In this document: positions 1 to 64,000 of the stretch, piece after piece
Numbering within the stretch: position 1 is the first letter of the stretch
How the letters are laid out: every line of letters begins with the position of its first letter
DNA from: Methanobacteriota archaeon
Lineage (GTDB): Archaea > Halobacteriota > Bog-38 > Methanoflorentales > Methanoflorentaceae
Direction: 5' to 3'
Length of the DNA: 64,000 nucleotides
NCBI GenBank assembly: GCA_963719035.1
Contig: CAVRAO010000002.1
Coordinates: 141,507-205,506, forward strand
Position numbers and translations under genes: made by a program
The notes under the pieces: model-generated
Database searches by the model: none
Seen by the model: the letters and a program-made list of their open reading frames with translations, nothing else
What the model was told of the DNA's origin: nothing

Positions 1-237
1 TGGAATAGCGCGCGTTGATCCGATCTCTCCAAGCGCCCACGCGGCGTTGCGTCTTACCGACCAGTGGTCGTCGTTGAGCGCATCTATAAGGGCATCAGTT
101 GCGACTTCGTCTTTGAGCTCGCCGAGCATTTCAGCGACCTGCGAGCGAACATCCTCGTCAGCATCTTTGAGCGCGTTAATTAGCCCGTATGGGCTTCTCT
201 CTGCCTTGAGCTTTACAATATCGGGTTTCGTTCGCAT
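1..237 (-). CDS. HEAT/PBS-lyase-like repeat protein, 3'-truncated by window edge
   Basis: Reverse-strand ATG (complement of 235-237) opens MRTKPDIVKLKAERSPYGLINALKDADEDVRSQVAEMLGEL...NDDHWSVRRNAAWALGEIGSTRAIP, which runs off position 1. It has repeated ~30-aa HEAT-like units (DxxVRxxAAxALGxIG). It is not in the supplied ORF track because no stop lies inside the window. Confidence 0.5.
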   Translation of the reverse strand, partial: MRTKPDIVKLKAERSPYGLINALKDADEDVRSQVAEMLGELKDEVATDALIDALNDDHWSVRRNAAWALGEIGSTRAIP

Positions 238-269
238 CAGTATTCACTAGCTGCGATGTGCATGCAAAG

Positions 270-1217
270 TTACACACTGTGAATTTTTTCAGTTGATCCA
301 CTTTGGGACAGCACCACGACGCGACTGATGGGAGATCCGGCAGCGACTGTGTACCCCGTTCGTTCGCCAACGTCTCGTGCAAATGACATTACGCCTTCGT
401 ATGACATCATTGCGGCCCGTGACAGTCGTTTTCTGGAAAAACCGAGGTGCATATACGACTTGACTTCAACATAGTCAGGTTCAGCCAGTTCGATGAGCTT
501 TGCGTAGCTCGCCTCTCCAAAAGCGTTCACCTCGTTTACAAGCGTAATGCGCAGGGCGGTGCGTGAGGGATGATCGGCGAGTACGTGCAACGATTCGAGC
601 AGCTGTCCAAACTTATGCGTTCGTGGCTTGCATATCGAGTAGAAGTGCTCTTCATCAGGGCTGTTCAGCGAGACGTACAGCTGGGTCGGACGGACCTGTT
701 CGAGCACTTCGGGATGACTCCCGTTTGACACGACGAAGGTCGTCATATGTTTGTGATGGTAGCGTTCGATGAGCTCGTCGAGGTATGGGTAGAGCGTTGG
801 TTCGCCGCTGAGCGAAATGGCTACTTGGCTTGGATCGTAAGCCTCCTGTAGCTTTTGCATGTTGGTAGTCGAGGCGCCCTTATAGCCGGAAATAAGCATT
901 CTCTGCGCCGCTATCGAGCCATCGACGAGTTCCTGCGGCTCGTCAAACCCGAACCTCTCTGTCGTGTCCAGATCTGTAGCTCTCCAGCAGTGCAGGCACT
1001 GTTGATTACAGTGCAGTGTGGGGGTCATTTGGATACAGCGGTGAGCGTGAATGCCGTAAAATTGCTCCTTGTAGCACACGCCCTCATTACGCAAGGACTT
1101 CTTGAGCCACAGACACGGCTTGACAGCCCCCCCGCAGCCTATAGCGTGATAGCCTTGTTTAGTTAGGGTCTCGCGGTATGACAAGGGAACTGACGTCTTG
1201 GGATTTCTTCGTCGCAT
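270..1217 (-). CDS. taw1: tRNA 4-demethylwyosine synthase (radical SAM, Taw1/TYW1 family)
   Basis: 315 aa. Radical-SAM CxxxCxxC motif (CNQQCLHCW), GCGG motif and overall length typical of archaeal Taw1. Confidence 0.8.
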   Translation of the reverse strand: MRRRNPKTSVPLSYRETLTKQGYHAIGCGGAVKPCLWLKKSLRNEGVCYKEQFYGIHAHRCIQMTPTLHCNQQCLHCWRATDLDTTERFGFDEPQELVDGSIAAQRMLISGYKGASTTNMQKLQEAYDPSQVAISLSGEPTLYPYLDELIERYHHKHMTTFVVSNGSHPEVLEQVRPTQLYVSLNSPDEEHFYSICKPRTHKFGQLLESLHVLADHPSRTALRITLVNEVNAFGEASYAKLIELAEPDYVEVKSYMHLGFSRKRLSRAAMMSYEGVMSFARDVGERTGYTVAAGSPISRVVVLSQSGSTEKIHSV

Positions 1218-1237
1218 GAATGGGTCTCTTTATACCT

Positions 1238-2908
1238 TCACATCGAATCGACTGGTTCAATCCCGAGACAGTTTAGCACGTTTCGCAAAACAATCCGTGC
1301 GCTCGTCACGAGGGCTAATCGAGCGCGGCTCATCTCGGGTTCAGCAGAGAGCACGGGCATAAATCGATAAAATTGGTTAAATGCCTCTGCAAGCTCGCGT
1401 GCATATGAAGTAAGCATGCTCACACTCAAATTCCTCGTGATATCTTCGATTACTGCGGGAAACTGCGCACACAGTTTAATGACCTTGATCTCGGATTCGT
1501 CTGTGAGCAGACTCGGGTCGTACTTGTGATCAAACGTAGTCTTTACGAGAATATTACTTGCGCGGGCGTGCGCGTATTGCAAAAATGGCCCCCCTTGTCG
1601 CTCGAAATCAAGGGCTTCGGACCAGTTAAAGACCATAGGTTTATCAGCGGATACCCTGAGCAAGTCATAGCGCGTCGCGCCGATGCCTACGGCTTGCGCG
1701 ATCGCGCGTTTCTCTTCTTCGGATAACGTTGGGCGCCGCTTATCGACCTCTTCATACGCTTTCTCTGTTACCTTCTCTAGTACCTCATCTGCGCTCACGA
1801 AGTGACCTCGGCGCGTGCTCATTGAGCCCTCTGGAAGGGAGACAAACTCAAAAAACACAACTTCAGGAGCGCTAATGTTGAGAAGCTCGAGCGCTTTTCC
1901 CACTTGGAGCGCGGTTAGCTTGTGGTCCGCCCCGAGCACGTCGATCATGCGGTTGCATCGTCCTGCCTTCCAGACGTGGTAGGCGATGTCGCGAGTCGCG
2001 TACACCGACGTGCCATCCGAGCGCCGAACGACGAGATCTTTGCCGATGCCAAACGACGAAAGATCGATGTGCATTGATCCGTCACTCTCGGTTACACCAT
2101 AGCTTCGGAGTTCTTCGATGATGCCGTGCAAGTCGTCAAGGAATTCACTCTCCCAGACGAAACGGTCGTGCGAGACGTGAAGGTTTGCAAGTGTCTGGTT
2201 GATGCCTCGCAGACAGAATTCGACTGCGTCTTCGAACAGACAAGCAACATCTTGATCGCCGCCTTCAAAGCGCTGCATGAGCTCCCTTATGTCGTTGAGC
2301 TTCGTAGGGTGGAGTTCTATGTCAGCGTTCGCCTTGATGTAGACATCGGCCGTAGCGTGATCCGATTTTCTCTTGCCATTGAGCTCAAAGTGCATAAGGC
2401 CCCAGACGACAAGCGCGATCTGTCGGCCCATGTTATTGACATAATACTGAGTCTCGACGCGGTATCCGGCCTGCTTTAGACAACGCGTGAGCGCATCGCC
2501 GATGACCGAGTTTCGCACGTGGCCGATGTGAAGGGGCCCGTTTGGATTCGCAGAGGTGTGTTCGAGAATCACGATGCTGTCACTGTTGATTCGCCCGTAG
2601 TTCTGATCCTCCTCCAATACGGTGCTGAGCGCGCGATGCAGGTAGTCGGTACTCACAAAGAAATTCACATAGGGTCCTGCAGCCTCAGCTCGCGCAACCA
2701 GAACGTCAGAACTGATGCGTTGTACGATGTTGTGTGCGATCTCGTGAGGCGGGAGCTTAAGGATGGGTGCGAGTTTAAACGTGACGATACTTGTAAGGTC
2801 GGCATAGCCGGGCTTAACGACCAATGCCAGGTCACCGCTTGGGTACTCGCACTTTTCGAGCGCTTCTGTCAGCAGCTTTTCGACGTGCTTGCGAAAGTTG
2901 AGAAACAT
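1238..2908 (-). CDS. argS: arginine--tRNA ligase
   Basis: Class I HIGH motif (PNGPLHIGH) and full-length ArgS architecture. The longest ORF extends to 2965 and would overlap prf1 by 47 nt. The internal Met (MFLNFRKHVEKL...) at 2906-2908 gives a non-overlapping start, so that start is chosen. Confidence 0.85.
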   Translation of the reverse strand: MFLNFRKHVEKLLTEALEKCEYPSGDLALVVKPGYADLTSIVTFKLAPILKLPPHEIAHNIVQRISSDVLVARAEAAGPYVNFFVSTDYLHRALSTVLEEDQNYGRINSDSIVILEHTSANPNGPLHIGHVRNSVIGDALTRCLKQAGYRVETQYYVNNMGRQIALVVWGLMHFELNGKRKSDHATADVYIKANADIELHPTKLNDIRELMQRFEGGDQDVACLFEDAVEFCLRGINQTLANLHVSHDRFVWESEFLDDLHGIIEELRSYGVTESDGSMHIDLSSFGIGKDLVVRRSDGTSVYATRDIAYHVWKAGRCNRMIDVLGADHKLTALQVGKALELLNISAPEVVFFEFVSLPEGSMSTRRGHFVSADEVLEKVTEKAYEEVDKRRPTLSEEEKRAIAQAVGIGATRYDLLRVSADKPMVFNWSEALDFERQGGPFLQYAHARASNILVKTTFDHKYDPSLLTDESEIKVIKLCAQFPAVIEDITRNLSVSMLTSYARELAEAFNQFYRFMPVLSAEPEMSRARLALVTSARIVLRNVLNCLGIEPVDSM

Positions 2909-2918
2909 TACGGCTCCG

Positions 2919-4151
2919 TCAGCGCTCGTCGATCGCAAAACGCAGGATGGCTGCAATGCCGCCAAATGCTCGCATGAGCTGCTCCCCCTCGTTGAAGTCT
3001 GTTGAGATAAACTCTACCGAGGCTCCCGTGTCTCCTGCCCTGCGGATAAGCTCGTCGACAACATCTTCCTCGTGGGCGCGTTCCATTGCACCCTCACATT
3101 TAGGACACACGCCCGCCCCTTTTATCCCACGGATCGTCTCTTCGAGCGTGAACCCGCACAGCGGGCAACTGTTGGTCACACGCTTGATGCGAAGCGCCTC
3201 TGAGAGGAGTAGCGTATCGACGGCTCCTAGCTGAAGTGCTTTTCGTGCCTGTTTCTCGCCGTAGGTCGCCTTATTTGAATCGTGCACAAGCTCTTGGAGG
3301 AAGCGCCCTACTACGTTCTTTTCGCGTATCAAATCGAGTTCTTGGAGCACCTCGGCGCCGTTTTCCACGAGCTCTGAAAGGCCGAACTCGTCGGTATAGG
3401 ACGCGTCAAAAGCCCCGAGAATCTTTTGCTGTAGCTCGTGATGGAGGTACTCGCCGTCGACGAACTCCTCTTTAGTTGGACTTGGACCGCCTATGAGCAC
3501 CCCTTTGAGCTCTGGATGTTGAAGAAACTCGTTGTTGGCGGCCTCACCGATACGCTTGTAGAACTCGTGGATGGCTATGAGGCGCAGCCGTTCAAAACGA
3601 CGCTGCGATTGGCCGCCTTTCGTGTGTTTGCCAGGCACTCCGGACGTGAGGTGCTTGACTGGTTCGATGCGTTTGCCGTTAAGGACGCCGACCGTCGCCT
3701 CATTTCGGTCGACAACGACCAGTCCGAACACCTGTTTTTCCTTAAGCATTTCCTTGAGCGGATCAAGGTTGAATGTCGAATCACAGCGGTATTGGTAAGA
3801 CTTTATCGGTTCAATGGGCTCTACGACGAGCGTTTCCATCGTTGACTTGTCACCGCCGAGTGCGATCGTTCCCGTAAAAATCACAAGCCCGTTTGACGGC
3901 GGAAAGCGATAGTACTTGAGGCGCGACGTGATCGATGAGAGCGCGCTTTGCACGTTGGTCCGTGTGCTCTTTGATTTGATGTTTGACGCCTGTCCGTACT
4001 CGTCCTTGAGCTGGCTCACTACGTCTGAGATTTGTTTGTCAGGCGGAATATATATTGTGATAAGTTCGGTCGCTTGCCCCTTCTTGCCCTCTAAGTTCTC
4101 GATGACGCGTTTAAACTCGTAGCGCTTCAATGATTCGATTGGGTTGCTCAT
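2919..4151 (-). CDS. prf1: peptide chain release factor aRF1
   Basis: GGQ motif (KGGQSQRRFERLR), NIKS-like region and C-terminal domain. The ORF extends to 4199, but the conserved aRF1 N-terminus (MSNPIESLKRYEFKR) starts at the Met at 4149-4151. Confidence 0.85.
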   Translation of the reverse strand: MSNPIESLKRYEFKRVIENLEGKKGQATELITIYIPPDKQISDVVSQLKDEYGQASNIKSKSTRTNVQSALSSITSRLKYYRFPPSNGLVIFTGTIALGGDKSTMETLVVEPIEPIKSYQYRCDSTFNLDPLKEMLKEKQVFGLVVVDRNEATVGVLNGKRIEPVKHLTSGVPGKHTKGGQSQRRFERLRLIAIHEFYKRIGEAANNEFLQHPELKGVLIGGPSPTKEEFVDGEYLHHELQQKILGAFDASYTDEFGLSELVENGAEVLQELDLIREKNVVGRFLQELVHDSNKATYGEKQARKALQLGAVDTLLLSEALRIKRVTNSCPLCGFTLEETIRGIKGAGVCPKCEGAMERAHEEDVVDELIRRAGDTGASVEFISTDFNEGEQLMRAFGGIAAILRFAIDER

Positions 4152-4404
4152 ATTAGTATATCTCCGCCTTGCGACGGACAAAAAGCCAAAAAGGACCACG
4201 GCCTTGCGGCCAGTCGCTTGACAATGAATATAGTAAGCGCTTCATTAAAAAACTTTTTAGCGCGTTTGTGGGCGAGCGGGGCGAGGTAAGCTATATATGG
4301 CTCGCGGGAAAGAAGTATATAATGAATACGAAGCTTTCGTGGCGTTCTTGTAAGTGGGTTTCGCGGCGGCTTCCCATCGTTGCTTGTTATAGGAGTCAAT
4401 CTAT

Positions 4405-4635
4405 ATGTGTCTGGCAATTCCTGCCGAAATTGTTAAGGTCGAAGGGAACAAGGGCGTCGTCGATTACGGCGGCTTAGAACAGGAGATAAGCTTGGATCTC
4501 GTCGAGGATGTCCGTCCCGGGGACTATGTACTAATCCACGTCGGTTTCGCCATTGAGAAGCTCAGCAAAGAAGCTGCCCTCCAAACGCTAGCGATTTTTA
4601 AGGAGTTGGAAGAGCTCGAGCAGGAAAATGCATGA
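4405..4635 (+). CDS. hypC: [NiFe]-hydrogenase maturation factor HypC
   Basis: 76 aa with N-terminal MCLAIP motif (Cys2) diagnostic of HypC/HupF. Confidence 0.85.
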   Translation: MCLAIPAEIVKVEGNKGVVDYGGLEQEISLDLVEDVRPGDYVLIHVGFAIEKLSKEAALQTLAIFKELEELEQENA

Positions 4636-4978
4636 GTTTAGTATTGCGTCCGGCATCGTCGACGTTGTGAAGGAAACGGTCGAAAGCCGGCCGGTGAAAC
4701 GGCTTATCTCGGTTACCGTCGAAGTGGGGCAGCTCGCGATGGTTAACCCTGAGCAGCTCAAGTTCTCCTTTGAAGTGATCACTGAAGGCGGCCCCTTTGA
4801 GGGCGCCGAGATGAAAGTCGAAACGCTTCCAGCGGTTGCCAAGTGCAAATGCGGCTTTGAGGGCGCGTTGGGCGATGAGGATTACGTCTGTCCCAAGTGT
4901 GGCGGCTTTTACGAGCTGCTTTCTGGCAGGGACATTTGTATCAAGAATCTTGAGGTCGAACTCGAAGACGAGGGCTAG
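4628..4978 (+). CDS. hypA: hydrogenase nickel incorporation protein HypA
   Basis: 116 aa with N-terminal MHEFSIA and C-terminal CxxC...CxxC zinc site (CKCG...CPKCG). It overlaps the hypC stop by 8 nt. Confidence 0.85.
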   Translation: MHEFSIASGIVDVVKETVESRPVKRLISVTVEVGQLAMVNPEQLKFSFEVITEGGPFEGAEMKVETLPAVAKCKCGFEGALGDEDYVCPKCGGFYELLSGRDICIKNLEVELEDEG

Positions 4979-4997
4979 ACGGTGAGGTGCCTGAATC

Positions 4998-6035
4998 ATG
5001 CGAACTGAACGTACAACTGTCGATAAGAACGTCAGCCTGCTCCACGGCGCGGGCGGCGAAATGATGAACGCTCTGATCGCCGACGTCTTGACGAAGATCA
5101 AAAACAAGAACGCCGGCGGTATTGGCTTGGAATCGTTAGATGACGGAGCTGCCATTCCGTTAGCGCAAGGTGGATTCCTCATTCTTACTACAGACACGCA
5201 TGTCGTCAAGCCCATCTTCTTTCCCGGAGGGGACATTGGACGGCTCTCTGTTTCCGGAACGGTCAACGATCTTGCGATGATGGGCGCAGCGCCTCTTGCG
5301 CTGACGAGTGCGATCGTTATGGAGGATGGGTTCGCAATCAGTGATTTACGCAAGATCGTGGCGTCAATGGACGAGGCGACCCAGGAGGTCGACACGGCGA
5401 TCGTGACGGGTGACACGAAGGTGGTGGAAAAGGGAGCACTCGATGGGATCATTATTAACACTGCAGGGATCGGCTTTGTTGAAAGTCCGGTGCGAGATTG
5501 TGGACTTGTGCCAGGTAACAAACTCATCGTCACCGGCACGATTGGTGATAATGGGATTGCTGTGCTCGCCAAGCGGGAGGACTTTCACTTTCGGACAGAA
5601 CTCCGCTCAGACGTAGCACCGATCTGGCACACTGTAAAAGCCGCTCTTGACGCGGCTGATTCGACTGCAATAACGGCTATGAAAGACCCCACGCGAGGTG
5701 GCGTCGCGAGTGCGCTTAACGACATGGCACATAAAAGCGGCGTAGAGATCCTCATTGAAGAGGAGCAGTTACCAATCAATCCTTCGATAAGGGCAGCTGC
5801 TGAGATGCTTGGCATCGATGTGCTCGAAGTGGCTAACGAGGGCAAGGCGATCATCGGCGTTGACGCAGGGAGTGCAGAAGCGGTGCTCGCTGCACTTAAA
5901 AAGACAAAGTATGGGAAGAAAGCCGCGATTATCGGCGAAGTAAATGAAGGTCAAAGAGTTCTGATGAAGACGCAGATCGGCGGAACTCGCTTTGTTGATG
6001 CACCGCTTGGCGATCCAGTGCCCCGCGTGTGTTAA
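4998..6035 (+). CDS. hypE: hydrogenase expression/formation protein HypE
   Basis: 345 aa with the PurM-like fold signature and the HypE C-terminal PRxC motif (PRVC). Confidence 0.85.
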   Translation: MRTERTTVDKNVSLLHGAGGEMMNALIADVLTKIKNKNAGGIGLESLDDGAAIPLAQGGFLILTTDTHVVKPIFFPGGDIGRLSVSGTVNDLAMMGAAPLALTSAIVMEDGFAISDLRKIVASMDEATQEVDTAIVTGDTKVVEKGALDGIIINTAGIGFVESPVRDCGLVPGNKLIVTGTIGDNGIAVLAKREDFHFRTELRSDVAPIWHTVKAALDAADSTAITAMKDPTRGGVASALNDMAHKSGVEILIEEEQLPINPSIRAAAEMLGIDVLEVANEGKAIIGVDAGSAEAVLAALKKTKYGKKAAIIGEVNEGQRVLMKTQIGGTRFVDAPLGDPVPRVC

Positions 6036-6081
6036 CTACTAACGTCTTTAAAATAGCTTCTGACGGCTTGCGCACACGCGC

Positions 6082-6190
6082 AGAAAGCTTTAATATCAAT
6101 CCCCAGCGTAGTAAGCTGTGCTGCGTCAAGCGGCCTTTACGCTTGTGCATGCCCGGGTAGTGTAGCGGCCAATCATGGAGCCCTGTCGAG
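6082..6190 (+). repeat. Direct repeat, left copy (attL-like): tRNA-Asp promoter plus 5' half of the tRNA up to the anticodon loop (tRNA fragment 6151-6190)
   Basis: agaaagctttaatatcaat...gcccgggtagtgtagcggccaatcatggagccctgtcgag matches 11727-11834 at ~95% (about 5 mismatches and 1 indel). It diverges immediately after the anticodon-loop core. Confidence 0.8.
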
Positions 6191-6215
6191 AGCCCCTCCT
6201 AATTTTGAGCCCCTT

Positions 6216-7334
6216 TTGACTACACCAGGCATTTGCGGAACTCTTAGTCCTTTTCACTTCGATTTCGTGAGTGATAAGATACGCACCATATATACTACCG
6301 ATTCAGGGAACGGTCACAGTCTTGATTCACTTCAATTGACGTTTTCGCGGGATCAACTTATCAATTACAAGAAATGGCGTATAGAAGGTCTTGATCGGAA
6401 AAGCAGCAATTGGATGAACAAGGCCGCTGAGATTGTTTGGCACGGCACGCATGGCGTAATCTGTAAGCTAACAATGGACGCGGTGCGTGACGTTGCTTTA
6501 ACCAAATACACGTGCGTTTATTCAAAACGTAAAGTGCTATGTTTTGCTAAAGGTCTCCTCAAGTATCTTGCCAAAACCACCTTCGACACTCGCTTTCAGG
6601 CATTTGAACTCTTCTTGGAGATGCCTAAGGTCCTCAAAATTCGTAAGCATGTTACAAGCCGCATTGTGACTAAGGAAGACATTGAAAATGTGCTAAAAGC
6701 GATTGAACAGGCGTTTAGCATCGGGCGTATTGATAACGCTCACTATCTAAACTACAAAGCGATAGTGTTCTTTGGCGCGTTTACGGGTCAGCGACCTTTA
6801 GCGACAATAGCAAGATTAACTGCGCGACAATTTGAGGAAGCGGTGAAAATGAAGAAACCGGTTGTTGATGTTCTCCCGTGGCAAGATAAGATTCGCATGC
6901 AGCATTATTGCCCTCTCCACCCGCAAGTCGTTGAGGCTGTAGAACCTGCGCTGGAAGTTAGATTCGATGACGAGCGTGTTTTTGAGCAACTGTCCTTTCA
7001 AGAGTGGCTTAAGTACACAGACATCCGGCTATTGCAAGGAGGCGCTCGCATTGTCAATGGAGACCTGAGGAAATTTGCAGAGCAGCAATCCGACGTACTG
7101 CAGTGGGATCAATCAAATAAGAACTACATACTAACCCACGGTGTCAGCGGGGTCGATTGGCGTTTTTACAAGCATCCGTTGCCTAAGATCGTGTATGACG
7201 TATATATGCAGTATTGGAAAGAAGTCGAGCTTTCGTGTTTAAAGTGGCCATGCTTGTTCCCGCACAACCGGCAAAAATACCATACATACCGTCATCGGCA
7301 AAAGCAAACGTTAGCCTGTGGGCTTCTTTCCTAA
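6216..7334 (+). CDS. int: tyrosine-recombinase-like integrase (putative; TTG start)
   Basis: 372 aa directly abutting attL. The C-terminal region carries candidate catalytic residues (GQRPLATIARLTARQ; LTHGVSGVDWRFY with a terminal Tyr). The assignment is mainly by position next to the tRNA att site, with only weak motif support. Confidence 0.5.
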   Translation: MTTPGICGTLSPFHFDFVSDKIRTIYTTDSGNGHSLDSLQLTFSRDQLINYKKWRIEGLDRKSSNWMNKAAEIVWHGTHGVICKLTMDAVRDVALTKYTCVYSKRKVLCFAKGLLKYLAKTTFDTRFQAFELFLEMPKVLKIRKHVTSRIVTKEDIENVLKAIEQAFSIGRIDNAHYLNYKAIVFFGAFTGQRPLATIARLTARQFEEAVKMKKPVVDVLPWQDKIRMQHYCPLHPQVVEAVEPALEVRFDDERVFEQLSFQEWLKYTDIRLLQGGARIVNGDLRKFAEQQSDVLQWDQSNKNYILTHGVSGVDWRFYKHPLPKIVYDVYMQYWKEVELSCLKWPCLFPHNRQKYHTYRHRQKQTLACGLLS

Positions 7335-7581
7335 AAATAAAAAGCCCACGGCCTTATCAAAAACGTATGTTGACGACGATATTGCCCCATGAACCCACCT
7401 GCCTGCTGAGACGATGGTAGTACTTTAAACTTAAAATTTGTGATAGCTTTTAGCAGGCGCCTATTAGCGGTCAATTCTGACCTCCGCCTCGCTGAGGCAA
7501 TCGTAAATTCATCGTTACTTTTTGCTCTACTTTTTTTGTTCTGCGAGAATGTGGAGCACAGGCTATCCCTCACTAAGCGCA

Positions 7582-8292
7582 TCAAGAGACGTGTCCAATC
7601 GGGATAATGTAAAGCGGCTGCTGGTCTGGAGGGGTCTCTAACACTTCGCGCACCATCGAGTCATCAAAGGCGCCGATCGGAACCGCTCCCAATCCCAACG
7701 ATGTACACTCGAGCAACACGTTTTGCGCTGCGTGACCAGCCTCGAGGTGGACGTAGCGCTCAGCACGTTCACCGTACTTCGTTGCGGCCCGCTCGTAGAC
7801 CCCCATAATCACAAGTTTTAACGGTGCTTGTCGTACGGCGTCCTGATTCAAAGCGGCTTTTGTCAGGTTCTCCTGCACATCCGCTGATCTGATTTTCCCG
7901 AGGCTGTGATTTAGGGGGTTGTAATGGTACACTCCTGTTACGTTCACGACATAGACTTCGAGCGGATACAGCGCGCCCGCAGACGGCACCGTTCTGAATC
8001 CTTGAGTGCTCGTGATTCCTTGAGCGGCCCAAACGAGCTGTGAGAGCTCGCTTAGTGAGATGTCAGCGTCAGTGTACTCGCGTACCGACCGCCGCTGTTG
8101 GAACGTTTCCTCTAATGACATGTTTCCTTTCAGGACTGGGTCGGGAAGCTTGATGACGTCGATGACAGCGAGGTCATGTGATACAGGCACAACTGCATCG
8201 TCGCTCTTTTGCGAGCTCAACGCCATCCACCCTATAAGAGCGGAAGCGATCACCGCAATGACCAGCGCAACGGCCAAGATTTTTTTTCGCAT
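7582..8292 (-). CDS. SagB-type dehydrogenase/nitroreductase-family protein with N-terminal signal/TM anchor
   Basis: 236 aa. N-terminus MRKKILAVALVIAVIASALIGWMALS is a hydrophobic signal/anchor. The nitroreductase-fold motifs are present (RRSVREY, ALYPLEVYVV, HLEAGHAAQNVLLECTSLGLGAVPIGAFDD). Confidence 0.7.
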   Translation of the reverse strand: MRKKILAVALVIAVIASALIGWMALSSQKSDDAVVPVSHDLAVIDVIKLPDPVLKGNMSLEETFQQRRSVREYTDADISLSELSQLVWAAQGITSTQGFRTVPSAGALYPLEVYVVNVTGVYHYNPLNHSLGKIRSADVQENLTKAALNQDAVRQAPLKLVIMGVYERAATKYGERAERYVHLEAGHAAQNVLLECTSLGLGAVPIGAFDDSMVREVLETPPDQQPLYIIPIGHVS

Positions 8293-8787
8293 CGACGTAC
8301 TCTCACGCTACACGCTTCACTTGAGAATAAGGACCTCCGCATAGTATAGAATTTATGCTTTAGCACGGCTAAGAAGAGGTGCAAAATTAGCACAAGTTAG
8401 CCCGAGTTATCCTAAACAGGTATGCAAAGCTGATAGGCAAGAACATTCATCCTCACACATTCTGGCATAAGTTTGCCATCAATAGCGTAAGGCACGGATT
8501 TGTAATACGCAGACCACCTTATGCCATTATGCTCTTCTTTCCTGGGAGCTAAGGATGTGCCTGACGACAGAACCAAATTGCCAATTAAGCCCTGGCACAT
8601 CCTCCCCCTTTGTCTAAGCAAAGACTGTGCTGACGAATTTGCGGCTGAATTTCATGAAAGAGCCAATATGTGACGGATAAGGTAGTAAGAGCAGATAAAG
8701 CTTTTTAACGACGTAAAAAGGAAAAGGAGCGCGAAACGCTCCATATTAGGAACCATTGCCGGCTTCAGTGCAGCTAAGGGTTGTGAC

Positions 8788-9081
8788 TTAAGGAAGACCC
8801 TTAATTATTGCTATTCCTTCTGCTTCTGGAAGCGCCTTCAATGTCTCTAAACTTGCCATTCCGGCGCTCGTTATCGTGAGCACTGCTTTCGCCATTGCCT
8901 CGTCGCTCGGAGCTTCAACAACTACCACCATATCATATTCCCCAAAGACAAAGTGGATTTGTTTAATCTCTCCGCCGACGGACTTGAATATCTCTTTAGC
9001 GCTTTCTATTCGTTGCGGCATGTCCTTCACTTTCTCAATTCCTGCTTGCGTAAATTTATGAAGCAAGATGTAGCTTGGCAT
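8788..9081 (-). CDS. GYD-domain protein
   Basis: 97 aa with the G-Y-D signature in FGEYDMVVVVEAPSDEAMAKAV and the characteristic ~95-aa length. Confidence 0.65.
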   Translation of the reverse strand: MPSYILLHKFTQAGIEKVKDMPQRIESAKEIFKSVGGEIKQIHFVFGEYDMVVVVEAPSDEAMAKAVLTITSAGMASLETLKALPEAEGIAIIKGLP

Positions 9082-9744
9082 TTTGATGTAGCCTCCATTT
9101 TTTTAGTAGTGAGCGTTTTGAGCGATCAGACCATTAGCGTTTGCGCTGTATTGCGCGAGAAATGTGTGCAAGAGCCGCCGTCGGAAGTGATAGAACGAGA
9201 TAAGAGCCAAGAGGTAATCGCTTCTAACTACTTCCACACCGCGCTTCCTAATCGTTTACACCCCATGTTTTACTACACTAATGCGTGCGCGACGATTGTC
9301 TCCAGGTCGATGAGCTCCTATTGCAGCTGGCGGACTACAAGAACGACTACGCGGACGTAGCCGCAGCAAAACTTTTAAAGAAGTGCTCTACCAGTTGGAA
9401 AGCCTATCGATATCTACAGGACCGCGTTCACGATGCCTGGCTGCCTGATAACGCCCGGCAGCAGGTTCGACAGATTATCAAAAAGATACAGGTGCAGATA
9501 CACCAGCAGCGCGAATACAGCTGGACGTATCAACAGCCGTGAGCGTGCAAAATAAAAGTTTTGCTAGTTTGTTAGCCATAAAACTACACGCAACAAACTG
9601 AGAGGAAGGTTCTTCAAGCAAGTATCAGCGACGAAGGCTAGGGGCACACTAAAAATTTGAGGTAAATACCCTAGTTTGGCCAAGAGTATATAAACGGCCC
9701 CTTGCCTTCGAACGTGGTTGTTATCATACGATATTTTAATACGC

Positions 9745-9762
9745 GTGACAAGTTTTTGTCAC
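9745..9762. promoter_or_regulatory. Perfect palindrome GTGACAA-gttt-TTGTCAC (operator-like site) in an intergenic region of the element
   Basis: Read directly from the sequence: 7-bp inverted-repeat arms with a 4-nt spacer, ~210 bp upstream of the small ORF at 9972. Confidence 0.3.
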
Positions 9763-9971
9763 ACATCAACGCCCGTGAAAAGTGGGCGCCCCTCTCGAAG
9801 GGTAAAGTCGACATGAAAAACTAAGGTGTAACGCTTTAAAAAATGTCTGGACCGTAGTCGCTTTTTGAAATAACGCCCAGTGTGACGTTATTATCGTCGA
9901 CAGAAAAAACCGATCACGATATTATGAGGCGTGATTCATGTACAAAGTACTGAAAACGTAGGAGGGAACAA

Positions 9972-10133
9972 ATGATTGAGAAGGGACTGATCTTAACCGG
10001 CAGCGATGCGGACGTATTGAGCAGTGCGCTTTCAGAAGTGAAAACGATAGTCTATAAAAAGGCAGGAACTCAATTAGATGATAGCCAAGCGCTCGATGCG
10101 CTCGTTTCGTATTTCCTTAATGCCGAAAGATAG
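9972..10133 (+). CDS. small hypothetical protein (53 aa)
   Basis: Strong Shine-Dalgarno GGAGGG 6 nt upstream of the ATG; MIEKGLILTGSDADVLSSALSEVKTIVYKKAGTQLDDSQALDALVSYFLNAER. Below the ORF-track size cut-off. Confidence 0.45.
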   Translation: MIEKGLILTGSDADVLSSALSEVKTIVYKKAGTQLDDSQALDALVSYFLNAER

Positions 10134-10314
10134 ACAAAAAGAGAAGTTTCACTTGTATTTTAGCCCCTTACGTAAGCGCCTGGTGCTCGGCACGATTATT
10201 GAGGGGACAGTCGTAAAGCCTGATCGTGGCCAGGAACTGCTCGATCTAAGTTAGATAGCTGGGTCATCTATGGAGTGGCATTACCTAAAAGCACGAAGTA
10301 AATGGTGACAAAAA

Positions 10315-10491
10315 ATGAACTGTGAAGAAAAACTAAAAATCCTGATGGATGCTTGTGAGAAGGCATTAATGTACGGGTGGGAAGATAACTTCAATTGGAG
10401 CAAGGATAAACCAGAAGAATTTTGGGATGAAGAAGAAGCGTGGATTGCAATAAAAGAAGCGTTTGTTAAAGTAAAAGGTGACAAAAAATGA
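10315..10491 (+). CDS. small hypothetical protein (58 aa), paralog of the next gene
   Basis: Preceded by GGTGACAAAAAATG, the same context as the next gene. MNCEEKLKILMDACEKALMYGWEDNF...VKVKGDKK. Its TGA stop overlaps the next gene's ATG (ATGA), implying translational coupling. Confidence 0.5.
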   Translation: MNCEEKLKILMDACEKALMYGWEDNFNWSKDKPEEFWDEEEAWIAIKEAFVKVKGDKK

Positions 10492-10757
10492 GTGACACAG
10501 ATAAAGAAGTCCTTAAAAAAGTATTAGAACTTTGTGAGAAAGGAATCGATCAGGCGAGAAAAGATGCAACAAATTCTGTTGGTACTGCCGAATCTTATGC
10601 GAATGGTCAAGCCGTTGCATATATGACAGTCGTTGAACTAATCATGCGTATGAAGCAAGAAGTCACTCTAGATTATAAAGAGGCGTGGGATTCTCTAGTA
10701 AACACGAAGAGCATCAAATCGATAAAAGAAGAATGGAGTGAAGGCGACAAAAAATAA
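10488..10757 (+). CDS. small hypothetical protein (89 aa), paralog of the preceding gene
   Basis: The identical upstream context GGTGACAAAAAATG, a shared CEK-helix motif and a shared ..GDKK C-terminus with the preceding ORF. AT-rich codon usage. Confidence 0.55.
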   Translation: MSDTDKEVLKKVLELCEKGIDQARKDATNSVGTAESYANGQAVAYMTVVELIMRMKQEVTLDYKEAWDSLVNTKSIKSIKEEWSEGDKK

Positions 10758-11114
10758 TAAGTGCAGCAATAACGAAAACAACGATAGCAATTACCACAAC
10801 GAAGGCGGCGGCATTCGTTTTTATAGTCAATCCTATCCTGCGTACCAGCCTCCCTGCCGATTTATGGTATTTGGACTTAAGCAGAGAGCTGGCCCCGCAT
10901 TGTTGTACAGCTAGCGCCTAGAGCAATAACGCCGTGTAGCCGCTTATTCTTCATAAATCCGTTATTCGTTTGCTGCTTGGCCACACGTGCTGACCGGGGC
11001 CTAATACAGGCTCTGACTAACTCTTTAATAAACCAGCTGCCTCCACTAGTTAAAAAACGAGTTCGGCGTCCCTGCCAAAACGAATTAATAGCAGGTCAAT
11101 TCTGGATACTGACT

Positions 11115-11507
11115 ATGGATAGTGAGGGGTCAAGAAGGAAATTCGAAAATATCGGCGATTACATCGCTACGTTTCCTAAGAATGTTCAGCACACGCTCAG
11201 GGAGCTGAGGAGTGCAATCAAAGAATCGGCGCCTGAAGCTGAAGAAACCATTAGTTATGGAATGCCCACCTTCAAGCTCAATGGTAACTTAGTACATTTT
11301 GCCGCCTATGAGAAGCATATCGGGTTCTATCCAACCCCTTCCGCCATTCTTGCTTTCAAGGAGAAATTATCCATTTATAAGCAATCAAAAGGAGCGGTTC
11401 AATTTCCAATCGATGGGCCGATTCCGTTAGATATTGTAAGGGAGATGGTCAGGTTCAGAGTAAAAGAAAATCTGACAAAAGGTGCAAGAAGGAGAAAAAA
11501 GGACTGA
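11115..11507 (+). CDS. DUF1801 (YdhG-like) domain protein
   Basis: ISYGMPTFKLNGNLVHFAAYEKHIGFYP is the DUF1801 core. The ORF opens at 10977, but the domain-sized protein (130 aa) starts at the Met at 11115. Confidence 0.6.
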   Translation: MDSEGSRRKFENIGDYIATFPKNVQHTLRELRSAIKESAPEAEETISYGMPTFKLNGNLVHFAAYEKHIGFYPTPSAILAFKEKLSIYKQSKGAVQFPIDGPIPLDIVREMVRFRVKENLTKGARRRKKD

Positions 11508-11588
11508 GACTGAGCTGACTTGTTCAAAAACGCTACTTTTATCCTCCGCTGCACTTTAACTAGAACTAACTAAACAAGAGGTGGAATA

Positions 11589-11726
11589 ATGACAGAAGAC
11601 GATAAGAACGAAATCATAAAGTGCACTGTCTCGTGCCCCGAGTGTGGTGCTGAGATGGTCTGCACGCACGAAGACCCAAAACACGAAGAGAAGCACAGGT
11701 GTGAAAAAGGCCACGTGTGGACCTGA
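11589..11726 (+). CDS. small zinc-ribbon protein (45 aa)
   Basis: GAGGTGG Shine-Dalgarno sequence upstream. MTEDDKNEIIKCTVSCPECGAEMVCTHEDPKHEEKHRCEKGHVWT has CxxC plus C/H ligands. Its stop abuts the first base of the right direct repeat. Confidence 0.45.
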   Translation: MTEDDKNEIIKCTVSCPECGAEMVCTHEDPKHEEKHRCEKGHVWT

Positions 11727-11834
11727 AGAAAGCTTTAATATCAATACACAGCTAGTAAGCTGTGCTGCGTCAAGCGGCCATTACGCTTGTGCATGCCCGG
11801 GTAGTGTAGCGGCCTATCATGGAGCCCTGTCGAG
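11727..11834 (+). repeat. Direct repeat, right copy (attR-like): tRNA-Asp promoter plus 5' half of the intact tRNA
   Basis: Matches 6082-6190 at ~95%. Confidence 0.8.
11734..11741 (+). promoter_or_regulatory. TATA-like box (TTTAATAT) upstream of tRNA-Asp, included in both direct-repeat copies
   Basis: An A/T octamer ~55 nt upstream of the tRNA 5' end. It is conserved in the left repeat copy (6089-6096). Confidence 0.3.
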
Positions 11835-11867
11835 GCTCCGACTCGGGTTCAAATCCCGACTCGGGCG
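11795..11867 (+). tRNA. tRNA-Asp (anticodon GTC)
   Basis: Manual fold. Acceptor stem GCCCGGG/CTCGGGC (one G-U pair). Anticodon stem GAGCC/GGCTC with loop CTGTCGA (GTC at positions 34-36). T-arm TCGGG-TTCAAAT-CCCGA. Discriminator G. No encoded CCA. Confidence 0.85.
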
Positions 11868-12248
11868 CTCCTTTTTTGTAATAGAGTAATCTGCAGTGTT
11901 ATTTGCTGCTAGGAATTCTAAACTGCGCTTTTCTATGTCGCTATCCTTCTTATTGCCCTTTATTTCTCGTGGTTCGCCTTTAGCGTCGCGTATATCCAAA
12001 GCTAACCTTAAAGCGCCTATCGTTTCGTCAGCACGCCTTATAATCTCGTCTTTACCCTCTAACACCGCACGCAGCCGTATTATTTCAGTATTATCCTGCT
12101 TATCAAGTGCGACAATACGACCTTCGACATAAGCAGTTAAAGCTTCAATCGTTAGGGCCGAACGGGTTACGTTATTGCTGTTCGCTCGTTCAATAACGGC
12201 TTTTAACAGCTCGGCAGGTAATGTAATAGACATACGGGATAGCGTCAT
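11817..12248 (-). CDS. ribbon-helix-helix (CopG-like) DNA-binding protein with coiled-coil tail
   Basis: N-terminal MSITLPAELLKAVIERANSNNVTRSALTIEAL is a ribbon-helix-helix signature. The C-terminal end of the ORF overlaps the 3' half of tRNA-Asp on the opposite strand, so the true C-terminus is uncertain. Confidence 0.45.
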   Translation of the reverse strand: MTLSRMSITLPAELLKAVIERANSNNVTRSALTIEALTAYVEGRIVALDKQDNTEIIRLRAVLEGKDEIIRRADETIGALRLALDIRDAKGEPREIKGNKKDSDIEKRSLEFLAANNTADYSITKKERPSRDLNPSRSLDRAP

Positions 12249-13964
12249 ACGTTCCGTATGATAATACCTTATTTAGTATTAAGCTGCCGATATCATCGCA
12301 CTCGTTCGTGTTTCTAGAAAATGTCACAAGAACTGATGGCATCAAAAAACCGGTTAAAAGTAGGTACCTGTATAGTTTTTTATAATCATAGCCGAACGGG
12401 CCGCGTGTGCGTGTTTAAACCTCGATATAACCGCCTGTTTGAAGCGATGGAATGGGCAACAGGTAACGCCGCGACTTAATCTTAATAATAGAAAAAAATC
12501 GATAAAATCCTTCTTAACTCGCGTATTGGTCCCGTCGCCTAAATATAAACCGATAGAATTCGGCGCGTGCCCTATCTGCTTAATCCTTACATTGCGGGCA
12601 TACGTTACTCGTCGTTGATACAAACTCCCAGCAATATATGCACCTATAGATGCGCTTCCAGGGTACGCCGGACGTCGTGTCCATGCGTCCCCATTTCGGA
12701 CGCGTTTTATATGCCACCGCTGCTATATTATCGCCCGCTCTCGTCGAGTTCGTTCAATAATCGCGCGTGTAGCCGCATACTTAGATATCAGTTATGTCGT
12801 TTGCATTATTCTGCGCGAGCGGCGGTAATACTGACAATAAGGGACTAAATCATTATCGCCACGCAGTTTACAATCAGCGTATTTCTCGCACTGTCGGCAG
12901 TCCATCATTTTATTCACGCCTTTTCTAGCAGCTTACCTATGTAACCGGACACCCTTATGATAGCGCAGAATCGCTAGAATAATATCATCTGGATTATCGG
13001 CGTTGATCGTGAGAGAACCGACCTTTATCGGAATTTTTTCCTTCGTCGTTTTATCGTTCATATCTATACACCATCTTAGCGCAATGCCCCCACCCTACCC
13101 TATAATTGTATTCTGACGATTTCTCCAAAAGCGTCAGCTGTACATTTGACACATGTGGCGGCGTCCGCCTCTCCATAGGCGCATTCAGAATGGAGATCGC
13201 GTAGGCAGATGTTGCTCTTCACAGTTTCAGTTAATAGTTCTTTCATTTTGTTTGACTCCCCTTTTGGTATTTTGATAGCAAGGACCTCCCTACTACCAAT
13301 AGCACCGACGACACGTCACTATGTAACCCCGCGTGACAACAACTGAGTGTCACGGTATCGACATATGCTCGCAGCTTACGCAGTAGGTCATAGTCAATAA
13401 TAGGAAAAGAAGAGTCAATTACCTACCCGGCGGGCGTATCGTGAAAGTACTAACCTGGCGGGTATCTTTCTGTACGAGAGCAATAGTAATGCAGCGTGAT
13501 GATTACGTTACGTGTTTGCGTTCCTTTACCGCTTTCGGTAGGTCAAGATATAGCTCAAACGCTTGGTATCGCGCATCAAACCGCGTCTTTGATAAGTAGC
13601 GGAAAAACGCCTTTGCGAAGTTTATTACCTTTCGCTTCGCGTAAATGTCGCTATATTTATCCAGAACGTAATTACGAAGCTCGTTTGCGGTTATCCTGCT
13701 AATTTCGCCCTTTGTATAGCGCCATAGAATATCTGCGGCCTTATTTAGCCAATTAATCGTTTTTCGCTAAGTCCTGCGATACGAAGGTTATATAATCTTT
13801 TAACTCGCTTCTCGAAAATGTCAGGTTAAGCTTATCTAGTCTGTCGCTATCGCATACGCTAGAATTAGATTGCTTTATTGAATTTTAACCATTAATAGCG
13901 TTTAATCGCCTAAATAAGCCCTGTCGAGGCTTCTGATTTTGTTCAGAGCAGACTCTTAGGAAGC

Positions 13965-14801
13965 CTAAACCTGTGGAGGGCCTCGCTCAAGCAGCTCTTG
14001 TATCCGTTGTTCTGCAGGGATTGACTGCTGCCACAACAGTTCGAAGGTGGAGGCGAGGTATTGAGCATACGTTGGGTCATCACTCCAGAGCACGCTTACC
14101 AGTTCTCTAAGCGAGGCGCGTTTTAAGTCGGCGGCATTAATCACGCTCATACCAATTTTTCCATCAAAAACGCAGAACAATAGCCCTGAGTACGTGTTAA
14201 AATGACGTACTTCCATTCCAGCGTCTAAGTGCTCTCGGATTAGCTCAATAAACGGATAAGTGACGTCAGTTATAAATCGTATCCTCCCCCCCCGGTCTAT
14301 AAACTTCTTATCGTCCTCAACAAAAAACAAGGATGAAAACACCGTCAGTATAGGGGGGACAACTGCGAACCAGTCCTTTTCAGCTGAGGCCAGGGCAGAT
14401 AGCGTTACAGTCACCACTTCTTTCATGCTCTTGAGAATTTTGTACGAGGCAATCTCACCGGCGGGCCGAAACCGCTGTTGCTCTGAGAGCTCTTGTAGCT
14501 CCTGCTTTCGCACCTCCATCTCGCGTATTTCGCTTTCGTGCCTTTTGAGCGCAGCGTCAAGAGCGGTTTCGAGGTCTACTGCTGTGTAAACCGTTGGTGT
14601 ATCGAGTGAGGGCCGCACCATACCTTTCTCGATGAGGCCGGTAAGCGTCCGGTGCACGTCCTCCCGATATGTTTTAAGAGACTTGGCGAGAGGGGAAGGG
14701 GTTTTTGGGCCGTACCTAAGCAGATGTAAGTAAAGCTGAGCCTCTTTTTCACTGAGCCCAAATTGAGTTAAACGACGGATGAACTCATCGTCCTCAGTCA
14801 T
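13965..14801 (-). CDS. TrmB-family transcriptional regulator (HTH plus C-terminal effector domain)
   Basis: N-terminal TrmB-type HTH (LSEKEAQLYLHLLRYGPKTPSPLAKSLKTYREDVHRTLTGLIEKGMV) and a conserved C-terminal motif WSDDPTYAQYLASTFELLWQQS. Confidence 0.7.
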   Translation of the reverse strand: MTEDDEFIRRLTQFGLSEKEAQLYLHLLRYGPKTPSPLAKSLKTYREDVHRTLTGLIEKGMVRPSLDTPTVYTAVDLETALDAALKRHESEIREMEVRKQELQELSEQQRFRPAGEIASYKILKSMKEVVTVTLSALASAEKDWFAVVPPILTVFSSLFFVEDDKKFIDRGGRIRFITDVTYPFIELIREHLDAGMEVRHFNTYSGLLFCVFDGKIGMSVINAADLKRASLRELVSVLWSDDPTYAQYLASTFELLWQQSIPAEQRIQELLERGPPQV

Positions 14802-15025
14802 GCGCTGCCCGGAAGGTACGTGAACTAAGCAGTAAATAAAGATTGGGTTCTGAGGTTCTGGTTAATAATAGGTGAAGTTAGGCGTTGAAAATGTGGTTTG
14901 TGAAATGGTTGGCGCGTGCCCTTCACGTTAGCTATTCATAAAAGTTGCAAAAGGGGAACCCTTAAGCCGCTAAGGTATATACACCTTTACTACATAGGTG
15001 CTCGCAGAGCACGCACTCATCTGTT

Positions 15026-15511
15026 ATGCCCCACGGATTCATAATTAACGGCGTAAAAGACGCACTTGCAGCCGCCTTAGGGATACTTGAGTCACAACAA
15101 AAAGAGGTCGCGTGGCTTGTGCCACCTTCGGTTCATTCCCTCGCAACGACCCTTGGCTTCCTTGAAGCAATGAGGGCATTTGTCAAGCGCGGCGGAGTGT
15201 CACGAGGAATAGTTGCCGTGTCGCGCGAGAACGTTGACGAGATACGAATGAGCGTAGAGAGTGGCGAGGACATTCGCCATAGTGACGCGGTGCACGAAGT
15301 CTTCATGTATGTAGGAGACAAGCAGAAGAGCGTTAGCGCGCTAAACATTGGAGTTGTGGAATTCAGGCTCGATACTCCGGTCGCTGCCTTTTGGAGTGAA
15401 GACCCCACATATATAGAGTACCTGCTCGCTGCCTTCGAGACTGTATGGGCACAGGCAATACCTGCTCAGGAGCGGATAGAGCAGTTAGAAAAAGAAAAAA
15501 AGCAGCGCTAA
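15026..15511 (+). CDS. TrmB C-terminal (effector) domain protein lacking the HTH
   Basis: 161 aa. Shares the C-terminal motif FWSEDPTYIEYLLAAFETVWAQAIPAQERIEQL with the two flanking TrmB paralogs, but has no N-terminal HTH. Confidence 0.55.
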   Translation: MPHGFIINGVKDALAAALGILESQQKEVAWLVPPSVHSLATTLGFLEAMRAFVKRGGVSRGIVAVSRENVDEIRMSVESGEDIRHSDAVHEVFMYVGDKQKSVSALNIGVVEFRLDTPVAAFWSEDPTYIEYLLAAFETVWAQAIPAQERIEQLEKEKKQR

Positions 15512-16185
15512 ACGTCATGTGCCTTTAAAGGCTCAGCTTTGTTTTTAGTCGCCGGCTGTTCTCTTGGCTCATTTAACCACACACAGAAGGCAACGTTGTC
15601 AAGCGCCTAGAACGAGTCGCTGCTTGAACTTGAGCTGCTCGAACTCGACGACAAGTTACTGCTGCTACTGCGATATGCAGAAATTACACTTCGCATAGTT
15701 TTATGACTTAAACAGTCAATTATAGGGCATCAAAAACATAACCGAAGTTGGAATAGCTACGTAAAAGCAAAAAAGCCATTATTTACGAAATAAGGGGACA
15801 TGAAGGGGATCCTGTTTTCATTATTCGATTCGACCCCGGAATACATCGTACGTCAGATGTAATCGCCGTTGGACAGATCAACCCGAGCAGCAGTTTCTAC
15901 TTTTAGAATCGGAGCCTCGCAAAGGCTCTCGCTTCTGGTCTCTGTGAGAACGCGCAAGAAAGTTTTGTGTCACGTTTTGGAAGACTACCTAGCTAGCAGC
16001 AGCGAAGCTCGCGCATAGCGCGACTGCTCGCGCAAGCAAGCAAACGATGAGCTCAAAGTCTGAACTTCAGTGTCTTTTTTGCCGTGCTGCGCGGCATCTG
16101 AGCGCCATGAGTGTGCCGAACGGGTTCTTCAAAAGATTTCAGCAAAAACTTTTTCACTTCATCGTGAGCGTACTCCTAGTACGGT

Positions 16186-17049
16186 ATGACGAGCGATGAT
16201 GAGTTTACCCTACGACTCACCGAGTTCGCATTGAGCCAGAAGGAAGCCCGGGTCTATTTTCAGTTGCTCAAATATGGGCCGCAGCCTGCAGCTGTCGTTG
16301 CAAAGCGTCTGGAGACGTATCGTGAGGACGTGCATCGAACATTGAGGCAGCTTGTTAAGAAGGGCATCGCGTGCCAATCACTGAGCAAACCAGCAGTACA
16401 CGCGGCGATGCCCCTTGAAGACGCGCTTGATGCGGCCCTGAGACAAAAAACCAGAGAACTGCGGTACAAAGAGGATGTGAAGCAAGAGCTCATCAGGCTT
16501 GCGCCGCGCGTGAGTCCCTTGCCGCTGGAAGAGTATTGCAGTTATCGGGTGGTGACTGGCTGCAATGAGTGCATCGCGGCTAGCTTGGTGCAGGCCGAAG
16601 CGGCGGTGCACGATATTTTAACGATCGGTCACCCTGCTGCGCTGGCATACTCATACAAACAAGGATTTTTCAAGACGTTTCTAGACGCAGTGGAGCACGG
16701 GGTGGAGATGCGCTTCATCCTCGACGTATCCAGTCAAGCACTTGACGCGGTTCGCGCTGCTATCGAAGGAGGGATCGACGTGCGGCATTATGAGCAGTAC
16801 CGAGGGATAATGTTCACGCTCGTTGACTCTAAGGAGAGTTTCACGGTTGTGGCGTTTGATCCGCGTTACAGTCCTAAGGACACTAAGCATACCGCATTTT
16901 TGTGCGACAACCCTAAGTACGCGCACAGACTTGCAACCCAGTTTGAGCTGGTCTGGAGACAATCGATCGACGGAACGCAGCGGGCACAAGATTTGAGGAG
17001 CGAAACTCCAGACCCCGCCTCTGACCGGTCCAGCGCGTCCACGTTGTAA
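16186..17049 (+). CDS. TrmB-family transcriptional regulator
   Basis: N-terminal HTH (LSQKEARVYFQLLKYGPQPAAVVAKRLETYREDVHRTLRQLVKKGI) and the C-terminal motif CDNPKYAHRLATQFELVWRQS. Paralog of 13965-14801, divergently oriented. Confidence 0.7.
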   Translation: MTSDDEFTLRLTEFALSQKEARVYFQLLKYGPQPAAVVAKRLETYREDVHRTLRQLVKKGIACQSLSKPAVHAAMPLEDALDAALRQKTRELRYKEDVKQELIRLAPRVSPLPLEEYCSYRVVTGCNECIAASLVQAEAAVHDILTIGHPAALAYSYKQGFFKTFLDAVEHGVEMRFILDVSSQALDAVRAAIEGGIDVRHYEQYRGIMFTLVDSKESFTVVAFDPRYSPKDTKHTAFLCDNPKYAHRLATQFELVWRQSIDGTQRAQDLRSETPDPASDRSSASTL

Positions 17050-17518
17050 AAAGTGCTTGCACGCAGCAGCAAACGTCGGCTTTAAACCGTCCGCTTGAGA
17101 ACAATAGGGTTATGTGGTGTAAGAAGTGGCAATCGCCTCACAGATTAGGTTTTCAACAGGACGTTTCCCTAATACCGCAAATAGACATTATACACGTGCT
17201 CAGGCAGCGGATGCCAATAGTTGCCACATAGGTTCTTACGTCGGAGCCTGTGTTAGGCTCCGGCTATCGTACAGAAGAAATAAATGAAGCTCGGCTATGT
17301 GTAATTCGAGCGCTTTAAAGCACGGGCGCGGTTATATTCAGTCCCATGTTTGACAGGGCCGTCTGCAGGCTGAATCATACTATAAAATTAACTTAAAAAG
17401 AAGAGAAACAAGCGGCCTCATATGCTATTGTTCACCTTACCTTAGCATGCTTTGTTCGATTGCAGTGCTGCCGCGTAGGGTCGAACGCGAAAAAGAAGAG
17501 GAACGGTTAAGCTAACAC

Positions 17519-17839
17519 GTGTGCTGCTTGCATAAGCGTATGCAATTTCGACTGGTAGTTATCGGACTCATCGTGTTGGTTATAATCGGGTTCGTAGTTT
17601 TTGTTGCAGGTTCAGTTGTCATAGGCGTAGATATGGCTATATATCCGGCGTGGATGTGGATCATTTCCCTCGTTGTCATCATTTTCCTTACCGCCATTAT
17701 CGCCGTGCTACTGGTAGGATGGCAGGATTCCCATTACGACGAGGACGCGCCTGACGAAGAACGCTACTATCGGGACCGCCGCCGCTGCGTTGCATGTAAC
17801 AGCTCTATATTAGGCAATATGCTATCCTACTTGTGCTAG
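17519..17839 (+). CDS. small membrane protein (hypothetical)
   Basis: Two or three predicted TM helices (LVVIGLIVLVIIGFVVFVAG; IISLVVIIFLTAIIAVLLVGW). The start is uncertain (alternative Met at 17540). Confidence 0.3.
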   Translation: MCCLHKRMQFRLVVIGLIVLVIIGFVVFVAGSVVIGVDMAIYPAWMWIISLVVIIFLTAIIAVLLVGWQDSHYDEDAPDEERYYRDRRRCVACNSSILGNMLSYLC

Positions 17840-18228
17840 TTTTTGGACAATCAGGGGATGTGCCTGAGCTTAATTGGCAATTTGGAGACTATTGTCAGGT
17901 ATATCCTTAGCTTTCGGGAAGCAAAACATAGGGTCGTAATGCGCTGCAGTAATATGAGGGTTGATCAAATGCCAATTGACATCAGTTGAGCCCATCACGC
18001 GGAAACCCACACTTTTACCGCAGCCCCTTACGCCTGCTTTGTATCTCTCAATTCTTAAAATGTAAATTTAAGGAGCAAAGAGCTGACGCTATTTGATAAA
18101 ATAACGCTTTAAAGGCAATGTTCTCTTATTAACTACAGGTGTGTGCTGGACGGTAGCTGGACAGTATAAACTACATACCATCCACACGTGCTTTTTGATA
18201 GAAAAAAGAAAAGGGGGCAAAGCCCCTA

Positions 18229-18744
18229 CTATGCCTTCACTACGACGGTGTGCGCTGCGCGGTCTCCAGTCCGCTGTCTCTTATCTGACGTCCAAATAAG
18301 AATTGCACCGAGCAAGAACGGAATAATGAACGGTATTGCGTCGATGATCAGCAGTAAGGAACGCACGAGTGCATCGACATAGCCAATCTTTGAACCATCC
18401 TCTTTGACCACTTTAATCTTAAGGGCCATCATGCCTACCGTCTGTCCATACGCTCCCAAGAGGAGCGTGAAATAGATGAGCACGATGAGTGATGATATGA
18501 CGCTGCCAAGTCCTGCGAGCGAATTCGCTGTGGTGGATACGTAAAAGCTTCCATTAGTAAAATTCGCGCTATTAAAGACGGGCGTTTGCAACGGATTGGC
18601 GAAAACTGACGCAATAATGCCCGCAATAATGACATCGATAAGAAGAGCTACGAATCTGACACCGACGCTACGGTACTGCAGCGGTGCTGGAGTCATTTCT
18701 GGAGCTGCGGCCATTTCAGGCGTTGGGGTCATTTCATTTGCCAT
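18229..18744 (-). CDS. RDD-family membrane protein
   Basis: Three TM segments and the R-D-D signature (DKRQRTGDRAAHTVVV). Pro/Met/Thr-rich N-terminal tail. Confidence 0.65.
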   Translation of the reverse strand: MANEMTPTPEMAAAPEMTPAPLQYRSVGVRFVALLIDVIIAGIIASVFANPLQTPVFNSANFTNGSFYVSTTANSLAGLGSVISSLIVLIYFTLLLGAYGQTVGMMALKIKVVKEDGSKIGYVDALVRSLLLIIDAIPFIIPFLLGAILIWTSDKRQRTGDRAAHTVVVKA

Positions 18745-19104
18745 TCGTTCACCTCCTTGTGGCTTTGTTGCCTAATTGTGTGTTTGGTAGGTAAAAACCT
18801 ATGGATGGGATACGGTACCTGAACGAGTGTCCGTTCTTTTCAAATTTTGATAACGAAGAGAAGGGCACCGCGGAGCTAGGCTTTGCGACTATCTGTGCCC
18901 CCTTGCCTTTCGATAATCGTACCTAGCACCAGGCGCTTACGTAGGGGGCTAAAATACGAGTGACGTAGTCCTTTTTCCTACCCAACATTCACAGCGCTTC
19001 TGAAGCACGAAACGAGCTCATCGAGTGCCTGCGCATCCCCAGGCTAGCTTTATGCTCGAGAAGTACTGTAAGAAACAGGTTACGGAAGCTGAGGAACATA
19101 TGAA

Positions 19105-19608
19105 ATGAGTATCCTTGTAAATGTAACAATAAGCATAATTGTTCTGGTAGTAGCATACATCATAGCTTCTCTTTACTATCCTATGCTGGCAGGAGGCGCA
19201 GCATATGGTCGTACTCCGAGGAAGATTGTAGCTGAGGCTCTTAAACTGGCAGACCTTAAAAAAGATGAAGTCTTCTACGACCTTGGATGTGGGACAGGAG
19301 AAGCCCTTATAGAAGCCTCAAAGTTATGCGATCATGTGAAGGGAGTTAAGATAGGGCCTATTCGATGGTTTATAGCCAAGCTTAGAGCAAGAAAAGCCAA
19401 AGTCATTCTAGGAAACCTTTTCAAGCAAGACATTTCTGACGCTGATGTTATATTCATATTCCAGTACCAAGGAAGGATAAACAACAGAATCGTGATGAAA
19501 ATAAAGGCTGAAACACGAAGCGAAACAAGGATCATAAGTTATTTGCACCCAATAGAAGATATGAAGTTCGTCAAAAGCCAAAACGAGATTTTCATTTACA
19601 AGACATGA
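19105..19608 (+). CDS. class I SAM-dependent methyltransferase with N-terminal TM anchor
   Basis: Motif I VFYDLGCGTGEALIEAS. N-terminal hydrophobic helix. AT-rich codon usage. Confidence 0.6.
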   Translation: MSILVNVTISIIVLVVAYIIASLYYPMLAGGAAYGRTPRKIVAEALKLADLKKDEVFYDLGCGTGEALIEASKLCDHVKGVKIGPIRWFIAKLRARKAKVILGNLFKQDISDADVIFIFQYQGRINNRIVMKIKAETRSETRIISYLHPIEDMKFVKSQNEIFIYKT

Positions 19609-19841
19609 AAGGATCTGTCAACTCTTTAACAAGGCGTCTGCTGCCACCGGAGGGCATCTGTTGTTTCTGCTACGGTAGGGGCGTTGGTCGTAGCCTGTAT
19701 TAGGCTCCGGTTGCTGTGTTGAATTAGTTCGTCAGAGCGTTCAGAAATAGGTCGGAGCTCAATAGGCCTCCACTGACGTGGAATTTTGCAAATAGTCTGA
19801 AAGAAAAAACATAATGTAAACTAAATTACGAGATTATTCTG

Positions 19842-20637
19842 ATGCACAAAAAAATGAAAGAAAATACATTAAATTGTGGTAAAATGCAAGAAACAGACCT
19901 CTATCTTACCATATTCCAACGGAAGTCCGTTAGAAAGTACGATTTAGACCCCTTCGATGAAGATACATTAAAGGAGCTCAGAGAGCATCTTCAAACTTTA
20001 AAACCGTTGCATAAGGACATTAAAATTGAATTTAAGATTTTATCTCCCGATGCTGTTATAAGAAGGACGATGAGAAAAGCACCGCACTATATAGCTGTTT
20101 TTGCAGAGGTAAAAGAGGGGTATCTAAGCAACATAGGGTTCATGCTACAGCAGATGGATCTATTATTTTCTGCTAACGGATTGGGTAGTTGCTGGCAGGG
20201 GATCCCTACTCTCAAAAAAGAAGGTTTGGCAAGTTCACGTCTGAAATTTATCATGTTAATGTACCTTTGGAAAGCCCCAGGAAACATTACACCGAACAAA
20301 AACTTCCCAATTCAAAAGAAAATCGCTCCAGGAAATAAGTGACATTAAAGGTGCAGATGATTTACTGGAAACAGCTCGTCTTGCTCCTTCTGCACGTAAT
20401 GCACAGGGGTGGTTTTTCACTGGTGATAAAGATTTAATTCATGCATATTACCGTAAACCAAGCTTCATTGCGGGACTTTTAACCAAAAAATATCCTCCCA
20501 TGGATGTGGGAATCAGTCTTTATCACTTGAAACTTGGTGCAGAACATTTTGGCAAGGAAACTGAGGTTATATTTGATAATCCGGATGGCAATACTCTCAA
20601 TGATTATGAGTATGTTGCCAGTTTGCGCTTAACATAA
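19842..20637 (+). pseudogene. nitroreductase-family gene with apparent +1 frameshift near 20300-20340
   Basis: Frame A (19842-20342) has RKSVRKY and GLGSCWQG motifs. The +1 frame continues ...SDIKGADDLLETARLAPSARNAQGWFF... to the TAA at 20635-20637 and has no start codon of its own. Confidence 0.5.
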
Positions 20638-20837
20638 TCAAATGCCCCATTTGTTCTCCGGTGGTTTCTACCAATCTTTCGGCTCCGGTCAATGTCTCGA
20701 ATTTGGACGAAAAAACGTCCTGATGTGAGTCAGTCAGAGTCCCCACCAGGAAAGTAATTCTCACTGTAGTTTTCCGGCCGATTTTGAAGCGAAAATCTCC
20801 GAATACGTTTTTCTAAGTTGAATACCGATAATCGTGC

Positions 20838-21548
20838 ATGGACCTGCCAGGGATCCTTTCCTGTAGAGTGGAGCGCCTGAAGTTCAAAGCGACCAACCTC
20901 GACCTCGGTCTGGCGCTCATCGCCACCTTCCTCCTGCCCATCGCCTGCTGGCTGCTGCTGGATTGGGGCGGAGCCCTCCTGCCTCTAATCCTGTACTATG
21001 GGGTGTTCTGCGTGGCCATCGTGCTCTGGCGCAAGAAGAGCCTCGACTATGTTAGACCGGTCAGTTGGTCCTTCAAGCTCTTCATTGGGCTGTTGGCTCT
21101 CCAGATCTTCATCCAGACGATCGCCTACCTGACCATCATACCCGTCAACGATCCCTTGGAGGGGGTCCTGCTCACACTGCTCATCTGGGTCCCCATCAAC
21201 GCGGCCATGGAACAGCTGCTTTGGGTCTACATATTCGATGCCTTCGAGACGCGCTGGACGGAAAGGCGAAAGCGCTTCATAGGAGGGGTGATCGGGATGT
21301 TGATGGCGGTAATATTCGTAGGCCTTATACACGTCCTGTTCTGGAGTAAGTTCCTGCCTTCCTTCGAATCCATCACGCCTTGGTCTCAGATCTTCCTCAT
21401 CGCCCAGTTCCTGATCACGCCCGGTTACCTGCTCCTTTACCGCAGGACCGGCTCGATGTGGCCGGTATTCGCCATCCACATCATCGCCGATGCGGTGCTA
21501 GTGTTGGGCGCGATGTATTCCATCTGGCCAGCCCTTTGGACCTTGTAA
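20838..21548 (+). CDS. CPBP/CAAX-protease-like polytopic membrane protein (putative)
   Basis: Six to seven TM helices. EQLLW, HVLFW and HIIAD motifs resemble the CPBP EExxxR / FxxxH / HxxxD pattern. Local GC is much higher than the surroundings. Confidence 0.4.
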   Translation: MDLPGILSCRVERLKFKATNLDLGLALIATFLLPIACWLLLDWGGALLPLILYYGVFCVAIVLWRKKSLDYVRPVSWSFKLFIGLLALQIFIQTIAYLTIIPVNDPLEGVLLTLLIWVPINAAMEQLLWVYIFDAFETRWTERRKRFIGGVIGMLMAVIFVGLIHVLFWSKFLPSFESITPWSQIFLIAQFLITPGYLLLYRRTGSMWPVFAIHIIADAVLVLGAMYSIWPALWTL

Positions 21549-22058
21549 GGCGATCAGAAGATGGGGCTCTGGCGGAGCATGTCCATGTCGGTGACGTAGC
21601 GAGCTGCCTCTCCACGATGAGGTCTTGCCTGCCCTTCAGCTGCAGCAGGACCGCCTGAGGAAGCTCTGGGATTCATTCTATAAGTTGCTTAAATCTCACT
21701 TCTGCCCAATACTGCATATAAACATCATAGACGTTTTCAGGCAACGGATGTTTATAATGCTTCCAATCGATTCCACTCACTCCGTGCGTCATAATATACG
21801 CTCGGTTTGAATGATCTCACTGAATACCGTCGCCATATTGTTCGTATCTTAGCGACTTTTAGCAGTTACAAAGCTTTATCGTAGTTCGTAGTGATTTACT
21901 ATGGCTGCTAAGCATGCCACAGCCGACACGGCATGCTGCGAGTTCATAAGCTATTCATTTTTGTGTAGGGCTTCCCTACGGGTGATCCCCGTAGCCTGTC
22001 GCGCTTGCGCTGAGGCGGGCATGCAATTCTCAAAAAGAGATAAGGAGGCGAAGCTAAG

Positions 22059-22412
22059 ATGGTGACATTTGTAGCGATTTCAAGGCATAACGCCGAAGTG
22101 TGTGCGTTCCACGAAGAGAAATCTGCAAAGACAATGATGGACTGGCTGAAGAAGGCTGGGGAGCTCGAAGCGAAACACGGAGTGAAAGTAGTTGCCGCTG
22201 CGAACGTGATTCAAGAGCATTTGTCAGTTCAGGTGCTCGAAGCTCCGACTTTTGAGGCGTTCCAAGCGTATTCAAAAGAACCGGAAATGATGGCCATGAT
22301 GAATTGGAACATGATTGAAATCAAATCGGCAATGACGAACGAAGAAGTTGCCCAAATGATGCAGCAGATGATGAGGCCTGATGACCTGCATTTTTCTTTT
22401 TTAAGTCAATAA
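22059..22412 (+). CDS. hypothetical protein (Met/Gln-rich C-terminus)
   Basis: Good Shine-Dalgarno AAGGAGG upstream of the ATG. 117 aa. No family recognised. Confidence 0.45.
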   Translation: MVTFVAISRHNAEVCAFHEEKSAKTMMDWLKKAGELEAKHGVKVVAAANVIQEHLSVQVLEAPTFEAFQAYSKEPEMMAMMNWNMIEIKSAMTNEEVAQMMQQMMRPDDLHFSFLSQ

Positions 22413-22561
22413 GAAACGGCGTTCACTACCACCGCCGCACCAACATCAAGAGAGCGAGCAAATAGATTGGAATCCATTGCTACCCCCCAAAATCTATGAT
22501 GAGCGGCAGTGGATAAACATCAAGTCAAGAAAGTACACGCCCTATTTCTGGCCCAAAAAAT

Positions 22562-23059
22562 TTAATCTGCGTTCTTCGCGCCTACTATCTTCACCTCTTT
22601 CCCCGGCCGGTCCATAGCGCCAGTCTTCACTTTGCCCATCTTCTCCACCACATCCATCCCCTCAACAACTTTGCCGAAGACCGGATGAGCTTTGTCCAGG
22701 TAGTTGTTGTTTACCAGGTTGATGAAGAACTGGCTGCCGCCCGTGTTCGGACCGGCGTTGGCCATGGCAATGGTCCCCCGATCGTTGCGGTTGTGATCAG
22801 TGAACTCATCCTTGATAGCGTAACCCGGTCCACCCCGGCCAGTGCCCGTGGGGTCCCCGCCCTGGATCATGAAGCCGTCGATGATGCGGTGGAAGACGGT
22901 GCCGTCGTAGAATCCCTTCTCCACCAGCTTTCGGAAGTTGCCCGCGGTAATGGGCATATCATCAAAAAGCTCCAGGGTGATGTCCCCCATGCTGGTGTTC
23001 AATAATATCTTGGTCCTGCCTGTATGCGAAGTACTTTCTGCCATGTCCTCATCCCTCAA
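22562..23059 (-). CDS. ppiB: peptidyl-prolyl cis-trans isomerase, cyclophilin type
   Basis: Cyclophilin signature FHRIIDGFMIQGGDPTGTGRGGPGY and full domain. Confidence 0.85.
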   Translation of the reverse strand: MRDEDMAESTSHTGRTKILLNTSMGDITLELFDDMPITAGNFRKLVEKGFYDGTVFHRIIDGFMIQGGDPTGTGRGGPGYAIKDEFTDHNRNDRGTIAMANAGPNTGGSQFFINLVNNNYLDKAHPVFGKVVEGMDVVEKMGKVKTGAMDRPGKEVKIVGAKNAD

Positions 23060-23439
23060 TGATGTATCTTGGATTCTCTATTTCTGGTTGATGCATCGTC
23101 ATTCGGATTGTCTATATAAAAAACTAAGGGACGACTGCAGGATAGAATACAAGCCTTTAAGCTATTGCATTATAGTAATGTCTAGCATTACAATATTGTA
23201 AAGGCTGGTAAAACTATGGTCACTGTTGAAGATAAAACAACTATTACTGTCTCTAAGGACACAAAAGAATGGTTAATAATGCTCAAGCTCGACATACAAG
23301 CAGCCAAGTATTTCAAATAGACATCAAGCATGCGCTCTGGCAGCGGATTCTGGCATTACTTCTCAGACTCTTAACGCCCTCAGTCGCAGCCTAAAGGAGG
23401 CTTCTGCTGTCACTAGGTCAACTTAGGTTGCCTAGGTAA

Positions 23440-23472
23440 AAGAATAAAAAAACCGGCTTTGTGACCGGTGTC
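23440..23472 (-). terminator. hairpin (ACCGG-8nt-CCGGT) followed by T7 on the minus strand, downstream of the rubrerythrin-like gene
   Basis: Read from sequence: plus strand has A7 (23442-23448) then accggctttgtgaccggt. Confidence 0.4.
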
Positions 23473-23485
23473 AAGGATTTTCTGT

Positions 23486-23941
23486 CTACCAGACTTCGGG
23501 GAAGGACATTTCCGTGTAAAGATCCTCGAGCCGGGCTTTATGGCCCCTCTCCATACTTGCCAGCTGGGAGAAGAGGAGCTCCTGTTCGGCATCGATGGAA
23601 AGCGTGGCAAGCTGCGTGTACATCTGCATTGCCTGCAGTTCTTTCTTTATCGCGATCACGAGACCTTCGAGCGGTTTTAAGTCATCAGTCAGTTTCGGAG
23701 TTGGCAGGTTGTCGCCGACCTTGTAGTCTTTCGTTGCCGTGAAGTTGAGGTTGGCGGTGTCCTTCGTGAGGACGTTCTCGAGGAACTCCCGGTGTTTCTT
23801 CTCTTCACCTGCAAGTTCTTCAAAAAGTTTCTTTAGCGCCGAGTCATGTGCCCTTTCGGAGACGCCCTTATAGTATGAATAGGCCTCTACTTCGCCGTCG
23901 ATTGCGTCGGAAATTATCTTCTTTGCTCCTTCTGCATCCAT
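23486..23941 (-). CDS. rubrerythrin/ferritin-like diiron-domain protein
   Basis: Two ExxH-type helices (EEKKHREFLE; MERGHKARLEDL) in a ~150-aa ferritin-like four-helix-bundle pattern. Confidence 0.6.
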   Translation of the reverse strand: MDAEGAKKIISDAIDGEVEAYSYYKGVSERAHDSALKKLFEELAGEEKKHREFLENVLTKDTANLNFTATKDYKVGDNLPTPKLTDDLKPLEGLVIAIKKELQAMQMYTQLATLSIDAEQELLFSQLASMERGHKARLEDLYTEMSFPEVW

Positions 23942-24163
23942 GGTTATAACATCCCTCTATTTTTTTTAACGCTTTTTAGTATTGCCGATTACCGTATTTA
24001 AGTCCATTGACTGGTCAGGAAATGAGTTGCCACGCCAGCGAGCATTAGAAGCAACTGCCGAAATATTTAGGCTGAGAGTAGGAGGAGTTAATAATAAAAA
24101 ATATAATATCTGAGCAAAATACGGCTCTAGTCAAAAACGATTAGCAATTAACCGCAGTTATGC

Positions 24164-24436
24164 TTAGATCATCATAAATTCCGAATAGGTATTGTCTCGG
24201 TCTTGGCACGCCGCTTTAACATCCTTAACGATTGCCATTCGCGGTCCTTCTCGCAACTTTTCGATGAAAGATGCGAGATCGGCTTCATCGCCTGATGCTA
24301 TAACCTTCACTGAGCCATCAGCTTGGTTTTGTACAAAGCCGGTAATGTGGAAATGGTCAGCATATCTTTTGGTAAATAGACGGTAACCCACTGCTTGCAC
24401 ATAGCCTAACACTAAAATTTCTACAGTTTTGTGCAT
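24164..24436 (-). CDS. acyP: acylphosphatase
   Basis: 90 aa with signature VxGxVQGVGYR-like (LVLGYVQAVGYRLFT) and a second motif GFVQNQADGSV. Confidence 0.8.
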   Translation of the reverse strand: MHKTVEILVLGYVQAVGYRLFTKRYADHFHITGFVQNQADGSVKVIASGDEADLASFIEKLREGPRMAIVKDVKAACQDRDNTYSEFMMI

Positions 24437-24505
24437 ATAAACAGATAAATAAGCAATTTAATTAATGCTTTGCTCAATAGTGACCTACACTAGTGAGGCT
24501 TCAAG

Positions 24506-25192
24506 ATGTCACGAGCCGTTGTTTTGTTGTCAGCAGGCTTAGATTCTGTTGTATCGTTCAAGATAGCCCATGACACGTTTGATGAAATCATGTGTTTGAC
24601 GTTTGATTACGTGCAGAAAGCGCTCCGTATAGAAATCGAATACGCTGCCAAAATTTGCGCGATGTACCGGGTCAACCATCAGATCATTAAACTACCGTGG
24701 TACGCGAGTTTTGTCGGTGCTCTTACTAATCAAACTACACCTCCACGCGTGAGCGCCTATGCGCTAAACGATCTTGCGGTGATGCGTGAAACAGCAAGGG
24801 CGGTTTGGGTACCTGCACGCAACGCAGTCTTCCTTTCTATAGCAGCTGCTTTTTGCGAGAATTATGGTTTTAACACTGTTGTCGTCGGATTTAACAAAGA
24901 AGAGGCAATGACCTTCCCCGATAACTCAACCGATTTTGTAGCTTCCTTCAACGAAGCATTAAAATATGCGACCCTAGATAAAGTCGAGGTGTTTGCGCCA
25001 CTCATAGAATACGACAAAACTGAGATCGCCGCACTAGGATTGCGCATCGGAGCGCCCCTTGAATGGTCGTGGTCTTGCTACGCTGCTGAGGGCGCCCCAT
25101 GTGGCATTTGCGAATCGTGTCTTCGCAGACGGCGAGCATTCCAGGCGATTTGCAAGGATGACCCTTTGTTAAAAAGGCTAAGAAGCCGGTGA
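24506..25192 (+). CDS. queC: 7-cyano-7-deazaguanine synthase
   Basis: PP-loop SAGLDS and the C-terminal zinc cluster CGICESCLRR. Confidence 0.85.
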   Translation: MSRAVVLLSAGLDSVVSFKIAHDTFDEIMCLTFDYVQKALRIEIEYAAKICAMYRVNHQIIKLPWYASFVGALTNQTTPPRVSAYALNDLAVMRETARAVWVPARNAVFLSIAAAFCENYGFNTVVVGFNKEEAMTFPDNSTDFVASFNEALKYATLDKVEVFAPLIEYDKTEIAALGLRIGAPLEWSWSCYAAEGAPCGICESCLRRRRAFQAICKDDPLLKRLRSR

Positions 25193-25205
25193 TCAGAACC
25201 GAAAA

Positions 25206-25946
25206 ATGGCTGCTAAAGCAAACGTTAACGAAGTATTTAACTCTATACAAGGGGAAGGGCCCTACGCAGGAACCCGCCAAGTTTTTGTTAGATTTCAGGG
25301 ATGCCCACTAAGTTGCGTCTACTGCGATTCAACGAGTGCGAAGCCCTTTCAAAGCCCCAATGAAGTTATATGTAATTCTACGCGTGCGTTTCGTAACCCA
25401 GTTTCAACAAAGGATCTCGCTGGACTCGTCGAAAGCCTGTGGACTCCTTCAACGCAACATTTAAGCCTGACAGGCGGTGAACCGTTGTTGTATGCCAAGT
25501 TCATCGTAGAACTTGCACAAGCAATCTGCGTACCGCTGTACCTTGAGACTAATGCGATGTTTTCACGCGACGCCCAACAGCTCAAGAACGTGGTGCATAT
25601 TGTTGCGTGTGACATCAAGCTGCCAGAGCATAGGGCCACTGCCACGTACGATTTGTTGCTAAATGAGGAGCTGCGCACCGTTAAATGTTTTAGCGACTCT
25701 CCAGCTTACGTTTTTGCTAAAGTGGTGGTGCTTAAGGAGACGTCGAGCGAAATGATTGAGCTCGTGGCTCAACGCCTCGCGACAATTGACAACAATCTAC
25801 TGCTTGTGCTCCAGCCCGTCACGCCTATTTCCCAAACTGCCCAACCAGATAACAGTCAGCTCTTGCGGCTCATGGATAGTGCTGCTGCGCATTTAAGTCA
25901 GGTAAGGGTCATACCGCAGATGCATGTGCAGTTAGGGATTGCGTGA
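25206..25946 (+). CDS. queE: 7-carboxy-7-deazaguanine synthase (radical SAM)
   Basis: Radical-SAM cluster motif CPLSCVYCD near the N-terminus. Adjacent to queC. Confidence 0.8.
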   Translation: MAAKANVNEVFNSIQGEGPYAGTRQVFVRFQGCPLSCVYCDSTSAKPFQSPNEVICNSTRAFRNPVSTKDLAGLVESLWTPSTQHLSLTGGEPLLYAKFIVELAQAICVPLYLETNAMFSRDAQQLKNVVHIVACDIKLPEHRATATYDLLLNEELRTVKCFSDSPAYVFAKVVVLKETSSEMIELVAQRLATIDNNLLLVLQPVTPISQTAQPDNSQLLRLMDSAAAHLSQVRVIPQMHVQLGIA

Positions 25947-26955
25947 ATGCATGAGTGGTTACAGCAGAGATTATTGGGATTATCCGCGCGAAATAAACGG
26001 CGCTAATGGGGAGTCGCCCACACTTGAGTTTGCTACTGCGGTACGCGCTCTAGATCGACTTAGCGAAAAAGTGAGACGTTTTTATCAATCGGGGGACTTT
26101 GAAGAAGTCGTTCTAAACGCGCACCAGATCAAAGAATTGTACCAGCTGTGCCTACGAGATGAATACAGAAGGCAAGGACGCAATACGTTCCGCCCAGAAT
26201 TACGTGCGCATATTGAAAGGAATTTAGATTCGTTGGACTACTGGTGGGAAGCAGGTGTTGTCGCTTTTCAGAAGATAAAGATTGGCCCCGAAATTGCTAA
26301 GACGGCCTTGACGCTCTCAGAGGAGATGCGTGATTATCTGATGAGTTACGGCGGATACCGCGGCGACGATATGCTACGTGCATCACAGGCCACTAGCAAT
26401 CGCGCATCATATGAAGCCCAATTAAGAAAAAAAACAGTCGTTCCGCTTTCTTCCTATCCAGTCAGCAAAGGTGGATTGAAAATCGAGGATGAGGGGCTTT
26501 TATATCTAGGTAGACCGAGTATCGTAGGTTGTACGCTGGCGTACAAGTGGATTTTGCTGCTCGTGGTAGCCCTTCTCTTTGGGTCTTTTTTTGTGAACAG
26601 CATTCCTGAAATCAGTTTGATCGCGGCGCTTTTTAGGGGGCTATCAGTCTTGCTTTTTCTCTTTGTTGTTGGAAGAACCGGCATAGCTGTTTATTCAGAA
26701 CGATATGCAATTACAGATCAAGACGTATACATTGAAAAAGGCCTGTTTTTCAAGAGCACTGCGACAATACCACTAATTCGAATCGCGGCTCAAATGATAC
26801 AACAGAGCTTTTTAGGTAAGCTTTTAAAGACGGGAAATCTTATCATTAAGACACACAGTGGACACGTAATGGCATTCAAAGGGATCTATGATCCTGGAGA
26901 GGTATTTGAACTAGTGGCCGAGCTGCGCAAAAGCAACGCGGTTCATCAAGACTGA
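25939..26955 (+). CDS. membrane protein with C-terminal bacterial-PH (YdbS/YdbT-like) domain
   Basis: Soluble N-terminal domain, two TM helices (WILLLVVALLFGSFFV; LSVLLFLFVVG), then a PH-like motif YAITDQDVYIEKGLFFKSTATIPLIRI. Confidence 0.5.
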   Translation: MRECMSGYSRDYWDYPREINGANGESPTLEFATAVRALDRLSEKVRRFYQSGDFEEVVLNAHQIKELYQLCLRDEYRRQGRNTFRPELRAHIERNLDSLDYWWEAGVVAFQKIKIGPEIAKTALTLSEEMRDYLMSYGGYRGDDMLRASQATSNRASYEAQLRKKTVVPLSSYPVSKGGLKIEDEGLLYLGRPSIVGCTLAYKWILLLVVALLFGSFFVNSIPEISLIAALFRGLSVLLFLFVVGRTGIAVYSERYAITDQDVYIEKGLFFKSTATIPLIRIAAQMIQQSFLGKLLKTGNLIIKTHSGHVMAFKGIYDPGEVFELVAELRKSNAVHQD

Positions 26956-27899
26956 TCGAACCGCGAAGCTGCCTCAATGAGCTCACGTACCTTTTTGACA
27001 CGATATGCGAATAATCGAAATCCTATTCGCTCAGCGATCGTAAAACGGAGATTGCCTCCAGCAGCGTGTGGGTGTCCTCCTCCGCCAAACAACATAGCAA
27101 TTTGATTACTTACCGGAGCAACCGTTCTTACGGAAAAAATGCCATTAGCTCGCAATACTAACTCTGTTCTTGAATTATATCTCTGCCTCAACTTCGCAGC
27201 GACATCACTCGTGTAACCATCACTTATCGTGACCGCAGTATGATTAAAAAGAGCAGAAGTGCGCAACGCGTTGTTTATGGACGTATTTTTCTGAGCTGTT
27301 TGCACAGCATACAAGTGCTCGATCTCGGGATCTGTGAAAATTCCTTGCGCCAGCTTCGAAGCAACCTTCTCTCTCACCGCATAATCACTTACCACGGTCG
27401 ACAGCACTTCTGAGCGGTGGTCTTTGTTAATCCAGAGGTCCCTATCCCTCCCTATTGCTGCAATTTCTTGGGCGATCGGATCGCTTTTTAGCAGATCCTG
27501 ATACACTATCTCGCACCCGCATAAATCGCGATTGACACTCAAATAATCGATAGTGTTCGTAACATCCTCTAAAGTCTGAGTGTCCCATATGTGATGATCC
27601 CGCCACTCAACATCCCATCCATTGCGCTTTAGCGTTGCAACGGACTCGACAGCGTTCTGTCTACCGCCAAGATCAGACATGCATAGCGTGAGGCTCCTAG
27701 TTCTTGGGACTTGAGTAAAGAGGTCTAAATATGTGCCGTAATCTTGCACAGAAGAAAAAACTGTCAGCACATTTCCATATTTTCTTCTAAAAATAGCATC
27801 ACAACAAACAGCATCTAAATCAGTATGCGTCAAGTGAATTATATTTCCATTAAATCTGTTCAACCTGCCAAGAACCCCTTTGCCGGCGTTTCTGCGCAT
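26946..27899 (-). CDS. DHH/DHHA1 phosphoesterase (NrnA/RecJ-like nanoRNase family)
   Basis: DHH motif (EWRDHHIWD), DxD-type motif (HTDLDAVCCD) and DHHA1 motif GGGGHPHAAGG. Confidence 0.7.
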   Translation of the reverse strand: MRRNAGKGVLGRLNRFNGNIIHLTHTDLDAVCCDAIFRRKYGNVLTVFSSVQDYGTYLDLFTQVPRTRSLTLCMSDLGGRQNAVESVATLKRNGWDVEWRDHHIWDTQTLEDVTNTIDYLSVNRDLCGCEIVYQDLLKSDPIAQEIAAIGRDRDLWINKDHRSEVLSTVVSDYAVREKVASKLAQGIFTDPEIEHLYAVQTAQKNTSINNALRTSALFNHTAVTISDGYTSDVAAKLRQRYNSRTELVLRANGIFSVRTVAPVSNQIAMLFGGGGHPHAAGGNLRFTIAERIGFRLFAYRVKKVRELIEAASRFDQS

Positions 27900-27980
27900 C
27901 TTGCTTAAGCTCCAATCTTTCCCCGAGCATCCGTAGATGGGTCGAACGACGTCAAACTCATTTTAGCGCTTCTCATCTTG

Positions 27981-29237
27981 TTATCTGCTTGGGAATACAG
28001 CGTACCCTTGATTACGCCTCCTGATGAGCGGTTCTGCGAGATGCCGTCTCGCTGATGGCGTGACTTCATATGCCCCGAGCATAACACCCCTTCTTTCGGA
28101 CGTTTGGCTTGTGTGTCGCGCTCTCTTAACAGTTTTGCACTTGTCGCATCTAAATCCCTGTTCACGCCCGAGCGACTTCATGCTCTTATTACAACAAATA
28201 GGATTTGCTTTTTTGTATTGATCGCTCAGGTTTACAATTTGTAGCTTCTCCAAGTGAAGGCAGTTATTCACGTAGCTTCCTTGCACGATCACGGCATCAT
28301 CAAAGCGTAATTTGCGAACTGTTGCCCTGAATTGTTTAGTCGGCTCGAACGCAGCGCACAACAATGTACCACTATTATCTTTTACTTCGAAGAACGTATG
28401 GCCGCCAGTTATTGTATGTGGTTCGCTTATGACTGTTGCAGTCACGATGTACGAGCAGCCTTGTTGCAAGTCTCGAATTTGAGCGTTTCGAACGTGCGCA
28501 TCTGTTCCTTGATTAGTCTTGTAAAGCGTTAGATGCTCAAATGGTTCTGAAATAATTTTGCTATGCGCTTTTAGCATTTGAAAAGGATCCTCTCCCCTAA
28601 TCCCATATAATATCGGATCGGAAGAGTGAGGAGCGAAGATTATCTCTTTATTTTTTCGATCAACAGTATCCCACGTGTACGGGTAAGTGGACAAATCCGC
28701 GCGCCTTACCGAGCCTGCGTTTATGTATCGTTTTTTTGCAAAGTTGGCCTCAAAACGATACGCGATAAGCTCAAAAGTCGATTCCTCACCAAGTGTTGCA
28801 CCTATTGCCGCAAGTGCCCCGATCAAACCTCGTCCGTTCTTAAATGATAAAAAATCTAACCCATGTTTCTCGATAAGTTCGGTTGCCTCACTTATACATA
28901 GTTCGGCGTGCATGGCATCGTTCGCGAAGGACTGTATATCTGATGGAACTGTTTCATTGTCAAAAAATACAGCTCCTGGATGCGTGCCCTCGTCCTCGAG
29001 ATGCGCCATTCGTTCAATGTGCTTGCGCACGATATCCAAGACGTCATACGACTGTTCAATTGAGATACATATAGAAGCATTTCCCCTCGTCTTGAATCGT
29101 ATTGTCGGATTAAGTCGTATCAAGCGAAGCTCTATGTTTTCGTCCAATTCTTGCTGAAGTGCTTTTTTTAAGATAGTCCCCAAATAAGTCGTACACATTC
29201 CGCGCGGTGAATCGGTATCATCAATGCCAATAAGCAT
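27981..29237 (-). CDS. tiaS: tRNA(Ile2) 2-agmatinylcytidine synthetase
   Basis: N-terminal IGIDDTDSPRGMCTTY, diagnostic of TiaS. C-terminal OB and Zn-ribbon (CxxC...CDKC). Confidence 0.8.
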   Translation of the reverse strand: MLIGIDDTDSPRGMCTTYLGTILKKALQQELDENIELRLIRLNPTIRFKTRGNASICISIEQSYDVLDIVRKHIERMAHLEDEGTHPGAVFFDNETVPSDIQSFANDAMHAELCISEATELIEKHGLDFLSFKNGRGLIGALAAIGATLGEESTFELIAYRFEANFAKKRYINAGSVRRADLSTYPYTWDTVDRKNKEIIFAPHSSDPILYGIRGEDPFQMLKAHSKIISEPFEHLTLYKTNQGTDAHVRNAQIRDLQQGCSYIVTATVISEPHTITGGHTFFEVKDNSGTLLCAAFEPTKQFRATVRKLRFDDAVIVQGSYVNNCLHLEKLQIVNLSDQYKKANPICCNKSMKSLGREQGFRCDKCKTVKRARHTSQTSERRGVMLGAYEVTPSARRHLAEPLIRRRNQGYAVFPSR

Positions 29238-29354
29238 GCTAGTGAGGGCGCCTCATTTTTTTATCGATAGAAGTATATAAATAGCTTTTTGAACATATAA
29301 TGCGAGGTAGAATAGCCTGCGCGCTCAAATGGCTTAAAAAGGAGAGCGACAGTA

Positions 29355-30296
29355 ATGCGCCAAGACCTGTTGGTGGATCAAACCACAGAAGTGTTACATA
29401 CGGCTGGATTCGTCACATCGAAGAGATGTGATGTTCGATCCAGGTGTTTCGATATCACCGCCAGAAGGGGCTCAATTCTGCTTTTCCTAAAAATGCTTTC
29501 AAATATCGATGGGTTAAGCGAAGACACCGCTCTAGAACTCAAGAAGCTAGCCGAGTACTTCTTTGCATCACCGTTGTTAATTGGCGAAAAAGCTCGAAAT
29601 CACGAACTCCAGGCAGGCGCCGTCTATGCGCGGTATGGAATTCCTGCAGTTAACGTCGATACGCTTTCAGATTTTTTTGTCGATGAGCTGCCGCCACTCA
29701 TCTATGCTGCTCCCGGAGGGCTTTACGTTAAACTAGATGGACGGGCGCTCAACGCTGCTCGCACTGACATGAATCTCTCTTTGGGTGCAATAGCCTCGCA
29801 ACTAGGGGTTTCAAGAAGAAGCATTCGCAAATACGAAGAGGGAATGGATGCTAAGGTTGAAATAGCTGTTAGACTTGAGGCAGTTCTCGACGCGCCGTTT
29901 GCTGTGCCGATAAGTCTTCTTACTCGACATGTTTTTAATCCGGAATCAGCAAAACCTGAAACGTTGCCACCCATCGAACGAAAGGCCATATCACTGCTTG
30001 TTGACTTAGGCTTTACTGTGTTGCCCATGTTTCAAGCCCCATTTGATATGTTGTCACAAACTAAAGAGGACACCCTCCTCACCGGAATCAGCAAAAATGC
30101 GAGCTTAATGGCAAAAAGGGCTGAACTGATGAGCAGCATATCGCGGGTCGTTTCAGCTCATTCATTGTACATAACCGACGAAGAGCCCAAGTCTCTCCGA
30201 ATTTTTGACACCGTTATCGTGCGCATGCAAGAGCTAAAAGACTTGGATAGCTCGACCGAGCTGGTACACCTCGTGCGAGAAAGATCTGAAGAGTAG
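29355..30296 (+). CDS. predicted transcriptional regulator with central XRE-type HTH (COG1395-like)
   Basis: HTH segment [25 protein letters not shown]. ~310-aa archaeal-conserved architecture. Confidence 0.55.
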
Positions 30297-30408
30297 TCGC
30301 GCTTCAGGTTGGCCCTTATTTTCGACACAACGCTTTTATAGAACTTTATGCATAGTTAAGTCCGAACCTGTACACGTTGAAACTAATTACAGTATTTGGA
30401 GGGAAAAA

Positions 30409-32100
30409 ATGGCAGGACAACTGGGTGGACAAATTGGACAACTGGGTGGACAACCCATACTTATTCTGAAGGAAGGCAGTCAGAGGACTAGAGGAAAAGA
30501 AGCCCAAGGCATGAATATTACCGCAGCTAAGGCGGTTGCTTCTGCAGTAAGAACAACGCTAGGTCCCAAAGGAATGGACAAGATGTTGGTTGATACGCTG
30601 GGCGACGTTGTCATTACGAACGACGGGGTTACGATTCTGAAGGAGATGGACATCGAACACCCTGCAGCAAAGATGATAGTCGAGGTAGCTCGTACCCAAG
30701 ACGATGAGGTTGGAGATGGGACTACAACGGCCGTAATCCTTACTGGCGAACTGCTCCGAAAAGCCGAAAACCTTTTGGAACAAGATGTGCACCCAACCGT
30801 CATAGCATCTGGATTCAGACTTGCAGCAGTAAAAGCGCGCGAGATCCTTGACGATGTGGCAATCTCTGTCTCACCTGAAGATGAGGGGCTTTTGACAAAA
30901 GTCGCAATTACGGCGATGACCGGCAAGGGCGCTGAAGCATCTAAGGAAAAGCTCGCAAGCTTGTGCGTAAAAGCGGTCAAAGCTGTCGTCGAAATTGAAA
31001 ATGGGAAGAACACTTTTGACATCGACAACATCAAGATTGAAAAGAAAGTCGGCGGCAGCATCGACTCATCCGAACTCGTTGAAGGTATGATCATAGATAA
31101 GGAACGTGTCTCCACTGGAATGCCAAAACGCGTGACAAAAGCAAAGATTGCTTTGATAAATGGTGCGATCGAGCTGAAGGACACCGAGGTTGACGCTGAA
31201 ATATCCATTACGTCGCCTGACCAGCTGCAGGCATTCCTCAGTCAAGAGGAAGAGATGATTAAGGGCATGGTTGACAAGATCAAGAGCAAGGGTGCTAACG
31301 TCGTATTCTGTCAAAAGGGGATTGACGACTTAGCTCAACACTACCTTTCAAAAGCTGGGATCCTCGCAGCAAGGCGCGTTAAGAAGAGCGATATGGAGAA
31401 ACTCGCTAGAGCTACGGATGCAAAAGTCGCCTCGAGCGTAGACGAACTTGAAAAAGACGACCTCGGTCGCGCAGGACTTGTTGAAGAGCGCAAAGTCGGC
31501 GGCGATGAAATGATTTTTGTTGAGAAGTGCGAAAATCCGAAAGCAGTGTCGATCATGCTTCACGGTGGTACCGAACACGTCGTTGATGACATAGAGAGAG
31601 CAGTCACAGATGCGTTGCGAGTAGTCGGTGTCACGATCGAGGACGAAAAGCTTGTAGCCGGCGGCGGTGCAACGGAAGTCGAACTTGCGCTAAAACTTCG
31701 AGACTATGCGTCTACAGTTGGTGGCCGCGAGCAACTCGCCATTAACGCGTTTGCAGATGCGTTAGAAGTCATTCCAAAGACACTTGCAGAAAACGCCGGT
31801 CTTGATACAATAGACACGCTCGTTGAGCTAAGATCAAAACACGAGCAAGGCAAAAAGACTGCCGGATTGAACGTTTTCACCGGCGAAGCGATAGATATGG
31901 TCAAGGCAGGAGTTGTTGAGCCACTTCGGATAAAGACACAAGCAGTCGGTTCAGCGTCAGAATCCGCGATAATGATTCTGCGAATTGATGACGTTATAGC
32001 AGCGAGCAAGCTTTCAGCACCACCAATGCCTGAAGGTGGCATGGGTGGCATGGGCGGAATGGGCGGAATGGGTGGTATGGGCGGCATGCCGCCAATGTAA
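30409..32100 (+). CDS. ths: thermosome subunit (group II chaperonin)
   Basis: ATP-binding motif GDGTTT, full group-II layout, C-terminal GGM repeat tail ([21 protein letters not shown]). Confidence 0.9.
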
Positions 32101-32135
32101 AAGCGGTACTCCCGCTTTTCTTTTTTTTACAACAG
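32100..32135 (+). terminator. hairpin AGCGG-tactcc-CGCT followed by a long T-tract, downstream of ths
   Basis: Read from sequence: aagcggtactcccgcttttcttttttttac. Confidence 0.4.
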
Positions 32136-32211
32136 CCCGGAGTTAACCAAGCTTGACGTGCTACGTAGCTTTAAATAGTTGAGAAGATAGAGAAAAATAT
32201 AGGAGTTTGAA

Positions 32212-32535
32212 ATGATCGCAGTTACAGAAATTGCAGCAAAAGAGTTAAAAGACCTACTAGTAAAAGAAGGCAAGTCCGAGTATGGTTTGAGGATATCATA
32301 CGGCGGAATGGGCTGCGGAGGACCGCAGTATACAATGTCTCTTGACGAAAACCCCACGACAGGAGAAGATGTACAAGAGTCAAACGGGGTTAAAATGTAC
32401 GTTGAAAAGAATGTAGAAGACGCACTAGATGGCGCAGAAATCGATTTTGTGGACGACCCAGTATTCGGTAAGGGATTTACTATTAAACATCCGAGCCTTA
32501 CAGGATGCGGCTCGTGCGGCGGCGGTTGTGGCTAG
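32212..32535 (+). CDS. HesB/IscA-family iron-sulfur cluster assembly/insertion protein
   Basis: IscA-like fold motifs (RISYGGMGCGGPQY; FTIKHP) and a Cys/Gly-rich C-terminal tail GCGSCGGGCG. Confidence 0.65.
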   Translation: MIAVTEIAAKELKDLLVKEGKSEYGLRISYGGMGCGGPQYTMSLDENPTTGEDVQESNGVKMYVEKNVEDALDGAEIDFVDDPVFGKGFTIKHPSLTGCGSCGGGCG

Positions 32536-32709
32536 TTAAACTCCCCCATCCCTCTTTTTCCTTTTTACTTTTTTTCTTATCATTCAACCCGCGCAGGCGG
32601 CAAGCTATTTTTACAGTTCTTTTTGAGCCTTGATCTATTCAGCGTAAAACATCGCTACCACTCAGCGATAGAAAAACTAAAGTTGGCGAACGACTAACTG
32701 AATAGCTAT

Positions 32710-33705
32710 ATGATAGGCATGATCCTCTGCGGCGGGTATGGTAAACGACTTAAACCTTATACCGAAGATATTCCGAAGCCACTCATAGACATCACGGACG
32801 ATTACACAATTCTAGACCGACAGCTCTATGACATGGCTAACAGTGATATCGAGAGCGTCATACTGCTCACCGGTTACTTAAGTGAGAAGATCGAGGAGCG
32901 CTATGGCGATCGATATCGTGGCATGAGGATTCAGTACTCCGTAGAAGACAAACCGTTAGGTACGCTTAATGCAATAAAACTCGGAATAAATTTGATAGAC
33001 GACAAGGAGACCGTGTTGATCCGTAACGGAGACGTTGTTTCCGACATCAATCTTAAGAAGATGATAAAAAAGTACGAGGCCAGCGATTTCAAAGCTATGA
33101 TGTTTGTAACGAAAATGCGCAGCCCCTACGGGATTGTTGAGCTGGGCGAAGATCATATACGTTCTTTTAAGGAAAAGCCGCTTCTGGAGTATTACATTAA
33201 TGGAGGAATTTACCTCCTCGACTCAGATGTCCCGTTCAGCGATTTTGAAACGGGGGAAATCGAGAAAACCGTGTTTCCTGTCCTAGCTGATACTAACCAA
33301 CTCGGATACTACAAGGAAAATACGTTTTGGATGTCAATCGATACAACGAAAGATCTTGAAGAGATTAAAAAAGAATACGCGAACAGGACTGACAAACCGT
33401 GGGGGTATGAAAAGGTACTCATCAGCACAGAGAATTATCTCACTACAGAGATATATATAAAGGAAGGTTACACGACTTCGTATCATTATCACAAAGAAAA
33501 GGACGAATCACTTTTCATGCTTGAAGGCTCGTGCTACGTGCAATTTGAACATAAAAAAGAAGCCTTCGGAAGAAATGATACTATTCATATCCCAAGTGGA
33601 ACTATACACAAAATTGTGGCGACGGAAAATTCTCTGATGCACAGTATTTCTACACCATTTGTTGACGACATCGTACGAGTAGAAGACTATTATCCTGGAC
33701 GGTAG
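32710..33705 (+). CDS. sugar-phosphate nucleotidyltransferase with C-terminal cupin domain
   Basis: N-terminal GxGxRL ([12 protein letters not shown]) and C-terminal cupin motifs ([20 protein letters not shown]...[11 protein letters not shown]). Confidence 0.65.
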
Positions 33706-33838
33706 TCAACAAAGCGTTACCTATGCGTGCTTGTCTGATTTAAACAGAAGGGATGTTTGGACCCCTCCCTAGAATTGAATTGCCTAAAAATAAGCAGCAT
33801 GCACTTATTAGTTCTATAAAATTTCTCTACAACTTTTT

Positions 33839-34587
33839 ATGAAGGTTGGATTTAGTGCACTTGCGTTGTTTGACGTTTCTTTTGACAAGATCGTGCAAAG
33901 GGCTTCCATAGACGGGTTTGATGTTGTCGAAGTGCTTTGCGAGGGGCCGTACCTTCCACGTTTCGCTTTAAAAGATATCGCCCAGTTTGAGATTTTGTCC
34001 CAATATGACATTGAGCTGACCATTCTTCTCCTACTGTTGATCTCAATCCTGCTAGCGTAAACGTTGGAATCCGTGAAGAGACTATGAAACAACTCAATGA
34101 GACAGTAGATCTTGCAGCTTCAATAGACGCTTCAACTGTAACTACACACCCGGGTTATGTCAAGAGAATAAATGAAAGACTCACGAAGCAATCACTTGAA
34201 TTAGCGCTGAAAAGCCTGGAAAACTGGGCACAATACGCCGAAGATGTTGGTGTAGAACCCTCTATTGAGAACATGCCATGTAACTCGAAATACTTCTGCA
34301 CTGATGTGGCCCAACACAAGTTGTTCGTCGAAACTTGCGGGACCTCAGCAACGATCGACGTCGGGCACGCACATACAAACGATGCCATAAGGGAGTTTTT
34401 GCAAGCGGATTTTCACGTAGCGTACTTCCATGTGAGCGATAATGATGGCCGGCGAGACCAACATCTTCCTATCGGTAAGGGAACGATCGATTGGGATCAG
34501 CTTCGTGGGATAACTAAAGCGATACTTGAATTAAACGATTATGAAGCGGTGAAGGAAAGTCGTGATGCGCTGACCGGTGTAAGCTAA
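33839..34587 (+). pseudogene. xylose-isomerase-like TIM-barrel (sugar phosphate isomerase/epimerase) gene with apparent 1-nt deletion near 34018-34024
   Basis: ORF 33839-34060 (MKVGFSALALF...YDIELT) and ORF 34084-34587 belong to one domain. The +1 frame reads ...HSSPTVDLNPASVNVGIREETMKQLNE... continuously into the second ORF. Confidence 0.55.
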
Positions 34588-34662
34588 AGCGTTGAATTCA
34601 GCAACGCTCATCAGAAAAAACACGGAAAATACGTCTTTTCGATTTAAGGAGTATACAATTAC

Positions 34663-35202
34663 TTAACGCAGCATAGAATCACGACAATTAAGATGATGTC
34701 GTGTTATTTCAAGCACGTTGCGCCAGTGTTGCCCCTTCCAAAATACCTTTTTGCAACTGTTGCATTTATAATAATCACCGTGCTTTTTAATGAATTTCTC
34801 AATGTCGACACCCTTTGCACGAAGCTTCGCAATCTCCTGCGATTGTAGGACCTCTGAAATCGAGGCTGAATTAAGCATGCCATTGCAGATACTGCATCGA
34901 ACAGCTTCTGGTTGTTCAGGGAATACCAAACTAAATTCATCTCGCACCTGGTTCAATTGATGGAGCACATTGCCATCGTCAACAAGGAGTGTCGGTATGC
35001 TATACTTCTCCATTGCTCGCATATGGAGCTGTGCATCCCTGGTCAGCAATGTTCGCCGTTCAAGCCCGGAAATCTCGAGCATATAGGTGTCCTCTGCTGC
35101 ATTCGACAAACCGAAAAATGAATTCGCACTCAGAGTATCGTACCCTAAAATTCTGAGCCAGGAAGAAAGCCTACCTAGCATTCGATCAGCTAAAAACTTC
35201 AT
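34663..35202 (-). CDS. Mut7-C RNase-domain protein (COG1656) with C-terminal Zn-ribbon
   Basis: N-terminal MKFLADRMLGRLSSWLRILGYD is the Mut7-C family signature. C-terminal CSICNG...CNSCKK. Confidence 0.65.
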   Translation of the reverse strand: MKFLADRMLGRLSSWLRILGYDTLSANSFFGLSNAAEDTYMLEISGLERRTLLTRDAQLHMRAMEKYSIPTLLVDDGNVLHQLNQVRDEFSLVFPEQPEAVRCSICNGMLNSASISEVLQSQEIAKLRAKGVDIEKFIKKHGDYYKCNSCKKVFWKGQHWRNVLEITRHHLNCRDSMLR

Positions 35203-35221
35203 AGATGTCCATTATCTTGAA

Positions 35222-36004
35222 CTATTTACCATCAATTGAGTTTTTAGACAGATATGCCTCCCACAGCGCTCGTTTTCGCTTGAAAGTTGAATAGCTCACA
35301 CCAAGTTCTTCCGCAAAATCCTTTGAGGTCTTTCTGGTAGCCTTGGGCGTCGAAAGCCACTTCAAGAACTTGTCGCGATCGAAGTTGATCTTTACATCAT
35401 GCTCTGTTAAAAGTCGAAGCAAAACCCGCGCACCTTGAATCTTCCTTTTGTCTATGCCAACACGTTTTCCGATTTCAGCATCACTTGGGTAGCCTTCATA
35501 AAAAAAATCGGGGTTGCCGGATGTCATTATACTTTGATACTCACGTCCGATCTGAAGCAGCTGCTTTGGCGTAACCTTGATATGACTGCTCTCAAGGAGG
35601 GGGGCCATCTTATCTAACTGATTATCAACCTCGGGTTGGTAATCAGACTCGTATCGCCGTGACCTTCGAGAGATCGAATCCAGTTTATTTTCAGGGATAG
35701 TTATTGGAGGAAATCTATTTAAAAAACGGTTTTTTGAGGGTTCTACCACCAATCCTTCTTTTGCTAGTTGTTGAAGTATGCCTATAACACTCTCGGGGTA
35801 GATACCGAGAGATTCGCTATAGCTCACAATATCATCAATGGGAACTCCTTTCAATCTGCTAGAAGGACTTAGCGAGTTAATAACATGCATAATAGTCTTT
35901 CGAGCTTGAAGTAACTCTGAACCTTGTATCAGATTTGCTGTATTGCTCAACTGAAAAAACCCCGTATCGGCTCTTAAAACATTCTGAGCCCCTCTTACCA
36001 ACAA
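35222..36004 (-). CDS. putative HTH regulator with TFIIB-cyclin-repeat / sigma-region-4-like C-terminal helix-turn-helix units
   Basis: Repeat-terminal HTH motifs SDAEIGKRVGIDKRKIQGARVLL and KDFAEELGVSYSTFKRKRALW resemble the ends of TFB cyclin repeats. No N-terminal Zn-ribbon. The assignment is tentative. Confidence 0.35.
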   Translation of the reverse strand: MLVRGAQNVLRADTGFFQLSNTANLIQGSELLQARKTIMHVINSLSPSSRLKGVPIDDIVSYSESLGIYPESVIGILQQLAKEGLVVEPSKNRFLNRFPPITIPENKLDSISRRSRRYESDYQPEVDNQLDKMAPLLESSHIKVTPKQLLQIGREYQSIMTSGNPDFFYEGYPSDAEIGKRVGIDKRKIQGARVLLRLLTEHDVKINFDRDKFLKWLSTPKATRKTSKDFAEELGVSYSTFKRKRALWEAYLSKNSIDGK

Positions 36005-36417
36005 ATAGTAAGGCGTCGCAGCATTTATATTTTTTTAGACGCTAGTAATCTCAAGCGACTAGAGTGTTTAAAACAGATATCAGAGCTGTAAAGCTCTGAG
36101 CGCACTGCTACTTCGATAATCACTGGATCTACCCCTAGCCACACAAACGAGACCGTGACGCCACGCAGCGACTGGAGTCATGAGAGCAGCGCAAAACCGC
36201 AAAATTTACAGAGAGAGGCGTGTGAGTAATTACAGGTCTAAAGTGTAATAAATAGATACAACAGAAGACGAAACAAGCCTACAAACGGGAAATAGCACTT
36301 TTTAAGTGCTCCAGCTATGTGGTACGCATCACTAGCATACAATTTATATAAACAGTGTAACCTTTACGCTGATTAGCAATCATTATAATTCTTGCTTATT
36401 GCGCCAAACAGGGATAT

Positions 36418-36882
36418 TTGATGGAAGACGAACTGATGAGAATAGGGGTTTCAATACCTTCACGACTCCTTTCTGCATTTGATCAAGTCATTAACAAGAG
36501 GGGCTACTCTTCACGATCAGAGGCAATTAGAGATGCAATTAGGGGTTATCTGCTAGATTATGAGTCGTTGGGTCAAACAGAAGGAGAACAGATTGGCGTA
36601 ATTACACTAGTTTATAATCATGAGCAGCGAGGCCTTATTTCGCTTTTAACTGACATCCAACACGAAAATGCTAGCATCATTACATCGACCATTCATATCC
36701 ATTTAGATGCAATTAATTGTCTCGAGATCGATGTAGTTCGCGGGAGCGCGGCAGAAATTAGCGGGTTTGCTGAACGAATGAAGGTTCAAAGCGGAGTTTT
36801 TCAAGTGCGGACGTTTGTTATTCCCGCGCTCAGCCTTGAAAGTTCAGACCAATGTAAGAACAACAGTGTTAATGTTGGTTAA
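36418..36882 (+). CDS. nikR: nickel-responsive regulator NikR
   Basis: N-terminal ribbon-helix-helix (RIGVSIPSRLLSAFDQVINKRGYSSRSEAIRDAIR) plus C-terminal metal-binding domain with H..H.H...C (HIHLDAINC). Confidence 0.8.
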   Translation: MMEDELMRIGVSIPSRLLSAFDQVINKRGYSSRSEAIRDAIRGYLLDYESLGQTEGEQIGVITLVYNHEQRGLISLLTDIQHENASIITSTIHIHLDAINCLEIDVVRGSAAEISGFAERMKVQSGVFQVRTFVIPALSLESSDQCKNNSVNVG

Positions 36883-37106
36883 CCAAAGACGCCCCCGATT
36901 CACGAGTTAGCCAACATAGAACGTTAAAAAGCGGATCGAAAGCCATTTAGACTTCTTAGGATGGACGAAAATACTCGACTTATTGGTGGACCAAGGATAA
37001 ATTACCGTCTGAGAGATATTCACCTCGCCCGTCAAAACTGACCTTTAGAAATGGGAGCAAACCGCAGATTAAGGCCGCGTCAAAACTAAACCCAAGTGAA
37101 GCAACA

Positions 37107-40100
37107 ATGTCATATTCTCAGCAAGATTCCAACTTCGTCGCCATGGAAAAAAACATCCTTAAAGACTGGGATGATAACAACATCATAGCAAAGAGTTTAA
37201 GCGCAAACAAGGGAGCAGAACTGTTTAGATTTATTGAAGGGCCGCCAACCGCGAACGGATCTCCTGGCGTTCACCACGTTTACGCTCGAGTCGTAAAAGA
37301 TCTCTTTCTTCGTTATAAAACGATGCGAGGCTATTATGTCCCCCGTATTAGCGGTTGGGATTGCCACGGACTTCCAGTTGAGATTTCTGTCGAGAAGGAA
37401 CTTGAGTTTCAGAATAAAGCAAGCATAGAGACCTATGGGGTTGAACAGTTCAACAACGTCTGCCGAAGCTCTGTATTTAGCCACATCGATGAGTGGGCAG
37501 AAATGACCAAGCGAGTGGGTTTCTTGATTGATCTGACCACGCCGTATACTACGATGGACCCACACTATATCGAATCAGTTTGGTGGTCCCTTAAACGCCT
37601 GTGGGAGCGAGATCTTATCTATGAGGGTCATAATGTCGTTCCGTTTTGTCCCCGTTGCGGGACTGCATTAAGCAGTCACGAAGTAGCCCAAGGTTACGCT
37701 ATCGTAAACGAGGAGGCCGCTTTTGTGAAGTTTCCTCTTTCCGACCAAAGCAAAACCTTTTTTTTAGCCTGGACAACAACCCCTTGGACCCTCCTTTCGA
37801 ATGTAGCACTTGCAGTTAATCCCGACATTCCTTATGTCAAGGTAAAAGTCAGGGACCAGTTTCTCGTTTTTGCTAAAGATTTACTGGACACAGTATTACG
37901 TGACGAGCAACATTTTGAGGTGGCAACGGAGTGTCTTGGAAGAGAACTCAACGGAAAACGATATCAGTCCTTGTTTACTGATGGCGAGTTTAGCGTTGTG
38001 ATTGCAGATTTCGTCAGTACCAGTGAGGGCACTGGCATCGTACATATCGCTCCGGCGTTCGGTGAGGATGACTTCAACGTAGCAAAGGTTGAAGGCCTCC
38101 CCCTCGTCCAACTCGTTAAACCCGATGGACGGTTTGAGGATCATGTCGATTTGGTAGGTGGACTCTTCTTCATTGAAGCTAACGCCGTTATTAGGGAAGA
38201 TCTTGCAGCCCGAGGCTTGCTATTTAAAAGCGAGATGTACGAACACAGCTATCCGTTCTGTTGGCGTTGCGAGACTCCACTTATGTACTACGCTCGGAAG
38301 GCGTGGTTTATCCGGATGAGTTCCTTGCGTGATGTGCTGATCCGAAATAACGAACTGGTTCAATGGCATCCAAAAGCGCTGAAACACGGACGCTTCGGCA
38401 ACTTTATCGAAAATGTACGTGACTGGGCGCTGAGTCGAGAGCGCTATTGGGGAACGCCGTTACCCATTTGGAAATGTCCCAACGGCCACCTTTTGTTTGT
38501 CGGAAGCATTAATGAGCTAAATCAGCGAATGGATTCTGAAGCCTTTCTTAGTGATGTCCATAAACCATATATTGACCGCGTTGTTTTTCGTTGCGACGAA
38601 TGCGGAAAGGAAATGCACCGTATCCCTGACGTGATTGACTGCTGGTATGACTCGGGTTGCGCACCCTTCGCATCGCTTCACTATCCTTTTGAGCACAGCG
38701 ACGAGTGCAAGGTACCGGTGGACTTTATAGCAGAAGGCGTCGATCAGACGCGCGGTTGGTTCTACAGCTTGCACGCAATAGCGAGTGCAGTATTCGGGTC
38801 AAATGCTTATAACAACGTAATAAGCCTCGGTCACATCGTAGACGAACATGGTCGCAAAATGTCAAAAAGCAAAGGTAACACTGTTGATCCGTGGCAAATT
38901 CTGAATAGCGAGGGAGCCGACAGCCTGCGTTGGTATCTTTTCAGCGCCGGGAATCCGGGGACTGCAAAGAAATTCTATAAAGAAGCAATCGTCGAGTCTC
39001 AGCGTAAGACGATCTCTACGCTTTGGAATGTACTCTCCTTTTTCACGACGTATGCTGAGATAGACAAGTTCGATGCGGGGTGGAACCTCGCTGATGAACA
39101 GAGAAACCTTATCGACCGGTGGCTGCTTTCACGTTTAAACGGCTTGATTTCGAACGTAGTCGTGCACATGGATAGGTACGACTACTACGGGGCTACTATC
39201 GAGATCGACTTATTTATCGAAGAGCTGAGCAACTGGTTTGTCAGGACGTCTAGGAGACGTTTCTGGAAGAATGAACGGGATGCGGACAAAGTCTCTGCTT
39301 ATATCTCGCTTTTCGAGACTTTGTGGACTTTAAGCAAATTAATTGCTCCCTTTACGCCATTTATTTCAGAGCATATGTTCAAAACCCTTTCGCGCTTTGC
39401 TCAAGGAGCCAAAGATAGCGTTCACTTAGAGTCATACCCCAACGTTACAGTCAATCGAGTGATTCCTGAAGCAGAACAAGAGATGGCTTATACCATGCAA
39501 ATCGTCGAAGCAGGAAGAGCTGCTCGATCGTCCGCAAACATCAAAACACGACAGCCGCTCAAAGAAATGATCTGCATTGGACCTGAACTCAAGCGCAATG
39601 AGCTTAAAGCAATCGTGAAGAATGAGCTCAATCTAAAGGCTATCAATTTTAAAAAAGACGAAAAGGATCTCATTGAGTACGATGTTGGACTGAATTTCGC
39701 AAAAGTCGGACCGAAATATAAAGATTTGGCCCCCAAAATCAAACAAGCTCTCAGCAACTTAGCGCCGGATGAGGTCTTAGAAAAACTGGATGATAGCATC
39801 GAATTAGAGGTTGCCAAAAAAACAATTATTTTGTCAAAGGAAGATGTAACAATCTCGAAAAAAACAAAACCAGGCCTAATAAAAAGTGAGAACCGAGGCC
39901 TTAGCGTCTTTTTAAACACAGAATTGACAGTCGAACTTCGCCGAGAATTGCTCGTTCGAGAGATAATCAGGAGAATACAGGTCATGCGCAAAGAGCTGGA
40001 TTTAGCGTATACCGCTCGAATTAAGGTCGGTTACCGTTGCTCGAGTGAAGTCTCACAGGCCATTCAAACTTTTAAATCGTATGTCAAAGATGAGACGCTT

Positions 40101-40196
40101 TCAACGTCTATTGAAGAAGGGGAAGTTGCAAACGCTCAGCTTAGCAAAGAGTGGGTGATCGACGGCCATAAAGTCGCAATTTCACTTGCAAGATAG
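37107..40196 (+). CDS. ileS: isoleucine--tRNA ligase
   Basis: 1029 aa with archaeal HIGH-region (PTANGSPGVHH), KMSKS (KMSKSKGN) and CP1 editing domain. Confidence 0.9.
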   Translation: MSYSQQDSNFVAMEKNILKDWDDNNIIAKSLSANKGAELFRFIEGPPTANGSPGVHHVYARVVKDLFLRYKTMRGYYVPRISGWDCHGLPVEISVEKELEFQNKASIETYGVEQFNNVCRSSVFSHIDEWAEMTKRVGFLIDLTTPYTTMDPHYIESVWWSLKRLWERDLIYEGHNVVPFCPRCGTALSSHEVAQGYAIVNEEAAFVKFPLSDQSKTFFLAWTTTPWTLLSNVALAVNPDIPYVKVKVRDQFLVFAKDLLDTVLRDEQHFEVATECLGRELNGKRYQSLFTDGEFSVVIADFVSTSEGTGIVHIAPAFGEDDFNVAKVEGLPLVQLVKPDGRFEDHVDLVGGLFFIEANAVIREDLAARGLLFKSEMYEHSYPFCWRCETPLMYYARKAWFIRMSSLRDVLIRNNELVQWHPKALKHGRFGNFIENVRDWALSRERYWGTPLPIWKCPNGHLLFVGSINELNQRMDSEAFLSDVHKPYIDRVVFRCDECGKEMHRIPDVIDCWYDSGCAPFASLHYPFEHSDECKVPVDFIAEGVDQTRGWFYSLHAIASAVFGSNAYNNVISLGHIVDEHGRKMSKSKGNTVDPWQILNSEGADSLRWYLFSAGNPGTAKKFYKEAIVESQRKTISTLWNVLSFFTTYAEIDKFDAGWNLADEQRNLIDRWLLSRLNGLISNVVVHMDRYDYYGATIEIDLFIEELSNWFVRTSRRRFWKNERDADKVSAYISLFETLWTLSKLIAPFTPFISEHMFKTLSRFAQGAKDSVHLESYPNVTVNRVIPEAEQEMAYTMQIVEAGRAARSSANIKTRQPLKEMICIGPELKRNELKAIVKNELNLKAINFKKDEKDLIEYDVGLNFAKVGPKYKDLAPKIKQALSNLAPDEVLEKLDDSIELEVAKKTIILSKEDVTISKKTKPGLIKSENRGLSVFLNTELTVELRRELLVREIIRRIQVMRKELDLAYTARIKVGYRCSSEVSQAIQTFKSYVKDETLSTSIEEGEVANAQLSKEWVIDGHKVAISLAR

Positions 40197-40199
40197 CAT

Positions 40200-40847
40200 A
40201 TGGACCTGAGAAAGTGGGATATTATCTATCAACAGATAGTACGTGATTTTGGATTTGACACCGCTAAAGATGAACGTTCAGCTCTGATCTTATCCTCCTT
40301 GTTGACCTTAAAAGGATGTTTCGAGGAGACACAAAGCAAACTCCGCCATATCATCAGGGAACGCGAAGTTCTTGTTTGCGGCAAAGCGCCAACCTTAGTT
40401 GGAGATATTAAAAACGGCAAAATTGAGACGCGGGAGACGATCATTGCAGCAGATGGTGCTACCTCAGTGCTGTTGGCGCAAGGAGTCATCCCCCATATAA
40501 TTGTATCCGATCTAGACGGAAGCATCAACGATCTGAAGCGAGCAAATGCGATGTGTGCGATCATGGTTATTCACGCACACGGAGACAACATCGACGCTAT
40601 TAAAACACATGTCCCGTCACTAAGCGCCGTGCTTGGGACGACGCAGGCAAAACCACTGAACAACGTACTCAATATAGGTGGTTTCACAGATGGAGATAGG
40701 GCGGTTTTTTTGGCGAAAGAGTTTGGGGCCCGCACAGTTAGTGCGATCGGATTTGATTTTTCCGATAACAACGTCAGCCCCACAAAGAAGAAAAAGCTGC
40801 TGTGGGCAAAACGGTTGCTTGAGGGAGCTGATGTAAACTTTAAATGA
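40200..40847 (+). CDS. mptE: 6-hydroxymethyl-7,8-dihydropterin pyrophosphokinase, archaeal MptE-like (DUF115)
   Basis: 215 aa with MptE-family motifs (VCGKAPTL; HIIVSDLDG; VIHAHGDN). Confidence 0.6.
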   Translation: MDLRKWDIIYQQIVRDFGFDTAKDERSALILSSLLTLKGCFEETQSKLRHIIREREVLVCGKAPTLVGDIKNGKIETRETIIAADGATSVLLAQGVIPHIIVSDLDGSINDLKRANAMCAIMVIHAHGDNIDAIKTHVPSLSAVLGTTQAKPLNNVLNIGGFTDGDRAVFLAKEFGARTVSAIGFDFSDNNVSPTKKKKLLWAKRLLEGADVNFK

Positions 40848-42025
40848 GCTTGTCAATCGCTCTTGCTGGTAAGCCAAATACTGGCAAATCAACCTTTTTT
40901 AAAGCTGCAACACTTGTAAATGTTGAGATAGCAAACTATCCTTTTACGACTATAAGCGCTAATCGAGGAACGTCTTATGTGCGTGTGCCTTGCCCGTGCA
41001 GACAGCTCAACGCCCGGTGTGGTCACTGCGTGGATGGGGTGCGATTTGTCCCTATCGAGCTCGTTGATGTTGCGGGCTTGGTACCCGAGGCTCACAAAGG
41101 GCGTGGACTCGGGAATACTTTCCTCGACAACCTCCGTCAGTCGGAGGCGATCATAAACGTGATTGACGCCTCAGGTGGTACTGACTTAGAGGGCAACGTT
41201 CTCGGCGCGCCCTCGCACGATCCGTTGGAGGACATCACATTACTCGAAAGTGAGATATCGTTGTGGATGACTGGCATCATCGAAAAGAATTGGCAAAGAC
41301 TTGCAAAGAAAGCGCAGCTTGAGCACAACATCGCGAACGTGATCGCTATTCAGCTAGCAGGACTCAACATAGGGGCACGTCAAATCAAAAACGCAATGCA
41401 AAAGCTAGGACTTTTCGACACGCCACCAGAAAGCTGGGAGCGCGAGGATCTAATTAATTTATCACAACTAATTAGAAAGATCGCAAAACCCATTGTGATA
41501 GCAGCAAATAAAAAAGATGTCGCGTCGTCAGACAACCTTTCGCGTATTGCTGACGCATATGAAGATGTCGTGGCAACAAGTGGCGAAGCTGAACTTGCAC
41601 TTCGACTTGCTCAACAGAAGGGACTTATAGGTTACGTTCCAGGTGATACGCATTTCACGATAGTCACATCGCTTAATCAGCAACAAAAAACAGCGCTTGA
41701 GCGCTTACAAAAGTTTGTTAGTGGGGAGGGCACTGGGGTCCAAAAGTGTCTTAACACGACGGTGTTCGACGTGCTTAGGTACATCGTTGTGTATCCAGTC
41801 GAAGACGAACACAAATGGTCAGATAAGCGAGGAAGAGTTTTACCAGACGCATTGTTAATAAAAGCAGGCGGGACTGCGAAAGACCTCGCGTTCAAAGTCC
41901 ATTCTGATATCGGAAGCGGTTTTATATACGCTTTAGACGCACGCACGAAAAAGCGACTTGGTGAGCACCATGAATTAAAAAATGGCGATATAATCAAGAT
42001 AGTCTCGACTTCACGTGCCAAGTAG
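40844..42025 (+). CDS. Obg-family GTPase (YchF/Ygr210-like) with C-terminal TGS domain
   Basis: P-loop GKPNTGKST. G3 and G4 motifs (DVAGL; NKKD). TGS-like C-terminus (GDIIKIV). Confidence 0.7.
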   Translation: MSLSIALAGKPNTGKSTFFKAATLVNVEIANYPFTTISANRGTSYVRVPCPCRQLNARCGHCVDGVRFVPIELVDVAGLVPEAHKGRGLGNTFLDNLRQSEAIINVIDASGGTDLEGNVLGAPSHDPLEDITLLESEISLWMTGIIEKNWQRLAKKAQLEHNIANVIAIQLAGLNIGARQIKNAMQKLGLFDTPPESWEREDLINLSQLIRKIAKPIVIAANKKDVASSDNLSRIADAYEDVVATSGEAELALRLAQQKGLIGYVPGDTHFTIVTSLNQQQKTALERLQKFVSGEGTGVQKCLNTTVFDVLRYIVVYPVEDEHKWSDKRGRVLPDALLIKAGGTAKDLAFKVHSDIGSGFIYALDARTKKRLGEHHELKNGDIIKIVSTSRAK

Positions 42026-42136
42026 GAAAGATATATGTTCTATAATCTTCTTTTGTAAATAGCTTCCAATCGGAGCACGATTTGGATCCTAAGGGATGTG
42101 GCATGAAATGCTGAACCGATCACTAGAGGATGAAAA

Positions 42137-42718
42137 ATGAAATCGATGTATGGATTCATACGGGATGCATGGAAAAGGCCCGAACGCAGTTACGTTAAAA
42201 GCCTCATGTGGCAGCGACTGCAAACGTGGCGGCGCGAACCGTCAGTTGTTCGCATCGAACGGCCAACGCGACTTGATCGAGCAAGAAATCTAGGATATAA
42301 AGCGAAACAAGGTGTCATTACCGCTCGAGTTAGAACATGGCGCGGGGGTAGAAGGAAACAGCGCCCACGTGGAGGCCGCCGAACAAAGCATCTCGGAGTG
42401 AATAGGCTGACCGCCCGAAAAAGCTCACAGCGCATTGCAGAGGAACGTGCTTCGCGTAAATTCCCAAACTTAGAGGTGTTAAACTCTTACTGGGTAGGAC
42501 AAGACGGTAAATCGAAGTGGTATGAAATCATACTTGTTGATCCAAACCACCCCCGTATCCTTAGCGACCGAAGTTTTAACTGGATGGCGTCTTCACCGAG
42601 GCGTGCTTTGCGAGGCAAAACTAGTGCAGGTCAAAAAGGCCGCGGTCTAAGGAAAAAAGGTCGAGGCGCCGAAAAAACGGGGCCCTCTCTTAGCGCTCAC
42701 GGACGAAGGGGAACGTAA
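42137..42718 (+). CDS. rpl15e: 50S ribosomal protein L15e
   Basis: N-terminal [12 protein letters not shown]...[24 protein letters not shown] is typical of L15e. Confidence 0.9.
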
Positions 42719-42754
42719 GCCCTTTCCTACACGTTGATCTGCTTCTTATCGTGA

Positions 42755-43225
42755 ATGGCAACGACTCACCGCGTCCGGCGAAAAAAAACAATACACAGCA
42801 TAGCCGTTAACGTTTTTGTCCATGCCACTGAGGATGAGAGCAAGGTTCTTGCAGGGCTCCGCTTGATCGTGCCAGAAAATGTACGAATCGACCGCCAACC
42901 AGTCACAGGTCACTTCGGAAACGCTATAGTTATTCTTACGGCCCGAACAGAACAAGCTCAAGCGATACGCCTAATTATTGACGCGATTAGGAATAAGCTT
43001 CCCAAACGTGACTTAATACGGTTGCAGGGGCAAATTCCTCAACTTCTCAGCGAAAGATGCACACTCGTTATGAAATTCGACAAACAGGCAGCTGTAAGTA
43101 GGGTCCTAGAGCTAGGGAAAGATGACCCAATAGTTGTTCGAGCAAAGATAGCGGCATACCCAGCTTGTCTAGGAACAGCAGCCGAGATTGCGCGCGATGT
43201 CTTGAACAATGCATGCATATGTTGA
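42755..43225 (+). CDS. COG1325/DUF54 predicted exosome-associated RNA-binding protein
   Basis: N-terminal AVNVFVHATEDESKV and ~150-aa size. It sits in the conserved position between L15e and Rpp30 in the archaeal superoperon. Confidence 0.55.
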   Translation: MATTHRVRRKKTIHSIAVNVFVHATEDESKVLAGLRLIVPENVRIDRQPVTGHFGNAIVILTARTEQAQAIRLIIDAIRNKLPKRDLIRLQGQIPQLLSERCTLVMKFDKQAAVSRVLELGKDDPIVVRAKIAAYPACLGTAAEIARDVLNNACIC

Positions 43226-43865
43226 TATAGGCGTTCACGCCTTTCCCGAAGGGGCAGATACGCCAAAAAGGCTCAACCTCGCAGCTTACCGTCTCGGCTT
43301 TTCTCAAATCGTATTAACAGCCCATTCGCCGTATTGGTCGCAGTTTCCAGATTCGAGTTTACCCTCGGGAGTGGAAATTGTCGCGACTACAGTTCGCGAT
43401 TTACGTAAGAAAATTGCTTTTTTTAGAGATATATCGACAATCTTAAGCGTGCACGGCGGAGATGAGCAGATTAACAGGGCAGCGTGCAAGGACGATCGAG
43501 TCGATGTTCTTATGCACCCCGAAAGAGGGAAATACAGCGGCATAAACCAAGTAACGGCAAAACTCGCCGAGAAAAACGAGGTCGCGCTAGGGTTGAACTT
43601 GGATTATTTTTGGAAAACAGAAGAACTGCAGAGATCTCGCTTGCTTGCGTTCCAGCGCAGAAACGTCTCTTTGTGCCAGAAGTTTGGAGTGCAGGTCATT
43701 ATTACAAGCGATGCGTATTCACACTTGGATTTGCGAGCTCCGCGTCAACTTAAAGCACTTGCAGGGCTTTTGCTTTTAAGTGATTGGGAAGCAGACATCG
43801 CTTTGTCTATAGCACCACTAAGCATTATAAAACGCAGAGGGCAGAAAAAAGAGGCGAACTTATGA
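43209..43865 (+). CDS. rnp3: RNase P protein component 3 (Rpp30)
   Basis: TIM-barrel-like Rpp30 pattern (MHAYVDIGVH...QIVLTAHS...VDVLMHPE) at its operon position. Confidence 0.7.
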   Translation: MHAYVDIGVHAFPEGADTPKRLNLAAYRLGFSQIVLTAHSPYWSQFPDSSLPSGVEIVATTVRDLRKKIAFFRDISTILSVHGGDEQINRAACKDDRVDVLMHPERGKYSGINQVTAKLAEKNEVALGLNLDYFWKTEELQRSRLLAFQRRNVSLCQKFGVQVIITSDAYSHLDLRAPRQLKALAGLLLLSDWEADIALSIAPLSIIKRRGQKKEANL

Positions 43866-44365
43866 AGCCACTTTCACCTACTTTGCGAGATAACTATCGC
43901 TACATTGCCTTCAGGCTGAGCTTTGAAGAACCGATAAGCGCTAGGGATCTGCAAACAGAGATAGCAAGAACCGCAAAAAGCCTTTTTGGAGATGTTGGCG
44001 TGAGCAAGCTGAACGTCAGAGTCGTCGCGTTTGACGGAACACAAGGACTTGTACGATGTAACATCCGACACGTTCCAGAATTACAAGCGGTATTAGCAAG
44101 CATAGGCAAAATCAAGAGCAATCGGGTATGCGTGACGACTATAGGCACTTCAGGAACGATAAAGGCTGCTATAGAAAAGTATTTACAAATTGAAGAGAAA
44201 ACACGTCGTAATATATCTTCTTATGTGACAGTGCCTGTATCCGGGAAAGCAGTAAGGATATGCGGCGAGGAAATTGACATAGTTCCAGAAGATAGGAAAA
44301 CTGTTGATCGCGCTGATGTCCAATTTATAGGCATAACGATCGACGATAACGAGAGGTTGATATAA
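43862..44365 (+). CDS. rnp2: RNase P protein component 2 (Pop5)
   Basis: The conserved Pop5 N-terminus (LRDNYRYIAFRL) starts at the Met at 43862; the ORF track's longer start at 43784 is rejected. Overlaps rnp3 by 4 nt. Confidence 0.65.
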   Translation: MKPLSPTLRDNYRYIAFRLSFEEPISARDLQTEIARTAKSLFGDVGVSKLNVRVVAFDGTQGLVRCNIRHVPELQAVLASIGKIKSNRVCVTTIGTSGTIKAAIEKYLQIEEKTRRNISSYVTVPVSGKAVRICGEEIDIVPEDRKTVDRADVQFIGITIDDNERLI

Positions 44366-45102
44366 TGCAGATGGCACCACAAATGGGGTACGATAGAGCG
44401 ATCACCGTTTTTTCCCCAGACGGTAGGCTATTTCAAGTAGAATATGCGCGCGAAGCTGTGAAACGGGGTACCACGTCTGTTGGAATAAAAGCAAAGGATG
44501 GCGTGGCCCTGCTCGTGGATAAACGTATCTCAAGTAGGCTCCTTGAGCCCCAATCCACCGAGAAGATCTTCCAGGTAGATGATCATATTGGCGCCGTGAC
44601 GTCTGGCCTCGTGGCTGATGCTCGCGCATTGGTCGACCGTGCTCGAGTCGATGCGCAGATAAATCGTGTCGTGTATAATGAACCTATTGGCATTGAAACA
44701 CTTGCGAAAAAAATTGCTGACCACAAACAAACATTCACACAGTACGGCGGTGTCAGACCCTATGGAACCGCATTACTTATAGGTGGTATCGATGATTCGG
44801 GCCCGCGTCTTTTTGAAACAGACCCGAGCGGTGCCCTTTTGATGGTCAAGGCCACTGGAATCGGCTCAGGAAGAAACGCGGTTATGGAGTTTCTCGAAGA
44901 GAAGTACAACGAAGACGTTGATATTGATAACGCCATAAGACTCGGGCTTGAAGCGCTCTACAAGGCAACTGAAGGTAAACTCACAGTCGACACCATCGAA
45001 ATCGCTGCAATAAACGCGAAAGATAACCGTTTCCAGAAGCTAGGGACGGATGAGCTCGAAGCGTACGTAAAGAGCGTACTTGATTCGATGCCAAAAGAGT
45101 GA
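44365..45102 (+). CDS. psmA: proteasome subunit alpha
   Basis: YDRAITVFSPDGRLFQVEYA N-terminal signature and full alpha-subunit length. Confidence 0.9.
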   Translation: MQMAPQMGYDRAITVFSPDGRLFQVEYAREAVKRGTTSVGIKAKDGVALLVDKRISSRLLEPQSTEKIFQVDDHIGAVTSGLVADARALVDRARVDAQINRVVYNEPIGIETLAKKIADHKQTFTQYGGVRPYGTALLIGGIDDSGPRLFETDPSGALLMVKATGIGSGRNAVMEFLEEKYNEDVDIDNAIRLGLEALYKATEGKLTVDTIEIAAINAKDNRFQKLGTDELEAYVKSVLDSMPKE

Positions 45103-45157
45103 TGATCTCAGGTTTTTGATGCCTTTTTGAGCGAACGGCACTGAGAGGAGTACGCAG

Positions 45158-45868
45158 ATGGTATCTCTCGATAAAGCAGTTGTCGCTCGATTTGCGAGAG
45201 GAGGGGAACACTTTGAAGTGCTTGTTGACCCCGAAAATGCGTTATCAATGCGAGAAGGTCGTGATATTGACATGGATGCTGTTCTAGCGATTGAAGAGAT
45301 TTTTAAGGACGCATCTAAAGGTGAAAAAGCGTCTGATGACGGCCTCAAAAACGTGTTTGGCACGACAGAGCCCTCAGCAATTGCCAAACGCATAATTATT
45401 GAAGGAGAGCTGCATCTTACCGCACAACAGAGGCACAAGATCCAAGAGCACAAACGGAAGGAGCTAATAGCCACTATCGCTGCGAATGCGATAAATCCCC
45501 AAACGGGCCTGCCTCATCCACCACAGCGAATAGAAAAGGCCATTGAAGAAGCAAAAGTGAACGTAGACCCATTTAAAAGCGTCGACGAACTAGTAAATAT
45601 TGCGTTAAAAGCAATCCGGCCACTCATACCTATAAGGTTTGAGGAGGTAGATGTCGCTGTCAAGATACCCGCCAACTATGCTGCAAAATCACAAGGGGCT
45701 ATTCAACGATTTGGCAAAGTCATTAGACAGGAGTGGCAGCAGGACGGTGCGTGGATCGGTGTGGTCCGGTTTCCTGCAGGACTCCAAAACGATTTCTATG
45801 AGCTTGTGAATCGATTATCTAGAGGAGAAGCCGAAACGCGAATCATTACCCGGCAAGGACAAAAATGA
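45158..45868 (+). CDS. sdo1: ribosome maturation protein SBDS (Sdo1 homolog)
   Basis: FYSH N-terminal domain (VVARFARGGEHFEVLVDPE) plus the central and C-terminal domains. Confidence 0.8.
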   Translation: MVSLDKAVVARFARGGEHFEVLVDPENALSMREGRDIDMDAVLAIEEIFKDASKGEKASDDGLKNVFGTTEPSAIAKRIIIEGELHLTAQQRHKIQEHKRKELIATIAANAINPQTGLPHPPQRIEKAIEEAKVNVDPFKSVDELVNIALKAIRPLIPIRFEEVDVAVKIPANYAAKSQGAIQRFGKVIRQEWQQDGAWIGVVRFPAGLQNDFYELVNRLSRGEAETRIITRQGQK

Positions 45869-46557
45869 GGAAAAAAGAAAAAGTCGACAAGACGATCGTC
45901 GTTCCAGGAGACCTACTTTCTGATGATGCCGACAAAGCTGCGGAAGGAACCTACACCGAAAATGGGAAAGTTTATTCATTGATATTCGGGCTAGCAGATG
46001 ATAGGGAGAAAATACGCGTAATCCCTCTTTCTGGAAAATACCTACCAACGGTTGGGGACATAGTTATTGGGATGGTATCAGACATCAGCTTTTCAAATTG
46101 GAAAGTAAACATCAACTCACCCTACGAGGCACTTATGCATATCTCAGAATACCCGCGCCGTATTGAATCAAGCGAGATGGCGAAGATTATGCGTGTGGGT
46201 GACCTTGCGATCTTTAAGGTGGTAGATGTAGATCAGTCAATGAAAATAGAGCTTGCGCCTCGAGAAGGCCAATTGCGCGTATTGCGAAGCGGCAGGGTGG
46301 TCGAGGTATCATATACAAAAGTCCCGCGGGTTATTGGACGAGCAGGATCAATGGTAAGCTTACTCAAGGATAAACTCGACGTCAATATTTTTGTTGGAAA
46401 AAATGGCCGGATTTGGATCAATGGAAAAGCAGAAGACGAAGAGCTAGCTATAAAAGCGATTAAACGGATTGAGCAAGAGGCCCATACGTCCGGACTTACA
46501 GATAGGATAACTAAATTTCTAGAGGAAGAAAAGCATGGAATTTATGAAGAACGGTAA
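45865..46557 (+). CDS. rrp4: exosome complex component Rrp4 (S1 + KH)
   Basis: N-terminal domain VVPGDLL, S1 (GDIVIGMV), KH (GRIWING). Overlaps sdo1 by 4 nt. Confidence 0.85.
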
Positions 46558-47245
46558 GAGAATAGACGATCGTCTTCCTAACGAGTTGCGTCCAGTCAAA
46601 TTTGAAGTCGGCGTGCTCGAACGGGCTGATGGTTCATGTTACGTCGAACACGGTGGGAATAAGGTGATTGCCGCCGTTTACGGGCCGAGGGCAGTGCACC
46701 CAAGGCACTTGCAGGAAGCGAATCGCGCAATAATCAGGTACCGCTATAACATGGCATCTTTTTCGGTGGAAGAGCGAAAAAGACCAGGTCCAGACCGAAG
46801 GAGTGTAGAAATCTCAAAAGTGAGCAGAGAAGCGATAGATCCAGTCATAATCAAAGAGTTCTATCCAAGGTCTACAATTGACATCTTCGTAGAGATTCTA
46901 CAGGCGGATGCTGGCACACGATCAGCTGGGATAAACGCGGCATCCGTCGCGTTAGCCGATGCAGGAGTACCGATGCGTGGTCTTATATCCTCGTGCGCTG
47001 TGGGCAAAGTAGATGACACTGTTGTTCTAGATCTCGTTAAGGAGGAGGACAATTACGGTCAAGCAGACATGCCAATCGCTATGGACGTGCGGACAGGAGA
47101 AGTCACGCTTCTCCAAATGGATGGTCATCTAACATTGGAAGAATTTGAACAAGCGTTAGAACTAGCGAAAACCGGGTGTGCGCGCATAGCCGAAATGCAA
47201 AGAGAGGCCCTAATTCAAAAATACCGAGGAGAAGAAAATGAATGA
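46535..47245 (+). CDS. rrp41: exosome complex exonuclease Rrp41 (RNase PH fold)
   Basis: RNase PH domain ([24 protein letters not shown]) with phosphate-binding region. Confidence 0.85.
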
Positions 47246-48023
47246 CGTTATTGCCGAGATAAGAAAAGATTACATTTACGGGCTTGCTAAAAGAAGTGAA
47301 CGAGCAGACGGGCGCGCGTTCGATGAATATCGTCCAATTCAGGTCGAGGTTGGATTCATAGACAAAGCTGAAGGATCGGCAAGAGTTAGGATAGGAAACA
47401 CGCAGGTGCTCGTCGGCGTCAAGCTGCAACCTGGTGAGCCTTTTGCCGACTCGCCTGAGACTGGCGTTATAATTACCAACGTTGAGCTCGTGCCGCTAGC
47501 TTCTCCGTCCTTTGAACCTGGTCCGCCTAATGAAAAGGCGATAGAGCTTGCGCGCGTGGTAGATCGCGGCGTTCGTGAATCGGGCGCTATTGACTTATCT
47601 CAATTGACCTTGCCAGACGGTAAAGTATGGCTCATTTTTATTGACGTGCACGTCTTAGACTACGATGGAAACCTTATAGATGCCTCGGCATTAGGGGCAC
47701 TTGCAGCGCTTATAAATGCAAAAATGCCGTCTGAGCGATACGGCTACGGGCCCGATGCAGCGCTTCCAATCAAAGAATATCCGATTGCCGTGACCGCCGT
47801 TGACCTTGACGGTGAGATTATGCTAGATCCATCTTTGGATGAAGAAACCATCGCATCTTCTCGACTAACAGTCATATCCGGCCTACAGGGAACTTTAGCA
47901 GGAATGCAAAAAAGCGGAACAGGCACACTTTCGGTAGATGAGATAGTTCGTGTCGTAAAGTTAGCAAGCAGTAAAGCGATGCAGATCAGAGATGATCTTT
48001 TTGGTGGTTCTACGAATGGCTAA
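47238..48023 (+). CDS. rrp42: exosome complex component Rrp42
   Basis: Inactive RNase-PH paralog pattern ([18 protein letters not shown]) at the operon position after rrp41. Confidence 0.85.
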
Positions 48024-48330
48024 AAAGAGCGCTCACAAGAAGGGAAGGAAGACTCGTTCTGCAGGCCGCTTCGGCCCGAGATATGGTCGTAAGATCCGCA
48101 AGCGAATTGCCGATGTGGAATCGGTGATGAACCAAGCGCATAAGTGTCCAGCGTGTGGGCGGAAGGCGGTTTCCCGAAAAGGAACGGGTATATGGACGTG
48201 CGCTAAATGCGACGCAACGTTTGCAGGCGGCGCTTATGTACCTGAGACCGCTGTTGGAAAAACAGTCGCCCGCTCTATTCGCCGTGCGAGCGAGGAACAA
48301 GAACAGCTTTTAACGAGATCCGTGAGGTGA
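48016..48330 (+). CDS. rpl37ae: 50S ribosomal protein L37Ae
   Basis: [24 protein letters not shown] plus C4 zinc ribbon (CPACG...CAKC). The start at 48016 overlaps the rrp42 stop. Confidence 0.85.
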
Positions 48331-48334
48331 TTTC

Positions 48335-48472
48335 ACGGTTTATAAATGTATACGCTGTAAGCGCGAGGTCGAAGTAGAATCTGAATACGGCGGTATCAGG
48401 TGTCCCTACTGCGGTCATCGCATATTGATAAAAGAGCGGCCCACGATCATAAAAAAGGTGAAGGTGCTGTAG
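48335..48472 (+). CDS. rpoP: DNA-directed RNA polymerase subunit P (RpoP/Rpb12-like Zn-ribbon), with no canonical start codon
   Basis: Frame 48326-48472 encodes ...[45 protein letters not shown], the RpoP CxxC...CPYCG pattern, at the expected superoperon position. There is no ATG/GTG/TTG in the frame after the upstream TGA at 48323. Confidence 0.4.
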
Positions 48473-48576
48473 AAAAACGCCCTTACAAGGCTCGCAATAG
48501 ATCTTCGTAAAACAGGAAACGAGCAGTACTGTGAATAACATACAGAATCACAAAACAGTGAGTTCAACTGTACCTC

Positions 48577-48816
48577 ATGGAAGCAAACAGTATTGATTAT
48601 CTGTACCGATCAATCACGCCTGAGCTAAAGACTATTGGTATAGCCGGAGGACGGGCGTCGGTAAGAGTCCACAAAACCACTAAGAGGCTAGTTATCAACA
48701 TTAAAGCCTCTGACATCACTTCGTGCCGAGCTGCAACTAATTCTTGGCTGAGGCTAGCGCTCATTGCTACTGATGTGGACGAACTTGTTGCCGATACGTT
48801 AGAACAGAGCCCATAA
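48577..48816 (+). CDS. small conserved superoperon protein, Pcc1-like (KEOPS subunit; COG2892-like)
   Basis: 79 aa. Position between rpoP and pfdB matches the Pcc1 homolog of the archaeal superoperon. Sequence support is weak. Confidence 0.35.
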   Translation: MEANSIDYLYRSITPELKTIGIAGGRASVRVHKTTKRLVINIKASDITSCRAATNSWLRLALIATDVDELVADTLEQSP

Positions 48817-48866
48817 CTATTCCTTTAAATTGGATTACTGAATGATATACTTAGGAGAAAGCTTAA

Positions 48867-49232
48867 ATGAGTGCCGAATTACCACCGCAAATACAAAATC
48901 AAGTTGCACAATTGCAGCAACTTCAACAGCAAGCACAAGCGCTTGCCGTTCAACGAAGTCAACTCGAGCTCTCGTTAAACGAGGCTAACCAAACTCTAGC
49001 AGAGCTTGACAAGCTTGACGAAAAAGCGGTAATCTTCAAGACCGTTGGAACGATCCTCGTTCGCTCGAACAAGGACCAAGTTAAAGAGGAACTCGCCGAA
49101 AAAAAAGAAACGTTTGACGTGCGTTTGAAAAGCCTCCAAAGGCAGGAAGAGCGCGTCCAAACGCGTTTCCAACAGCTACAACAGCAGCTACAAAAAGCAC
49201 TCGGCGGTGGAACGGTACCACAAGGCTCGTAA
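48867..49232 (+). CDS. pfdB: prefoldin subunit beta
   Basis: Coiled-coil / beta-hairpin / coiled-coil layout with Q-rich helices and the central hairpin (KAVIFKTVGTILV). Confidence 0.8.
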   Translation: MSAELPPQIQNQVAQLQQLQQQAQALAVQRSQLELSLNEANQTLAELDKLDEKAVIFKTVGTILVRSNKDQVKEELAEKKETFDVRLKSLQRQEERVQTRFQQLQQQLQKALGGGTVPQGS

Positions 49233-49263
49233 TGCAGCAATTTGTCTTAAAGGAGAAGCTATC

Positions 49264-49821
49264 TCACGTTGGCTTTGAATAGACTTCCTCTTCTTCTTTT
49301 TGTACAAATTTTTCCGGTCTAGCAACTCCAGCGTCACTCGATTCGCTTAATATCACGACGACGTCAGCGAGATTCTTTAGTGCAGTCGAGAAGCCAGGCT
49401 CTGCCCCGAAAATTATAGTCTCTTTACCGTGCTCCATCGCTTTCGACAGGACCGGCTTAAAATCAGCATCACGAGTGACTATCGCGATAATATCGATATT
49501 AGGGTTAAATATAAGCTCAGTAGCTTCAACTGCAAGTCGAACATCTACGTCGCTTGAGCTGACTACTGGTTCCAATCCTTGGTTCTCGATTGCTTCTACA
49601 AGTTTCTCAGACGCATACTGATTAAGGTAGACTCTACCTACTTTGATGTCGCCAAATTCCTTCAAGGTGTTTCGTATTTCCTCAAGGTCAATCTGAAATT
49701 CCTTGCGCAGCATATTAGGCCCATCAACCAGCAGTCCAATACCCTTATGGGCTTTTTCCCTCCTGCTGATTATCGTCCGAATCTTGTATATATCTTTTAT
49801 ATGTGGAATATGTCGGGGCAT
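49264..49821 (-). CDS. NYN/LabA-like (DUF88) domain protein
   Basis: GLLVDGPNMLR ... DVDVRLAVEA ... IVTRDADFKPV motifs of the NYN/LabA-like fold. Confidence 0.6.
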   Translation of the reverse strand: MPRHIPHIKDIYKIRTIISRREKAHKGIGLLVDGPNMLRKEFQIDLEEIRNTLKEFGDIKVGRVYLNQYASEKLVEAIENQGLEPVVSSSDVDVRLAVEATELIFNPNIDIIAIVTRDADFKPVLSKAMEHGKETIIFGAEPGFSTALKNLADVVVILSESSDAGVARPEKFVQKEEEEVYSKPT

Positions 49822-49921
49822 AAGGACAAAAACTCCTGCTATTGCAAAAATGGTAACATATAAAATGAATTTACAGCGGCGTATTATATATCTTTTTCTT
49901 TATGCGTTCAAAATGACCGTT

Positions 49922-50671
49922 TTAAACAAGATTAAAAGCCCTACAGGTGTTTTTAATGATTATGGAGGCCGTATCTTCAAAGGTCATATCCCATATCCGC
50001 GATATGGCAACGACCGCATCTCCGACCAACGCAGGTTCGTTCCGACCACGATGAGCTGCTTGATATGGGCTATCGGTTTCCACTAAGATTGCTTCTCGCG
50101 GAGCACCCTCCACAAGCTTCTGGTGGTGTGGCGATTTACAAACCCGAGTTGGAATTGAAATATAGTGTCCGCAGCCAACTATAGCATTAAGCAACTCGGT
50201 GTTGCCACCGTAGCAATGATATACTGCTTGGTCAACCCGGTGTGCGAGCTTAAAAACGCGTTCTTCAGCATCTCGACTGTGGATCACAAGCGGCAGGTTG
50301 AGCTCCTCGCTTAGTCGAATAAATATGCGAAACGTATCCTCTTGCTCCGCTCGTTGATGTTCCTCCGTAGCGTGATAAAAGTCTAATCCCACTTCACCAA
50401 TCGCTATTGCAGAATCGGCATTTTGTCGAATGAATTCTTCGACGTGTTTTTTTTCGTCTAAGTTTAGCGGGCTTAACCCATACGCTGCATAAATGTTTTC
50501 ATGCTGAAGCAAGTCTTTGGTTGCCTGGTTCGATCTGAGATTAATACCCGAATTAATTAGAGCGATCCGTGCATCGAACGCTCTGTTAATGACCGATTGA
50601 CGATCTAGGTCAAACGCAGGCATATCGATGTGGCAGTGGGTGTCTAAAAGATGCCATCGCAAACTACGCAC
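49922..50671 (-). CDS. tatD: TatD-family metal-dependent hydrolase
   Basis: LDTHCHID N-terminus, GEVGLDFYH, VIHSRDA motifs. Confidence 0.8.
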   Translation of the reverse strand: MRSLRWHLLDTHCHIDMPAFDLDRQSVINRAFDARIALINSGINLRSNQATKDLLQHENIYAAYGLSPLNLDEKKHVEEFIRQNADSAIAIGEVGLDFYHATEEHQRAEQEDTFRIFIRLSEELNLPLVIHSRDAEERVFKLAHRVDQAVYHCYGGNTELLNAIVGCGHYISIPTRVCKSPHHQKLVEGAPREAILVETDSPYQAAHRGRNEPALVGDAVVAISRIWDMTFEDTASIIIKNTCRAFNLV

Positions 50672-52161
50672 CGTCTCTTGCCTTCAGTCGGTTTATTGCG
50701 CTGATCATTGCTTCAACTGATGCAATAACAATGTCACCCCTGGCTGCCCGAGCTGTTACGAAGTTACCTTTCGAGTCTTCAACACCTATGACGACGTCAG
50801 CAAGTGCGTCACTCCCTCCACTAATAGAGTCGATCCGAAACGTTCGTAATTGCACGTCTGCCCCCCCAAGGATATCATGTACTGCGTTGATAGCAGCATC
50901 GACAGGACCAATGCCGACTCGGGCCCCGATTTTGGTTTTCCCATCAACAATTGCTTTCACCGTAGCGGTTGGCGTAACGCGATTGCCAGTCATAACCGAT
51001 AGCTCTTCAAGTAAGATTGTGGGTTTCAACACCTCATTTGTCACGGCTTCTGCGATAGCATACAGGTCTACGTCCGTAACTCGTCGACCTTTGTCGCCAA
51101 TTTCCTTAACGCGGCCCATTATACGAATTAGCTCTTCTTCGCTAACGTCAAAGCGTGCATCTTTAAGCATCTGGCGCACCGCGTGTTTACCAGCGTGCTT
51201 ACCTGCTACGAGTCTACGGCGTTGACCTACCATTTCTGGCGTCATGATTCCAGGTTCAAACGTATCCGCACGTTCTATTACCCCGCGCGAATGAATTCCG
51301 GATTCGTGCGAAAATGCGTTTTCCCCAACAATTGGCGCTGTAGGGGGTAGATTTATTCTCGTGAATCGTTCGACCAGTCGCGAGGTCTCGAGAAGGTACT
51401 GTGAGTTGATGTTCAACTTTAGTCCAAAAATACTTGACAAGCTCATTGCCGTTTGAGCGAGGTCAGCGTTCCCCGCCCTCTCACCAATGCCATTAATCGT
51501 TACTTGGACTTGGTTGGCACCTGCTTCGACTGCTGACAAGCTATTCGCCACTGCCAATCCGAAATCATTATGGCAGTGCACGTCGATGGGGACTTTCACG
51601 ACTTCCCTAATTTCCTTAACAAAGTTAAACATTCGCAAGGGGGCCATAATTCCTACCGTGTCAGGTATATTGATGACATCAGCTCCTGCAGATTCTACCC
51701 CTCGACAGATGTGTCGGAGAAAGTCCATTTCAGTCCTGGTAGCATCCATTGCAGAAAAGAGGCACTTCGGTACCGTGATCTTGTACGTATTCGACTGCGT
51801 CAATTGACAGATCGTACACTTCCTGTCTCGTCTTTTTCATTGAATATTCGAGCTGCACGTCTGACGTTGAGGCGAAAACGTGAATAAGTCCAACACCGGC
51901 ACCTAAGCACGCATCAATATCCGGTTTTACGACGCGTGCAAGACCGCACACAGTTGCTTGTAGACCCTCGTCTACGATGCTCTTCACCGCGTTGTATTCC
52001 CCTTTTGAGGAAATAGGAAACCCCGCTTCTATAACGTCGACGCCTAGCTTGTCTAGGGCTTTAGCGATGGTAAGTTTCTGGTCATCAGTGAGCGAAACGT
52101 TCGGTGTTTGCTCTCCGTCACGTAGTGTTGTGTCAAAAAAAGTGATTATTTCTTTATTCAT
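50664..52161 (-). pseudogene. leuA: 2-isopropylmalate / (R)-citramalate synthase (LeuA/CimA family) gene with apparent 1-nt frameshift at a T4/A4 run (~51745-51770)
   Basis: ORF 51730-52161 is the LeuA N-terminus (FDTTLRDGEQ...). ORF 50664-51803 is the continuation (FSAMDATRTEMDFL...HCHNDFGLAVANSL). The junction ...DHGTEVP / LFSAMDATR switches frame at cctcttttctgc. Confidence 0.7.
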
Positions 52162-52325
52162 TCTCGAATTGACGAAGAAGACTATCCCTCAAATATATAC
52201 GCATGTTTACAACAATTATTGAAGAGCTACCTATAAAACGCTTTCTTTAGGAGGCACGCGCATTTCAGCATTTTCAGCTTGCTTATCTAAAGTTTGAAAT
52301 AAACGTTACTTTGATGCCAGTTTTC

Positions 52326-53048
52326 TTAGGCAAAACGTTTTTGGATCCAACTGATTAAACGTACGTTTTCTACGAAAATCACGTCGATAGTTACAGCGAG
52401 AACCCCCACCAAAAAAATCGCATCAAAAACACCGGCACCGCCAATCGATGCAAAAGCAAAGCCACTTGGATAATAAGATAGGATATTACCAATACGAACG
52501 ACGTCAGCACCGAGCAGTACACCTAATGAACCCGAGACATAGGCAATTGGACCGACGCTTGCCCACTGCTTTTTTGAAAGCGCAATACCAACAATGCTGG
52601 CTGCAATTGCAATAGCGTAGATGTTCTGGATAATGACCCCTTCTCCAGCCACATACCCCGAACTGAGGTAAGAGAAGATGGCAATGACAGAAACTCCAAT
52701 GAGGCTTGCTTTAATAGGGCTTCTGTGATCGATCATCATCTTGAGCGAAATTAAGAAAGGTATAAGGAAACCTGCCAAATCGAAACCAATGGCAAGTCCA
52801 TTTCTTGGTCCAACGGTTAGGAAATCGCGGAACAGCAGGAACCCTAGCGGCACATCGATAATGCCAAAACCAAGTGAACCTCGAAAATATAGCAATATCG
52901 AAGGAAATGAAGTAAGAAAAAGAACTGTTGAACCGATAAAGATCAAGAGTGCTTCTGACAGTTTGAAGCCCACCGTCTCGAATCCGAACACAAGTAGCAA
53001 GAGTATGAGAGAAGCGAGCAACAAAAAGGTGACTGATTCAATAAGCAT
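52326..53048 (-). CDS. polytopic integral membrane protein (hypothetical)
   Basis: 240 aa with about 7 predicted TM helices, Gly/Ile/Leu-rich. No family confidently recognised. Confidence 0.5.
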   Translation of the reverse strand: MLIESVTFLLLASLILLLLVFGFETVGFKLSEALLIFIGSTVLFLTSFPSILLYFRGSLGFGIIDVPLGFLLFRDFLTVGPRNGLAIGFDLAGFLIPFLISLKMMIDHRSPIKASLIGVSVIAIFSYLSSGYVAGEGVIIQNIYAIAIAASIVGIALSKKQWASVGPIAYVSGSLGVLLGADVVRIGNILSYYPSGFAFASIGGAGVFDAIFLVGVLAVTIDVIFVENVRLISWIQKRFA

Positions 53049-53237
53049 GGTTCGTTAGTTAAAATCTGATTTAATGAGTGGCGAGTGTTACATGACTATA
53101 TGGAAAAACAGTGCCTTTAACGCCTGTCATATTACTGCTACTTTTTGCGACTTTTTTCAACAAGAGATCTTAATACAACAACACCAGCTCCGAGAACTCT
53201 GCAAACACTAGAATTGTGGCCGAGAAGGATACTTTTG

Positions 53238-54281
53238 TTACACCATTAAAACCCTCTTGATCAACTCTCTAAAGATCGTACTCGCTGTTTCCACCTCGCG
53301 AAGGTCTATCCATTCGTCAGTGGTGTGCGCTTGGGCAATTCCGCCAGGCCCAAAGACGACGGTAGGTATTCCTGCCTCGTTAAAACGCGAAGCGTCAGTA
53401 CTCGCATCCATCGTCACTATCTGTGGGTTTTGCCCGCTATAGCGAATAGATTCGCTTAAAAGCGTAATAATCTCGTGATTTTGTAAATAAAAGGGGTGCG
53501 AAAAATCTTTTGGATCTTCCGCAAATTCGATCTTCGCTTCAGGTAGTTTCGCTCTGAACATCTCTAGAACACTTAATGCATCGTGAGGTGGCACATAGCG
53601 ATAATCGACAGCGATTCGGCATCGGTCAGGAACTATATTAGGTGTGTCACCTCCATATATTGTGCTCACGGTCATAGTTTCTCTGCCAAGCACTGGATGT
53701 TTTATTAATAACATTTTGTCGATTAGCACCACAAGCTTTGCCATTTCGACAATGGCATTCTTGCCGAGCTCTGGTTTGCTAGCGTGCGCTGATCTTCCGA
53801 TGGTTTCAATATAAAAGGTCATACGACCTTTGTGTCCGTTTGCTATCTTGAGACTAGTTGGCTCGCATACGACGCAGAAATCTGCATCTATATAAGGCAT
53901 AATGTCTTGAGCCCCTTGACTTTTAAGCTCTTCATCGACGACGAACGTCGCGAGCAACGTGCCCCTAAGCTTGCTTTGTTCGATACCAGCAATCGCATTG
54001 ATGACTGCGGCGAGACCCCCTTTATCATCAGCTGCACCTCTACCAAACAATCTCTTCCCTTTAATTTGGGGCGGAAAGAAAGGCGGCACGGTATCAAGGT
54101 GACCGCACAACATTAAAGTAGGTCGTCCTCGGCCAAGTTTGCCGATGAGGCTGTTACCAGAGCGCGTGATTTCCATTCCCAGATCCACGAGTTTATTTTC
54201 GATAAAAATGCTAATTTCATGCTCGTTAGTACTGGTACTTGGAATTTTCACCAACTCATACAGGAGTTCTGTGCTCGACAT
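53238..54281 (-). CDS. M20-family metallohydrolase (ArgE/DapE/LysK-like deacetylase)
   Basis: Metal-binding motifs LCGHLDTVPP and GRGAADDKGG. ~347-aa size like LysK/ArgE. Confidence 0.7.
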   Translation of the reverse strand: MSSTELLYELVKIPSTSTNEHEISIFIENKLVDLGMEITRSGNSLIGKLGRGRPTLMLCGHLDTVPPFFPPQIKGKRLFGRGAADDKGGLAAVINAIAGIEQSKLRGTLLATFVVDEELKSQGAQDIMPYIDADFCVVCEPTSLKIANGHKGRMTFYIETIGRSAHASKPELGKNAIVEMAKLVVLIDKMLLIKHPVLGRETMTVSTIYGGDTPNIVPDRCRIAVDYRYVPPHDALSVLEMFRAKLPEAKIEFAEDPKDFSHPFYLQNHEIITLLSESIRYSGQNPQIVTMDASTDASRFNEAGIPTVVFGPGGIAQAHTTDEWIDLREVETASTIFRELIKRVLMV

Positions 54282-54290
54282 AAGACCATC

Positions 54291-56189
54291 CTACTGAAGG
54301 ACAGACAGAACCTTAGCCCGGAGCACTTTATTTACGAGTCTACCGTCCGCTTTTCCCCGGACTTCTTTCATGACGACACCCATTAGGGGACCTATAGCTC
54401 CCACGCCCCTTGCCTTAATGAAATCGAGCTGAGACTTAACCACTTCATCAACAATCGCTTTAAGCTCGCGCTCACTTAACATGATAAATCCCAGTTCTAT
54501 CGCAGCCTCATCAGCAGTTCTCGTATCACATTCAGCCAGCACTCGAAGAACCTCGGGCACTCCTTCTTTGGAGATGGTCTTAGATCTCACGAGCTGGAAA
54601 ACATCAAGGATGTGTTTACGCTTCAGTCTATCAACGGGCACGCCATCTCTCTTAAGTTCCGCGATGACTCCTTCAAGTGTGCGGACCACAAGTGTTGCAG
54701 CATCCTTCATTTCGCCTTTTGTTATGTCGCTGTTTTTCTCGCGCCAAAGGCTCATAACTTGTTCAAAAAGTCTATTATTCTCAGACCACGCGATTTGATG
54801 GGCCAATTCATCGTTTAAAAAAAAGTCACGCTGATATCTCTGCGTCCTATCTTCAAGCTTTTCTGGCAAGTGCAGCTTAACACGTTCGATAACCTCTTTC
54901 GGGAGAGAGATAGGGGAGACGTCCGTCTCTGGGTACATGCGGGCGGCACCGGGTAGGGGTCGTAGATATTCGGAGCACCCGTCGTCCAAAACGCGGCGCG
55001 TCTCTTCAGGCACGCCCTCAGTAGCTTCTCTCGCTCGCTTTATAACTGCAGAAATCGCTTCAATACATGTCTTAGCACTCTCGTCAGCAAGTATGACAGC
55101 TGCGTCGTGCTCTCCAGCTTCTAAGAACTGTAGCAGAGCATCTTTTTCTTTGCTTGAGATTCCAAAGCGTGGCAACTCATCAGTGTGAAATATGCCTGCA
55201 ACACCCTTCTTTTTTGCCCGATCCGCGAATTCGGAACCCAATCGGCGACCCGGTTGTATCTCTTTTCCCACGAGGCCGGCAAAACCAGGAAGTAAAACGC
55301 CCCAAACACGTTTCTTCTTAAGAATTTTTGATCCGGTCTGGGTGAATATCGAGGTGACCTCAATGGGGTTTCCTACGCGCGCCCCTCGGGCTTGTAGCTC
55401 ATCCCTGATCTTGAGCAAGTTGAGCTGCCTCGAGACTTCAACATGTACGATATCCTCAACTAATTCAAGCGCTTGTACGCCTTTTATTTCGACCCGCGCA
55501 CCCCCTACAATGGAGATATTTATATCCTGCCTGATCGTCCCCAGCCCTCGCTTAACAGTACAAGCGCGCAAGATCGTTCCGATTGTAAGAGCGAGCTCTT
55601 TTACCATCTTAGGTGTTTTCAAATCAGGGGCACTGCCGATTTCAACAAGCGGAATGCCGAGCCGATCGAGCGAATAGACGTCCTTGTAGACGATTTGCGC
55701 TGCCTCCTCCTCAACGGAAAGCGAGTCGATCTTAACGGGGCCGTTTCTAAGCGATACTTGTCCGTCTACTGCTAAAAGCGCCGTTCGTTGGAAGCCACTT
55801 GTGTTCGACCCGTCGATTACCAGTTTCCGCATAGTATGGACTTGTTCGAACGGTTGCATCTGAAGCAAAAGGGCTATTTGAAGTGCAATTTTGAGGGCTT
55901 CTACGTTCATTTCCATCGGCGGCTCATCGTCATTTTCCACAAGACCTGTACTCGCGTATGCCTTGTAAGTAAACCGCCTGGTCCCAACACCCTCTTCCAA
56001 CGCAGCTCGGTCAATTTCACCCAATTCACTCTTTGAAGGGCGCAAGTAGCGATAAAACTCATAAGTCGCATCTTTAGTGTCTTTCAACTCAGCCGGACTA
56101 CTGCAAAAAAGCTTAGACGTGGTGTTGAGTTGTTGATGGATTTCCAAGCCGGCCTTTAGACCAATTTTCATATAGTCGTGATCCTTCAC
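54291..56189 (-). CDS. gatE: Glu-tRNA(Gln) amidotransferase subunit E
   Basis: 632 aa with the GatE N-terminus (KIGLKAGLEIHQQL) and GatB-like core plus the archaeal insertion. Overlaps gatD by 4 nt. Confidence 0.85.
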   Translation of the reverse strand: MKDHDYMKIGLKAGLEIHQQLNTTSKLFCSSPAELKDTKDATYEFYRYLRPSKSELGEIDRAALEEGVGTRRFTYKAYASTGLVENDDEPPMEMNVEALKIALQIALLLQMQPFEQVHTMRKLVIDGSNTSGFQRTALLAVDGQVSLRNGPVKIDSLSVEEEAAQIVYKDVYSLDRLGIPLVEIGSAPDLKTPKMVKELALTIGTILRACTVKRGLGTIRQDINISIVGGARVEIKGVQALELVEDIVHVEVSRQLNLLKIRDELQARGARVGNPIEVTSIFTQTGSKILKKKRVWGVLLPGFAGLVGKEIQPGRRLGSEFADRAKKKGVAGIFHTDELPRFGISSKEKDALLQFLEAGEHDAAVILADESAKTCIEAISAVIKRAREATEGVPEETRRVLDDGCSEYLRPLPGAARMYPETDVSPISLPKEVIERVKLHLPEKLEDRTQRYQRDFFLNDELAHQIAWSENNRLFEQVMSLWREKNSDITKGEMKDAATLVVRTLEGVIAELKRDGVPVDRLKRKHILDVFQLVRSKTISKEGVPEVLRVLAECDTRTADEAAIELGFIMLSERELKAIVDEVVKSQLDFIKARGVGAIGPLMGVVMKEVRGKADGRLVNKVLRAKVLSVLQ

Positions 56190-57460
56190 GGTAACTCCTC
56201 AAACGCACGCCACGTCCTGCTCTCGTCAACGGTTATTTCGCCAGCAATGTTAGTTTTCATGAGCTGTCGAATCTCTTCGCGATCAGACGTCTGGCCAAGC
56301 ACCCACATTAGTTTAACAAGCGCTGTTTCACTGAGCATATCGTCACCTTCAATTATCCCGGCTTTCAAGAGGTCACGACCAGTGTCGTAGACCCTATCGC
56401 ACACGGTGCCGTAGACACACTGAGAGGTCATCACAACCGGGATAGCCTCCGTTGTTTCTTTCACGTATGGGACCCATTCGCTCGTAACGTGACCGAGGCC
56501 GGTTCCTTCAATAACTAAGCCCTTGTATCCTTGCGTCAAATAGAAGTTCATAATATCGGGATTTGCTCCTGGGAAGAATTTTATAAGAGCGCATTTTGGC
56601 TCGATCTTTGGACGAACGGAGAGTTCGCAATCTCCTCGACCAATCCGATCAGTTAAGAATTGTAGCGATCTTTCCTGATATTTAACGCGTGCCACTGGTT
56701 CTGCATTGACTGATCGAAACGCGTCGCGTCGTGACGTGTGCATCTTCTTCGTACGAGTTCCCAGATGAACGAGACAGGTGTCATCTGATGCATCTTCATG
56801 CATCACAGTAAAAACGCCTGCAAGGTCACTTGTAGCTGCTACAGCTGCACAGGTCGCATTAACGACGTTGTCACTGCTCGGACGATCGGCAGATCTCTGC
56901 GAGCCGACAAGCATGACTGGCACGGGTACCTGCAGCATGAATGATAAAGCTGCAGCGCTATATCCTAAGGTGTCTGTCCCGTGCGTCACAAGCACTCCAT
57001 ACGCTCCTGCACGGACTTGATTGTAAACGCATAAGGCAAGCTCTGACCACAACTCTGGGAGCATGTTTTCGCTTAGAATGTTGTAAAGCACCATACCTTC
57101 GATGTTAGCGATTTCAGCTAAGCTGGGAATTGCGTCTATTATATCATCAGCGTCGAACTGACTCGTTACCGCTCCTGTTCGGTAGTCAATTTTACTTGCT
57201 ATGGTGCCTCCAGTCGAGACAATGCTCAACCGCGGCAACTCAGGACGTATGGGCCTAGACAGTCTTTTAGCCGTCACAGGTTTTCCTTTTTCAACGAGGG
57301 AAATCTTTAGGCCCTCAGGCGCAAAACCGACGTTATAACCGCTGTATAGCTTAATTACTATATAGGTAGTAGCACTCGGCATAAGCACGCCAAAAAACTC
57401 TTTCGCATCTTTGACCACTTTGACGTGATCACCGTGTCGTATGTCGTCCATTTTAGACAT
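56186..57460 (-). CDS. gatD: Glu-tRNA(Gln) amidotransferase subunit D
   Basis: Asparaginase-like domain (TGGTIAS; GTDT motifs) with the GatD N-terminal extension. Confidence 0.85.
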   Translation of the reverse strand: MSKMDDIRHGDHVKVVKDAKEFFGVLMPSATTYIVIKLYSGYNVGFAPEGLKISLVEKGKPVTAKRLSRPIRPELPRLSIVSTGGTIASKIDYRTGAVTSQFDADDIIDAIPSLAEIANIEGMVLYNILSENMLPELWSELALCVYNQVRAGAYGVLVTHGTDTLGYSAAALSFMLQVPVPVMLVGSQRSADRPSSDNVVNATCAAVAATSDLAGVFTVMHEDASDDTCLVHLGTRTKKMHTSRRDAFRSVNAEPVARVKYQERSLQFLTDRIGRGDCELSVRPKIEPKCALIKFFPGANPDIMNFYLTQGYKGLVIEGTGLGHVTSEWVPYVKETTEAIPVVMTSQCVYGTVCDRVYDTGRDLLKAGIIEGDDMLSETALVKLMWVLGQTSDREEIRQLMKTNIAGEITVDESRTWRAFEELP

Positions 57461-58913
57461 CAGAGTGGTGCAACAGGTCCTTTTCCACCATTTGAAGGGC
57501 GTTCTGTTGTAGCGCGAGGTGCCGCCGTTGAGATCCCAAACGCTTGCGTCGTGCCTTTATCATACGGGCTACCTCACTTGCTGCAGGCCCGCCCTTCACG
57601 CCCCTTTTAGCAATGTTTTGACTGACGTCGAGAGCTTCTCTAACATCACTAGCTGTCAAACCAAGGAGTGACAAGGACTTTCCAACATGTTTTTTTCCTA
57701 CATTATCGATTGTATCAAAATCGCAGTTACCGATTCGCACGACTTCGCCAACAATGGTGTGTGCGGTTCGAAAAGGAACGCTCGTCGTACGAGCAATAGT
57801 ATCGGCCAGCTCGGTTGCCGTTGTGAAACCTACGGAACTCATATCAGCTAGCCTCTCCCTGTTAATGATAAGCGTTTTTAGAATAGCTTGAACAATCTGG
57901 GCACAGTCGATTGCGGCACTTATGGCTTGGTGCAAATGCTGCGTAATTTCCTGCAAATCGAGATTGTAGCTATATGGGAGCGCCTTACATATTACCAAGC
58001 TCGCCATTAGCGCTCCGATAACCGTACCTGTTTTTGCGCGCGTCAATTCAAGCGGGTCAGGGTTCTTCTTCTGTGGCATAATAGAACTTGTCGAAGCAAA
58101 CTTGTCATCCAGTTCCACGTAGCCAAACTCGGATGTGCTCCAGAGTATGAGCTCTTCGGAAAGGCGGCTGAGTGTGATCATGAAATTTGAGGCAGTGGCT
58201 AGCACCTCTATGACAAAGTCGCGGGTGCTCACTGCGTCCATCGAGTTCTCAATAATCCCGTCGAAACCGAGAGCTGATGCGGTCGAATCACGATCGATCG
58301 GCCAGCCAGTAGAGGCAAAAGCTGCTGCCCCCAATGGCGATTTGTTTGTTCGATCATAGCAGTCCCCCGAGCGTGCAAAGTCTCGCTCTAAGGCATCATA
58401 ATGTGCGAGCAAATGGTGCCCTAGCGTTGTAGGCTGAGCGTGTTGCAAATGTGTAAAGCCAGGCATTATGGTGGACAGGTTTTCAGCTGACCGTTCCAAT
58501 AGGGTGCTTTGCAGTGCAAGAATGGCATCCTTGAGTGAAAGCAACTTATCACGCACGGCCATGCGAATGCACGCTGCAACCTCATCATTCCTCGACCGAC
58601 CTAGGTGCAGCCAACCAGCTTGCGCAGGCCCCACCTCATCCGTTAGCGCTGTCTCAATCGCAACATGGACATCGTCAACGTCTTTCTGTAAAAAAGCGTA
58701 ACCGCGTTTATTTATGTTAAGCAATGATTGTTTAAGCGCGTTATAGGTCGTTTGTGAGATTATCGCCTGTTTATTGAGCATTCTCACGTGCGCGAGATCG
58801 ACGAGAATGTCATAACGAAAAAGCCACGCGTCTGCAGCGATGGAGGTGGTAAACTGCGATGCGCGCTTATTGGACTCCATTAGACGGCCCTTCCGAATAA
58901 TGTTCTGCGTCAT
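57453..58913 (-). CDS. argH: argininosuccinate lyase
   Basis: Fumarate-lyase signature SSIMPQKKNPD and full ArgH length. Confidence 0.85.
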   Translation of the reverse strand: MTQNIIRKGRLMESNKRASQFTTSIAADAWLFRYDILVDLAHVRMLNKQAIISQTTYNALKQSLLNINKRGYAFLQKDVDDVHVAIETALTDEVGPAQAGWLHLGRSRNDEVAACIRMAVRDKLLSLKDAILALQSTLLERSAENLSTIMPGFTHLQHAQPTTLGHHLLAHYDALERDFARSGDCYDRTNKSPLGAAAFASTGWPIDRDSTASALGFDGIIENSMDAVSTRDFVIEVLATASNFMITLSRLSEELILWSTSEFGYVELDDKFASTSSIMPQKKNPDPLELTRAKTGTVIGALMASLVICKALPYSYNLDLQEITQHLHQAISAAIDCAQIVQAILKTLIINRERLADMSSVGFTTATELADTIARTTSVPFRTAHTIVGEVVRIGNCDFDTIDNVGKKHVGKSLSLLGLTASDVREALDVSQNIAKRGVKGGPAASEVARMIKARRKRLGSQRRHLALQQNALQMVEKDLLHHSDV

Positions 58914-59127
58914 TACATTCTCAGACGAACGGACGGGTATTATGTATTTCGCTTGATAGCATTCAGAGAGGACTTTCTACTTCTATCACAGTGAGCACGG
59001 TGCCATCGCGTTTGATCTTAGTAATGTTCGTCAGATGTGAGCGCGCAATGTACTCTTATAGTTCGATGCAAAAGTTAATCTTTGAACCAAGCAGACTCTA
59101 AAGTATAACACAACCACTTATTCGAAT

Positions 59128-60282
59128 ATGAAGAGCTTAGAAGGTAAAACCGTCATCTTAGGTGTCACAGGCAGTATCGCGGCAATAGAGACTGTTAAGC
59201 TGATCCGAGAGCTCAAGCGCAAGGGCGCAATAGTGCACGTCGTTACGACACCAGCAGCACGGCAGGTACTACACCCAAACGCGTTGGAATACGCCTCACA
59301 GAACCCTGTGATAAATGAACTCACGGGAAAGGTTGAGCACGTCGCTTTTCTAGGGAAGGACGGGTCGGCAGACATGCTTTTAATTGCGCCTTGCACAGCA
59401 AATACGATAGGCAAGGTCGCACATGGCATTGACGATACTCCTGTAACGACGTGTGCGGTCACAGCCATTGGATCGGACAAACCTGTTATAGTTGTTCCTG
59501 CAATGCACTTGTCTATGTATTCTCAGCCACTTGTAAGAGAGAACATCAATCGCCTAAGAGAGCTAGTTCATTTTGTTTGGCCACGCATCGAAGAAGACAG
59601 AGCAAAACTCGCCCATACTAGCGAAATCGTGCTCACAGTCGAGCGGCTTCTCTCCCAAAGGGATCTAGCAAAAAAGAAAGTGTTGATCACAAGCGGTGCG
59701 ACGATAGAGGCCGTCGATCCGATTCGCATTCTCACGACAAGAAGCTCAGGGAGAACTGGCAGGGAAATTGCTTATGAAGCTTTTAGGAGGGGAGCTGACG
59801 TTACTATCGTGCACGATAGCACCGCACAGCTCGTGAATCAGATACGTGTGGAAAGTGCAGCAGAGATGAGCGGTGCAGTACTTATGGAGCTGGAGAAAGG
59901 ATACGACATATTTATCAATGCGGCGGCTATCTCCGACTTTACCGTTGATAAACACGATAAAAAGATTAGGTCTGGCCAAGCGCTTCATCTCGAGTTGAAG
60001 AATGTGCCAAAACTCACCGACATTGTTCGAGCGAAGTACCCGCATCTTTTTATCGTCTGTTTCAAAGCGGAAACTAATACAACTCCGGATGAACTCATAG
60101 AATGTGCCCGCTCTATTCCCGTTGATTTAGTGGTTGCAAACGACGTGACAGTGCGAGGTATGGGCACTAAAGACAACGAAATTTACATAGTAAATTCGCA
60201 CGTCGAACGGTATCAAGGCGATAAAGCGTATCTCGCTGTGAAGATTATCGACGCTGTTGTTCAGAGAATAAACCACAAATGA
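59128..60282 (+). CDS. coaBC: bifunctional phosphopantothenoylcysteine decarboxylase / phosphopantothenate--cysteine ligase
   Basis: N-terminal flavoprotein domain (KTVILGVTGSIAAIE) plus C-terminal CoaB domain. 384 aa. Confidence 0.8.
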   Translation: MKSLEGKTVILGVTGSIAAIETVKLIRELKRKGAIVHVVTTPAARQVLHPNALEYASQNPVINELTGKVEHVAFLGKDGSADMLLIAPCTANTIGKVAHGIDDTPVTTCAVTAIGSDKPVIVVPAMHLSMYSQPLVRENINRLRELVHFVWPRIEEDRAKLAHTSEIVLTVERLLSQRDLAKKKVLITSGATIEAVDPIRILTTRSSGRTGREIAYEAFRRGADVTIVHDSTAQLVNQIRVESAAEMSGAVLMELEKGYDIFINAAAISDFTVDKHDKKIRSGQALHLELKNVPKLTDIVRAKYPHLFIVCFKAETNTTPDELIECARSIPVDLVVANDVTVRGMGTKDNEIYIVNSHVERYQGDKAYLAVKIIDAVVQRINHK

Positions 60283-61085
60283 AAGCGTTTTGCCCTTTTC
60301 ATATTACAGGGTTTTTCGCACTGAAGTCTGACGAGAAAACTGTTTCCTCGATTGGGGGCGGCATTGTTATTGCCGATGGCGCCGTGACTGAAGCCTCCGA
60401 AGGACACGGTAGCGTTTATATCAACCGACAACAGGATTCAGCACCCACCACAAAAACGGTCGCAGCATTGCTGTCTGATAGAATCGCTGATGTTAGGACC
60501 GAGCTAGCGGGGCCGATGGGCTGCGGACTTGGGACTAGTGGCGCCGGCGCTTTAAGCACCGCCCTTGCCTTAAACGAATTGTGGGGACTTAAACGCAGCT
60601 TTAATGCCCTCTGTGATGTTGCACAACGGGCAGAAATTACAAACAAAACTGGAGTTGGCGACGTTGTCGCCCAAGCAGTAGGAGGTTTCGTCGTTCGTCA
60701 ACAAAATGCGGTTTATCAAATTCCTACGCCCCCGCTCGAGATTTCTTATGTCGTCTTTGGTCCCCTCCAAACTCCGGAAATCTTGGCAGACCGAGACAAA
60801 ATCGCCGTTATTAACAAGTTTGGATCGGTCGCGTTACAGAGGCTCTTACAGAAGCCAACTTTTGACGAATTTATGCGCTTATCGAAGCAATTTGCCTGCG
60901 ACACTGAGCTCATAAGTCCAAAAGCGCAAGATACGGTCGAAGCGGTTGAAGCAAGCGGTGGACTAGCATCAATGGCGATGCTCGGAGACGCTGTTTATGC
61001 TATAGATCCTGCCAACGCGCTCAACGCTTTTGGAAAAGTTCGAAAGACAATGATATACAATCATGGCGCTCACCTTGTCTTCTAA
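60279..61085 (+). CDS. pantoate kinase (archaeal GHMP-kinase family, COG1829)
   Basis: N-terminus AFCPFHITGFF and GHMP-kinase Gly-rich motif (PMGCGLGTSGAGAL). Overlaps coaBC by 4 nt, consistent with an archaeal CoA pathway operon. Confidence 0.65.
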   Translation: MKAFCPFHITGFFALKSDEKTVSSIGGGIVIADGAVTEASEGHGSVYINRQQDSAPTTKTVAALLSDRIADVRTELAGPMGCGLGTSGAGALSTALALNELWGLKRSFNALCDVAQRAEITNKTGVGDVVAQAVGGFVVRQQNAVYQIPTPPLEISYVVFGPLQTPEILADRDKIAVINKFGSVALQRLLQKPTFDEFMRLSKQFACDTELISPKAQDTVEAVEASGGLASMAMLGDAVYAIDPANALNAFGKVRKTMIYNHGAHLVF

Positions 61086-61263
61086 ACGCACTAAAAAAGA
61101 CGTAACTTAGAACAAGAAACGGGCATCAGCACACTGAGCGTAAAAAACCAATCAAAAAGGTAGATGGAAGAACAACATATTAGTCAAGGCGCGCAGCGCA
61201 AACTTCTAACAATAATGTAGTTAATCCATCAATTCAGTCTATTTCGTAGTTCAACAAGCTAGG

Positions 61264-61518
61264 TTACTCTTCGACTATTTCAGCAAAAGCGAAGTTGCGC
61301 TTCACAGCCTTGATTTCAATCTTAACTTCGTCACCGATCTTGGTGTGTGGAATGAAAATCACGAAACCACTAATACGAGCTATGCCATCGCCCTGTTTGG
61401 CAATATCTTCGATTTTAACGTCATATTGCTTTCCGACATCTACAGGGGCAGCCTTTGGTTTACTGTCATAACTCTTATAACCGCCGCCGAAATTGTTTCT
61501 AGTATTTGCTCTATACAC
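61264..61518 (-). CDS. TRAM-domain protein
   Basis: 84 aa. The C-terminal 60 aa (YDVKIEDIAKQGDGIARISGFVIFIPHTKIGDEVKIEIKAVKRNFAFAEIVE) match the stand-alone archaeal TRAM fold. Confidence 0.7.
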   Translation of the reverse strand: MYRANTRNNFGGGYKSYDSKPKAAPVDVGKQYDVKIEDIAKQGDGIARISGFVIFIPHTKIGDEVKIEIKAVKRNFAFAEIVEE

Positions 61519-62152
61519 TACGTCACCTCCTTTTTGTTTAGATAACTACCTGTATGCAGATATCATATATAGTTTCGCGCAAGACGTGCATTTTTTTTCC
61601 ACATCAAAGACATAAATACGGGTCTTAAGATGGTTGGTCGAACGGTGCTAAGCTGAATTATAGGCTTGTTTTGCTAAAACTCTGCTATTTAGCAGCGTTG
61701 TTAGATGCAGTAGAACTGTGCTCTTGTTCCAACAAGTTAAAATAGTACTTCGTTTGTGGCTAAAGCAGTTGGGAAAAGGCATCCAAAGCCGTGTGTCTCG
61801 CATAGAGCGTGACTACCTCATTTTTGGAGATACGCAGCGCCGCCCCCAACAGTATTCGTTGACAAGCGTAAATAGTGAGGCGGCGACTCTGCGAGGGGTG
61901 CTATTAAGTTATATATTGTTTATCCTATTTAGAAAGACCCATCAGCATCTCAGGCCAACAACACATCGTGGCCATGCTCGTTAAAAGGATTTGAAGAGAG
62001 TCAAGAGGGGCTGAAAGAGAGACGGGTGGTTGAGATAGGATTGCTAAAAGCGAGGAGAGCGCGTGAGCAACGAAATAACCGCAATTGCCAACAGATCTAG
62101 ATGTTAGCAGCAAACGCTAGACTTTTAAGCTCCGTCTCTGACTAAACTAAAG

Positions 62153-62998
62153 ATGAAATGTGAAGTTGGCGATCTACACTTCCAATACGAAATACGTGGC
62201 GAGGGAATGCCTGTACTGATGATCCACGGCTTTGGCATTGACCGTCACGTTATGACCGGCTGTATGGAGCCTGTTTTTGAAAGCCGCTCTGGATGGAAAC
62301 GCATCTACTTCGACTTACCTGGAATGGGTCGTACGCCGGCGCCTCGCTGGTTAAATAATGCAGATCAGATGCTTGAAGTGATCTTGGCGTTTGTAAATAA
62401 AGTCGTAAATTGTGACTCGTTCTTGGTTGCTGGTGAATCCTATGGAGGTTATCTCGCCAGAGCAATCATTAAATTGATGCCTGAACGTCTCAAAGGTGCC
62501 CTTCTCATTTGCCCTGTCATTGTAGCTGATCGAAAGCGACGCGAACTGCCAAGGCAACAGATATTCGTGAGAGACGAATCTTTCCTAGCAGGTGTTGAAA
62601 ATACCGAGTGCAAAAACTTGTTTGAGCGCGTGCTCGTTGTGCAAGATCAAAAGCGCTGGAATCGGTTTACGCAGGACATCATCCCAGGGATGCGCACAAA
62701 AGATCGAGCGTTTCTTGCACAGTTTCAAAAGCATGGGTACAGCCTCTCCTTTGATGTAGACCAACTTGAGCACCCCTTTGATCGACCGTCACTTATCCTC
62801 TCTGGACGTCAAGATACCTCAGTTGGGTATATTGACTCACTCAAACTAGTTGACAACTTCTCCCGCGGAACGTTTGCAATATTGGATAGAGCCGGACATG
62901 GGCTAGAAGTCGAGCAGGAGACTGTTTTCAACTGCTTAGTCAATGAATGGCTCAATCGTGTAGAAGAAGAAGATCGGGGTTTGTCTGGCTCATCATGA
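62153..62998 (+). CDS. alpha/beta-fold hydrolase
   Basis: HGFG oxyanion motif (IHGFGID), nucleophile elbow GESYGG, C-terminal His region. Confidence 0.7.
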   Translation: MKCEVGDLHFQYEIRGEGMPVLMIHGFGIDRHVMTGCMEPVFESRSGWKRIYFDLPGMGRTPAPRWLNNADQMLEVILAFVNKVVNCDSFLVAGESYGGYLARAIIKLMPERLKGALLICPVIVADRKRRELPRQQIFVRDESFLAGVENTECKNLFERVLVVQDQKRWNRFTQDIIPGMRTKDRAFLAQFQKHGYSLSFDVDQLEHPFDRPSLILSGRQDTSVGYIDSLKLVDNFSRGTFAILDRAGHGLEVEQETVFNCLVNEWLNRVEEEDRGLSGSS

Positions 62999-63393
62999 TC
63001 TGTTCCCACCTTGTCGCCTCTTGGCGTCAAGTTGTCCTCGTTCGATCGCTTGCGTATTTCAGTGAATAAAGTATAATGAACAAAGTTGCCAAAGCTCAAG
63101 AGGATAACACGAAAATGCAAAGCGTCAAGCAAAGCAACAACGATTTTGGGTCTCCCACACCGGAAAAAAGACCAGCTTAGTGGGTCACTACAGAGCGTCA
63201 GCCCGCCGCAACAAATATGGTTCGAGGTAGCCCATTGGGCGGGCCCTCGCTCTCCAGCATCGACATATTCAAATATGGACGGTTGTATTTAATGCTCTTC
63301 TGCGCGGTATGAAAGTGTTTCTAAGCGCGAATTAGATATACTCGTAGCTCTCAGGAACGTTCCTAGCAGGATTAGCAGAATCCAACACTCACG

Positions 63394-63758
63394 TTATTGG
63401 GCCGAAGGATCTTGTTGCATAATCCCGAAAAGGTTTCCTTCCGTGTCGGCACAATAAGCGTGGTATCCAACCCCAGGGACGACCGACTTGGTTACAACAA
63501 TGCGCCCTCCCGCGCTGACTACCCTCTGCGTGAACTCATCGATAGAGGGAACGTCCACGGTATTGACTGTCGTTTCGTTCCTCATCCGCTGCCTTATCGC
63601 TCCATTAATGCTGGTCTGGTCGCGATCATCAGTACTGACAAGCCAGTAGTCAACTGGCCCCCCCATTTGTTGATGCGCCAGTCAAAGACGCTCTCATAAA
63701 ACGCAGATGCTCTCGTCGGATCGTCCGCGGAGATTTCAAAATGAATAATTTTAGGCAT
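63394..63758 (-). pseudogene. VOC/glyoxalase-family gene with apparent frameshift inside a C7/G7 homopolymer (63658-63664)
   Basis: The ATG (complement of 63756-63758) opens [34 protein letters not shown]. The same protein continues in the adjacent frame ([10 protein letters not shown]...NLFGIMQQD; ORF 63394-63666). One more G in the G7 run would fuse them. Confidence 0.6.
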
Positions 63759-64000
63759 AGTCTCTCAATTGAAGTTGATAAGTAACTCCATAAATATATA
63801 GGTCTAGATCTTGCGCAAGTCAAGCTAAGCTTCGCATGGCTCCAATGCTGCAAGCAGTTCGCAACTATCATGCTTGATGAGCTTGCATGCGTCAGACACT
63901 GACGGTTGTGTTGTTCATACAATACTCGCCACAGAGCAAGCATGAGGCGGCTCAAATCAAAAAAAAGATCATGAACATTTGTGCGGTTTTTTCGAAACCT

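Follow-up and report, generated by a model that had tools for sequence, protein, structure and literature searches.

A mobile element in an archaeal tRNA-Asp(GTC) gene, probably integrated by a tyrosine recombinase with the attachment site inside its own gene

Introduction

Why does a second copy of the promoter and 5' half of a tRNA-Asp(GTC) gene lie 5.6 kb upstream of that gene, and what kind of integrase is encoded by the open reading frame that begins beside it? The locus is situated in the window, which here means the whole stretch of DNA that was analysed (64,000 nucleotides from a Methanobacteriota archaeon, an uncultured inhabitant of peat). According to the literature of 2020-2021, self-splitting ("suicidal") integrases occur only in archaea, are monophyletic (all with PF16795) and are tied to hyperthermophily, and their persistence is regarded as a paradox; nearly all examples described so far come from archaea of hot springs or the deep sea. 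In our reading, positions 6191-11834 are a mobile element, probably integrated in tRNA-Asp(GTC) by a tyrosine recombinase that has its attachment site within the gene encoding it.

Insertion site

The two direct repeats, of 109 and 108 nt, differ by four mismatches and one 1-nt indel (95% identity), and each comprises tRNA-Asp positions 1-40 with the 68 nt upstream of the tRNA. Both end at position 40, the first base past the 7-nt anticodon loop, and the right repeat alone runs on into a full tRNA-Asp(GTC), as the preliminary description of this DNA had stated. The tRNA-Asp 5' half (40 nt) occurs twice in the 64-kb window, against none expected from 100 dinucleotide-preserving shuffles, and the 3' half occurs once. 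The scan of both repeats that had been recommended gave one tRNA only in the window, tRNA-Asp(GTC), by ARAGORN (11795-11868) and by Rfam RF00005 (11795-11867, 54.5 bits), while the fragment in attL was called a tRNA by neither. The chimeric gene (Table 1) is predicted to encode a functional tRNA.

An empty tRNA-Asp site, which the preliminary description had proposed to seek in related genomes, was found in a close relative (L079; 97%, 98% and 93% amino-acid identity in aRF1, HypA and HypE, respectively). There, hypE is directly followed by an intact promoter and tRNA-Asp, and the site aligns nearly base for base with the attB made by deleting 6191-11834 from the window, in which the sequence left of attL is the same hypE flank. 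Because this close relative has an empty site, the 5.6-kb element is a real insertion, which bears out the earlier proposal of site-specific integration at tRNA-Asp with repeats made of promoter region and 5' half. In other relatives, such as L002, the same site holds other cargo. The GC content between the repeats (0.460) is indeed lower than that of the left flank (0.532), as had been noted, but the whole-window mean is 0.472, so it is only partly informative.

All differences between attL and attR lie 5' of the segment 6172-6190, the last at 6171, and identity ends at tRNA position 40, which fits the suggested crossover in or near the anticodon loop. We infer that strand exchange most likely took place within this segment, which lies 3' of the last attL/attR difference and ends with the attP/attB identity; tyrosine integrases that target tRNA genes usually have their overlap region in the anticodon loop (PMC8371274). 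Three changes in attL are missing from both attR and the native site of L079. The non-identity of the repeats had been taken to mean that the insertion is not recent; such divergence is unsafe as a sign of age in general, because the arms of attP and attB can differ from the outset, but the conclusion is plausible here in view of the three attL-specific changes. An alignment of six att copies, the attP-like ones inside the ORFs of L001 and L003 among them, shows the promoter box conserved in every copy.

With the tRNA's own promoter box lying in protein-coding sequence, a single stretch of att DNA would have three roles: it would serve for recombination, as promoter plus RNA gene and as the linker of a protein.

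Table 1. Features of the element and its 3' neighbourhood (positions counted from the first nucleotide of the window)
Feature	Position	Strand	Remarks
attL	6082..6190	+	Displaced host copy: promoter box, leader, tRNA positions 1-40; no functional tRNA
BRE/TATA-like promoter box of attL	6082-6097		AGAAAGCTTTAATATC
Likeliest crossover segment, anticodon stem-loop (inferred)	6172..6190	+	ATCATGGAGCCCTGTCGAG; same as 11816-11834 in attR
int(C), core-binding and catalytic domains of tyrosine recombinase	6191..7334	+	Frame open from att
Nitroreductase / SagB-type dehydrogenase family protein, 236 aa	7582..8292	-	Pfam PF00881, E=7e-37; NCBIfam TIGR03605, E=2e-36
GYD-domain protein, 97 aa	8788..9081	-	Pfam PF08734, E=9e-28
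Four small ORFs	9285..10757	+	9285-9542, 9972-10133, 10315-10491, 10488-10757
DUF1801-domain protein, 176 aa	10977..11507	+	Pfam PF08818, E=1e-15
Zinc-ribbon-like ORF, 45 aa	11589..11726	+	Stop codon abuts att
int(N) remnant	11620..11834	+	About 71 open codons through attR; in circular form in frame with int(C)
attR	11727..11834	+	Element-borne promoter box (11727-11742), leader, tRNA 5' half; now joined to host 3' half
Chimeric tRNA-Asp(GTC)	11795..11868	+	5' 40 nt from element, 3' 34 nt from host; ARAGORN, Rfam
int(N) of second same-family element, RHH-like N-terminus	11817..12248	-	Weak RHH matches (Pfam, NCBIfam)
Decayed int(C) fragment of 3'-side element, with copy of anticodon-loop junction (13917-13931)	13446..13931	-	13789-13446, stop codon inside; tblastn E=8e-29

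Integrase fold

The ORF next to attL has 372 codons, ends at 7334 and starts 26 nt past the left repeat; its first in-frame starts are TTG 6216 and GTG 6267. The modelled protein has the two-domain tyrosine recombinase (DNA_BRE_C) fold, with a core-binding domain and the catalytic domain shared with topoisomerase IB, and, at the level of fold only, it is a tyrosine recombinase. The candidate catalytic residues, numbered from 6216, are R193, K225, R285, H308 and Y318, whose roles we presume by motif analogy with lambda Int. R193 (in TGQR) and K225 are invariant, and conservation in A2 is 90% or higher at R285 (in DLRK), H308 and Y318; G282 stands where His-II would be, and H308 and Y318 are located in a low-pLDDT segment (293-319) of the model. 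The C-terminus is about 30 aa longer than in homologues, which may reflect a lost stop codon.

The window protein matches neither PF00589 nor PF16795 in Pfam. Among 35 members of the integrase family, none matches PF16795 at E<=10 (positive control SSV1 Int, 1.5e-61) and two match PF00589 weakly (best E=0.0095, below cut-off), and comparison of the family profile with the PDB by sequence found no recombinase. The recombinase-like character ascribed to this ORF thus holds for the fold, but the sequence searches (Pfam, NCBIfam, PHROGs) give nothing. The family and its split halves are invisible to these three collections, and because of this, mobile elements are under-called in the genomes of peat archaea.

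Split integrase gene

At the reconstructed circular junction, one frame is open from 11620 through att into the 6216 ORF and the other two are closed. The preliminary description had considered the integrase intact, pNOB8-like and not of SSV type, which is contradicted by this in-frame joining of the far-end ORF to the 6216 ORF. Its exclusion of an SSV-type layout is likewise overturned by the far-end pieces of the family, which encode an N-terminal domain, and by uninterrupted genes, which hold the tRNA segment.

The int(N) remnant of the window lacks the N-terminal domain of the family, which was found nowhere in the window. The part encoded by att can be aligned with long homologues in their N-terminal regions, the part upstream of att aligns weakly with other int(N) sequences, and the frame of the remnant overlaps the plausible zinc-ribbon ORF in another frame, which stands where the int(N) N-terminal domain would be expected. 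Of 16 attL/attR pairs from related integrated elements, 13 have an int frame that opens again 130-500 nt upstream of the end of att, and in 9 of 16 this frame is open for 220 nt or more upstream of where att starts (binomial P about 2e-10); three of the 16 reconstructions lack the far-upstream reopening. The int(N) parts, once reconstituted, have a conserved domain in common (YPxIRLP...G...IYxT...G..AFLVV), and tblastn between them gives E-values as low as 1e-23. Moreover, the uninterrupted family gene P0041 contains 47 nt that match tRNA-Asp perfectly and has neither a tRNA gene nor a second att within 10 kb, and P0002, P0006 and P0008 are further uninterrupted genes with a tRNA segment inside the ORF. 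As the frame crosses att and a conserved N-terminal domain is encoded by the far-end pieces, the integrase gene contains attP and is divided on integration, with int(N) and int(C) coming to lie at the two ends of the element, which is the type I arrangement.

In the full-length model, the att-encoded peptide falls in a low-confidence segment (residues 65-135) that separates folded parts. The att copies inside the ORF (L001, L003) have only indels whose lengths are multiples of 3, whereas attL, the copy displaced from the host gene, carries an indel of 1 nt; a compensated frameshift in P0002 relative to P0008 leaves no break in the frame where it crosses the conserved promoter box. Both patterns suggest that the att frame is under selection to stay open. 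None of the 11 subfamily sequences has a frameshift between att and the conserved domain, and in each the frame stays open over the roughly 45 poorly conserved codons that lie between. In the subfamily using the tRNA-Asp 5' half, the N-domain upstream of att is broken by a stop or frameshift in all copies examined (L001, L003, both of L002), and no free circular copy was found. L001 was considered as a free virus and ruled out, as it starts with hypE and is thus chromosomal.

Alternative readings

The split layout might be right and int(C) nevertheless not dead: the displaced tRNA-Asp promoter in attL would drive a truncated recombinase from TTG 6216 or GTG 6267, which could have been domesticated or could take part, for instance, in excision or inversion alongside related elements. 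The int(C) ORF of the window is intact, whereas that of the 3'-side element is full of stops, and 120 nt separate the ORF from the promoter box upstream. However, truncated suicidal integrases are reported to have been inactive in vitro (PMC8371274), and the C-terminal extension mentioned above may point to a lost stop. We regard a live int(C) as unlikely.

Still less probable is a pNOB8-type (type II) integrase, in which the gene would be complete at 6216-7334, with att just outside it, and would remain intact and active after integration. This agrees with the 372 uninterrupted codons, with the two in-frame starts, with an in-frame ATG just ahead of the conserved region in the family member of L079, and with the broken N-domain in all copies of the tRNA-Asp subfamily, from which the shorter protein could be the functional one. 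Against it stand the open frame from att to the conserved domain in 11/11 subfamily sequences, the frame that crosses attP in the reconstruction, the int(N) domain at far element ends throughout the family, the uninterrupted genes that span att and the compensated frameshifts that keep the ORF open across it.

That the region upstream of the tRNA was duplicated as a segment without any integration, the ORF being unrelated to the repeats, has nothing in its favour beyond the repeats themselves, and is hardly credible, being refuted by the empty site of L079 and the recombinase fold of the adjoining ORF and opposed by the same att-int(C) order in dozens of independent loci with other tRNAs.

Cargo and neighbouring element

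No replication or structural genes were found in the element. The GYD-domain protein has a homologue inside the related element of L033 (tblastn), and the DUF1801-domain protein has a match in L072 with 85% amino-acid identity. The four small ORFs have no significant Pfam or PHROGs match, and they recur with the same integrase family in L033, L026, L051, L071, L074, L015, L039, L062 and L013 (47-81% identity, tblastn). Homologues of the zinc-ribbon-like ORF (78% identity) are present in L002 and L030, not beside an att.

On the 3' side of tRNA-Asp, the ORF at 11817..12248 is similar to residues 38-126 of P0041 (tblastn E=1e-12), and its C-terminus, YSITKKERPSRDLNPSRSLDRA, corresponds to the tRNA-Asp 3' half translated in antisense. 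The anticodon-loop junction has an exact 15-nt copy at 13917-13931 (blastn-short 15/15, E=0.003). By these similarities, a second, decayed element of the same integrase family adjoins the tRNA on this side.

Proposed mechanism

In the free circle of the preferred type I reading, the gene would encode, in order, an N-terminal DNA-binding-type domain, a coiled-coil-like stretch, the attP-encoded linker, the core-binding domain and the catalytic domain. The attP of this subfamily would copy 108 bp of the host tRNA-Asp gene, from the promoter box through the leader to tRNA position 40, and strand exchange with attB would occur in the anticodon stem-loop. The host promoter and 5' half would then stay as attL, directly upstream of int(C), while those of the element would join the host 3' half and restore a functional tRNA-Asp, presumably transcribed from element DNA in view of the conserved BRE/TATA-like box in attR. 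At the same time, int(N) would be put at the far end, reading into attR, which splits the gene ("suicidal" integration). The int(N) of the window would later have lost its N-terminal domain, leaving about 71 codons. Because int(N) lacks this domain and replication and structural genes are missing, the element looks like a trapped remnant, which could leave only with the help of a related integrase in trans.

Comparison with known systems

The family comprises at least 720 clusters at 50% identity, and its hosts are mesophilic Methanomicrobia-lineage archaea of peat, wetland and digester, including cultured Methanospirillum. The tRNA pieces in its members are, on the one hand, the 5' half of tRNA-Asp or tRNA-Val with the tRNA promoter and, on the other, the 3' half of either tRNA, in the sense or the antisense direction.

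pNOB8-type and bacterial lambda-like integrases likewise have the core-binding and catalytic domains of the tyrosine recombinase fold and target tRNA genes, but their gene stays intact after integration with att outside, unlike that of the window element. The pT26-2-type elements, known from Thermococcales, Archaeoglobales and five members of Methanosarcinales (Badel et al. 2020, PMC7253208), share the suicidal layout, several copies per genome, tandem integrations, switching between tRNA targets and chimeric int genes rebuilt by joining the int(N) of one element to the int(C) of another. They differ in having PF16795 and tRNA 3'-end targets, and the window family has no detectable sequence relationship to them. 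SSV1 Int (Fuselloviridae, type I) matches PF16795 and has the D-335 N-terminal domain PF07935, neither of which is matched by the window family, and it uses the 3' part of tRNA-Arg, whereas the window element uses the tRNA-Asp 5' half. In structure comparison the window protein is no nearer SSV1 Int than lambda Int or XerA, and hhalign of the window family with SSV1 Int gave a probability of 0.12%.

Suicidal integrases were reported to form the monophyletic Superfamily 25_02, which has the domain Phage_integr_3 (PF16795; PMC8371274), and by the PF16795 searches and hhalign the window family falls outside it. Whether suicidal integration arose a second time in this family, independently of SSV, pTN3 and pT26-2 or at least diverged from them beyond recognition, with attP in a flexible linker and swapped tRNA pieces, appears to us evenly balanced; under such an origin, different tRNA pieces could be swapped in because the linker tolerates almost any sequence. 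If true, it would contradict the published single origin and hyperthermophile adaptation of suicidal integrases, as a large family with the same layout, no detectable sequence relationship and hosts among mesophiles of the methane cycle would mean that the layout is no heat adaptation and may have arisen more than once. With members in cultured Methanospirillum, the activity of int(C), the escape of trapped elements and the rebuilding of chimeric integrases in tandem arrays are directly testable.

The closest known system is that of the pTN3-like integrases (IntpTN3, TKV-type, Thermococcales), which also have attP in the integrase gene and are split into int(N) and int(C) upon integration. Use of a tRNA 5' half as attB was considered unique to these enzymes among archaea (Cossu et al. 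2017, as summarised in PMC8371274), and it is found in the window element and, with the same layout, in L047 with tRNA-Val(TAC). In both systems, int(C) lies downstream of the displaced tRNA promoter and the restored tRNA is on element-borne DNA, from which it would be expressed here. However, the pTN3-like integrases belong to hyperthermophilic Thermococcales and have the PF16795 domain, which the mesophilic family lacks. In pTN3, the integrase promoter drives the restored tRNA, whereas the 108-bp att described here carries the tRNA's own BRE/TATA-like box and leader, and other members of the window family, unlike the pTN3-like enzymes, use tRNA 3' halves in either orientation.

Integration at the tRNA-Asp gene

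The two direct repeats bounding the element lie where the preliminary description had placed them, and four mismatches and one 1-nt indel distinguish them. The tRNA 5' half (40 nt) has two copies in the window, as compared with none in 100 shuffles, and the 3' half has a single copy. That only the right repeat continues into a complete tRNA was borne out by ARAGORN, which predicted a single tRNA in 64 kb, and by Rfam, which recognised the right copy but not the left. Each repeat ends at tRNA position 40, one base beyond the 7-nt anticodon loop, and the 372-codon ORF starts 26 nt past the left repeat. On the left flank lie aRF1, hypC, hypA, and hypE, which identify the host as an archaeon.

Table. 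Features of the element, its target site and the neighbouring DNA (positions in the window)
Feature	Position	Strand	Remark
attL (left repeat)	6082-6190		109 nt
Element	6191-11834
int(C)	6216-7334		372-codon ORF, TTG start
int(N) remnant	11620-11834		open frame, ~71 codons, reads through attR
attR (right repeat)	11727-11834		108 nt
tRNA-Asp(GTC)	11795-11868
3'-side element	11817-19665		~7.8 kb of element remains
int(N) of 3'-side element	12248 to 11817	-	intact 143-aa ORF, RHH-like N-terminus, antisense into tRNA 3' half
Decayed int(C) fragments, 3'-side element	13789-13446; 17219-17109
15-nt att remnant, 3'-side element	13917-13931
278-aa ORF	13965-14801	-	TrmB-like by eye only
C-terminal integrase-family fragment	21676-21843	-	56 aa, 64% identical to homologue P0041, one stop codon

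Metagenome contigs were scanned for an empty site, using as a pattern the end of hypE, ~141 nt, and an uninterrupted tRNA-Asp anticodon region, and one contig matched (L079). Its proteins are 93-98% identical to aRF1, HypC, HypA, and HypE of the window, and the promoter box and a complete tRNA-Asp follow directly after its hypE. Aligned with attB, the host site obtained by removing 6191-11834 from the window, this contig agrees nearly base for base, which supplies the empty tRNA-Asp site in a relative and confirms the site-specific integration that had been proposed. In other relatives, the same site is filled by different DNA, and some carry decayed att copies beside hypE and more copies downstream; the tRNA-Asp site is a hot spot, struck repeatedly. 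Three of the five differences between attL and attR are specific to attL, being absent from attR and from the native site in L079, and these private changes fit decay of the displaced copy. The lower GC content noted earlier holds against the left flank (0.460 vs 0.532), but it is weak evidence, and GC was rejected as a sign of foreign origin, since the element lies close to the window mean of 0.472. As a separate observation, L079 carries at 8625-8982 a different family member (39-51% identical), which begins ~95 nt past tRNA-Asp; an in-frame ATG immediately precedes its conserved region, and it seems to be frameshifted farther along.

A BRE/TATA-like box (AGAAAGCTTTAATATC) forms the very start of the repeat and precedes the mature 5' end of the tRNA by ~55 nt; its displaced copy occupies 6082-6097, and the element-borne one 11727-11742. 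This box is kept in 6/6 aligned att copies, including those inside uninterrupted genes, and the leader that follows it is more variable in the same six copies. After integration, the promoter, leader, and first 40 nt of the functional tRNA-Asp are element DNA, and we infer that the box is retained so that tRNA-Asp stays expressed.

Fold of the integrase

The ORF at 6216 had been described as having tyrosine-recombinase-like C-terminal residues, and its fold shows it to be a tyrosine recombinase, but sequence searches of the kind proposed with that description gave no match. Pfam, PHROGs, NCBIfam, and a phmmer search of PDB found nothing for int(C), and a profile of 35 family sequences found no recombinase in PDB; none of the 35 members matches PF16795, and two match PF00589 below threshold. 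The AlphaFold2 model of int(C) (pLDDT 78.6) retrieved almost exclusively tyrosine recombinases in Foldseek, in the order XerA, lambda Int, Cre, Tn1549 Int, and XerH; topoisomerase IB and protelomerase came next. By motif analogy, we take five conserved residues as the candidate catalytic set: R193 (in TGQR, which resembles box I of lambda Int), K225, R285, H308, and Y318. At its 3' end (7238-7334), int(C) extends ~30 codons beyond the usual end of homologues (...YWKEVEL[ST]C), which may reflect a lost stop codon.

Probable division of the integrase gene at the att site

The integrase was previously regarded as intact and of the pNOB8 type, and this is corrected here to a split integrase (type I, or 'suicidal', in which attP of the free circle lies inside the int gene), on account of the frame across the junction and a domain at the far ends of related elements. 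When the circular junction was rebuilt by joining the right end of the element to the sequence after attL, one frame was open from 11620 across the entire att into the 6216 ORF, and the remaining two frames were closed. The reconstituted, junction-spanning protein was used to search for homologues, which were then aligned. Some of them span 86-93% of the query and contain the translated tRNA segment (...SPGSVAAYHGALS...) in their N-terminal parts; the homologues P0004 and P0007 run on into the host hypE flank instead, and they are integrated copies, with the ORF call running out through attL.

A survey of a species-representative genome collection yielded 74 genomic loci. Wherever a repeat pair was detectable, int(C) starts right beside one copy, and a tRNA gene kilobases away holds the other. 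Sixteen attL/attR junctions were reconstructed. In 13 of them, the int frame opens again at a point 130-500 nt upstream of where att ends; in 9 of the 16, the open stretch reaches 220 nt or more upstream of the start of att, for which the random expectation is ~0.03 per junction (binomial tail ~2e-10). The far-end pieces encode a common domain, YPxIRLP...G...IYxT...G..AFLVV, followed by a coiled-coil-like stretch, with mutual tblastn E-values down to 1e-23. Because this conserved domain is separated from the rest of the gene by the whole element, the arrangement has the signature of type I, and the split-integrase reading of the gene is, from these sequence comparisons, quite probable. Strand exchange is predicted to involve a staggered cut inside ATCATGGAGCCCTGTCGAG.

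The uninterrupted ORF of homologue P0041 contains both the YPxIRLP-type domain and a perfect 47-nt antisense tRNA-Asp segment, and neither a tRNA gene nor a further att lies within 10 kb. In its model, the N-terminal unit and the core-binding domain are joined by a low-confidence segment that includes the peptide encoded by att, and a flexible linker of this kind would explain how tRNA sequence is tolerated as coding DNA. Indels in the att copies within ORFs (loci L001 and L003) are multiples of three, whereas attL, the displaced host copy, differs by a 1-nt indel; the frame of the promoter box is not the same in the homologues P0002 and P0008, which share one frame on either side of it. These frame-preserving changes suggest selection for an open frame. 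The N-terminal domain of int(N) has no significant match in Pfam and low AlphaFold2 confidence; therefore, calling it 'DNA-binding-type' is only an analogy with arm-binding domains. In the subfamily using the tRNA-Asp 5' half, no demonstrably free element was present among the loci examined. Locus L001, with a terminase gene upstream of a full-length int, was considered as a free viral genome with attP, a reading that was withdrawn: its contig begins with hypE (tblastn with HypE), and it is thus a chromosomal tandem array.

State and cargo of the element

Upstream of the crossover, only ~71 int(N) codons are left, and the N-terminal domain of int(N) was found nowhere in the window. A 45-aa zinc-ribbon ORF overlaps the remnant, and its stop codon abuts att. 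The cargo comprises a nitroreductase/SagB-type protein, one GYD and one DUF1801 protein, and several small ORFs; the small ORFs recur in other elements with the same integrase family. Lacking the int(N) domain as well as any replication or structural genes, the element is best viewed as a trapped remnant. Its int(C) ORF is uninterrupted and lies downstream of the displaced tRNA promoter, a position from which residual expression is possible.

A second element, tandem arrays and att switching

The DNA directly after the tRNA in locus L002 reappears at ~19692-20693 of the window, and the remains of a further element are therefore inserted 3' of tRNA-Asp (table). A window search for a second tRNA 3' half to bound it gave only the 15-nt remnant. 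The native 3' flank is marked by a nitroreductase gene, and the C-terminal fragment listed last in the table lies beyond it. The 278-aa ORF recurs in more than 15 other family loci (e.g., L024, L025, L028, L049, and L067), often as several tandem or partial copies, and may encode a regulator characteristic of such elements.

In tandem arrays (L002 9540-10287 and 15218-15962; L001 3862-5226), the middle att lies between an older int(N) and a newer int(C), which gives rise to apparently full-length chimeric chromosomal genes (P0008 and P0002). The att forms inside int include the tRNA-Val 3' half in antisense and the tRNA-Asp 3' half in sense or antisense; a further form joins 189 nt of upstream DNA to the tRNA-Val(TAC) 5' half, the repeat being 229 nt long and 98% identical. 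These forms were compared across L024, L028, L049, L054, L060, L061, L067, and L069; L011-L014; L033, L038, L075, and L076; and L047. Judging from these sequences, the target tRNA and the att orientation have switched repeatedly within one protein family. Locus L011 also contains an exact inverted tRNA-Asp 3'-half copy 7.7 kb downstream of the tRNA (9885-9920, + strand; 17626-17661, - strand), which could mark an integrase-mediated inversion between oppositely oriented elements, analogous to the inversion reported for TKV2/TKV3 in Thermococcus.

Hosts and distribution

The family comprises at least 720 clusters at 50% identity. Its hosts are mesophiles, represented by peat, bog, and fen MAGs ('bog_38', SPRUCE, and Microflora Danica genomes with 7-9 copies each), Methanoregulaceae, and the cultured Methanospirillum lacunae and M. 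purgamenti. In M. purgamenti J.3.6.1-F.2.7.3 (NZ_CP075546.1), attL lies at 2527594-2527638, int(C) at 2527720-2528616, and attR at 2537390-2537434, inside tRNA-Val(TAC); in M. lacunae Ki8-1 (NZ_CP176093.1), attL is at ~2112198-2112245 and attR at ~2104595-2104642. A few members are on contigs assigned by binning to Acidiferrales, Verrucomicrobiae, or Bathyarchaeia (L031, L042, L051, L070, and L077), one of which (L051) has a tRNA-His-linked repeat; they may be mis-binned archaeal contigs or indicate a wider host range. No locus was confirmed when IMG/VR was scanned with the family alignment, and INPHARED phages and PLSDB plasmids contained no tblastn match, so that the family was not seen among these catalogued viruses and plasmids. 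Some JGI records name family members 'integrase', and no published description of the family was found in the literature.

Comparison with known suicidal integrases

Suicidal integrases have been reported in archaea only, in the SSV, pTN3-like, and pT26-2-like groups; all of them contain PF16795, form one monophyletic superfamily, and are typical of hyperthermophiles, save five Methanosarcinales members (PMC8371274; PMC7253208, Badel et al. 2020). Among the entries listed in the review supplement, those of Methanospirillum and Methanoregula are all XerA-type, and the present family may correspond to the Pfam-less 'fam30-08' of that review (PMC8371274). By analogy, the element in the window would function in the same way as the pTN3 type, but it falls outside that group by sequence: SSV1 Int matches PF16795 at 1.5e-61 and the window's family gives nothing, the hhalign probability between the two is 0.12%, and, by structure, SSV1 Int is no nearer to the modelled int(C) than lambda Int or XerA is. 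The chimeric genes of the L001 and L002 arrays resemble the model put forward for pT26-2 integrases, in which a split gene is reconstituted. The kind of mechanism is known, and what is new is the enzyme family, its hosts, the promoter-bearing att, and the flexible use of tRNA halves.

Follow-up and report, generated by a model that had tools for sequence, protein, structure and literature searches.

The nitroreductase-fold gene in the window (the whole 64,000-nucleotide stretch of archaeal DNA that was analysed) most probably encodes a stand-alone FMN dehydrogenase of the SagB clade that is tethered to the membrane, faces outward, acts on a diffusible substrate and is carried as a passenger in an integrated element; we put the probability of this reading at about 0.62. 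Within its family the gene is unexceptional, and what it adds is mainly that such genes can ride archaeal integrative elements. Of more interest than the locus is the family itself, which combines a conserved domain, a near-constant Sec/lipoprotein leader, the lack of a fixed partner and horizontal movement.

The open reading frame, the N terminus and the motif strings pointed out in the initial annotation are all present in the reverse-strand translation (Table 1). The protein matches PF00881 (Nitroreductase) in Pfam with an E value of 7e-37 over residues 66-234, and it scores 125.1 bits against TIGR03605 (SagB-family peptide dehydrogenase domain; cut-off 78.4), covering model positions 1-170 of 173. 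Because of these two matches, the frame is not a chance open reading frame. TIGR03605 is the sole NCBIfam model whose cut-off the product exceeds. NfsA, BluB, FbiB and the other nitroreductase-superfamily NCBIfam models all score far under their own cut-offs, and the protein falls outside the oxygen-insensitive NAD(P)H nitroreductases of the NfsA/NfsB type (NF008033, 39.7 bits against a cut-off of 223). Since the TIGR03605 cut-off is passed and the protein carries both the PSAGALYP loop and the Lys-Tyr pair K172-Y173, we agree with its earlier placement as a SagB-type enzyme rather than a generic nitroreductase. Judged by its sequence, it belongs to an annotated ("SagB/ThcOx family dehydrogenase") but uncharacterised family.

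Table 1. Features of the nitroreductase-fold gene, its product and the surrounding element, with positions in the window.
Feature	Position	Strand	Remarks
SagB-family nitroreductase-fold gene, 236 aa	7582..8292	-	ATG start; stop codon 7582-7584
Putative N-terminal signal-anchor, or Sec signal peptide with possible A-L-S cleavage site, residues 1-26	8215..8292	-	
Flexible tether from anchor to domain, residues 27-44	8161..8214	-	pLDDT <50 at residues 28-37
Catalytic nitroreductase/SagB domain, residues 45-236	7585..8160	-	Starts at invariant LPxP; PDB sequence matches span residues 45-234
RRSVR, residues 67-71	8080..8094	-	R67, R68, S69 and R71 invariant
PSAGALYP loop, residues 103-110	7963..7986	-	Invariant in 26-member alignment
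K172-Y173	7774..7779	-	Aligns with the catalytic Lys-Tyr of azoline dehydrogenases
Duplicated 815-bp segment (ORF plus 104 bp past the stop codon)	7478..8292	.	Second copy at G000:C8:1-374 (L103) and G000:C2:1-441 (L102)
372-aa ORF, probable integrase fragment	6216..7334	+	Adjoins attL; convergent with the nitroreductase gene
attL direct repeat	6082..6190	+	tRNA-Asp upstream region and 5' part of the tRNA
attR direct repeat	11727..11834	+	Runs into the intact tRNA-Asp(GTC) gene, 11795-11868

Relatives of the protein are numerous. A search of a 5.8-billion-protein collection gave more than 7,400 significant matches among the 8,000 candidates scored, almost all of the best 120 being 220-245 aa in length. 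With one genome taken per species, a pattern scan detected a relative in at least 573 species, and 80 loci were retained. The motif RRSxR occurs in 78 of the 80 loci and in 119 of the 120 top protein clusters, PSAGALYP occurs in 74 and 116, respectively, and KYG is likewise near-universal in the family. In an alignment of 26 diverse members, 52 columns are invariant, K172-Y173 among them, and an HMMER alignment places this pair exactly on the KY of ThcOx. In McbC, Lys201-Tyr202 is the proton-abstracting catalytic pair of azoline dehydrogenases (PMC6395948). Binding of FMN by the window protein is predicted from the conservation of RRSxR and from relatives that were, according to their titles, crystallised as FMN proteins. 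From general knowledge of the nitroreductase fold, we take RRSVR to be the FMN-phosphate-binding motif.

An AlphaFold2 model built from the 26 diverse homologues (mean pLDDT 87) has residues 2-26 as a single helix (pLDDT ~90), residues 28-37 as a disordered segment and the domain from residue 45 onward. The folds closest to this model are those of four nitroreductase-fold proteins from structural genomics, 3hj9, 8cqs (BT_0217), 3hoi (BF3017) and 3eo7, followed by the azoline oxidases ThcOx, BmdC and McbC. Reut_A1228 (3hj9), BT_0217 and BF3017, the best fold matches (TM 0.79-0.88 on the target), resemble the window protein in their size, their single domain and their LPxP starting strand, and the titles of 8cqs and 3hoi describe FMN-dependent proteins. 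Their sequence identity is only 29-34%, however, and they have no KY pair and carry PSA-MNxxD or PSPYGE in place of PSAGALYP. The best sequence match is Ava_2154 (3eo7; Anabaena, with plant homologues; E 2e-34), whose domain 1 contains PSAGGLYP, but which is a 511-aa tandem SagB-like pseudo-dimer with RY or QY for KY and with no leader visible in the crystallised chain. The azoline dehydrogenases SagB, McbC, ThcOx/PatG-ox and BmdC share with the window protein the TIGR03605 domain, the nitroreductase fold with FMN (Foldseek E values from 1e-12 to 1e-11) and the Lys-Tyr pair, and ThcOx also shares the PSAGxLYP loop; sequence identity is only 21-24%. Unlike them, the window protein has an export/anchor leader and is without an RRE/peptide clamp, a YcaO/cyclodehydratase, an NRPS partner or a precursor.

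The leader is well defined. Residues 1-26 consist of MRKK followed by 22-23 apolar residues, that is, a Sec-type n-region and a membrane-insertable hydrophobic segment. Residues 5-23, which lie inside a 23-residue uncharged run, have a dG(app) of -2.65 kcal/mol on the Hessa scale, and no further segment of the 236-aa protein falls under +2. The initial annotation had named, as something that would refute it, a better start at a downstream Met that removes this segment. Neither M23 nor M58 is conserved (T, I or V and V or L, respectively, in orthologues), so a downstream start cannot remove the leader; nine close orthologues begin with MRK, MRT or MRR at the equivalent position, orthologues carry the leader, and the second copy of the gene described below begins at the same ATG. 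A downstream start is thereby ruled out, and the hydrophobic N terminus is real. The sequence of the tether is not conserved and is S/T/P/A-rich in bacterial orthologues.

A codon comparison was made with L005, an orthologue from another metagenome-assembled genome (MAG) that is 96% identical to the window protein. Over residues 1-57 the two genes differ in five codons, all of them non-synonymous, compared with 13 synonymous and 4 non-synonymous differences over the domain. All of the changes in the leader region retain the hydrophobicity or charge pattern, four of the five being hydrophobic-for-hydrophobic or similar swaps. This is the pattern that would be expected if selection acted on the physical character of the leader and not on its sequence.

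Similar leaders are found throughout the family. A hydrophobic segment precedes LPxP in 71 of the 80 species-level loci and in 104 of the 120 top protein clusters (~88% of ~200), and a Tat-like motif is seen in just 2 of 175 leader-bearing homologues; on these counts, predicted export or anchoring by a Sec-type leader is the family norm. In 30 of the 71 loci and 54 of the 104 clusters, the leader terminates in a lipobox-like Cys, after which comes a tether rich in T, P and S, and the archaeal members simply have a transmembrane helix where bacterial members use a lipid anchor. About 5-10% of orthologues are leaderless, with genuine examples at L057, L076 and L087. An exported or anchored SagB-type protein without partners had been called an unusual combination, which is not borne out at the level of the family, given these counts and a stand-alone context that is normal as well. 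In the literature that we searched, exported SagB-like proteins that stand alone are nowhere described, and the puzzle that the family presents is apparently undescribed in searchable papers.

The stand-alone context emerged when the open reading frames of the 80 loci were called and clustered all against all. Apart from the gene itself and its antisense frames, no family occurs in more than 8 of the 80 loci, which rules out a conserved operon partner; the conserved neighbourhood of homologues, for which a check had been proposed, was not found. The two largest non-self clusters are antisense frames of the SagB-like gene. Among the neighbours in the 80 loci, there is no partner or redox donor and no conserved transporter. 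The sole recurrent immediate neighbours are heterogeneous radical SAM enzymes resembling PFL-activase/AmmeMemoRadiSam, in 8 of the 80 loci, all bacterial. These loci (L025, L027, L032, L035, L041, L066, L069 and L083) belong to five phyla, and the radical SAM gene lies within ~0.5 kb of the SagB-like gene and is often divergent; the one at L066 is a full TIGR04337 member (629 bits). Nothing comparable lies near the window gene.

SnoaL_3-domain proteins adjoin orthologues in two genomes of the same genus (L107:10190-10846 and L108:7107-7799) and have in common a helical N-terminal extension of ~95 aa that is conserved. The window contains none of them; they are without a leader and look like local synteny only, and they were rejected as partners.

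The absence of a RiPP partner, reported in the initial annotation for the vicinity of the gene, was borne out. There is no YcaO gene in the 64-kb window and no YcaO cluster among the neighbours of the 80 loci; no small open reading frame that could be a precursor is a conserved neighbour in these loci, and the flanking intergenic frames show no conservation as genes. The only YcaO of the host assembly (2.19 Mb in 13 contigs, 91% complete) lies 127 kb away from the gene, with TfuA directly after it. This pair is followed by a HycI-like hydrogenase maturation protease (G000:C2:274356-278291, L006) and lies ~23 kb from mcrA (C2:299859-300236, L112). The arrangement is presumably the McrA thioglycine (thioamidation) system and not an azoline-forming one. 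As the single YcaO is TfuA-paired near mcrA, it is ruled out as a distal partner, and the same pairing near mcrA identifies the host as a methanogen or methanotroph of the Halobacteriota/Methanomicrobia group. The product of the gene comprises leader, tether and catalytic domain only, with no RRE or recognition domain. Because the sole YcaO is TfuA-paired and no such domain is present, a RiPP role is very unlikely. For genome mining, a TIGR03605 match with a leader and without a YcaO is not evidence of an azole RiPP cluster.

In the mechanism that we propose, a single N-terminal helix (N-in, C-out) would fix the enzyme to the outside of the cytoplasmic membrane, and the 18-residue flexible tether would link this helix to the catalytic domain. 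The topology is predicted from the hydrophobicity of the leader, the positive-inside rule and the analogy with lipobox-bearing orthologues. The domain probably forms a nitroreductase-fold homodimer with FMN at the interface, where RRSxR would bind the phosphate. Its chemistry is probably that of an azoline dehydrogenase, in which Lys172 would activate Tyr173 for proton abstraction and hydride would pass to N5 of FMN. The substrate is most likely a diffusible environmental compound, either a small molecule or a peptide, and not a cognate RiPP precursor or an envelope protein, because there is no leader-recognition domain, YcaO or conserved neighbour and because leaderless orthologues exist.

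Export raises the matter of the cofactor. The N terminus, MRKK, does not correspond to the Tat motif S/T-R-R-x-F-L-K, and in an FMN protein without this motif, cofactor loading must follow export; Sec would export the protein in an unfolded state, and it would pick up its FMN on the outside. To our knowledge, post-export FMN loading of Tat-less flavoproteins is rare. Precedents for post-export flavin loading without Tat are Shewanella FccA, with the FAD exporter Bfe, and the ApbE-flavinylated extracytoplasmic proteins, but their folds are unrelated to that of the window protein, and no exporter gene is linked here. By inspection, the target motif of ApbE-type covalent flavinylation (S/T-G-A-S/T) is absent from the window protein, and this route was ruled out. 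If the domain truly works outside the cell, the questions that follow are how a non-covalently bound FMN is loaded once Sec has exported the protein and which extracellular reactions anaerobes carry out with an active site of the SagB type. Counting against an outside-only role are the leaderless orthologues named above, in which the chemistry would have no need of an outside location; the host, an anaerobe carrying mcrA, counts against an outward-facing redox enzyme, as does the failure to identify an extracytoplasmic electron donor or acceptor.

Extended to all its members, the same mechanism would make the family an unrecognised class of extracytoplasmic flavoenzymes, exported unfolded by Sec, loaded with FMN outside the cell and performing Lys-Tyr dehydrogenation independently of RiPPs. 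Such enzymes might dehydrogenate, and so aromatise or detoxify, diffusible heterocyclic or peptide compounds of the environment. This generalisation applies to a family present in hundreds of species and more than 20 phyla, among them CPR bacteria and several lineages of archaea; it is tentative, and we regard it as possible rather than probable.

Two alternatives concern where the catalytic domain resides. If the leader were a Sec signal peptide cleaved after A24-L25-S26, the result would be a soluble enzyme under the S-layer or in the medium. The n-region is positively charged, as this would require, and most close orthologues have small residues at -3/-1 (A-L-S), as in GWIALS, GWVALS and GWTAFS. 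The apolar run, however, is 20-24 residues long in every archaeal orthologue; such a length would be great for a cleaved h-region and favours an uncleaved signal-anchor over cleavage after A-L-S(26). Two orthologues have N at -1, and bacterial orthologues stay membrane-attached through the lipobox, suggesting that tethering matters. On balance, we consider a cleaved, soluble form unlikely. The domain could instead lie on the cytoplasmic side of a membrane anchor and use FMN and NAD(P)H at the inner face, an arrangement in keeping with the lack of a Tat motif despite the cofactor and with the presence, within the family at 55-60% identity, of leaderless and hence cytoplasmic orthologues. Here the flank charges (+3 for MRKK on the N side, -1 for ALSSQKSDD on the C side) favour the opposite orientation, N-in/C-out, and the lipoprotein-type leaders of bacterial members, with their Cys and T/P/S-rich tether, are export signals; an inward-facing domain is in our view distinctly improbable.

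The remaining alternatives concern what the protein does. An exported flavin-binding protein, not an enzyme, might serve, for example, to capture or store extracellular FMN or riboflavin, and the conserved FMN-phosphate motif, the predicted outside location and the failure to find a partner or redox donor would all suit it. Cofactor binding alone hardly calls for the degree of constraint observed, as K172-Y173 and ~50 other positions are invariant across phyla, and a transporter is not among the conserved neighbours; we regard a pure flavin binder as a long shot. Still less weight, indeed almost none, goes to a RiPP azoline dehydrogenase acting in trans with a distal YcaO and precursor. TIGR03605 membership and the retained KY motif are what such an enzyme would show, but in a genome that is 91% complete the only YcaO shares an operon with TfuA close to mcrA, the protein, which is predicted to lie outside the cell, lacks both an RRE and an N-terminal recognition domain, and no YcaO is found at the 80 loci. 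Among these readings, we prefer the outward-facing, membrane-tethered dehydrogenase with a diffusible substrate.

The distribution of the family points to movement between lineages. It spans more than 20 bacterial and archaeal phyla at domain identities of 45-70%, and the 80 retained loci, at 43-72% identity, include Chloroflexota, Acidobacteriota, Desulfobacterota, Bacteroidota, Omnitrophota, CPR phyla, Planctomycetota and Nitrospirota as well as at least six archaeal lineages. A maximum-likelihood tree built from 82 domains intersperses archaeal rows with bacterial ones; for example, Thermococci pair with Parcubacteria, Brockarchaeota fall within Dehalococcoidia and Aenigmatarchaeota pair with Aerophobota, each on starred branches. 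The clade that includes the window protein consists of seven Methanomicrobia/Halobacteriota sequences and adjoins bacterial groups. On the sequence evidence, the gene is accessory and horizontally mobile, and the family has been exchanged between bacteria and archaea.

The window gene itself had been described as cargo of a mobile element. Direct repeats derived from tRNA-Asp, 98% and 92% identical in two blocks, bracket a 5.6-kb element that contains the gene, and its position inside an integrated element is thereby confirmed. It does not look like characteristic cargo of this type of element, as only L005, among the other MAGs, has the same element context. Five other archaeal orthologues (67-88% identity) lie in unrelated contexts without integrase, GYD or DUF1801 neighbours, and an orthologue is present in only 4 of the 17 same-genus genomes searched. 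The GC content of the gene (0.544) is close to that of the chromosomal flank (0.532) and ~10 points above that of the rest of the element (0.447). Given its GC content, its contexts in relatives, its patchy distribution and its second copy, we take the gene to be a passenger in the element and not a characteristic element gene. The GC content of the whole window is 0.472, compared with 0.53 in its first 6 kb.

The 372-aa open reading frame next to attL has no Pfam, PHROG, NCBIfam or PDB sequence match, so that an integrase assignment by HMM or PDB sequence failed; its designation as a probable integrase fragment comes from homologue names and a length pattern. It has 637 homologues, forming an archaeal family, many of which are named 'integrase' by JGI and some of which look intact at 403-443 aa. 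Its frame is open through attL, from position 6057, and this open frame and the longer homologues fit an integrase gene that holds its own att site and was truncated on integration. Joining the element ends (6057-7334 and 11400-11834) in silico gave no clean longer integrase frame with the small Zn-ribbon ORF included; a 1-nt indel between the two copies of the repeat keeps a simple junction from restoring a longer frame. An element shared with another genome (G018, L001) was ruled out: the neighbour in that genome, of 371 aa, has no relationship to the 372-aa ORF, and a small orf9285-like ORF alone is common to the two.

The second copy of the gene extends across the ends at which contigs C8 and C2 abut and differs from the window copy by 4 mismatches in 815 bp. 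The homology stops abruptly at the ATG and, at the other end, at position 7478 by a GCCTC-GCT-GAGGC hairpin. This copy lies outside the element and is flanked on one side by a C_GCAxxG_C_C protein and a PNPOx-like protein. It may represent a true duplication of gene size or a strain variant that was merged into the MAG, or else an assembly join cut at a later stage.

Directly upstream of the ATG in the window, ~45 nt at positions 8293-8337 (GGTCC..TTCTCAAGTGA.GCGTGTAGCG..AGAGT.CGT.G) are conserved upstream of position 8465 in L107, the locus of an 88%-identical orthologue in another genome and a different context, and are missing from the second copy. This region may be a promoter or a 5' leader element. 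Many short pieces of the element (such as ~7100-7230 and 9230-10200) have counterparts with 70-86% identity on contigs C8, C11 and C12, which suggests that the host genome contains several related elements.

Follow-up and report, generated by a model that had tools for sequence, protein, structure and literature searches.

A very probable deletion-reduced remnant of an integrative element at an archaeal tRNA-Asp gene, joined later by a related element on the opposite side

tRNA genes are classic landing sites of integrating elements and, in nearly all known cases, the 3' part of the gene is the part that is replaced. Among the described systems closest to the locus addressed here, the pT26-2-type integrative plasmids of Thermococcales encode 'suicidal' integrases of the SSV family (Badel et al. 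2020, PMC7253208). Targeting of the 5' half was previously known in archaea solely for pTN3-like integrases (PMC8371274). The attB of pTN3/TKV4-like integrases is the tRNA 5' half, which is described as 'unique in archaea' and rare in bacteria in the part of PMC8371274 that deals with them (Cossu et al. 2017 via PMC8371274). The part devoted to tRNA islands and prophages indicates that a sublocation in the anticodon loop is known (Williams 2002; Campbell 2003, via PMC8371274), and loss of the integrase gene after integration is also addressed (PMC8371274).

The window, i.e. the whole 64-kb stretch of archaeal DNA analysed here, contains a tRNA-Asp gene with element DNA on both sides (Table 1). 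To its right, 11838-13931 is very probably a ~2.1-kb deletion-reduced remnant (E2) of a clade-B integrative element inserted at the anticodon-loop site of this tRNA, which a clade-A element, E1, joined later on the left. The two are mirror images around the tRNA, E1 being the presumed source of its 5' half and E2 of its 3' half. Clades A, B and C belong to a single integrase family and were delimited from an NJ tree.

Clade B, including E2, resembles pT26-2 in several respects. [quoted passage not shown] However, clade B displays no sequence relationship to these integrases detectable by Pfam, NCBIfam or PDB profile searches, and its hosts are mesophilic peat archaea. SSV-type integrases carry att within their ORF, and int is thereby divided into Int(N) and Int(C) upon integration. 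Here, the called integrase ORFs are open across att in many family members (in P0039, the upstream gene, att and int form a single 449-aa ORF), but a stop lies just past the core in P0168 and in the reconstructed window junction. In clade C, the int start lies downstream of the tRNA.

Like pTN3/TKV4, clade A and E1 use the tRNA 5' half, and the recombinant tRNA would be expressed from element-borne upstream sequence. Relative to these elements as outlined in the corresponding part of PMC8371274, E1 differs in carrying a duplicate of the promoter region of the tRNA itself (68 nt upstream; 6082-6150 and 11727-11794), in belonging to a family unrelated by sequence and in having a sister clade that targets the same loop from the 3' side. 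With the classical tRNA islands presented in that source, the locus shares a presumed crossover in a 7-nt anticodon loop flanked by a symmetric stem and the reconstitution of the tRNA; direct repeats, decayed integrases and several occupants of a single tRNA are likewise already known from them (PMC8371274). Unlike these islands, as they are presented there, it involves sister integrases with mirror-image attP on both sides and two tRNA halves that are both presumably element-derived. What is new is that a single unannotated integrase family shows mirrored geometries and that a tRNA would have been rebuilt from two halves borne by elements, the general kind of event being already known.

Table 1. 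Features of the tRNA-Asp locus, with coordinates in the window
Feature	Position	Strand	Basis
Promoter and 5' half of the chromosomal tRNA-Asp, putatively displaced, extending through the anticodon loop; attL of E1	6082..6190	+	direct repeat with 11727-11834
Intact clade-A integrase of E1, divergent tyrosine recombinase, 372 aa (int372)	6216..7334	+	AF2 fold; NJ tree
Putatively E1-borne tRNA promoter and 5' half through the anticodon loop; 5' part of the working tRNA-Asp	11727..11837	+	direct repeat; clade-A read-through
tRNA-Asp(GTC)	11795-11868	+	Rfam
RHH-like (CopG-like) and coiled-coil gene of E2, 143 aa	11817..12248	-	sub-threshold RHH profiles; homologues
First core copy and attL core of E2, in the working tRNA-Asp (anticodon arm)	11823..11837	+	exact 15-mer
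Putatively element-borne segment: 3' half of the tRNA, trailer with T-run, distal (P') arm of E2	11838..11917	+	L001 match
45-aa zinc-ribbon-like ORF, conserved	12580..12717	-	82% aa identity to L109 3674-3805
41-aa Cys-rich ORF (MM.C.RCEKY..C.LRGD...VPYC..YRRPR family)	12792..12917	-	conserved, multi-copy in these elements
42-aa ORF, conserved	12933..13061	-	80.6% nt identity to L109 2912-3040; 60% aa
Second Cys-rich ORF, only a remnant of its start retained	13358..13392	-	91.7% nt identity to L109 2676-2711
5' fragment of clade-B integrase pseudogene, ~aa 20-148	13507..13900	-	tblastn; frame translations
Integrase-proximal arm GCCTAAATA and 15-nt core; attR of E2	13908..13931	+	exact 24-mer in other loci
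Sequence in place of the expected displaced tRNA 3' half	13932..13964	.	similarity to the 3' half not significant (p=0.2)
TrmB-family regulator next to the core, outside E2	13965..14801	-	Pfam TrmB

Repeats around the tRNA-Asp gene

The tRNA-Asp gene is the sole match in an Rfam search of 11500-14300. Its anticodon arm contains the 15-nt core AGCCCTGTCGAGGCT (11823-11837), which recurs exactly, and on the same + strand, at 13917-13931 in the 64-kb window, as had been claimed in a preliminary description of the locus. The left copy (6179-6193) differs in its last three bases, gagagc replacing gaggct as stated there, and the chance expectation for an exact 15-mer, given as ~1e-4, amounts to ~1.2e-4 in 2 x 64 kb when the arithmetic is repeated. 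The copy at 13917-13931 is not a chance match.

Alignment of the tRNA region with the right end, suggested in the same description, shows similarity over the 15 nt only. The next 33 nt are unlike the tRNA 3' half, neither local nor in-register alignment revealing a displaced 3' half after 13931 when compared with shuffles or random window segments (p ~0.2). No further copy of the 3' half was found in the window at ≤3 mismatches of 23 nt; an inverted near-match at 15906-15928 was rejected as such a copy, as the tRNA sequence does not carry on beyond the match. E2 is bounded by a direct repeat including part of the tRNA, of 15 nt only; owing to the lack of the displaced 3' half, this repeat falls short of the ~62-nt one (2 mismatches) of L097, where a clade-B element of 7.6 kb is integrated in complete form. 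The shortness of the repeat and the missing half count against the interpretation given above for E2. L097 itself is bounded by the tRNA on one side and by arm, core and displaced 3' half on the other.

On the other side of the tRNA, the left repeat, with a single D-loop mismatch at 6172 in its tRNA part, appears to be the ancestral chromosomal copy: synteny from HypE leads into it in L004, L005 and L008, and its upstream sequence is closer to the tRNA promoter of the sister genome L106 than that of the right copy is. The clade-A homologues carry a sense promoter and tRNA-Asp 5' half upstream of int, and read through SPGSVAAYHGALS, i.e. the sense tRNA 5' half.

The integrase family and its clade-B attachment site

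The integrase family, with 637 homologues of int372, occurs in peat-soil methanogen-related archaea and is abundant in peat-soil archaeal MAGs. Searches of Pfam, PHROGs, NCBIfam and PDB profiles returned nothing decisive for the integrase or for the small ORFs described below. In particular, int372 has no Pfam match at E<0.01 and no NCBIfam match (P0064 gives only a sub-threshold match to the XerA N-domain, 19 bits vs a cut-off of 220), and the PDB profile search of the integrase returned nothing. With the integrase as tblastn query, neither the INPHARED phages nor the PLSDB plasmids gave a match, and neither the exact junction nor any relative was found in IMG/VR.

Structure prediction supports a tyrosine-recombinase fold for the family. 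The AF2 model (alignment A3; mean pLDDT 73, folded blocks 87-96) comprises two domains, a helical core-binding domain and a catalytic domain, and its best 41 Foldseek matches in the PDB are all tyrosine recombinases, namely Cre, Tn1549 Int, lambda Int, XerH, Flp or Phi3T SroF (probability up to 1.00, E ~1e-4). Global TM-scores are low (0.25-0.36), a result expected from a different placement of the two domains. In this model, residues 1-34 are unstructured, the folded protein beginning after att. R193 (GQRP), D224-K225, R285 (DLRK) and Y318 are invariant in 23 sequences, H308 being nearly so, and motif resemblance makes these residues candidates for the catalytic roles (R...K...R...H...Y).

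In clade B, the antisense tRNA-Asp 3' half is found upstream of int, and the proteins accordingly show the N-terminal read-through LNPSRSLDRAYLGD, which corresponds to this antisense half. The 24-nt junction made of the arm GCCTAAATA and the core is exactly conserved in 25 loci of other metagenomes (22 metagenome loci and L001-L003). It is adjoined by a clade-B integrase in every locus and followed by the tRNA-Asp 3' half, with 0-4 mismatches, in 23 of the 25. In L001, a sequence 88% identical to window 11823-11917 (L001 8378-8284) is joined via the core to a clade-B integrase: int is succeeded by the arm, the core and the 3' half, beyond which lie a trailer and an arm homologous to window 11869-11917; the trailer and P' arm of 11838-11917 are also present in L106 and L109. 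Element ends joined through attP, in non-integrated or tandem form, therefore exist elsewhere: L001/P0039 and P0168 both show an RHH/AbrB-type end and an int end joined via an attP-like junction, with the terminus '...SLDRAYLGD' in P0168. All the loci compared are metagenome assemblies, and no free circular form or excision junction was found among them.

Content and right end of the tract

A search of 12250-13960 for pseudogene fragments of mobile-element proteins, suggested in the preliminary description, led to an integrase fragment at the right end of the tract. This fragment is 53% identical to the intact int372 (tblastn E=4e-28 to int372, E=7e-46 to P0064) and carries a frameshift near 13770 and a stop at ~13505, its similarity to every integrase ending at 13506. 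It begins ~17 nt from the 13917 core, i.e. beside att, and points toward the tRNA. It falls within clade B in the NJ tree, its aa identity reaching 62-86% with that clade vs 52-56% with clades A and C; the clade-B arm and core are also present, and the 3' half past the core is lost. L104 is 84.7% nt identical over 13507-13931. The proposal of a second integrated element is thereby upheld, as an integrase pseudogene of the same family lies inside the far core and the corresponding RHH and int ends are contiguous across an attP-like junction in other loci, L001 among them.

Two other explanations of the 13917 core have to be weighed against this. The first one, that the second 15-mer is a chance match or the hairpin terminator of the convergent TrmB gene and that the tract is ordinary intergenic or native DNA, draws on the ability of the 15-mer to fold into a hairpin (4-bp stem, 7-nt loop) that, read on the minus strand, has TATTT behind it and lies immediately past the TrmB stop codon, and on the fact that nothing at this core resembles the tRNA beyond 15 nt. 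However, the low chance expectation, the exact recurrence of the 24-nt junction beside integrases in 25 other loci and the integrase pseudogene abutting the core leave it practically no credit. The second one, a literal reading of what was put forward initially, is a head-to-tail tandem of same-type elements using the att of the left element, of which 13917 would be a third copy. Tandem arrays at archaeal tRNA genes are known (PMC8371274), and AGCCCTGTCGAG is common to the left copy, the tRNA and the 13917 core. Yet an array of clade-A elements would extend to the left of the working tRNA, with a unit consisting of 5' half, core, then + strand int, whereas the E2 integrase is on the minus strand, a clade-B arm and no tRNA 5' half precedes the core, and the pseudogene belongs to clade B. 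This makes a tandem highly improbable: the elements flank the tRNA on opposite sides with mirror-image attachment sites, and 13917 is the int-proximal junction of another integrase clade.

The remnant of a clade-B element is not the uniformly decayed tract with 'almost no credible ORFs' first envisaged, as it contains an intact RHH-like gene and at least three conserved small ORFs in addition to the integrase pseudogene. The RHH-like gene, correctly noticed earlier as a minus-strand ORF overlapping the tRNA 3' end, has no stop of its own and runs ~50 nt into the antisense tRNA 3' half. Its profile matches are all below cut-offs (RHH_5, E=0.023; RHH_1, E=0.049; NCBIfam YlcI/YnfO N, E=4e-4), and several of its homologues are named CopG/Arc/MetJ regulators by JGI. 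The proteins of 21 of the 51 homologues end with '...RPSRDLNPSRSLDRAP' inside tRNA-Asp, i.e. in the same integrated configuration. The gene is intact and, with a dN/dS of 0.25 vs L106, under purifying selection.

No ORF longer than 93 aa is found in 12249-13964. The region of the zinc-ribbon-like ORF, which gives a weak DZR match, is collinear with L109, with 68.6% nt identity over 338 nt. A 48-aa ORF (13100-13246) has no homologue in any locus fetched, and its coding status is therefore unsupported. More globally, the tract is collinear with the int, small ORFs and RHH of a 6.8-kb element in L109. Conservation of three small ORFs and of the RHH-like gene, in the order that they have in this element, makes the tract a deletion derivative; deletions at differing break points also occur in L091 and L102. 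Heavy erosion, as had been asserted, is thus apparent in the truncated integrase with its frameshift and stop, in the reduced interior and in the lost 3' half.

Gene capture by decay of integrated archaeal elements was reportedly described by She et al. between 2001 and 2004. As in such capture, the loss of the integrase and of the att partner would fix element DNA, the RHH-like gene and the small ORFs being retained here; unlike it, fixation would occur via int truncation and loss of the displaced tRNA half and not via partition of the integrase gene.

Past the core, the 33 nt preceding the TrmB gene show no significant similarity to clade-A arms (p=0.24); a candidate remnant of the clade-A int-proximal arm (CTTCTGATTTTG vs CTCCTAATTTTG) was discarded on this ground. 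The same junction is found in L106, whose TrmB is 96% identical in aa (dS 0.147, dN/dS 0.118).

Relatives, relative age and proposed history

L106 (HypE 96.8% nt identical) shares with the window the tRNA-RHH end (88.6% nt) and the truncated int-arm-core-TrmB junction (89.7% over 1.5 kb), but harbours no copy of E1 and no clade-A integrase. As the eroded element and its junction are present there without E1, the E2 remnant is older than E1, which agrees with the age initially proposed. The claim of an integration hotspot also finds support, element DNA being present at tRNA-Asp in every relative examined. The 3' side of the gene is occupied by a clade-C integrase in L006, L008 and L009 and by the same E2 remnant in L106, and it is unoccupied in none of the relatives examined.

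The two ends of E2 are more diverged between L106 and the window (RHH gene dS 0.32; int fragment 78% identity with indels) than a flanking core gene (dS 0.10), and could thus be non-orthologous in the strict sense or the outcome of a recombinational exchange. Furthermore, as the RHH-to-int interiors of the window and L106 are unrelated, both ends may not descend from a single insertion. L109 possesses the same cargo and RHH end but a clade-C integrase and inverted tRNA pieces, which indicates that modules are shuffled and that rearrangements occur. These data open the way to a scenario other than direct integration, in which inversion or recombination between att cores within the island joined RHH and int ends of different elements, or in which a clade-A element's core was the site where E2 inserted or was itself invaded. 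Besides the wholly different interiors, the threefold higher dS of the RHH gene and the inverted tRNA pieces bounding the L109 element, this scenario would explain the missing 3' half by an event at a clade-A core, and E2 could hypothetically abut a clade-A attL. Indeed, L106 possesses, past TrmB and 1.6 kb rightward from the E2 core, a nearly complete but decayed copy of tRNA-Asp, which would be the expected leftover of a clade-A element inserted at this core; inversion by archaeal integrases has also been documented in vitro (PMC7253208). However, the sequence following the core is not significantly similar to clade-A arms, the simple model requires deletions alone, such as those of L091 and L102 at other break points, and the pairing of RHH end and int end is intact in L001. 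Rearrangement is consequently considered unlikely.

According to direct integration followed by decay, the free clade-B att would comprise, in the sense direction of the tRNA, an int gene that points away, the arm GCCTAAATA, then AGCCCTGTCGAGGCT, the rest of the 3' half, a T-run and an arm overlapping the RHH 3' end. Crossover with the chromosomal tRNA-Asp would probably have taken place in or beside the 7-nt anticodon loop, the element landing downstream of the crossover. The tRNA would thus have retained its own 5' half and gained the 3' half and terminator of the element, with the RHH-like gene reading antisense into it and the integrase moved to the far end, beside arm, core and displaced chromosomal 3' half. 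Decay would then have removed, in a presumed order, int beyond ~aa 148, ~4-5 kb of the interior and the displaced 3' half, leaving the arm and the 15-nt core alone against the TrmB gene. Later, after the split of the sister strains, the clade-A element E1 (6191-11834) would have entered the same anticodon loop from the other side, supplying its own tRNA promoter and 5' half and pushing the chromosomal copy to 6082-6190. The working tRNA-Asp would therefore consist of the E1-borne promoter and 5' half joined to the E2-borne 3' half, and excision of E2 would now presumably destroy it.

A broader proposal, for and against which we see evenly balanced odds, is that clades of one integrase family use a common quasi-palindromic target, the anticodon arm of tRNA-Asp, in mirror-image geometries and in a third one, so that elements accrete on both sides and an essential tRNA can become entirely element-borne; after decay of the displaced halves, excision of the old element would destroy the tRNA, making the host dependent on the remnant. 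In any case, sister clades of one divergent integrase family use both geometries on one tRNA. They may provide a natural system for addressing the way in which the orientation of att and the layout of its arms can be reversed about a symmetric core, as well as the two-directional growth of an island from one tRNA and the irreversible fixation of element remnants. The 24-nt junction and the N-terminal read-through peptides can serve as annotation markers for such elements.

Further element debris is present in the island, on the minus strand in both cases: a C-terminal integrase remnant with stops at 17109-17219 and another one, with one stop, at 21682-21843.

The eroded element beside the tRNA-Asp gene

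The tRNA-Asp(GTC) gene lies at 11795-11868 (ARAGORN and Rfam), and the 15-mer AGCCCTGTCGAGGCT, the core, spans the 7-nt anticodon loop CTGTCGA plus four bases of the stem on each side. In agreement with the preliminary description, exact copies are found in the anticodon arm (11823-11837) and at a far site (13917-13931), both on the + strand and the only two in the window (calculated chance expectation for an exact 15-mer ~1.2e-4), and the far copy matches the tRNA and not the left-hand copy (6179-6193), whose last three bases differ. The likeness between tRNA and far site holds for these 15 nt but goes no further: the next 33 nt do not resemble the tRNA 3' half, i.e. the part after the core (p ~0.2), and no further tRNA 3' half was found in the window.

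The search of this tract for pseudogenes of mobile elements was positive. Indeed, the 372-aa integrase of E1, the intact element on the left (integrase ORF 6216-7334), has a strong tblastn match at 13766-13485 on the minus strand (E=4e-28; 53% identity over aa 61-152). In frame translations, the homology resumes upstream past a frameshift ('...NSIKQSNSSVCDSDRLDKLNLTFSRSELKDY...') and 'SLDRAYLGD' is encoded across the far core itself, and homology to all fetched integrases lies between sharp limits, 13506/13507 and 13931. Therefore, what the tract retains is the 5' part of an integrase gene, interrupted by a frameshift and a stop; it starts ~17 nt inside the second core and faces the tRNA. It displays 62-86% aa identity to clade B of the integrase family and 52-56% to clades A and C, and a neighbour-joining tree places it within clade B, beside P0064, P0071 and P0081.

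The tract had been described as almost devoid of credible ORFs apart from a ribbon-helix-helix protein, which does not hold. Although no ORF longer than 93 aa occurs between 12249 and 13964, a 143-aa ORF on the minus strand, which extends ~50 nt into the tRNA, and three ORFs of 41, 42 and 45 aa have homologues in related elements (see table). The tract is collinear with int, o41-like, o42, o45 and RHH of a 6.8-kb element in the metagenomic locus L109 (80.6%, 68.6% and 80.5% nt identity in the three largest blocks) and is thus a deletion derivative of such an element. The 143-aa product is called RHH-like from sub-threshold model matches and source names only. Among its 51 homologues, 21 end in '...KK(E/K)RPSRDLNPSRSLDRAP', with the same integrated layout reading into tRNA-Asp; P0168 ends in '...DRAYLGD', the unrecombined junction. 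This att-overlapping C-terminus is shared by a second family (P0162-P0171), whose N-terminus looks AbrB-like by sequence.

The 41-aa ORF belongs to a family of Cys-rich proteins of ~35-40 aa, MM(D/N)C.RCEKY..C.LRGD...VPYC..YRRPR, in which the start, the stop and four Cys are conserved; four copies are found in L001 and two each in L097, L094, L092, L100, L107 and L109.

Coordinates of features in the window and in related loci
Feature	Locus	Position	Strand	Remark
RHH-like gene	window	11817-12248	-	homologues in related elements
45-aa zinc-ribbon-like ORF	window	12580-12717		homologues in related elements
41-aa Cys-rich ORF	window	12792-12917	-	homologues in related elements
42-aa ORF	window	12933-13061		homologues in related elements
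Scrap of second Cys-rich ORF	window	13358-13392		36 nt
TrmB-related gene	window	within 13965-17049	-	278 aa
TrmB C-terminal domain only	window	15026-15511	+	161 aa
TrmB-related gene	window	16186-17049	+	287 aa
Integrase C-terminal scrap	window	17109-17219	-	tblastn with E1 integrase
Integrase C-terminal scrap	window	21682-21843	-	tblastn with E1 integrase
Integrase remnants	L009	2989-3056, 3847-3914, 5253-5281
Integrase remnants	L004	14960-18007
Integrase remnants	L008	11282-14832
Integrase remnants	L107/L108
Clade-C geometry	L006	10333-11408
Clade-C geometry	L008	17701-18776
Clade-C geometry	L009	1435-2553
Clade-C geometry	L109	1-1048
Clade-C geometry	L002	7021-7950
Toprim/polymerase and AbiEi/AbiEii regions	L002	958-5304 and 9152-10646

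Integrase clades and their attachment sites

The E1 integrase has 637 homologues (E<=0.001), mainly from peat/soil MAGs named 'Halobacteriota/Methanomicrobia archaeon'. None of the 637 has a Pfam domain on record, and the E1 protein is recognised by neither Pfam, NCBIfam nor a PDB profile search. Its AlphaFold model (23 sequences) is confident across residues 40-290, and tyrosine recombinases make up all of its best 41 matches in a Foldseek search of the PDB (Cre, Tn1549 Int, lambda Int, XerH, Flp, Phi3T SroF). R193, R285 and Y318 are invariant in the 23 sequences and H308 nearly so.

As gene callers often extend int ORFs upstream, protein N-termini show the DNA preceding int. In clade A (E1 integrase, P0003, P0006, P0009 and others), the N-terminus '...AESFIINTQLVSCAAS..SPGSVAAYHGALS' corresponds to the promoter and 5' half of tRNA-Asp in sense orientation; in clade B (P0035, P0039, P0064, P0071, P0081, P0091), '(KKERPSRD)LNPSRSLDRAYLGD' corresponds to the antisense 3' half; in clade C, int lies ~100 nt after a tRNA-Asp, present whole or as its 3' half, and on the same strand. 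In the neighbour-joining tree, att geometry tracks phylogeny, one outlying B lineage (L001/P0039) excepted.

The clade-B junction recurs as a conserved att junction in other loci. In L001-L003, the tRNA sense strand before int reads ...CGCCTAAATA, then AGCCCTGTCGAGGCT, CCGACTCGGGTTCAAATCCCGACTCGGGCGC and TCCTTTTTTG..., and the exact 24-mer GCCTAAATAAGCCCTGTCGAGGCT occurs in 22 additional JGI metagenome loci, from about a dozen different contexts. A tRNA-Asp 3' half with 0-4 mismatches comes after the core in 23 of 25 loci; L091 and L102 break off as the window does, 2 and 6 nt further on. L097 is a complete integrated example: tRNA-Asp (2929-3002), 7.6 kb of cargo and an opposite-strand int, the far end carrying arm (the int-proximal sequence adjoining the core), core, 3' half (two mismatches) and the same trailer, i.e. 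a direct repeat of ~62 nt. Window positions 11823-11917, which take in the core, the 3' half, the T-run and the terminal (3') part of the RHH-like gene, are 88% identical to L001 8378-8284, which runs unbroken through the core into the clade-B arm and int. This continuity and the C-termini of the RHH-like proteins indicate that a clade-B attP was split by integration into tRNA-Asp and that its halves form the two ends of the window tract.

Open reading frames span the att sites (window 6036-6216 and 11644-11889). The clade-A frame covers the tRNA promoter and 5' half, and in P0039 (L001 8001-9350) an upstream gene, att and int form a single 449-aa ORF. Such frames recall split 'suicidal' integrases, although they are inconsistent among members. 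The E1 integrase ORF extends ~30 codons past the stop position of its homologues (7233-7334, ...YMQYWKEVEL followed by SCLKWPCLFPHNRQKYHTYRHRQKQTLACGLLS), which suggests a lost stop codon. In L002 (and also L003), two back-to-back integrases (clades B and C) lie between an AbiEi/AbiEii pair and a 1448-aa Toprim/family-A DNA polymerase protein, a candidate module for replicating the elements in their free form.

Relative age and proposed assembly of the tRNA gene

The sister genome L106 (174-kb contig; HypE region 96.8% nt identical to the window) carries tRNA-Asp with the same RHH gene next to it (88.6% nt), an unrelated cargo stretch of 6.4 kb, and then the same truncated int fragment, arm and core, adjoining a 278-aa TrmB gene (window 13505-14981 = L106rc 16859-18364, 89.7%), with the same non-tRNA sequence after the core. 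It has no clade-A integrase. E1 therefore arrived after the strain split, and the remnant of E2, the eroded element, predates it. The L106 tRNA promoter matches the left repeat of the window, and synteny from HypE to this repeat is also retained in L004, L005 and L008; the promoter and 5' half at 6082-6190 are thus those of the ancestral chromosome, and the copy at 11727-11834 came with E1. (The gene upstream of the tRNA at 4998-6035, annotated merely as AIR-synthase-related, is HypE; HypA and HypC are adjacent in L106.)

Between the two genomes, HypE has a dS of 0.10 and a dN/dS of 0.115. TrmB278 (0.147, 0.118) behaves as a vertically inherited functional gene, the RHH-like gene (0.32, 0.25) is constrained yet unusually diverged, and the int fragment (78% identity, 35 gap columns; dS and dN/dS not applicable) behaves like a pseudogene. 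The proposal of an older, eroded element is supported by the remnant common to L106, the frameshift and stop, and the deletion-derived tract. A repeated integration hotspot is likewise supported, but the arrangement is not tandem: the elements lie on either side of the tRNA as mirror images.

The clade-A identity region ends in ...GTCGAG (6190/11834) and that of clade B begins with AGCC; both include the entire 7-nt loop and at least one flanking base, their overlap being AGCCCTGTCGAG. SSV1 Int and classical integrases cut at the anticodon-loop borders, according to a review (PMC8371274). By analogy, both clades would exchange strands in CTGTCGA while carrying opposite arms, clade A replacing all that lies 5' of the loop, promoter included, and clade B all that lies 3', terminator included. 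The working tRNA-Asp would then be wholly element-supplied, E1 lying to its left and E2 to its right. If E2 were precisely excised, the tRNA would be left truncated, since the displaced chromosomal 3' half is gone.

This half could have been lost either by simple deletion or by nested integration. In L106, a decayed tRNA-Asp copy (D-arm piece, 39-nt insertion, core, 3' half) lies 1.6 kb right of the E2 core, past TrmB, as would be expected had a TrmB-carrying clade-A element formerly been inserted at this core; the sequence following the core shows no significant likeness to a clade-A arm (p=0.24).

In geometry, clade B matches pT26-2-type integrases: the att starts shortly before the anticodon and extends a few nt beyond the tRNA 3' end, with int antiparallel to the tRNA (PMC7253208). 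Clade A resembles the pTN3-like integrases in using the 5' half, for which the latter are called unique in archaea in a 2021 review (PMC8371274). It is also well known (same review) that several elements can occupy one tRNA gene, in tandem or otherwise, and that integrases decay. The family is absent from INPHARED, PLSDB and IMG/VR. The literature search found no description of such a sequence-divergent integrase family without a curated model, of mirror-image and third att geometries among sister clades on one tRNA, or of a tRNA flanked on both sides with both halves element-borne. Integration at a tRNA, multiple occupancy and decay are thus known; the mirrored geometry and the putative two-element tRNA were not found described.

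Remnants in neighbouring islands

Int remnants in islands are nearly always the last 25-60 codons (~13 C-terminal scraps versus 1-2 N-terminal), often ~1.5 kb apart on one strand. This bias is strong and is not explained by random deletion; it may stem from att-anchored deletions or from recombination at a site close to the 3' end of int. A hairpin, GGAGCC-TGTGTTA-GGCTCC (17243-17261, block 17229-17263), with the stem of the tRNA-Asp anticodon arm and another loop, adjoins the 17.1-kb scrap, and both are kept in L007 (7041-7127, 87% nt); relatives occur inside E1 (10993-11021) and at 19.7 kb (19676-19710).

Two tRNA-Asp remnants without the 5' acceptor strand, from different genomes (L106, reverse complement, 18877-18990; L109, 6783-6900, minus strand), are interrupted between D-arm (..GTAGCGGCCTATCATG) and anticodon stem by an inserted GC-rich hairpin of 39-51 nt. 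Possible readings are decay of a duplicated gene, an intron in an unusual place or a further att arm. The three clustered TrmB-related genes have homologues in the tRNA-Asp islands of L004, L089 and L090. Finally, the E1 blocks 8539-8602, 10086-10202 and 10993-11021 have inverted counterparts at 17856-17920, 18910-19031 and 19683-19711 (78-93% complementary, block order different), which points to debris of a related element in the opposite orientation.
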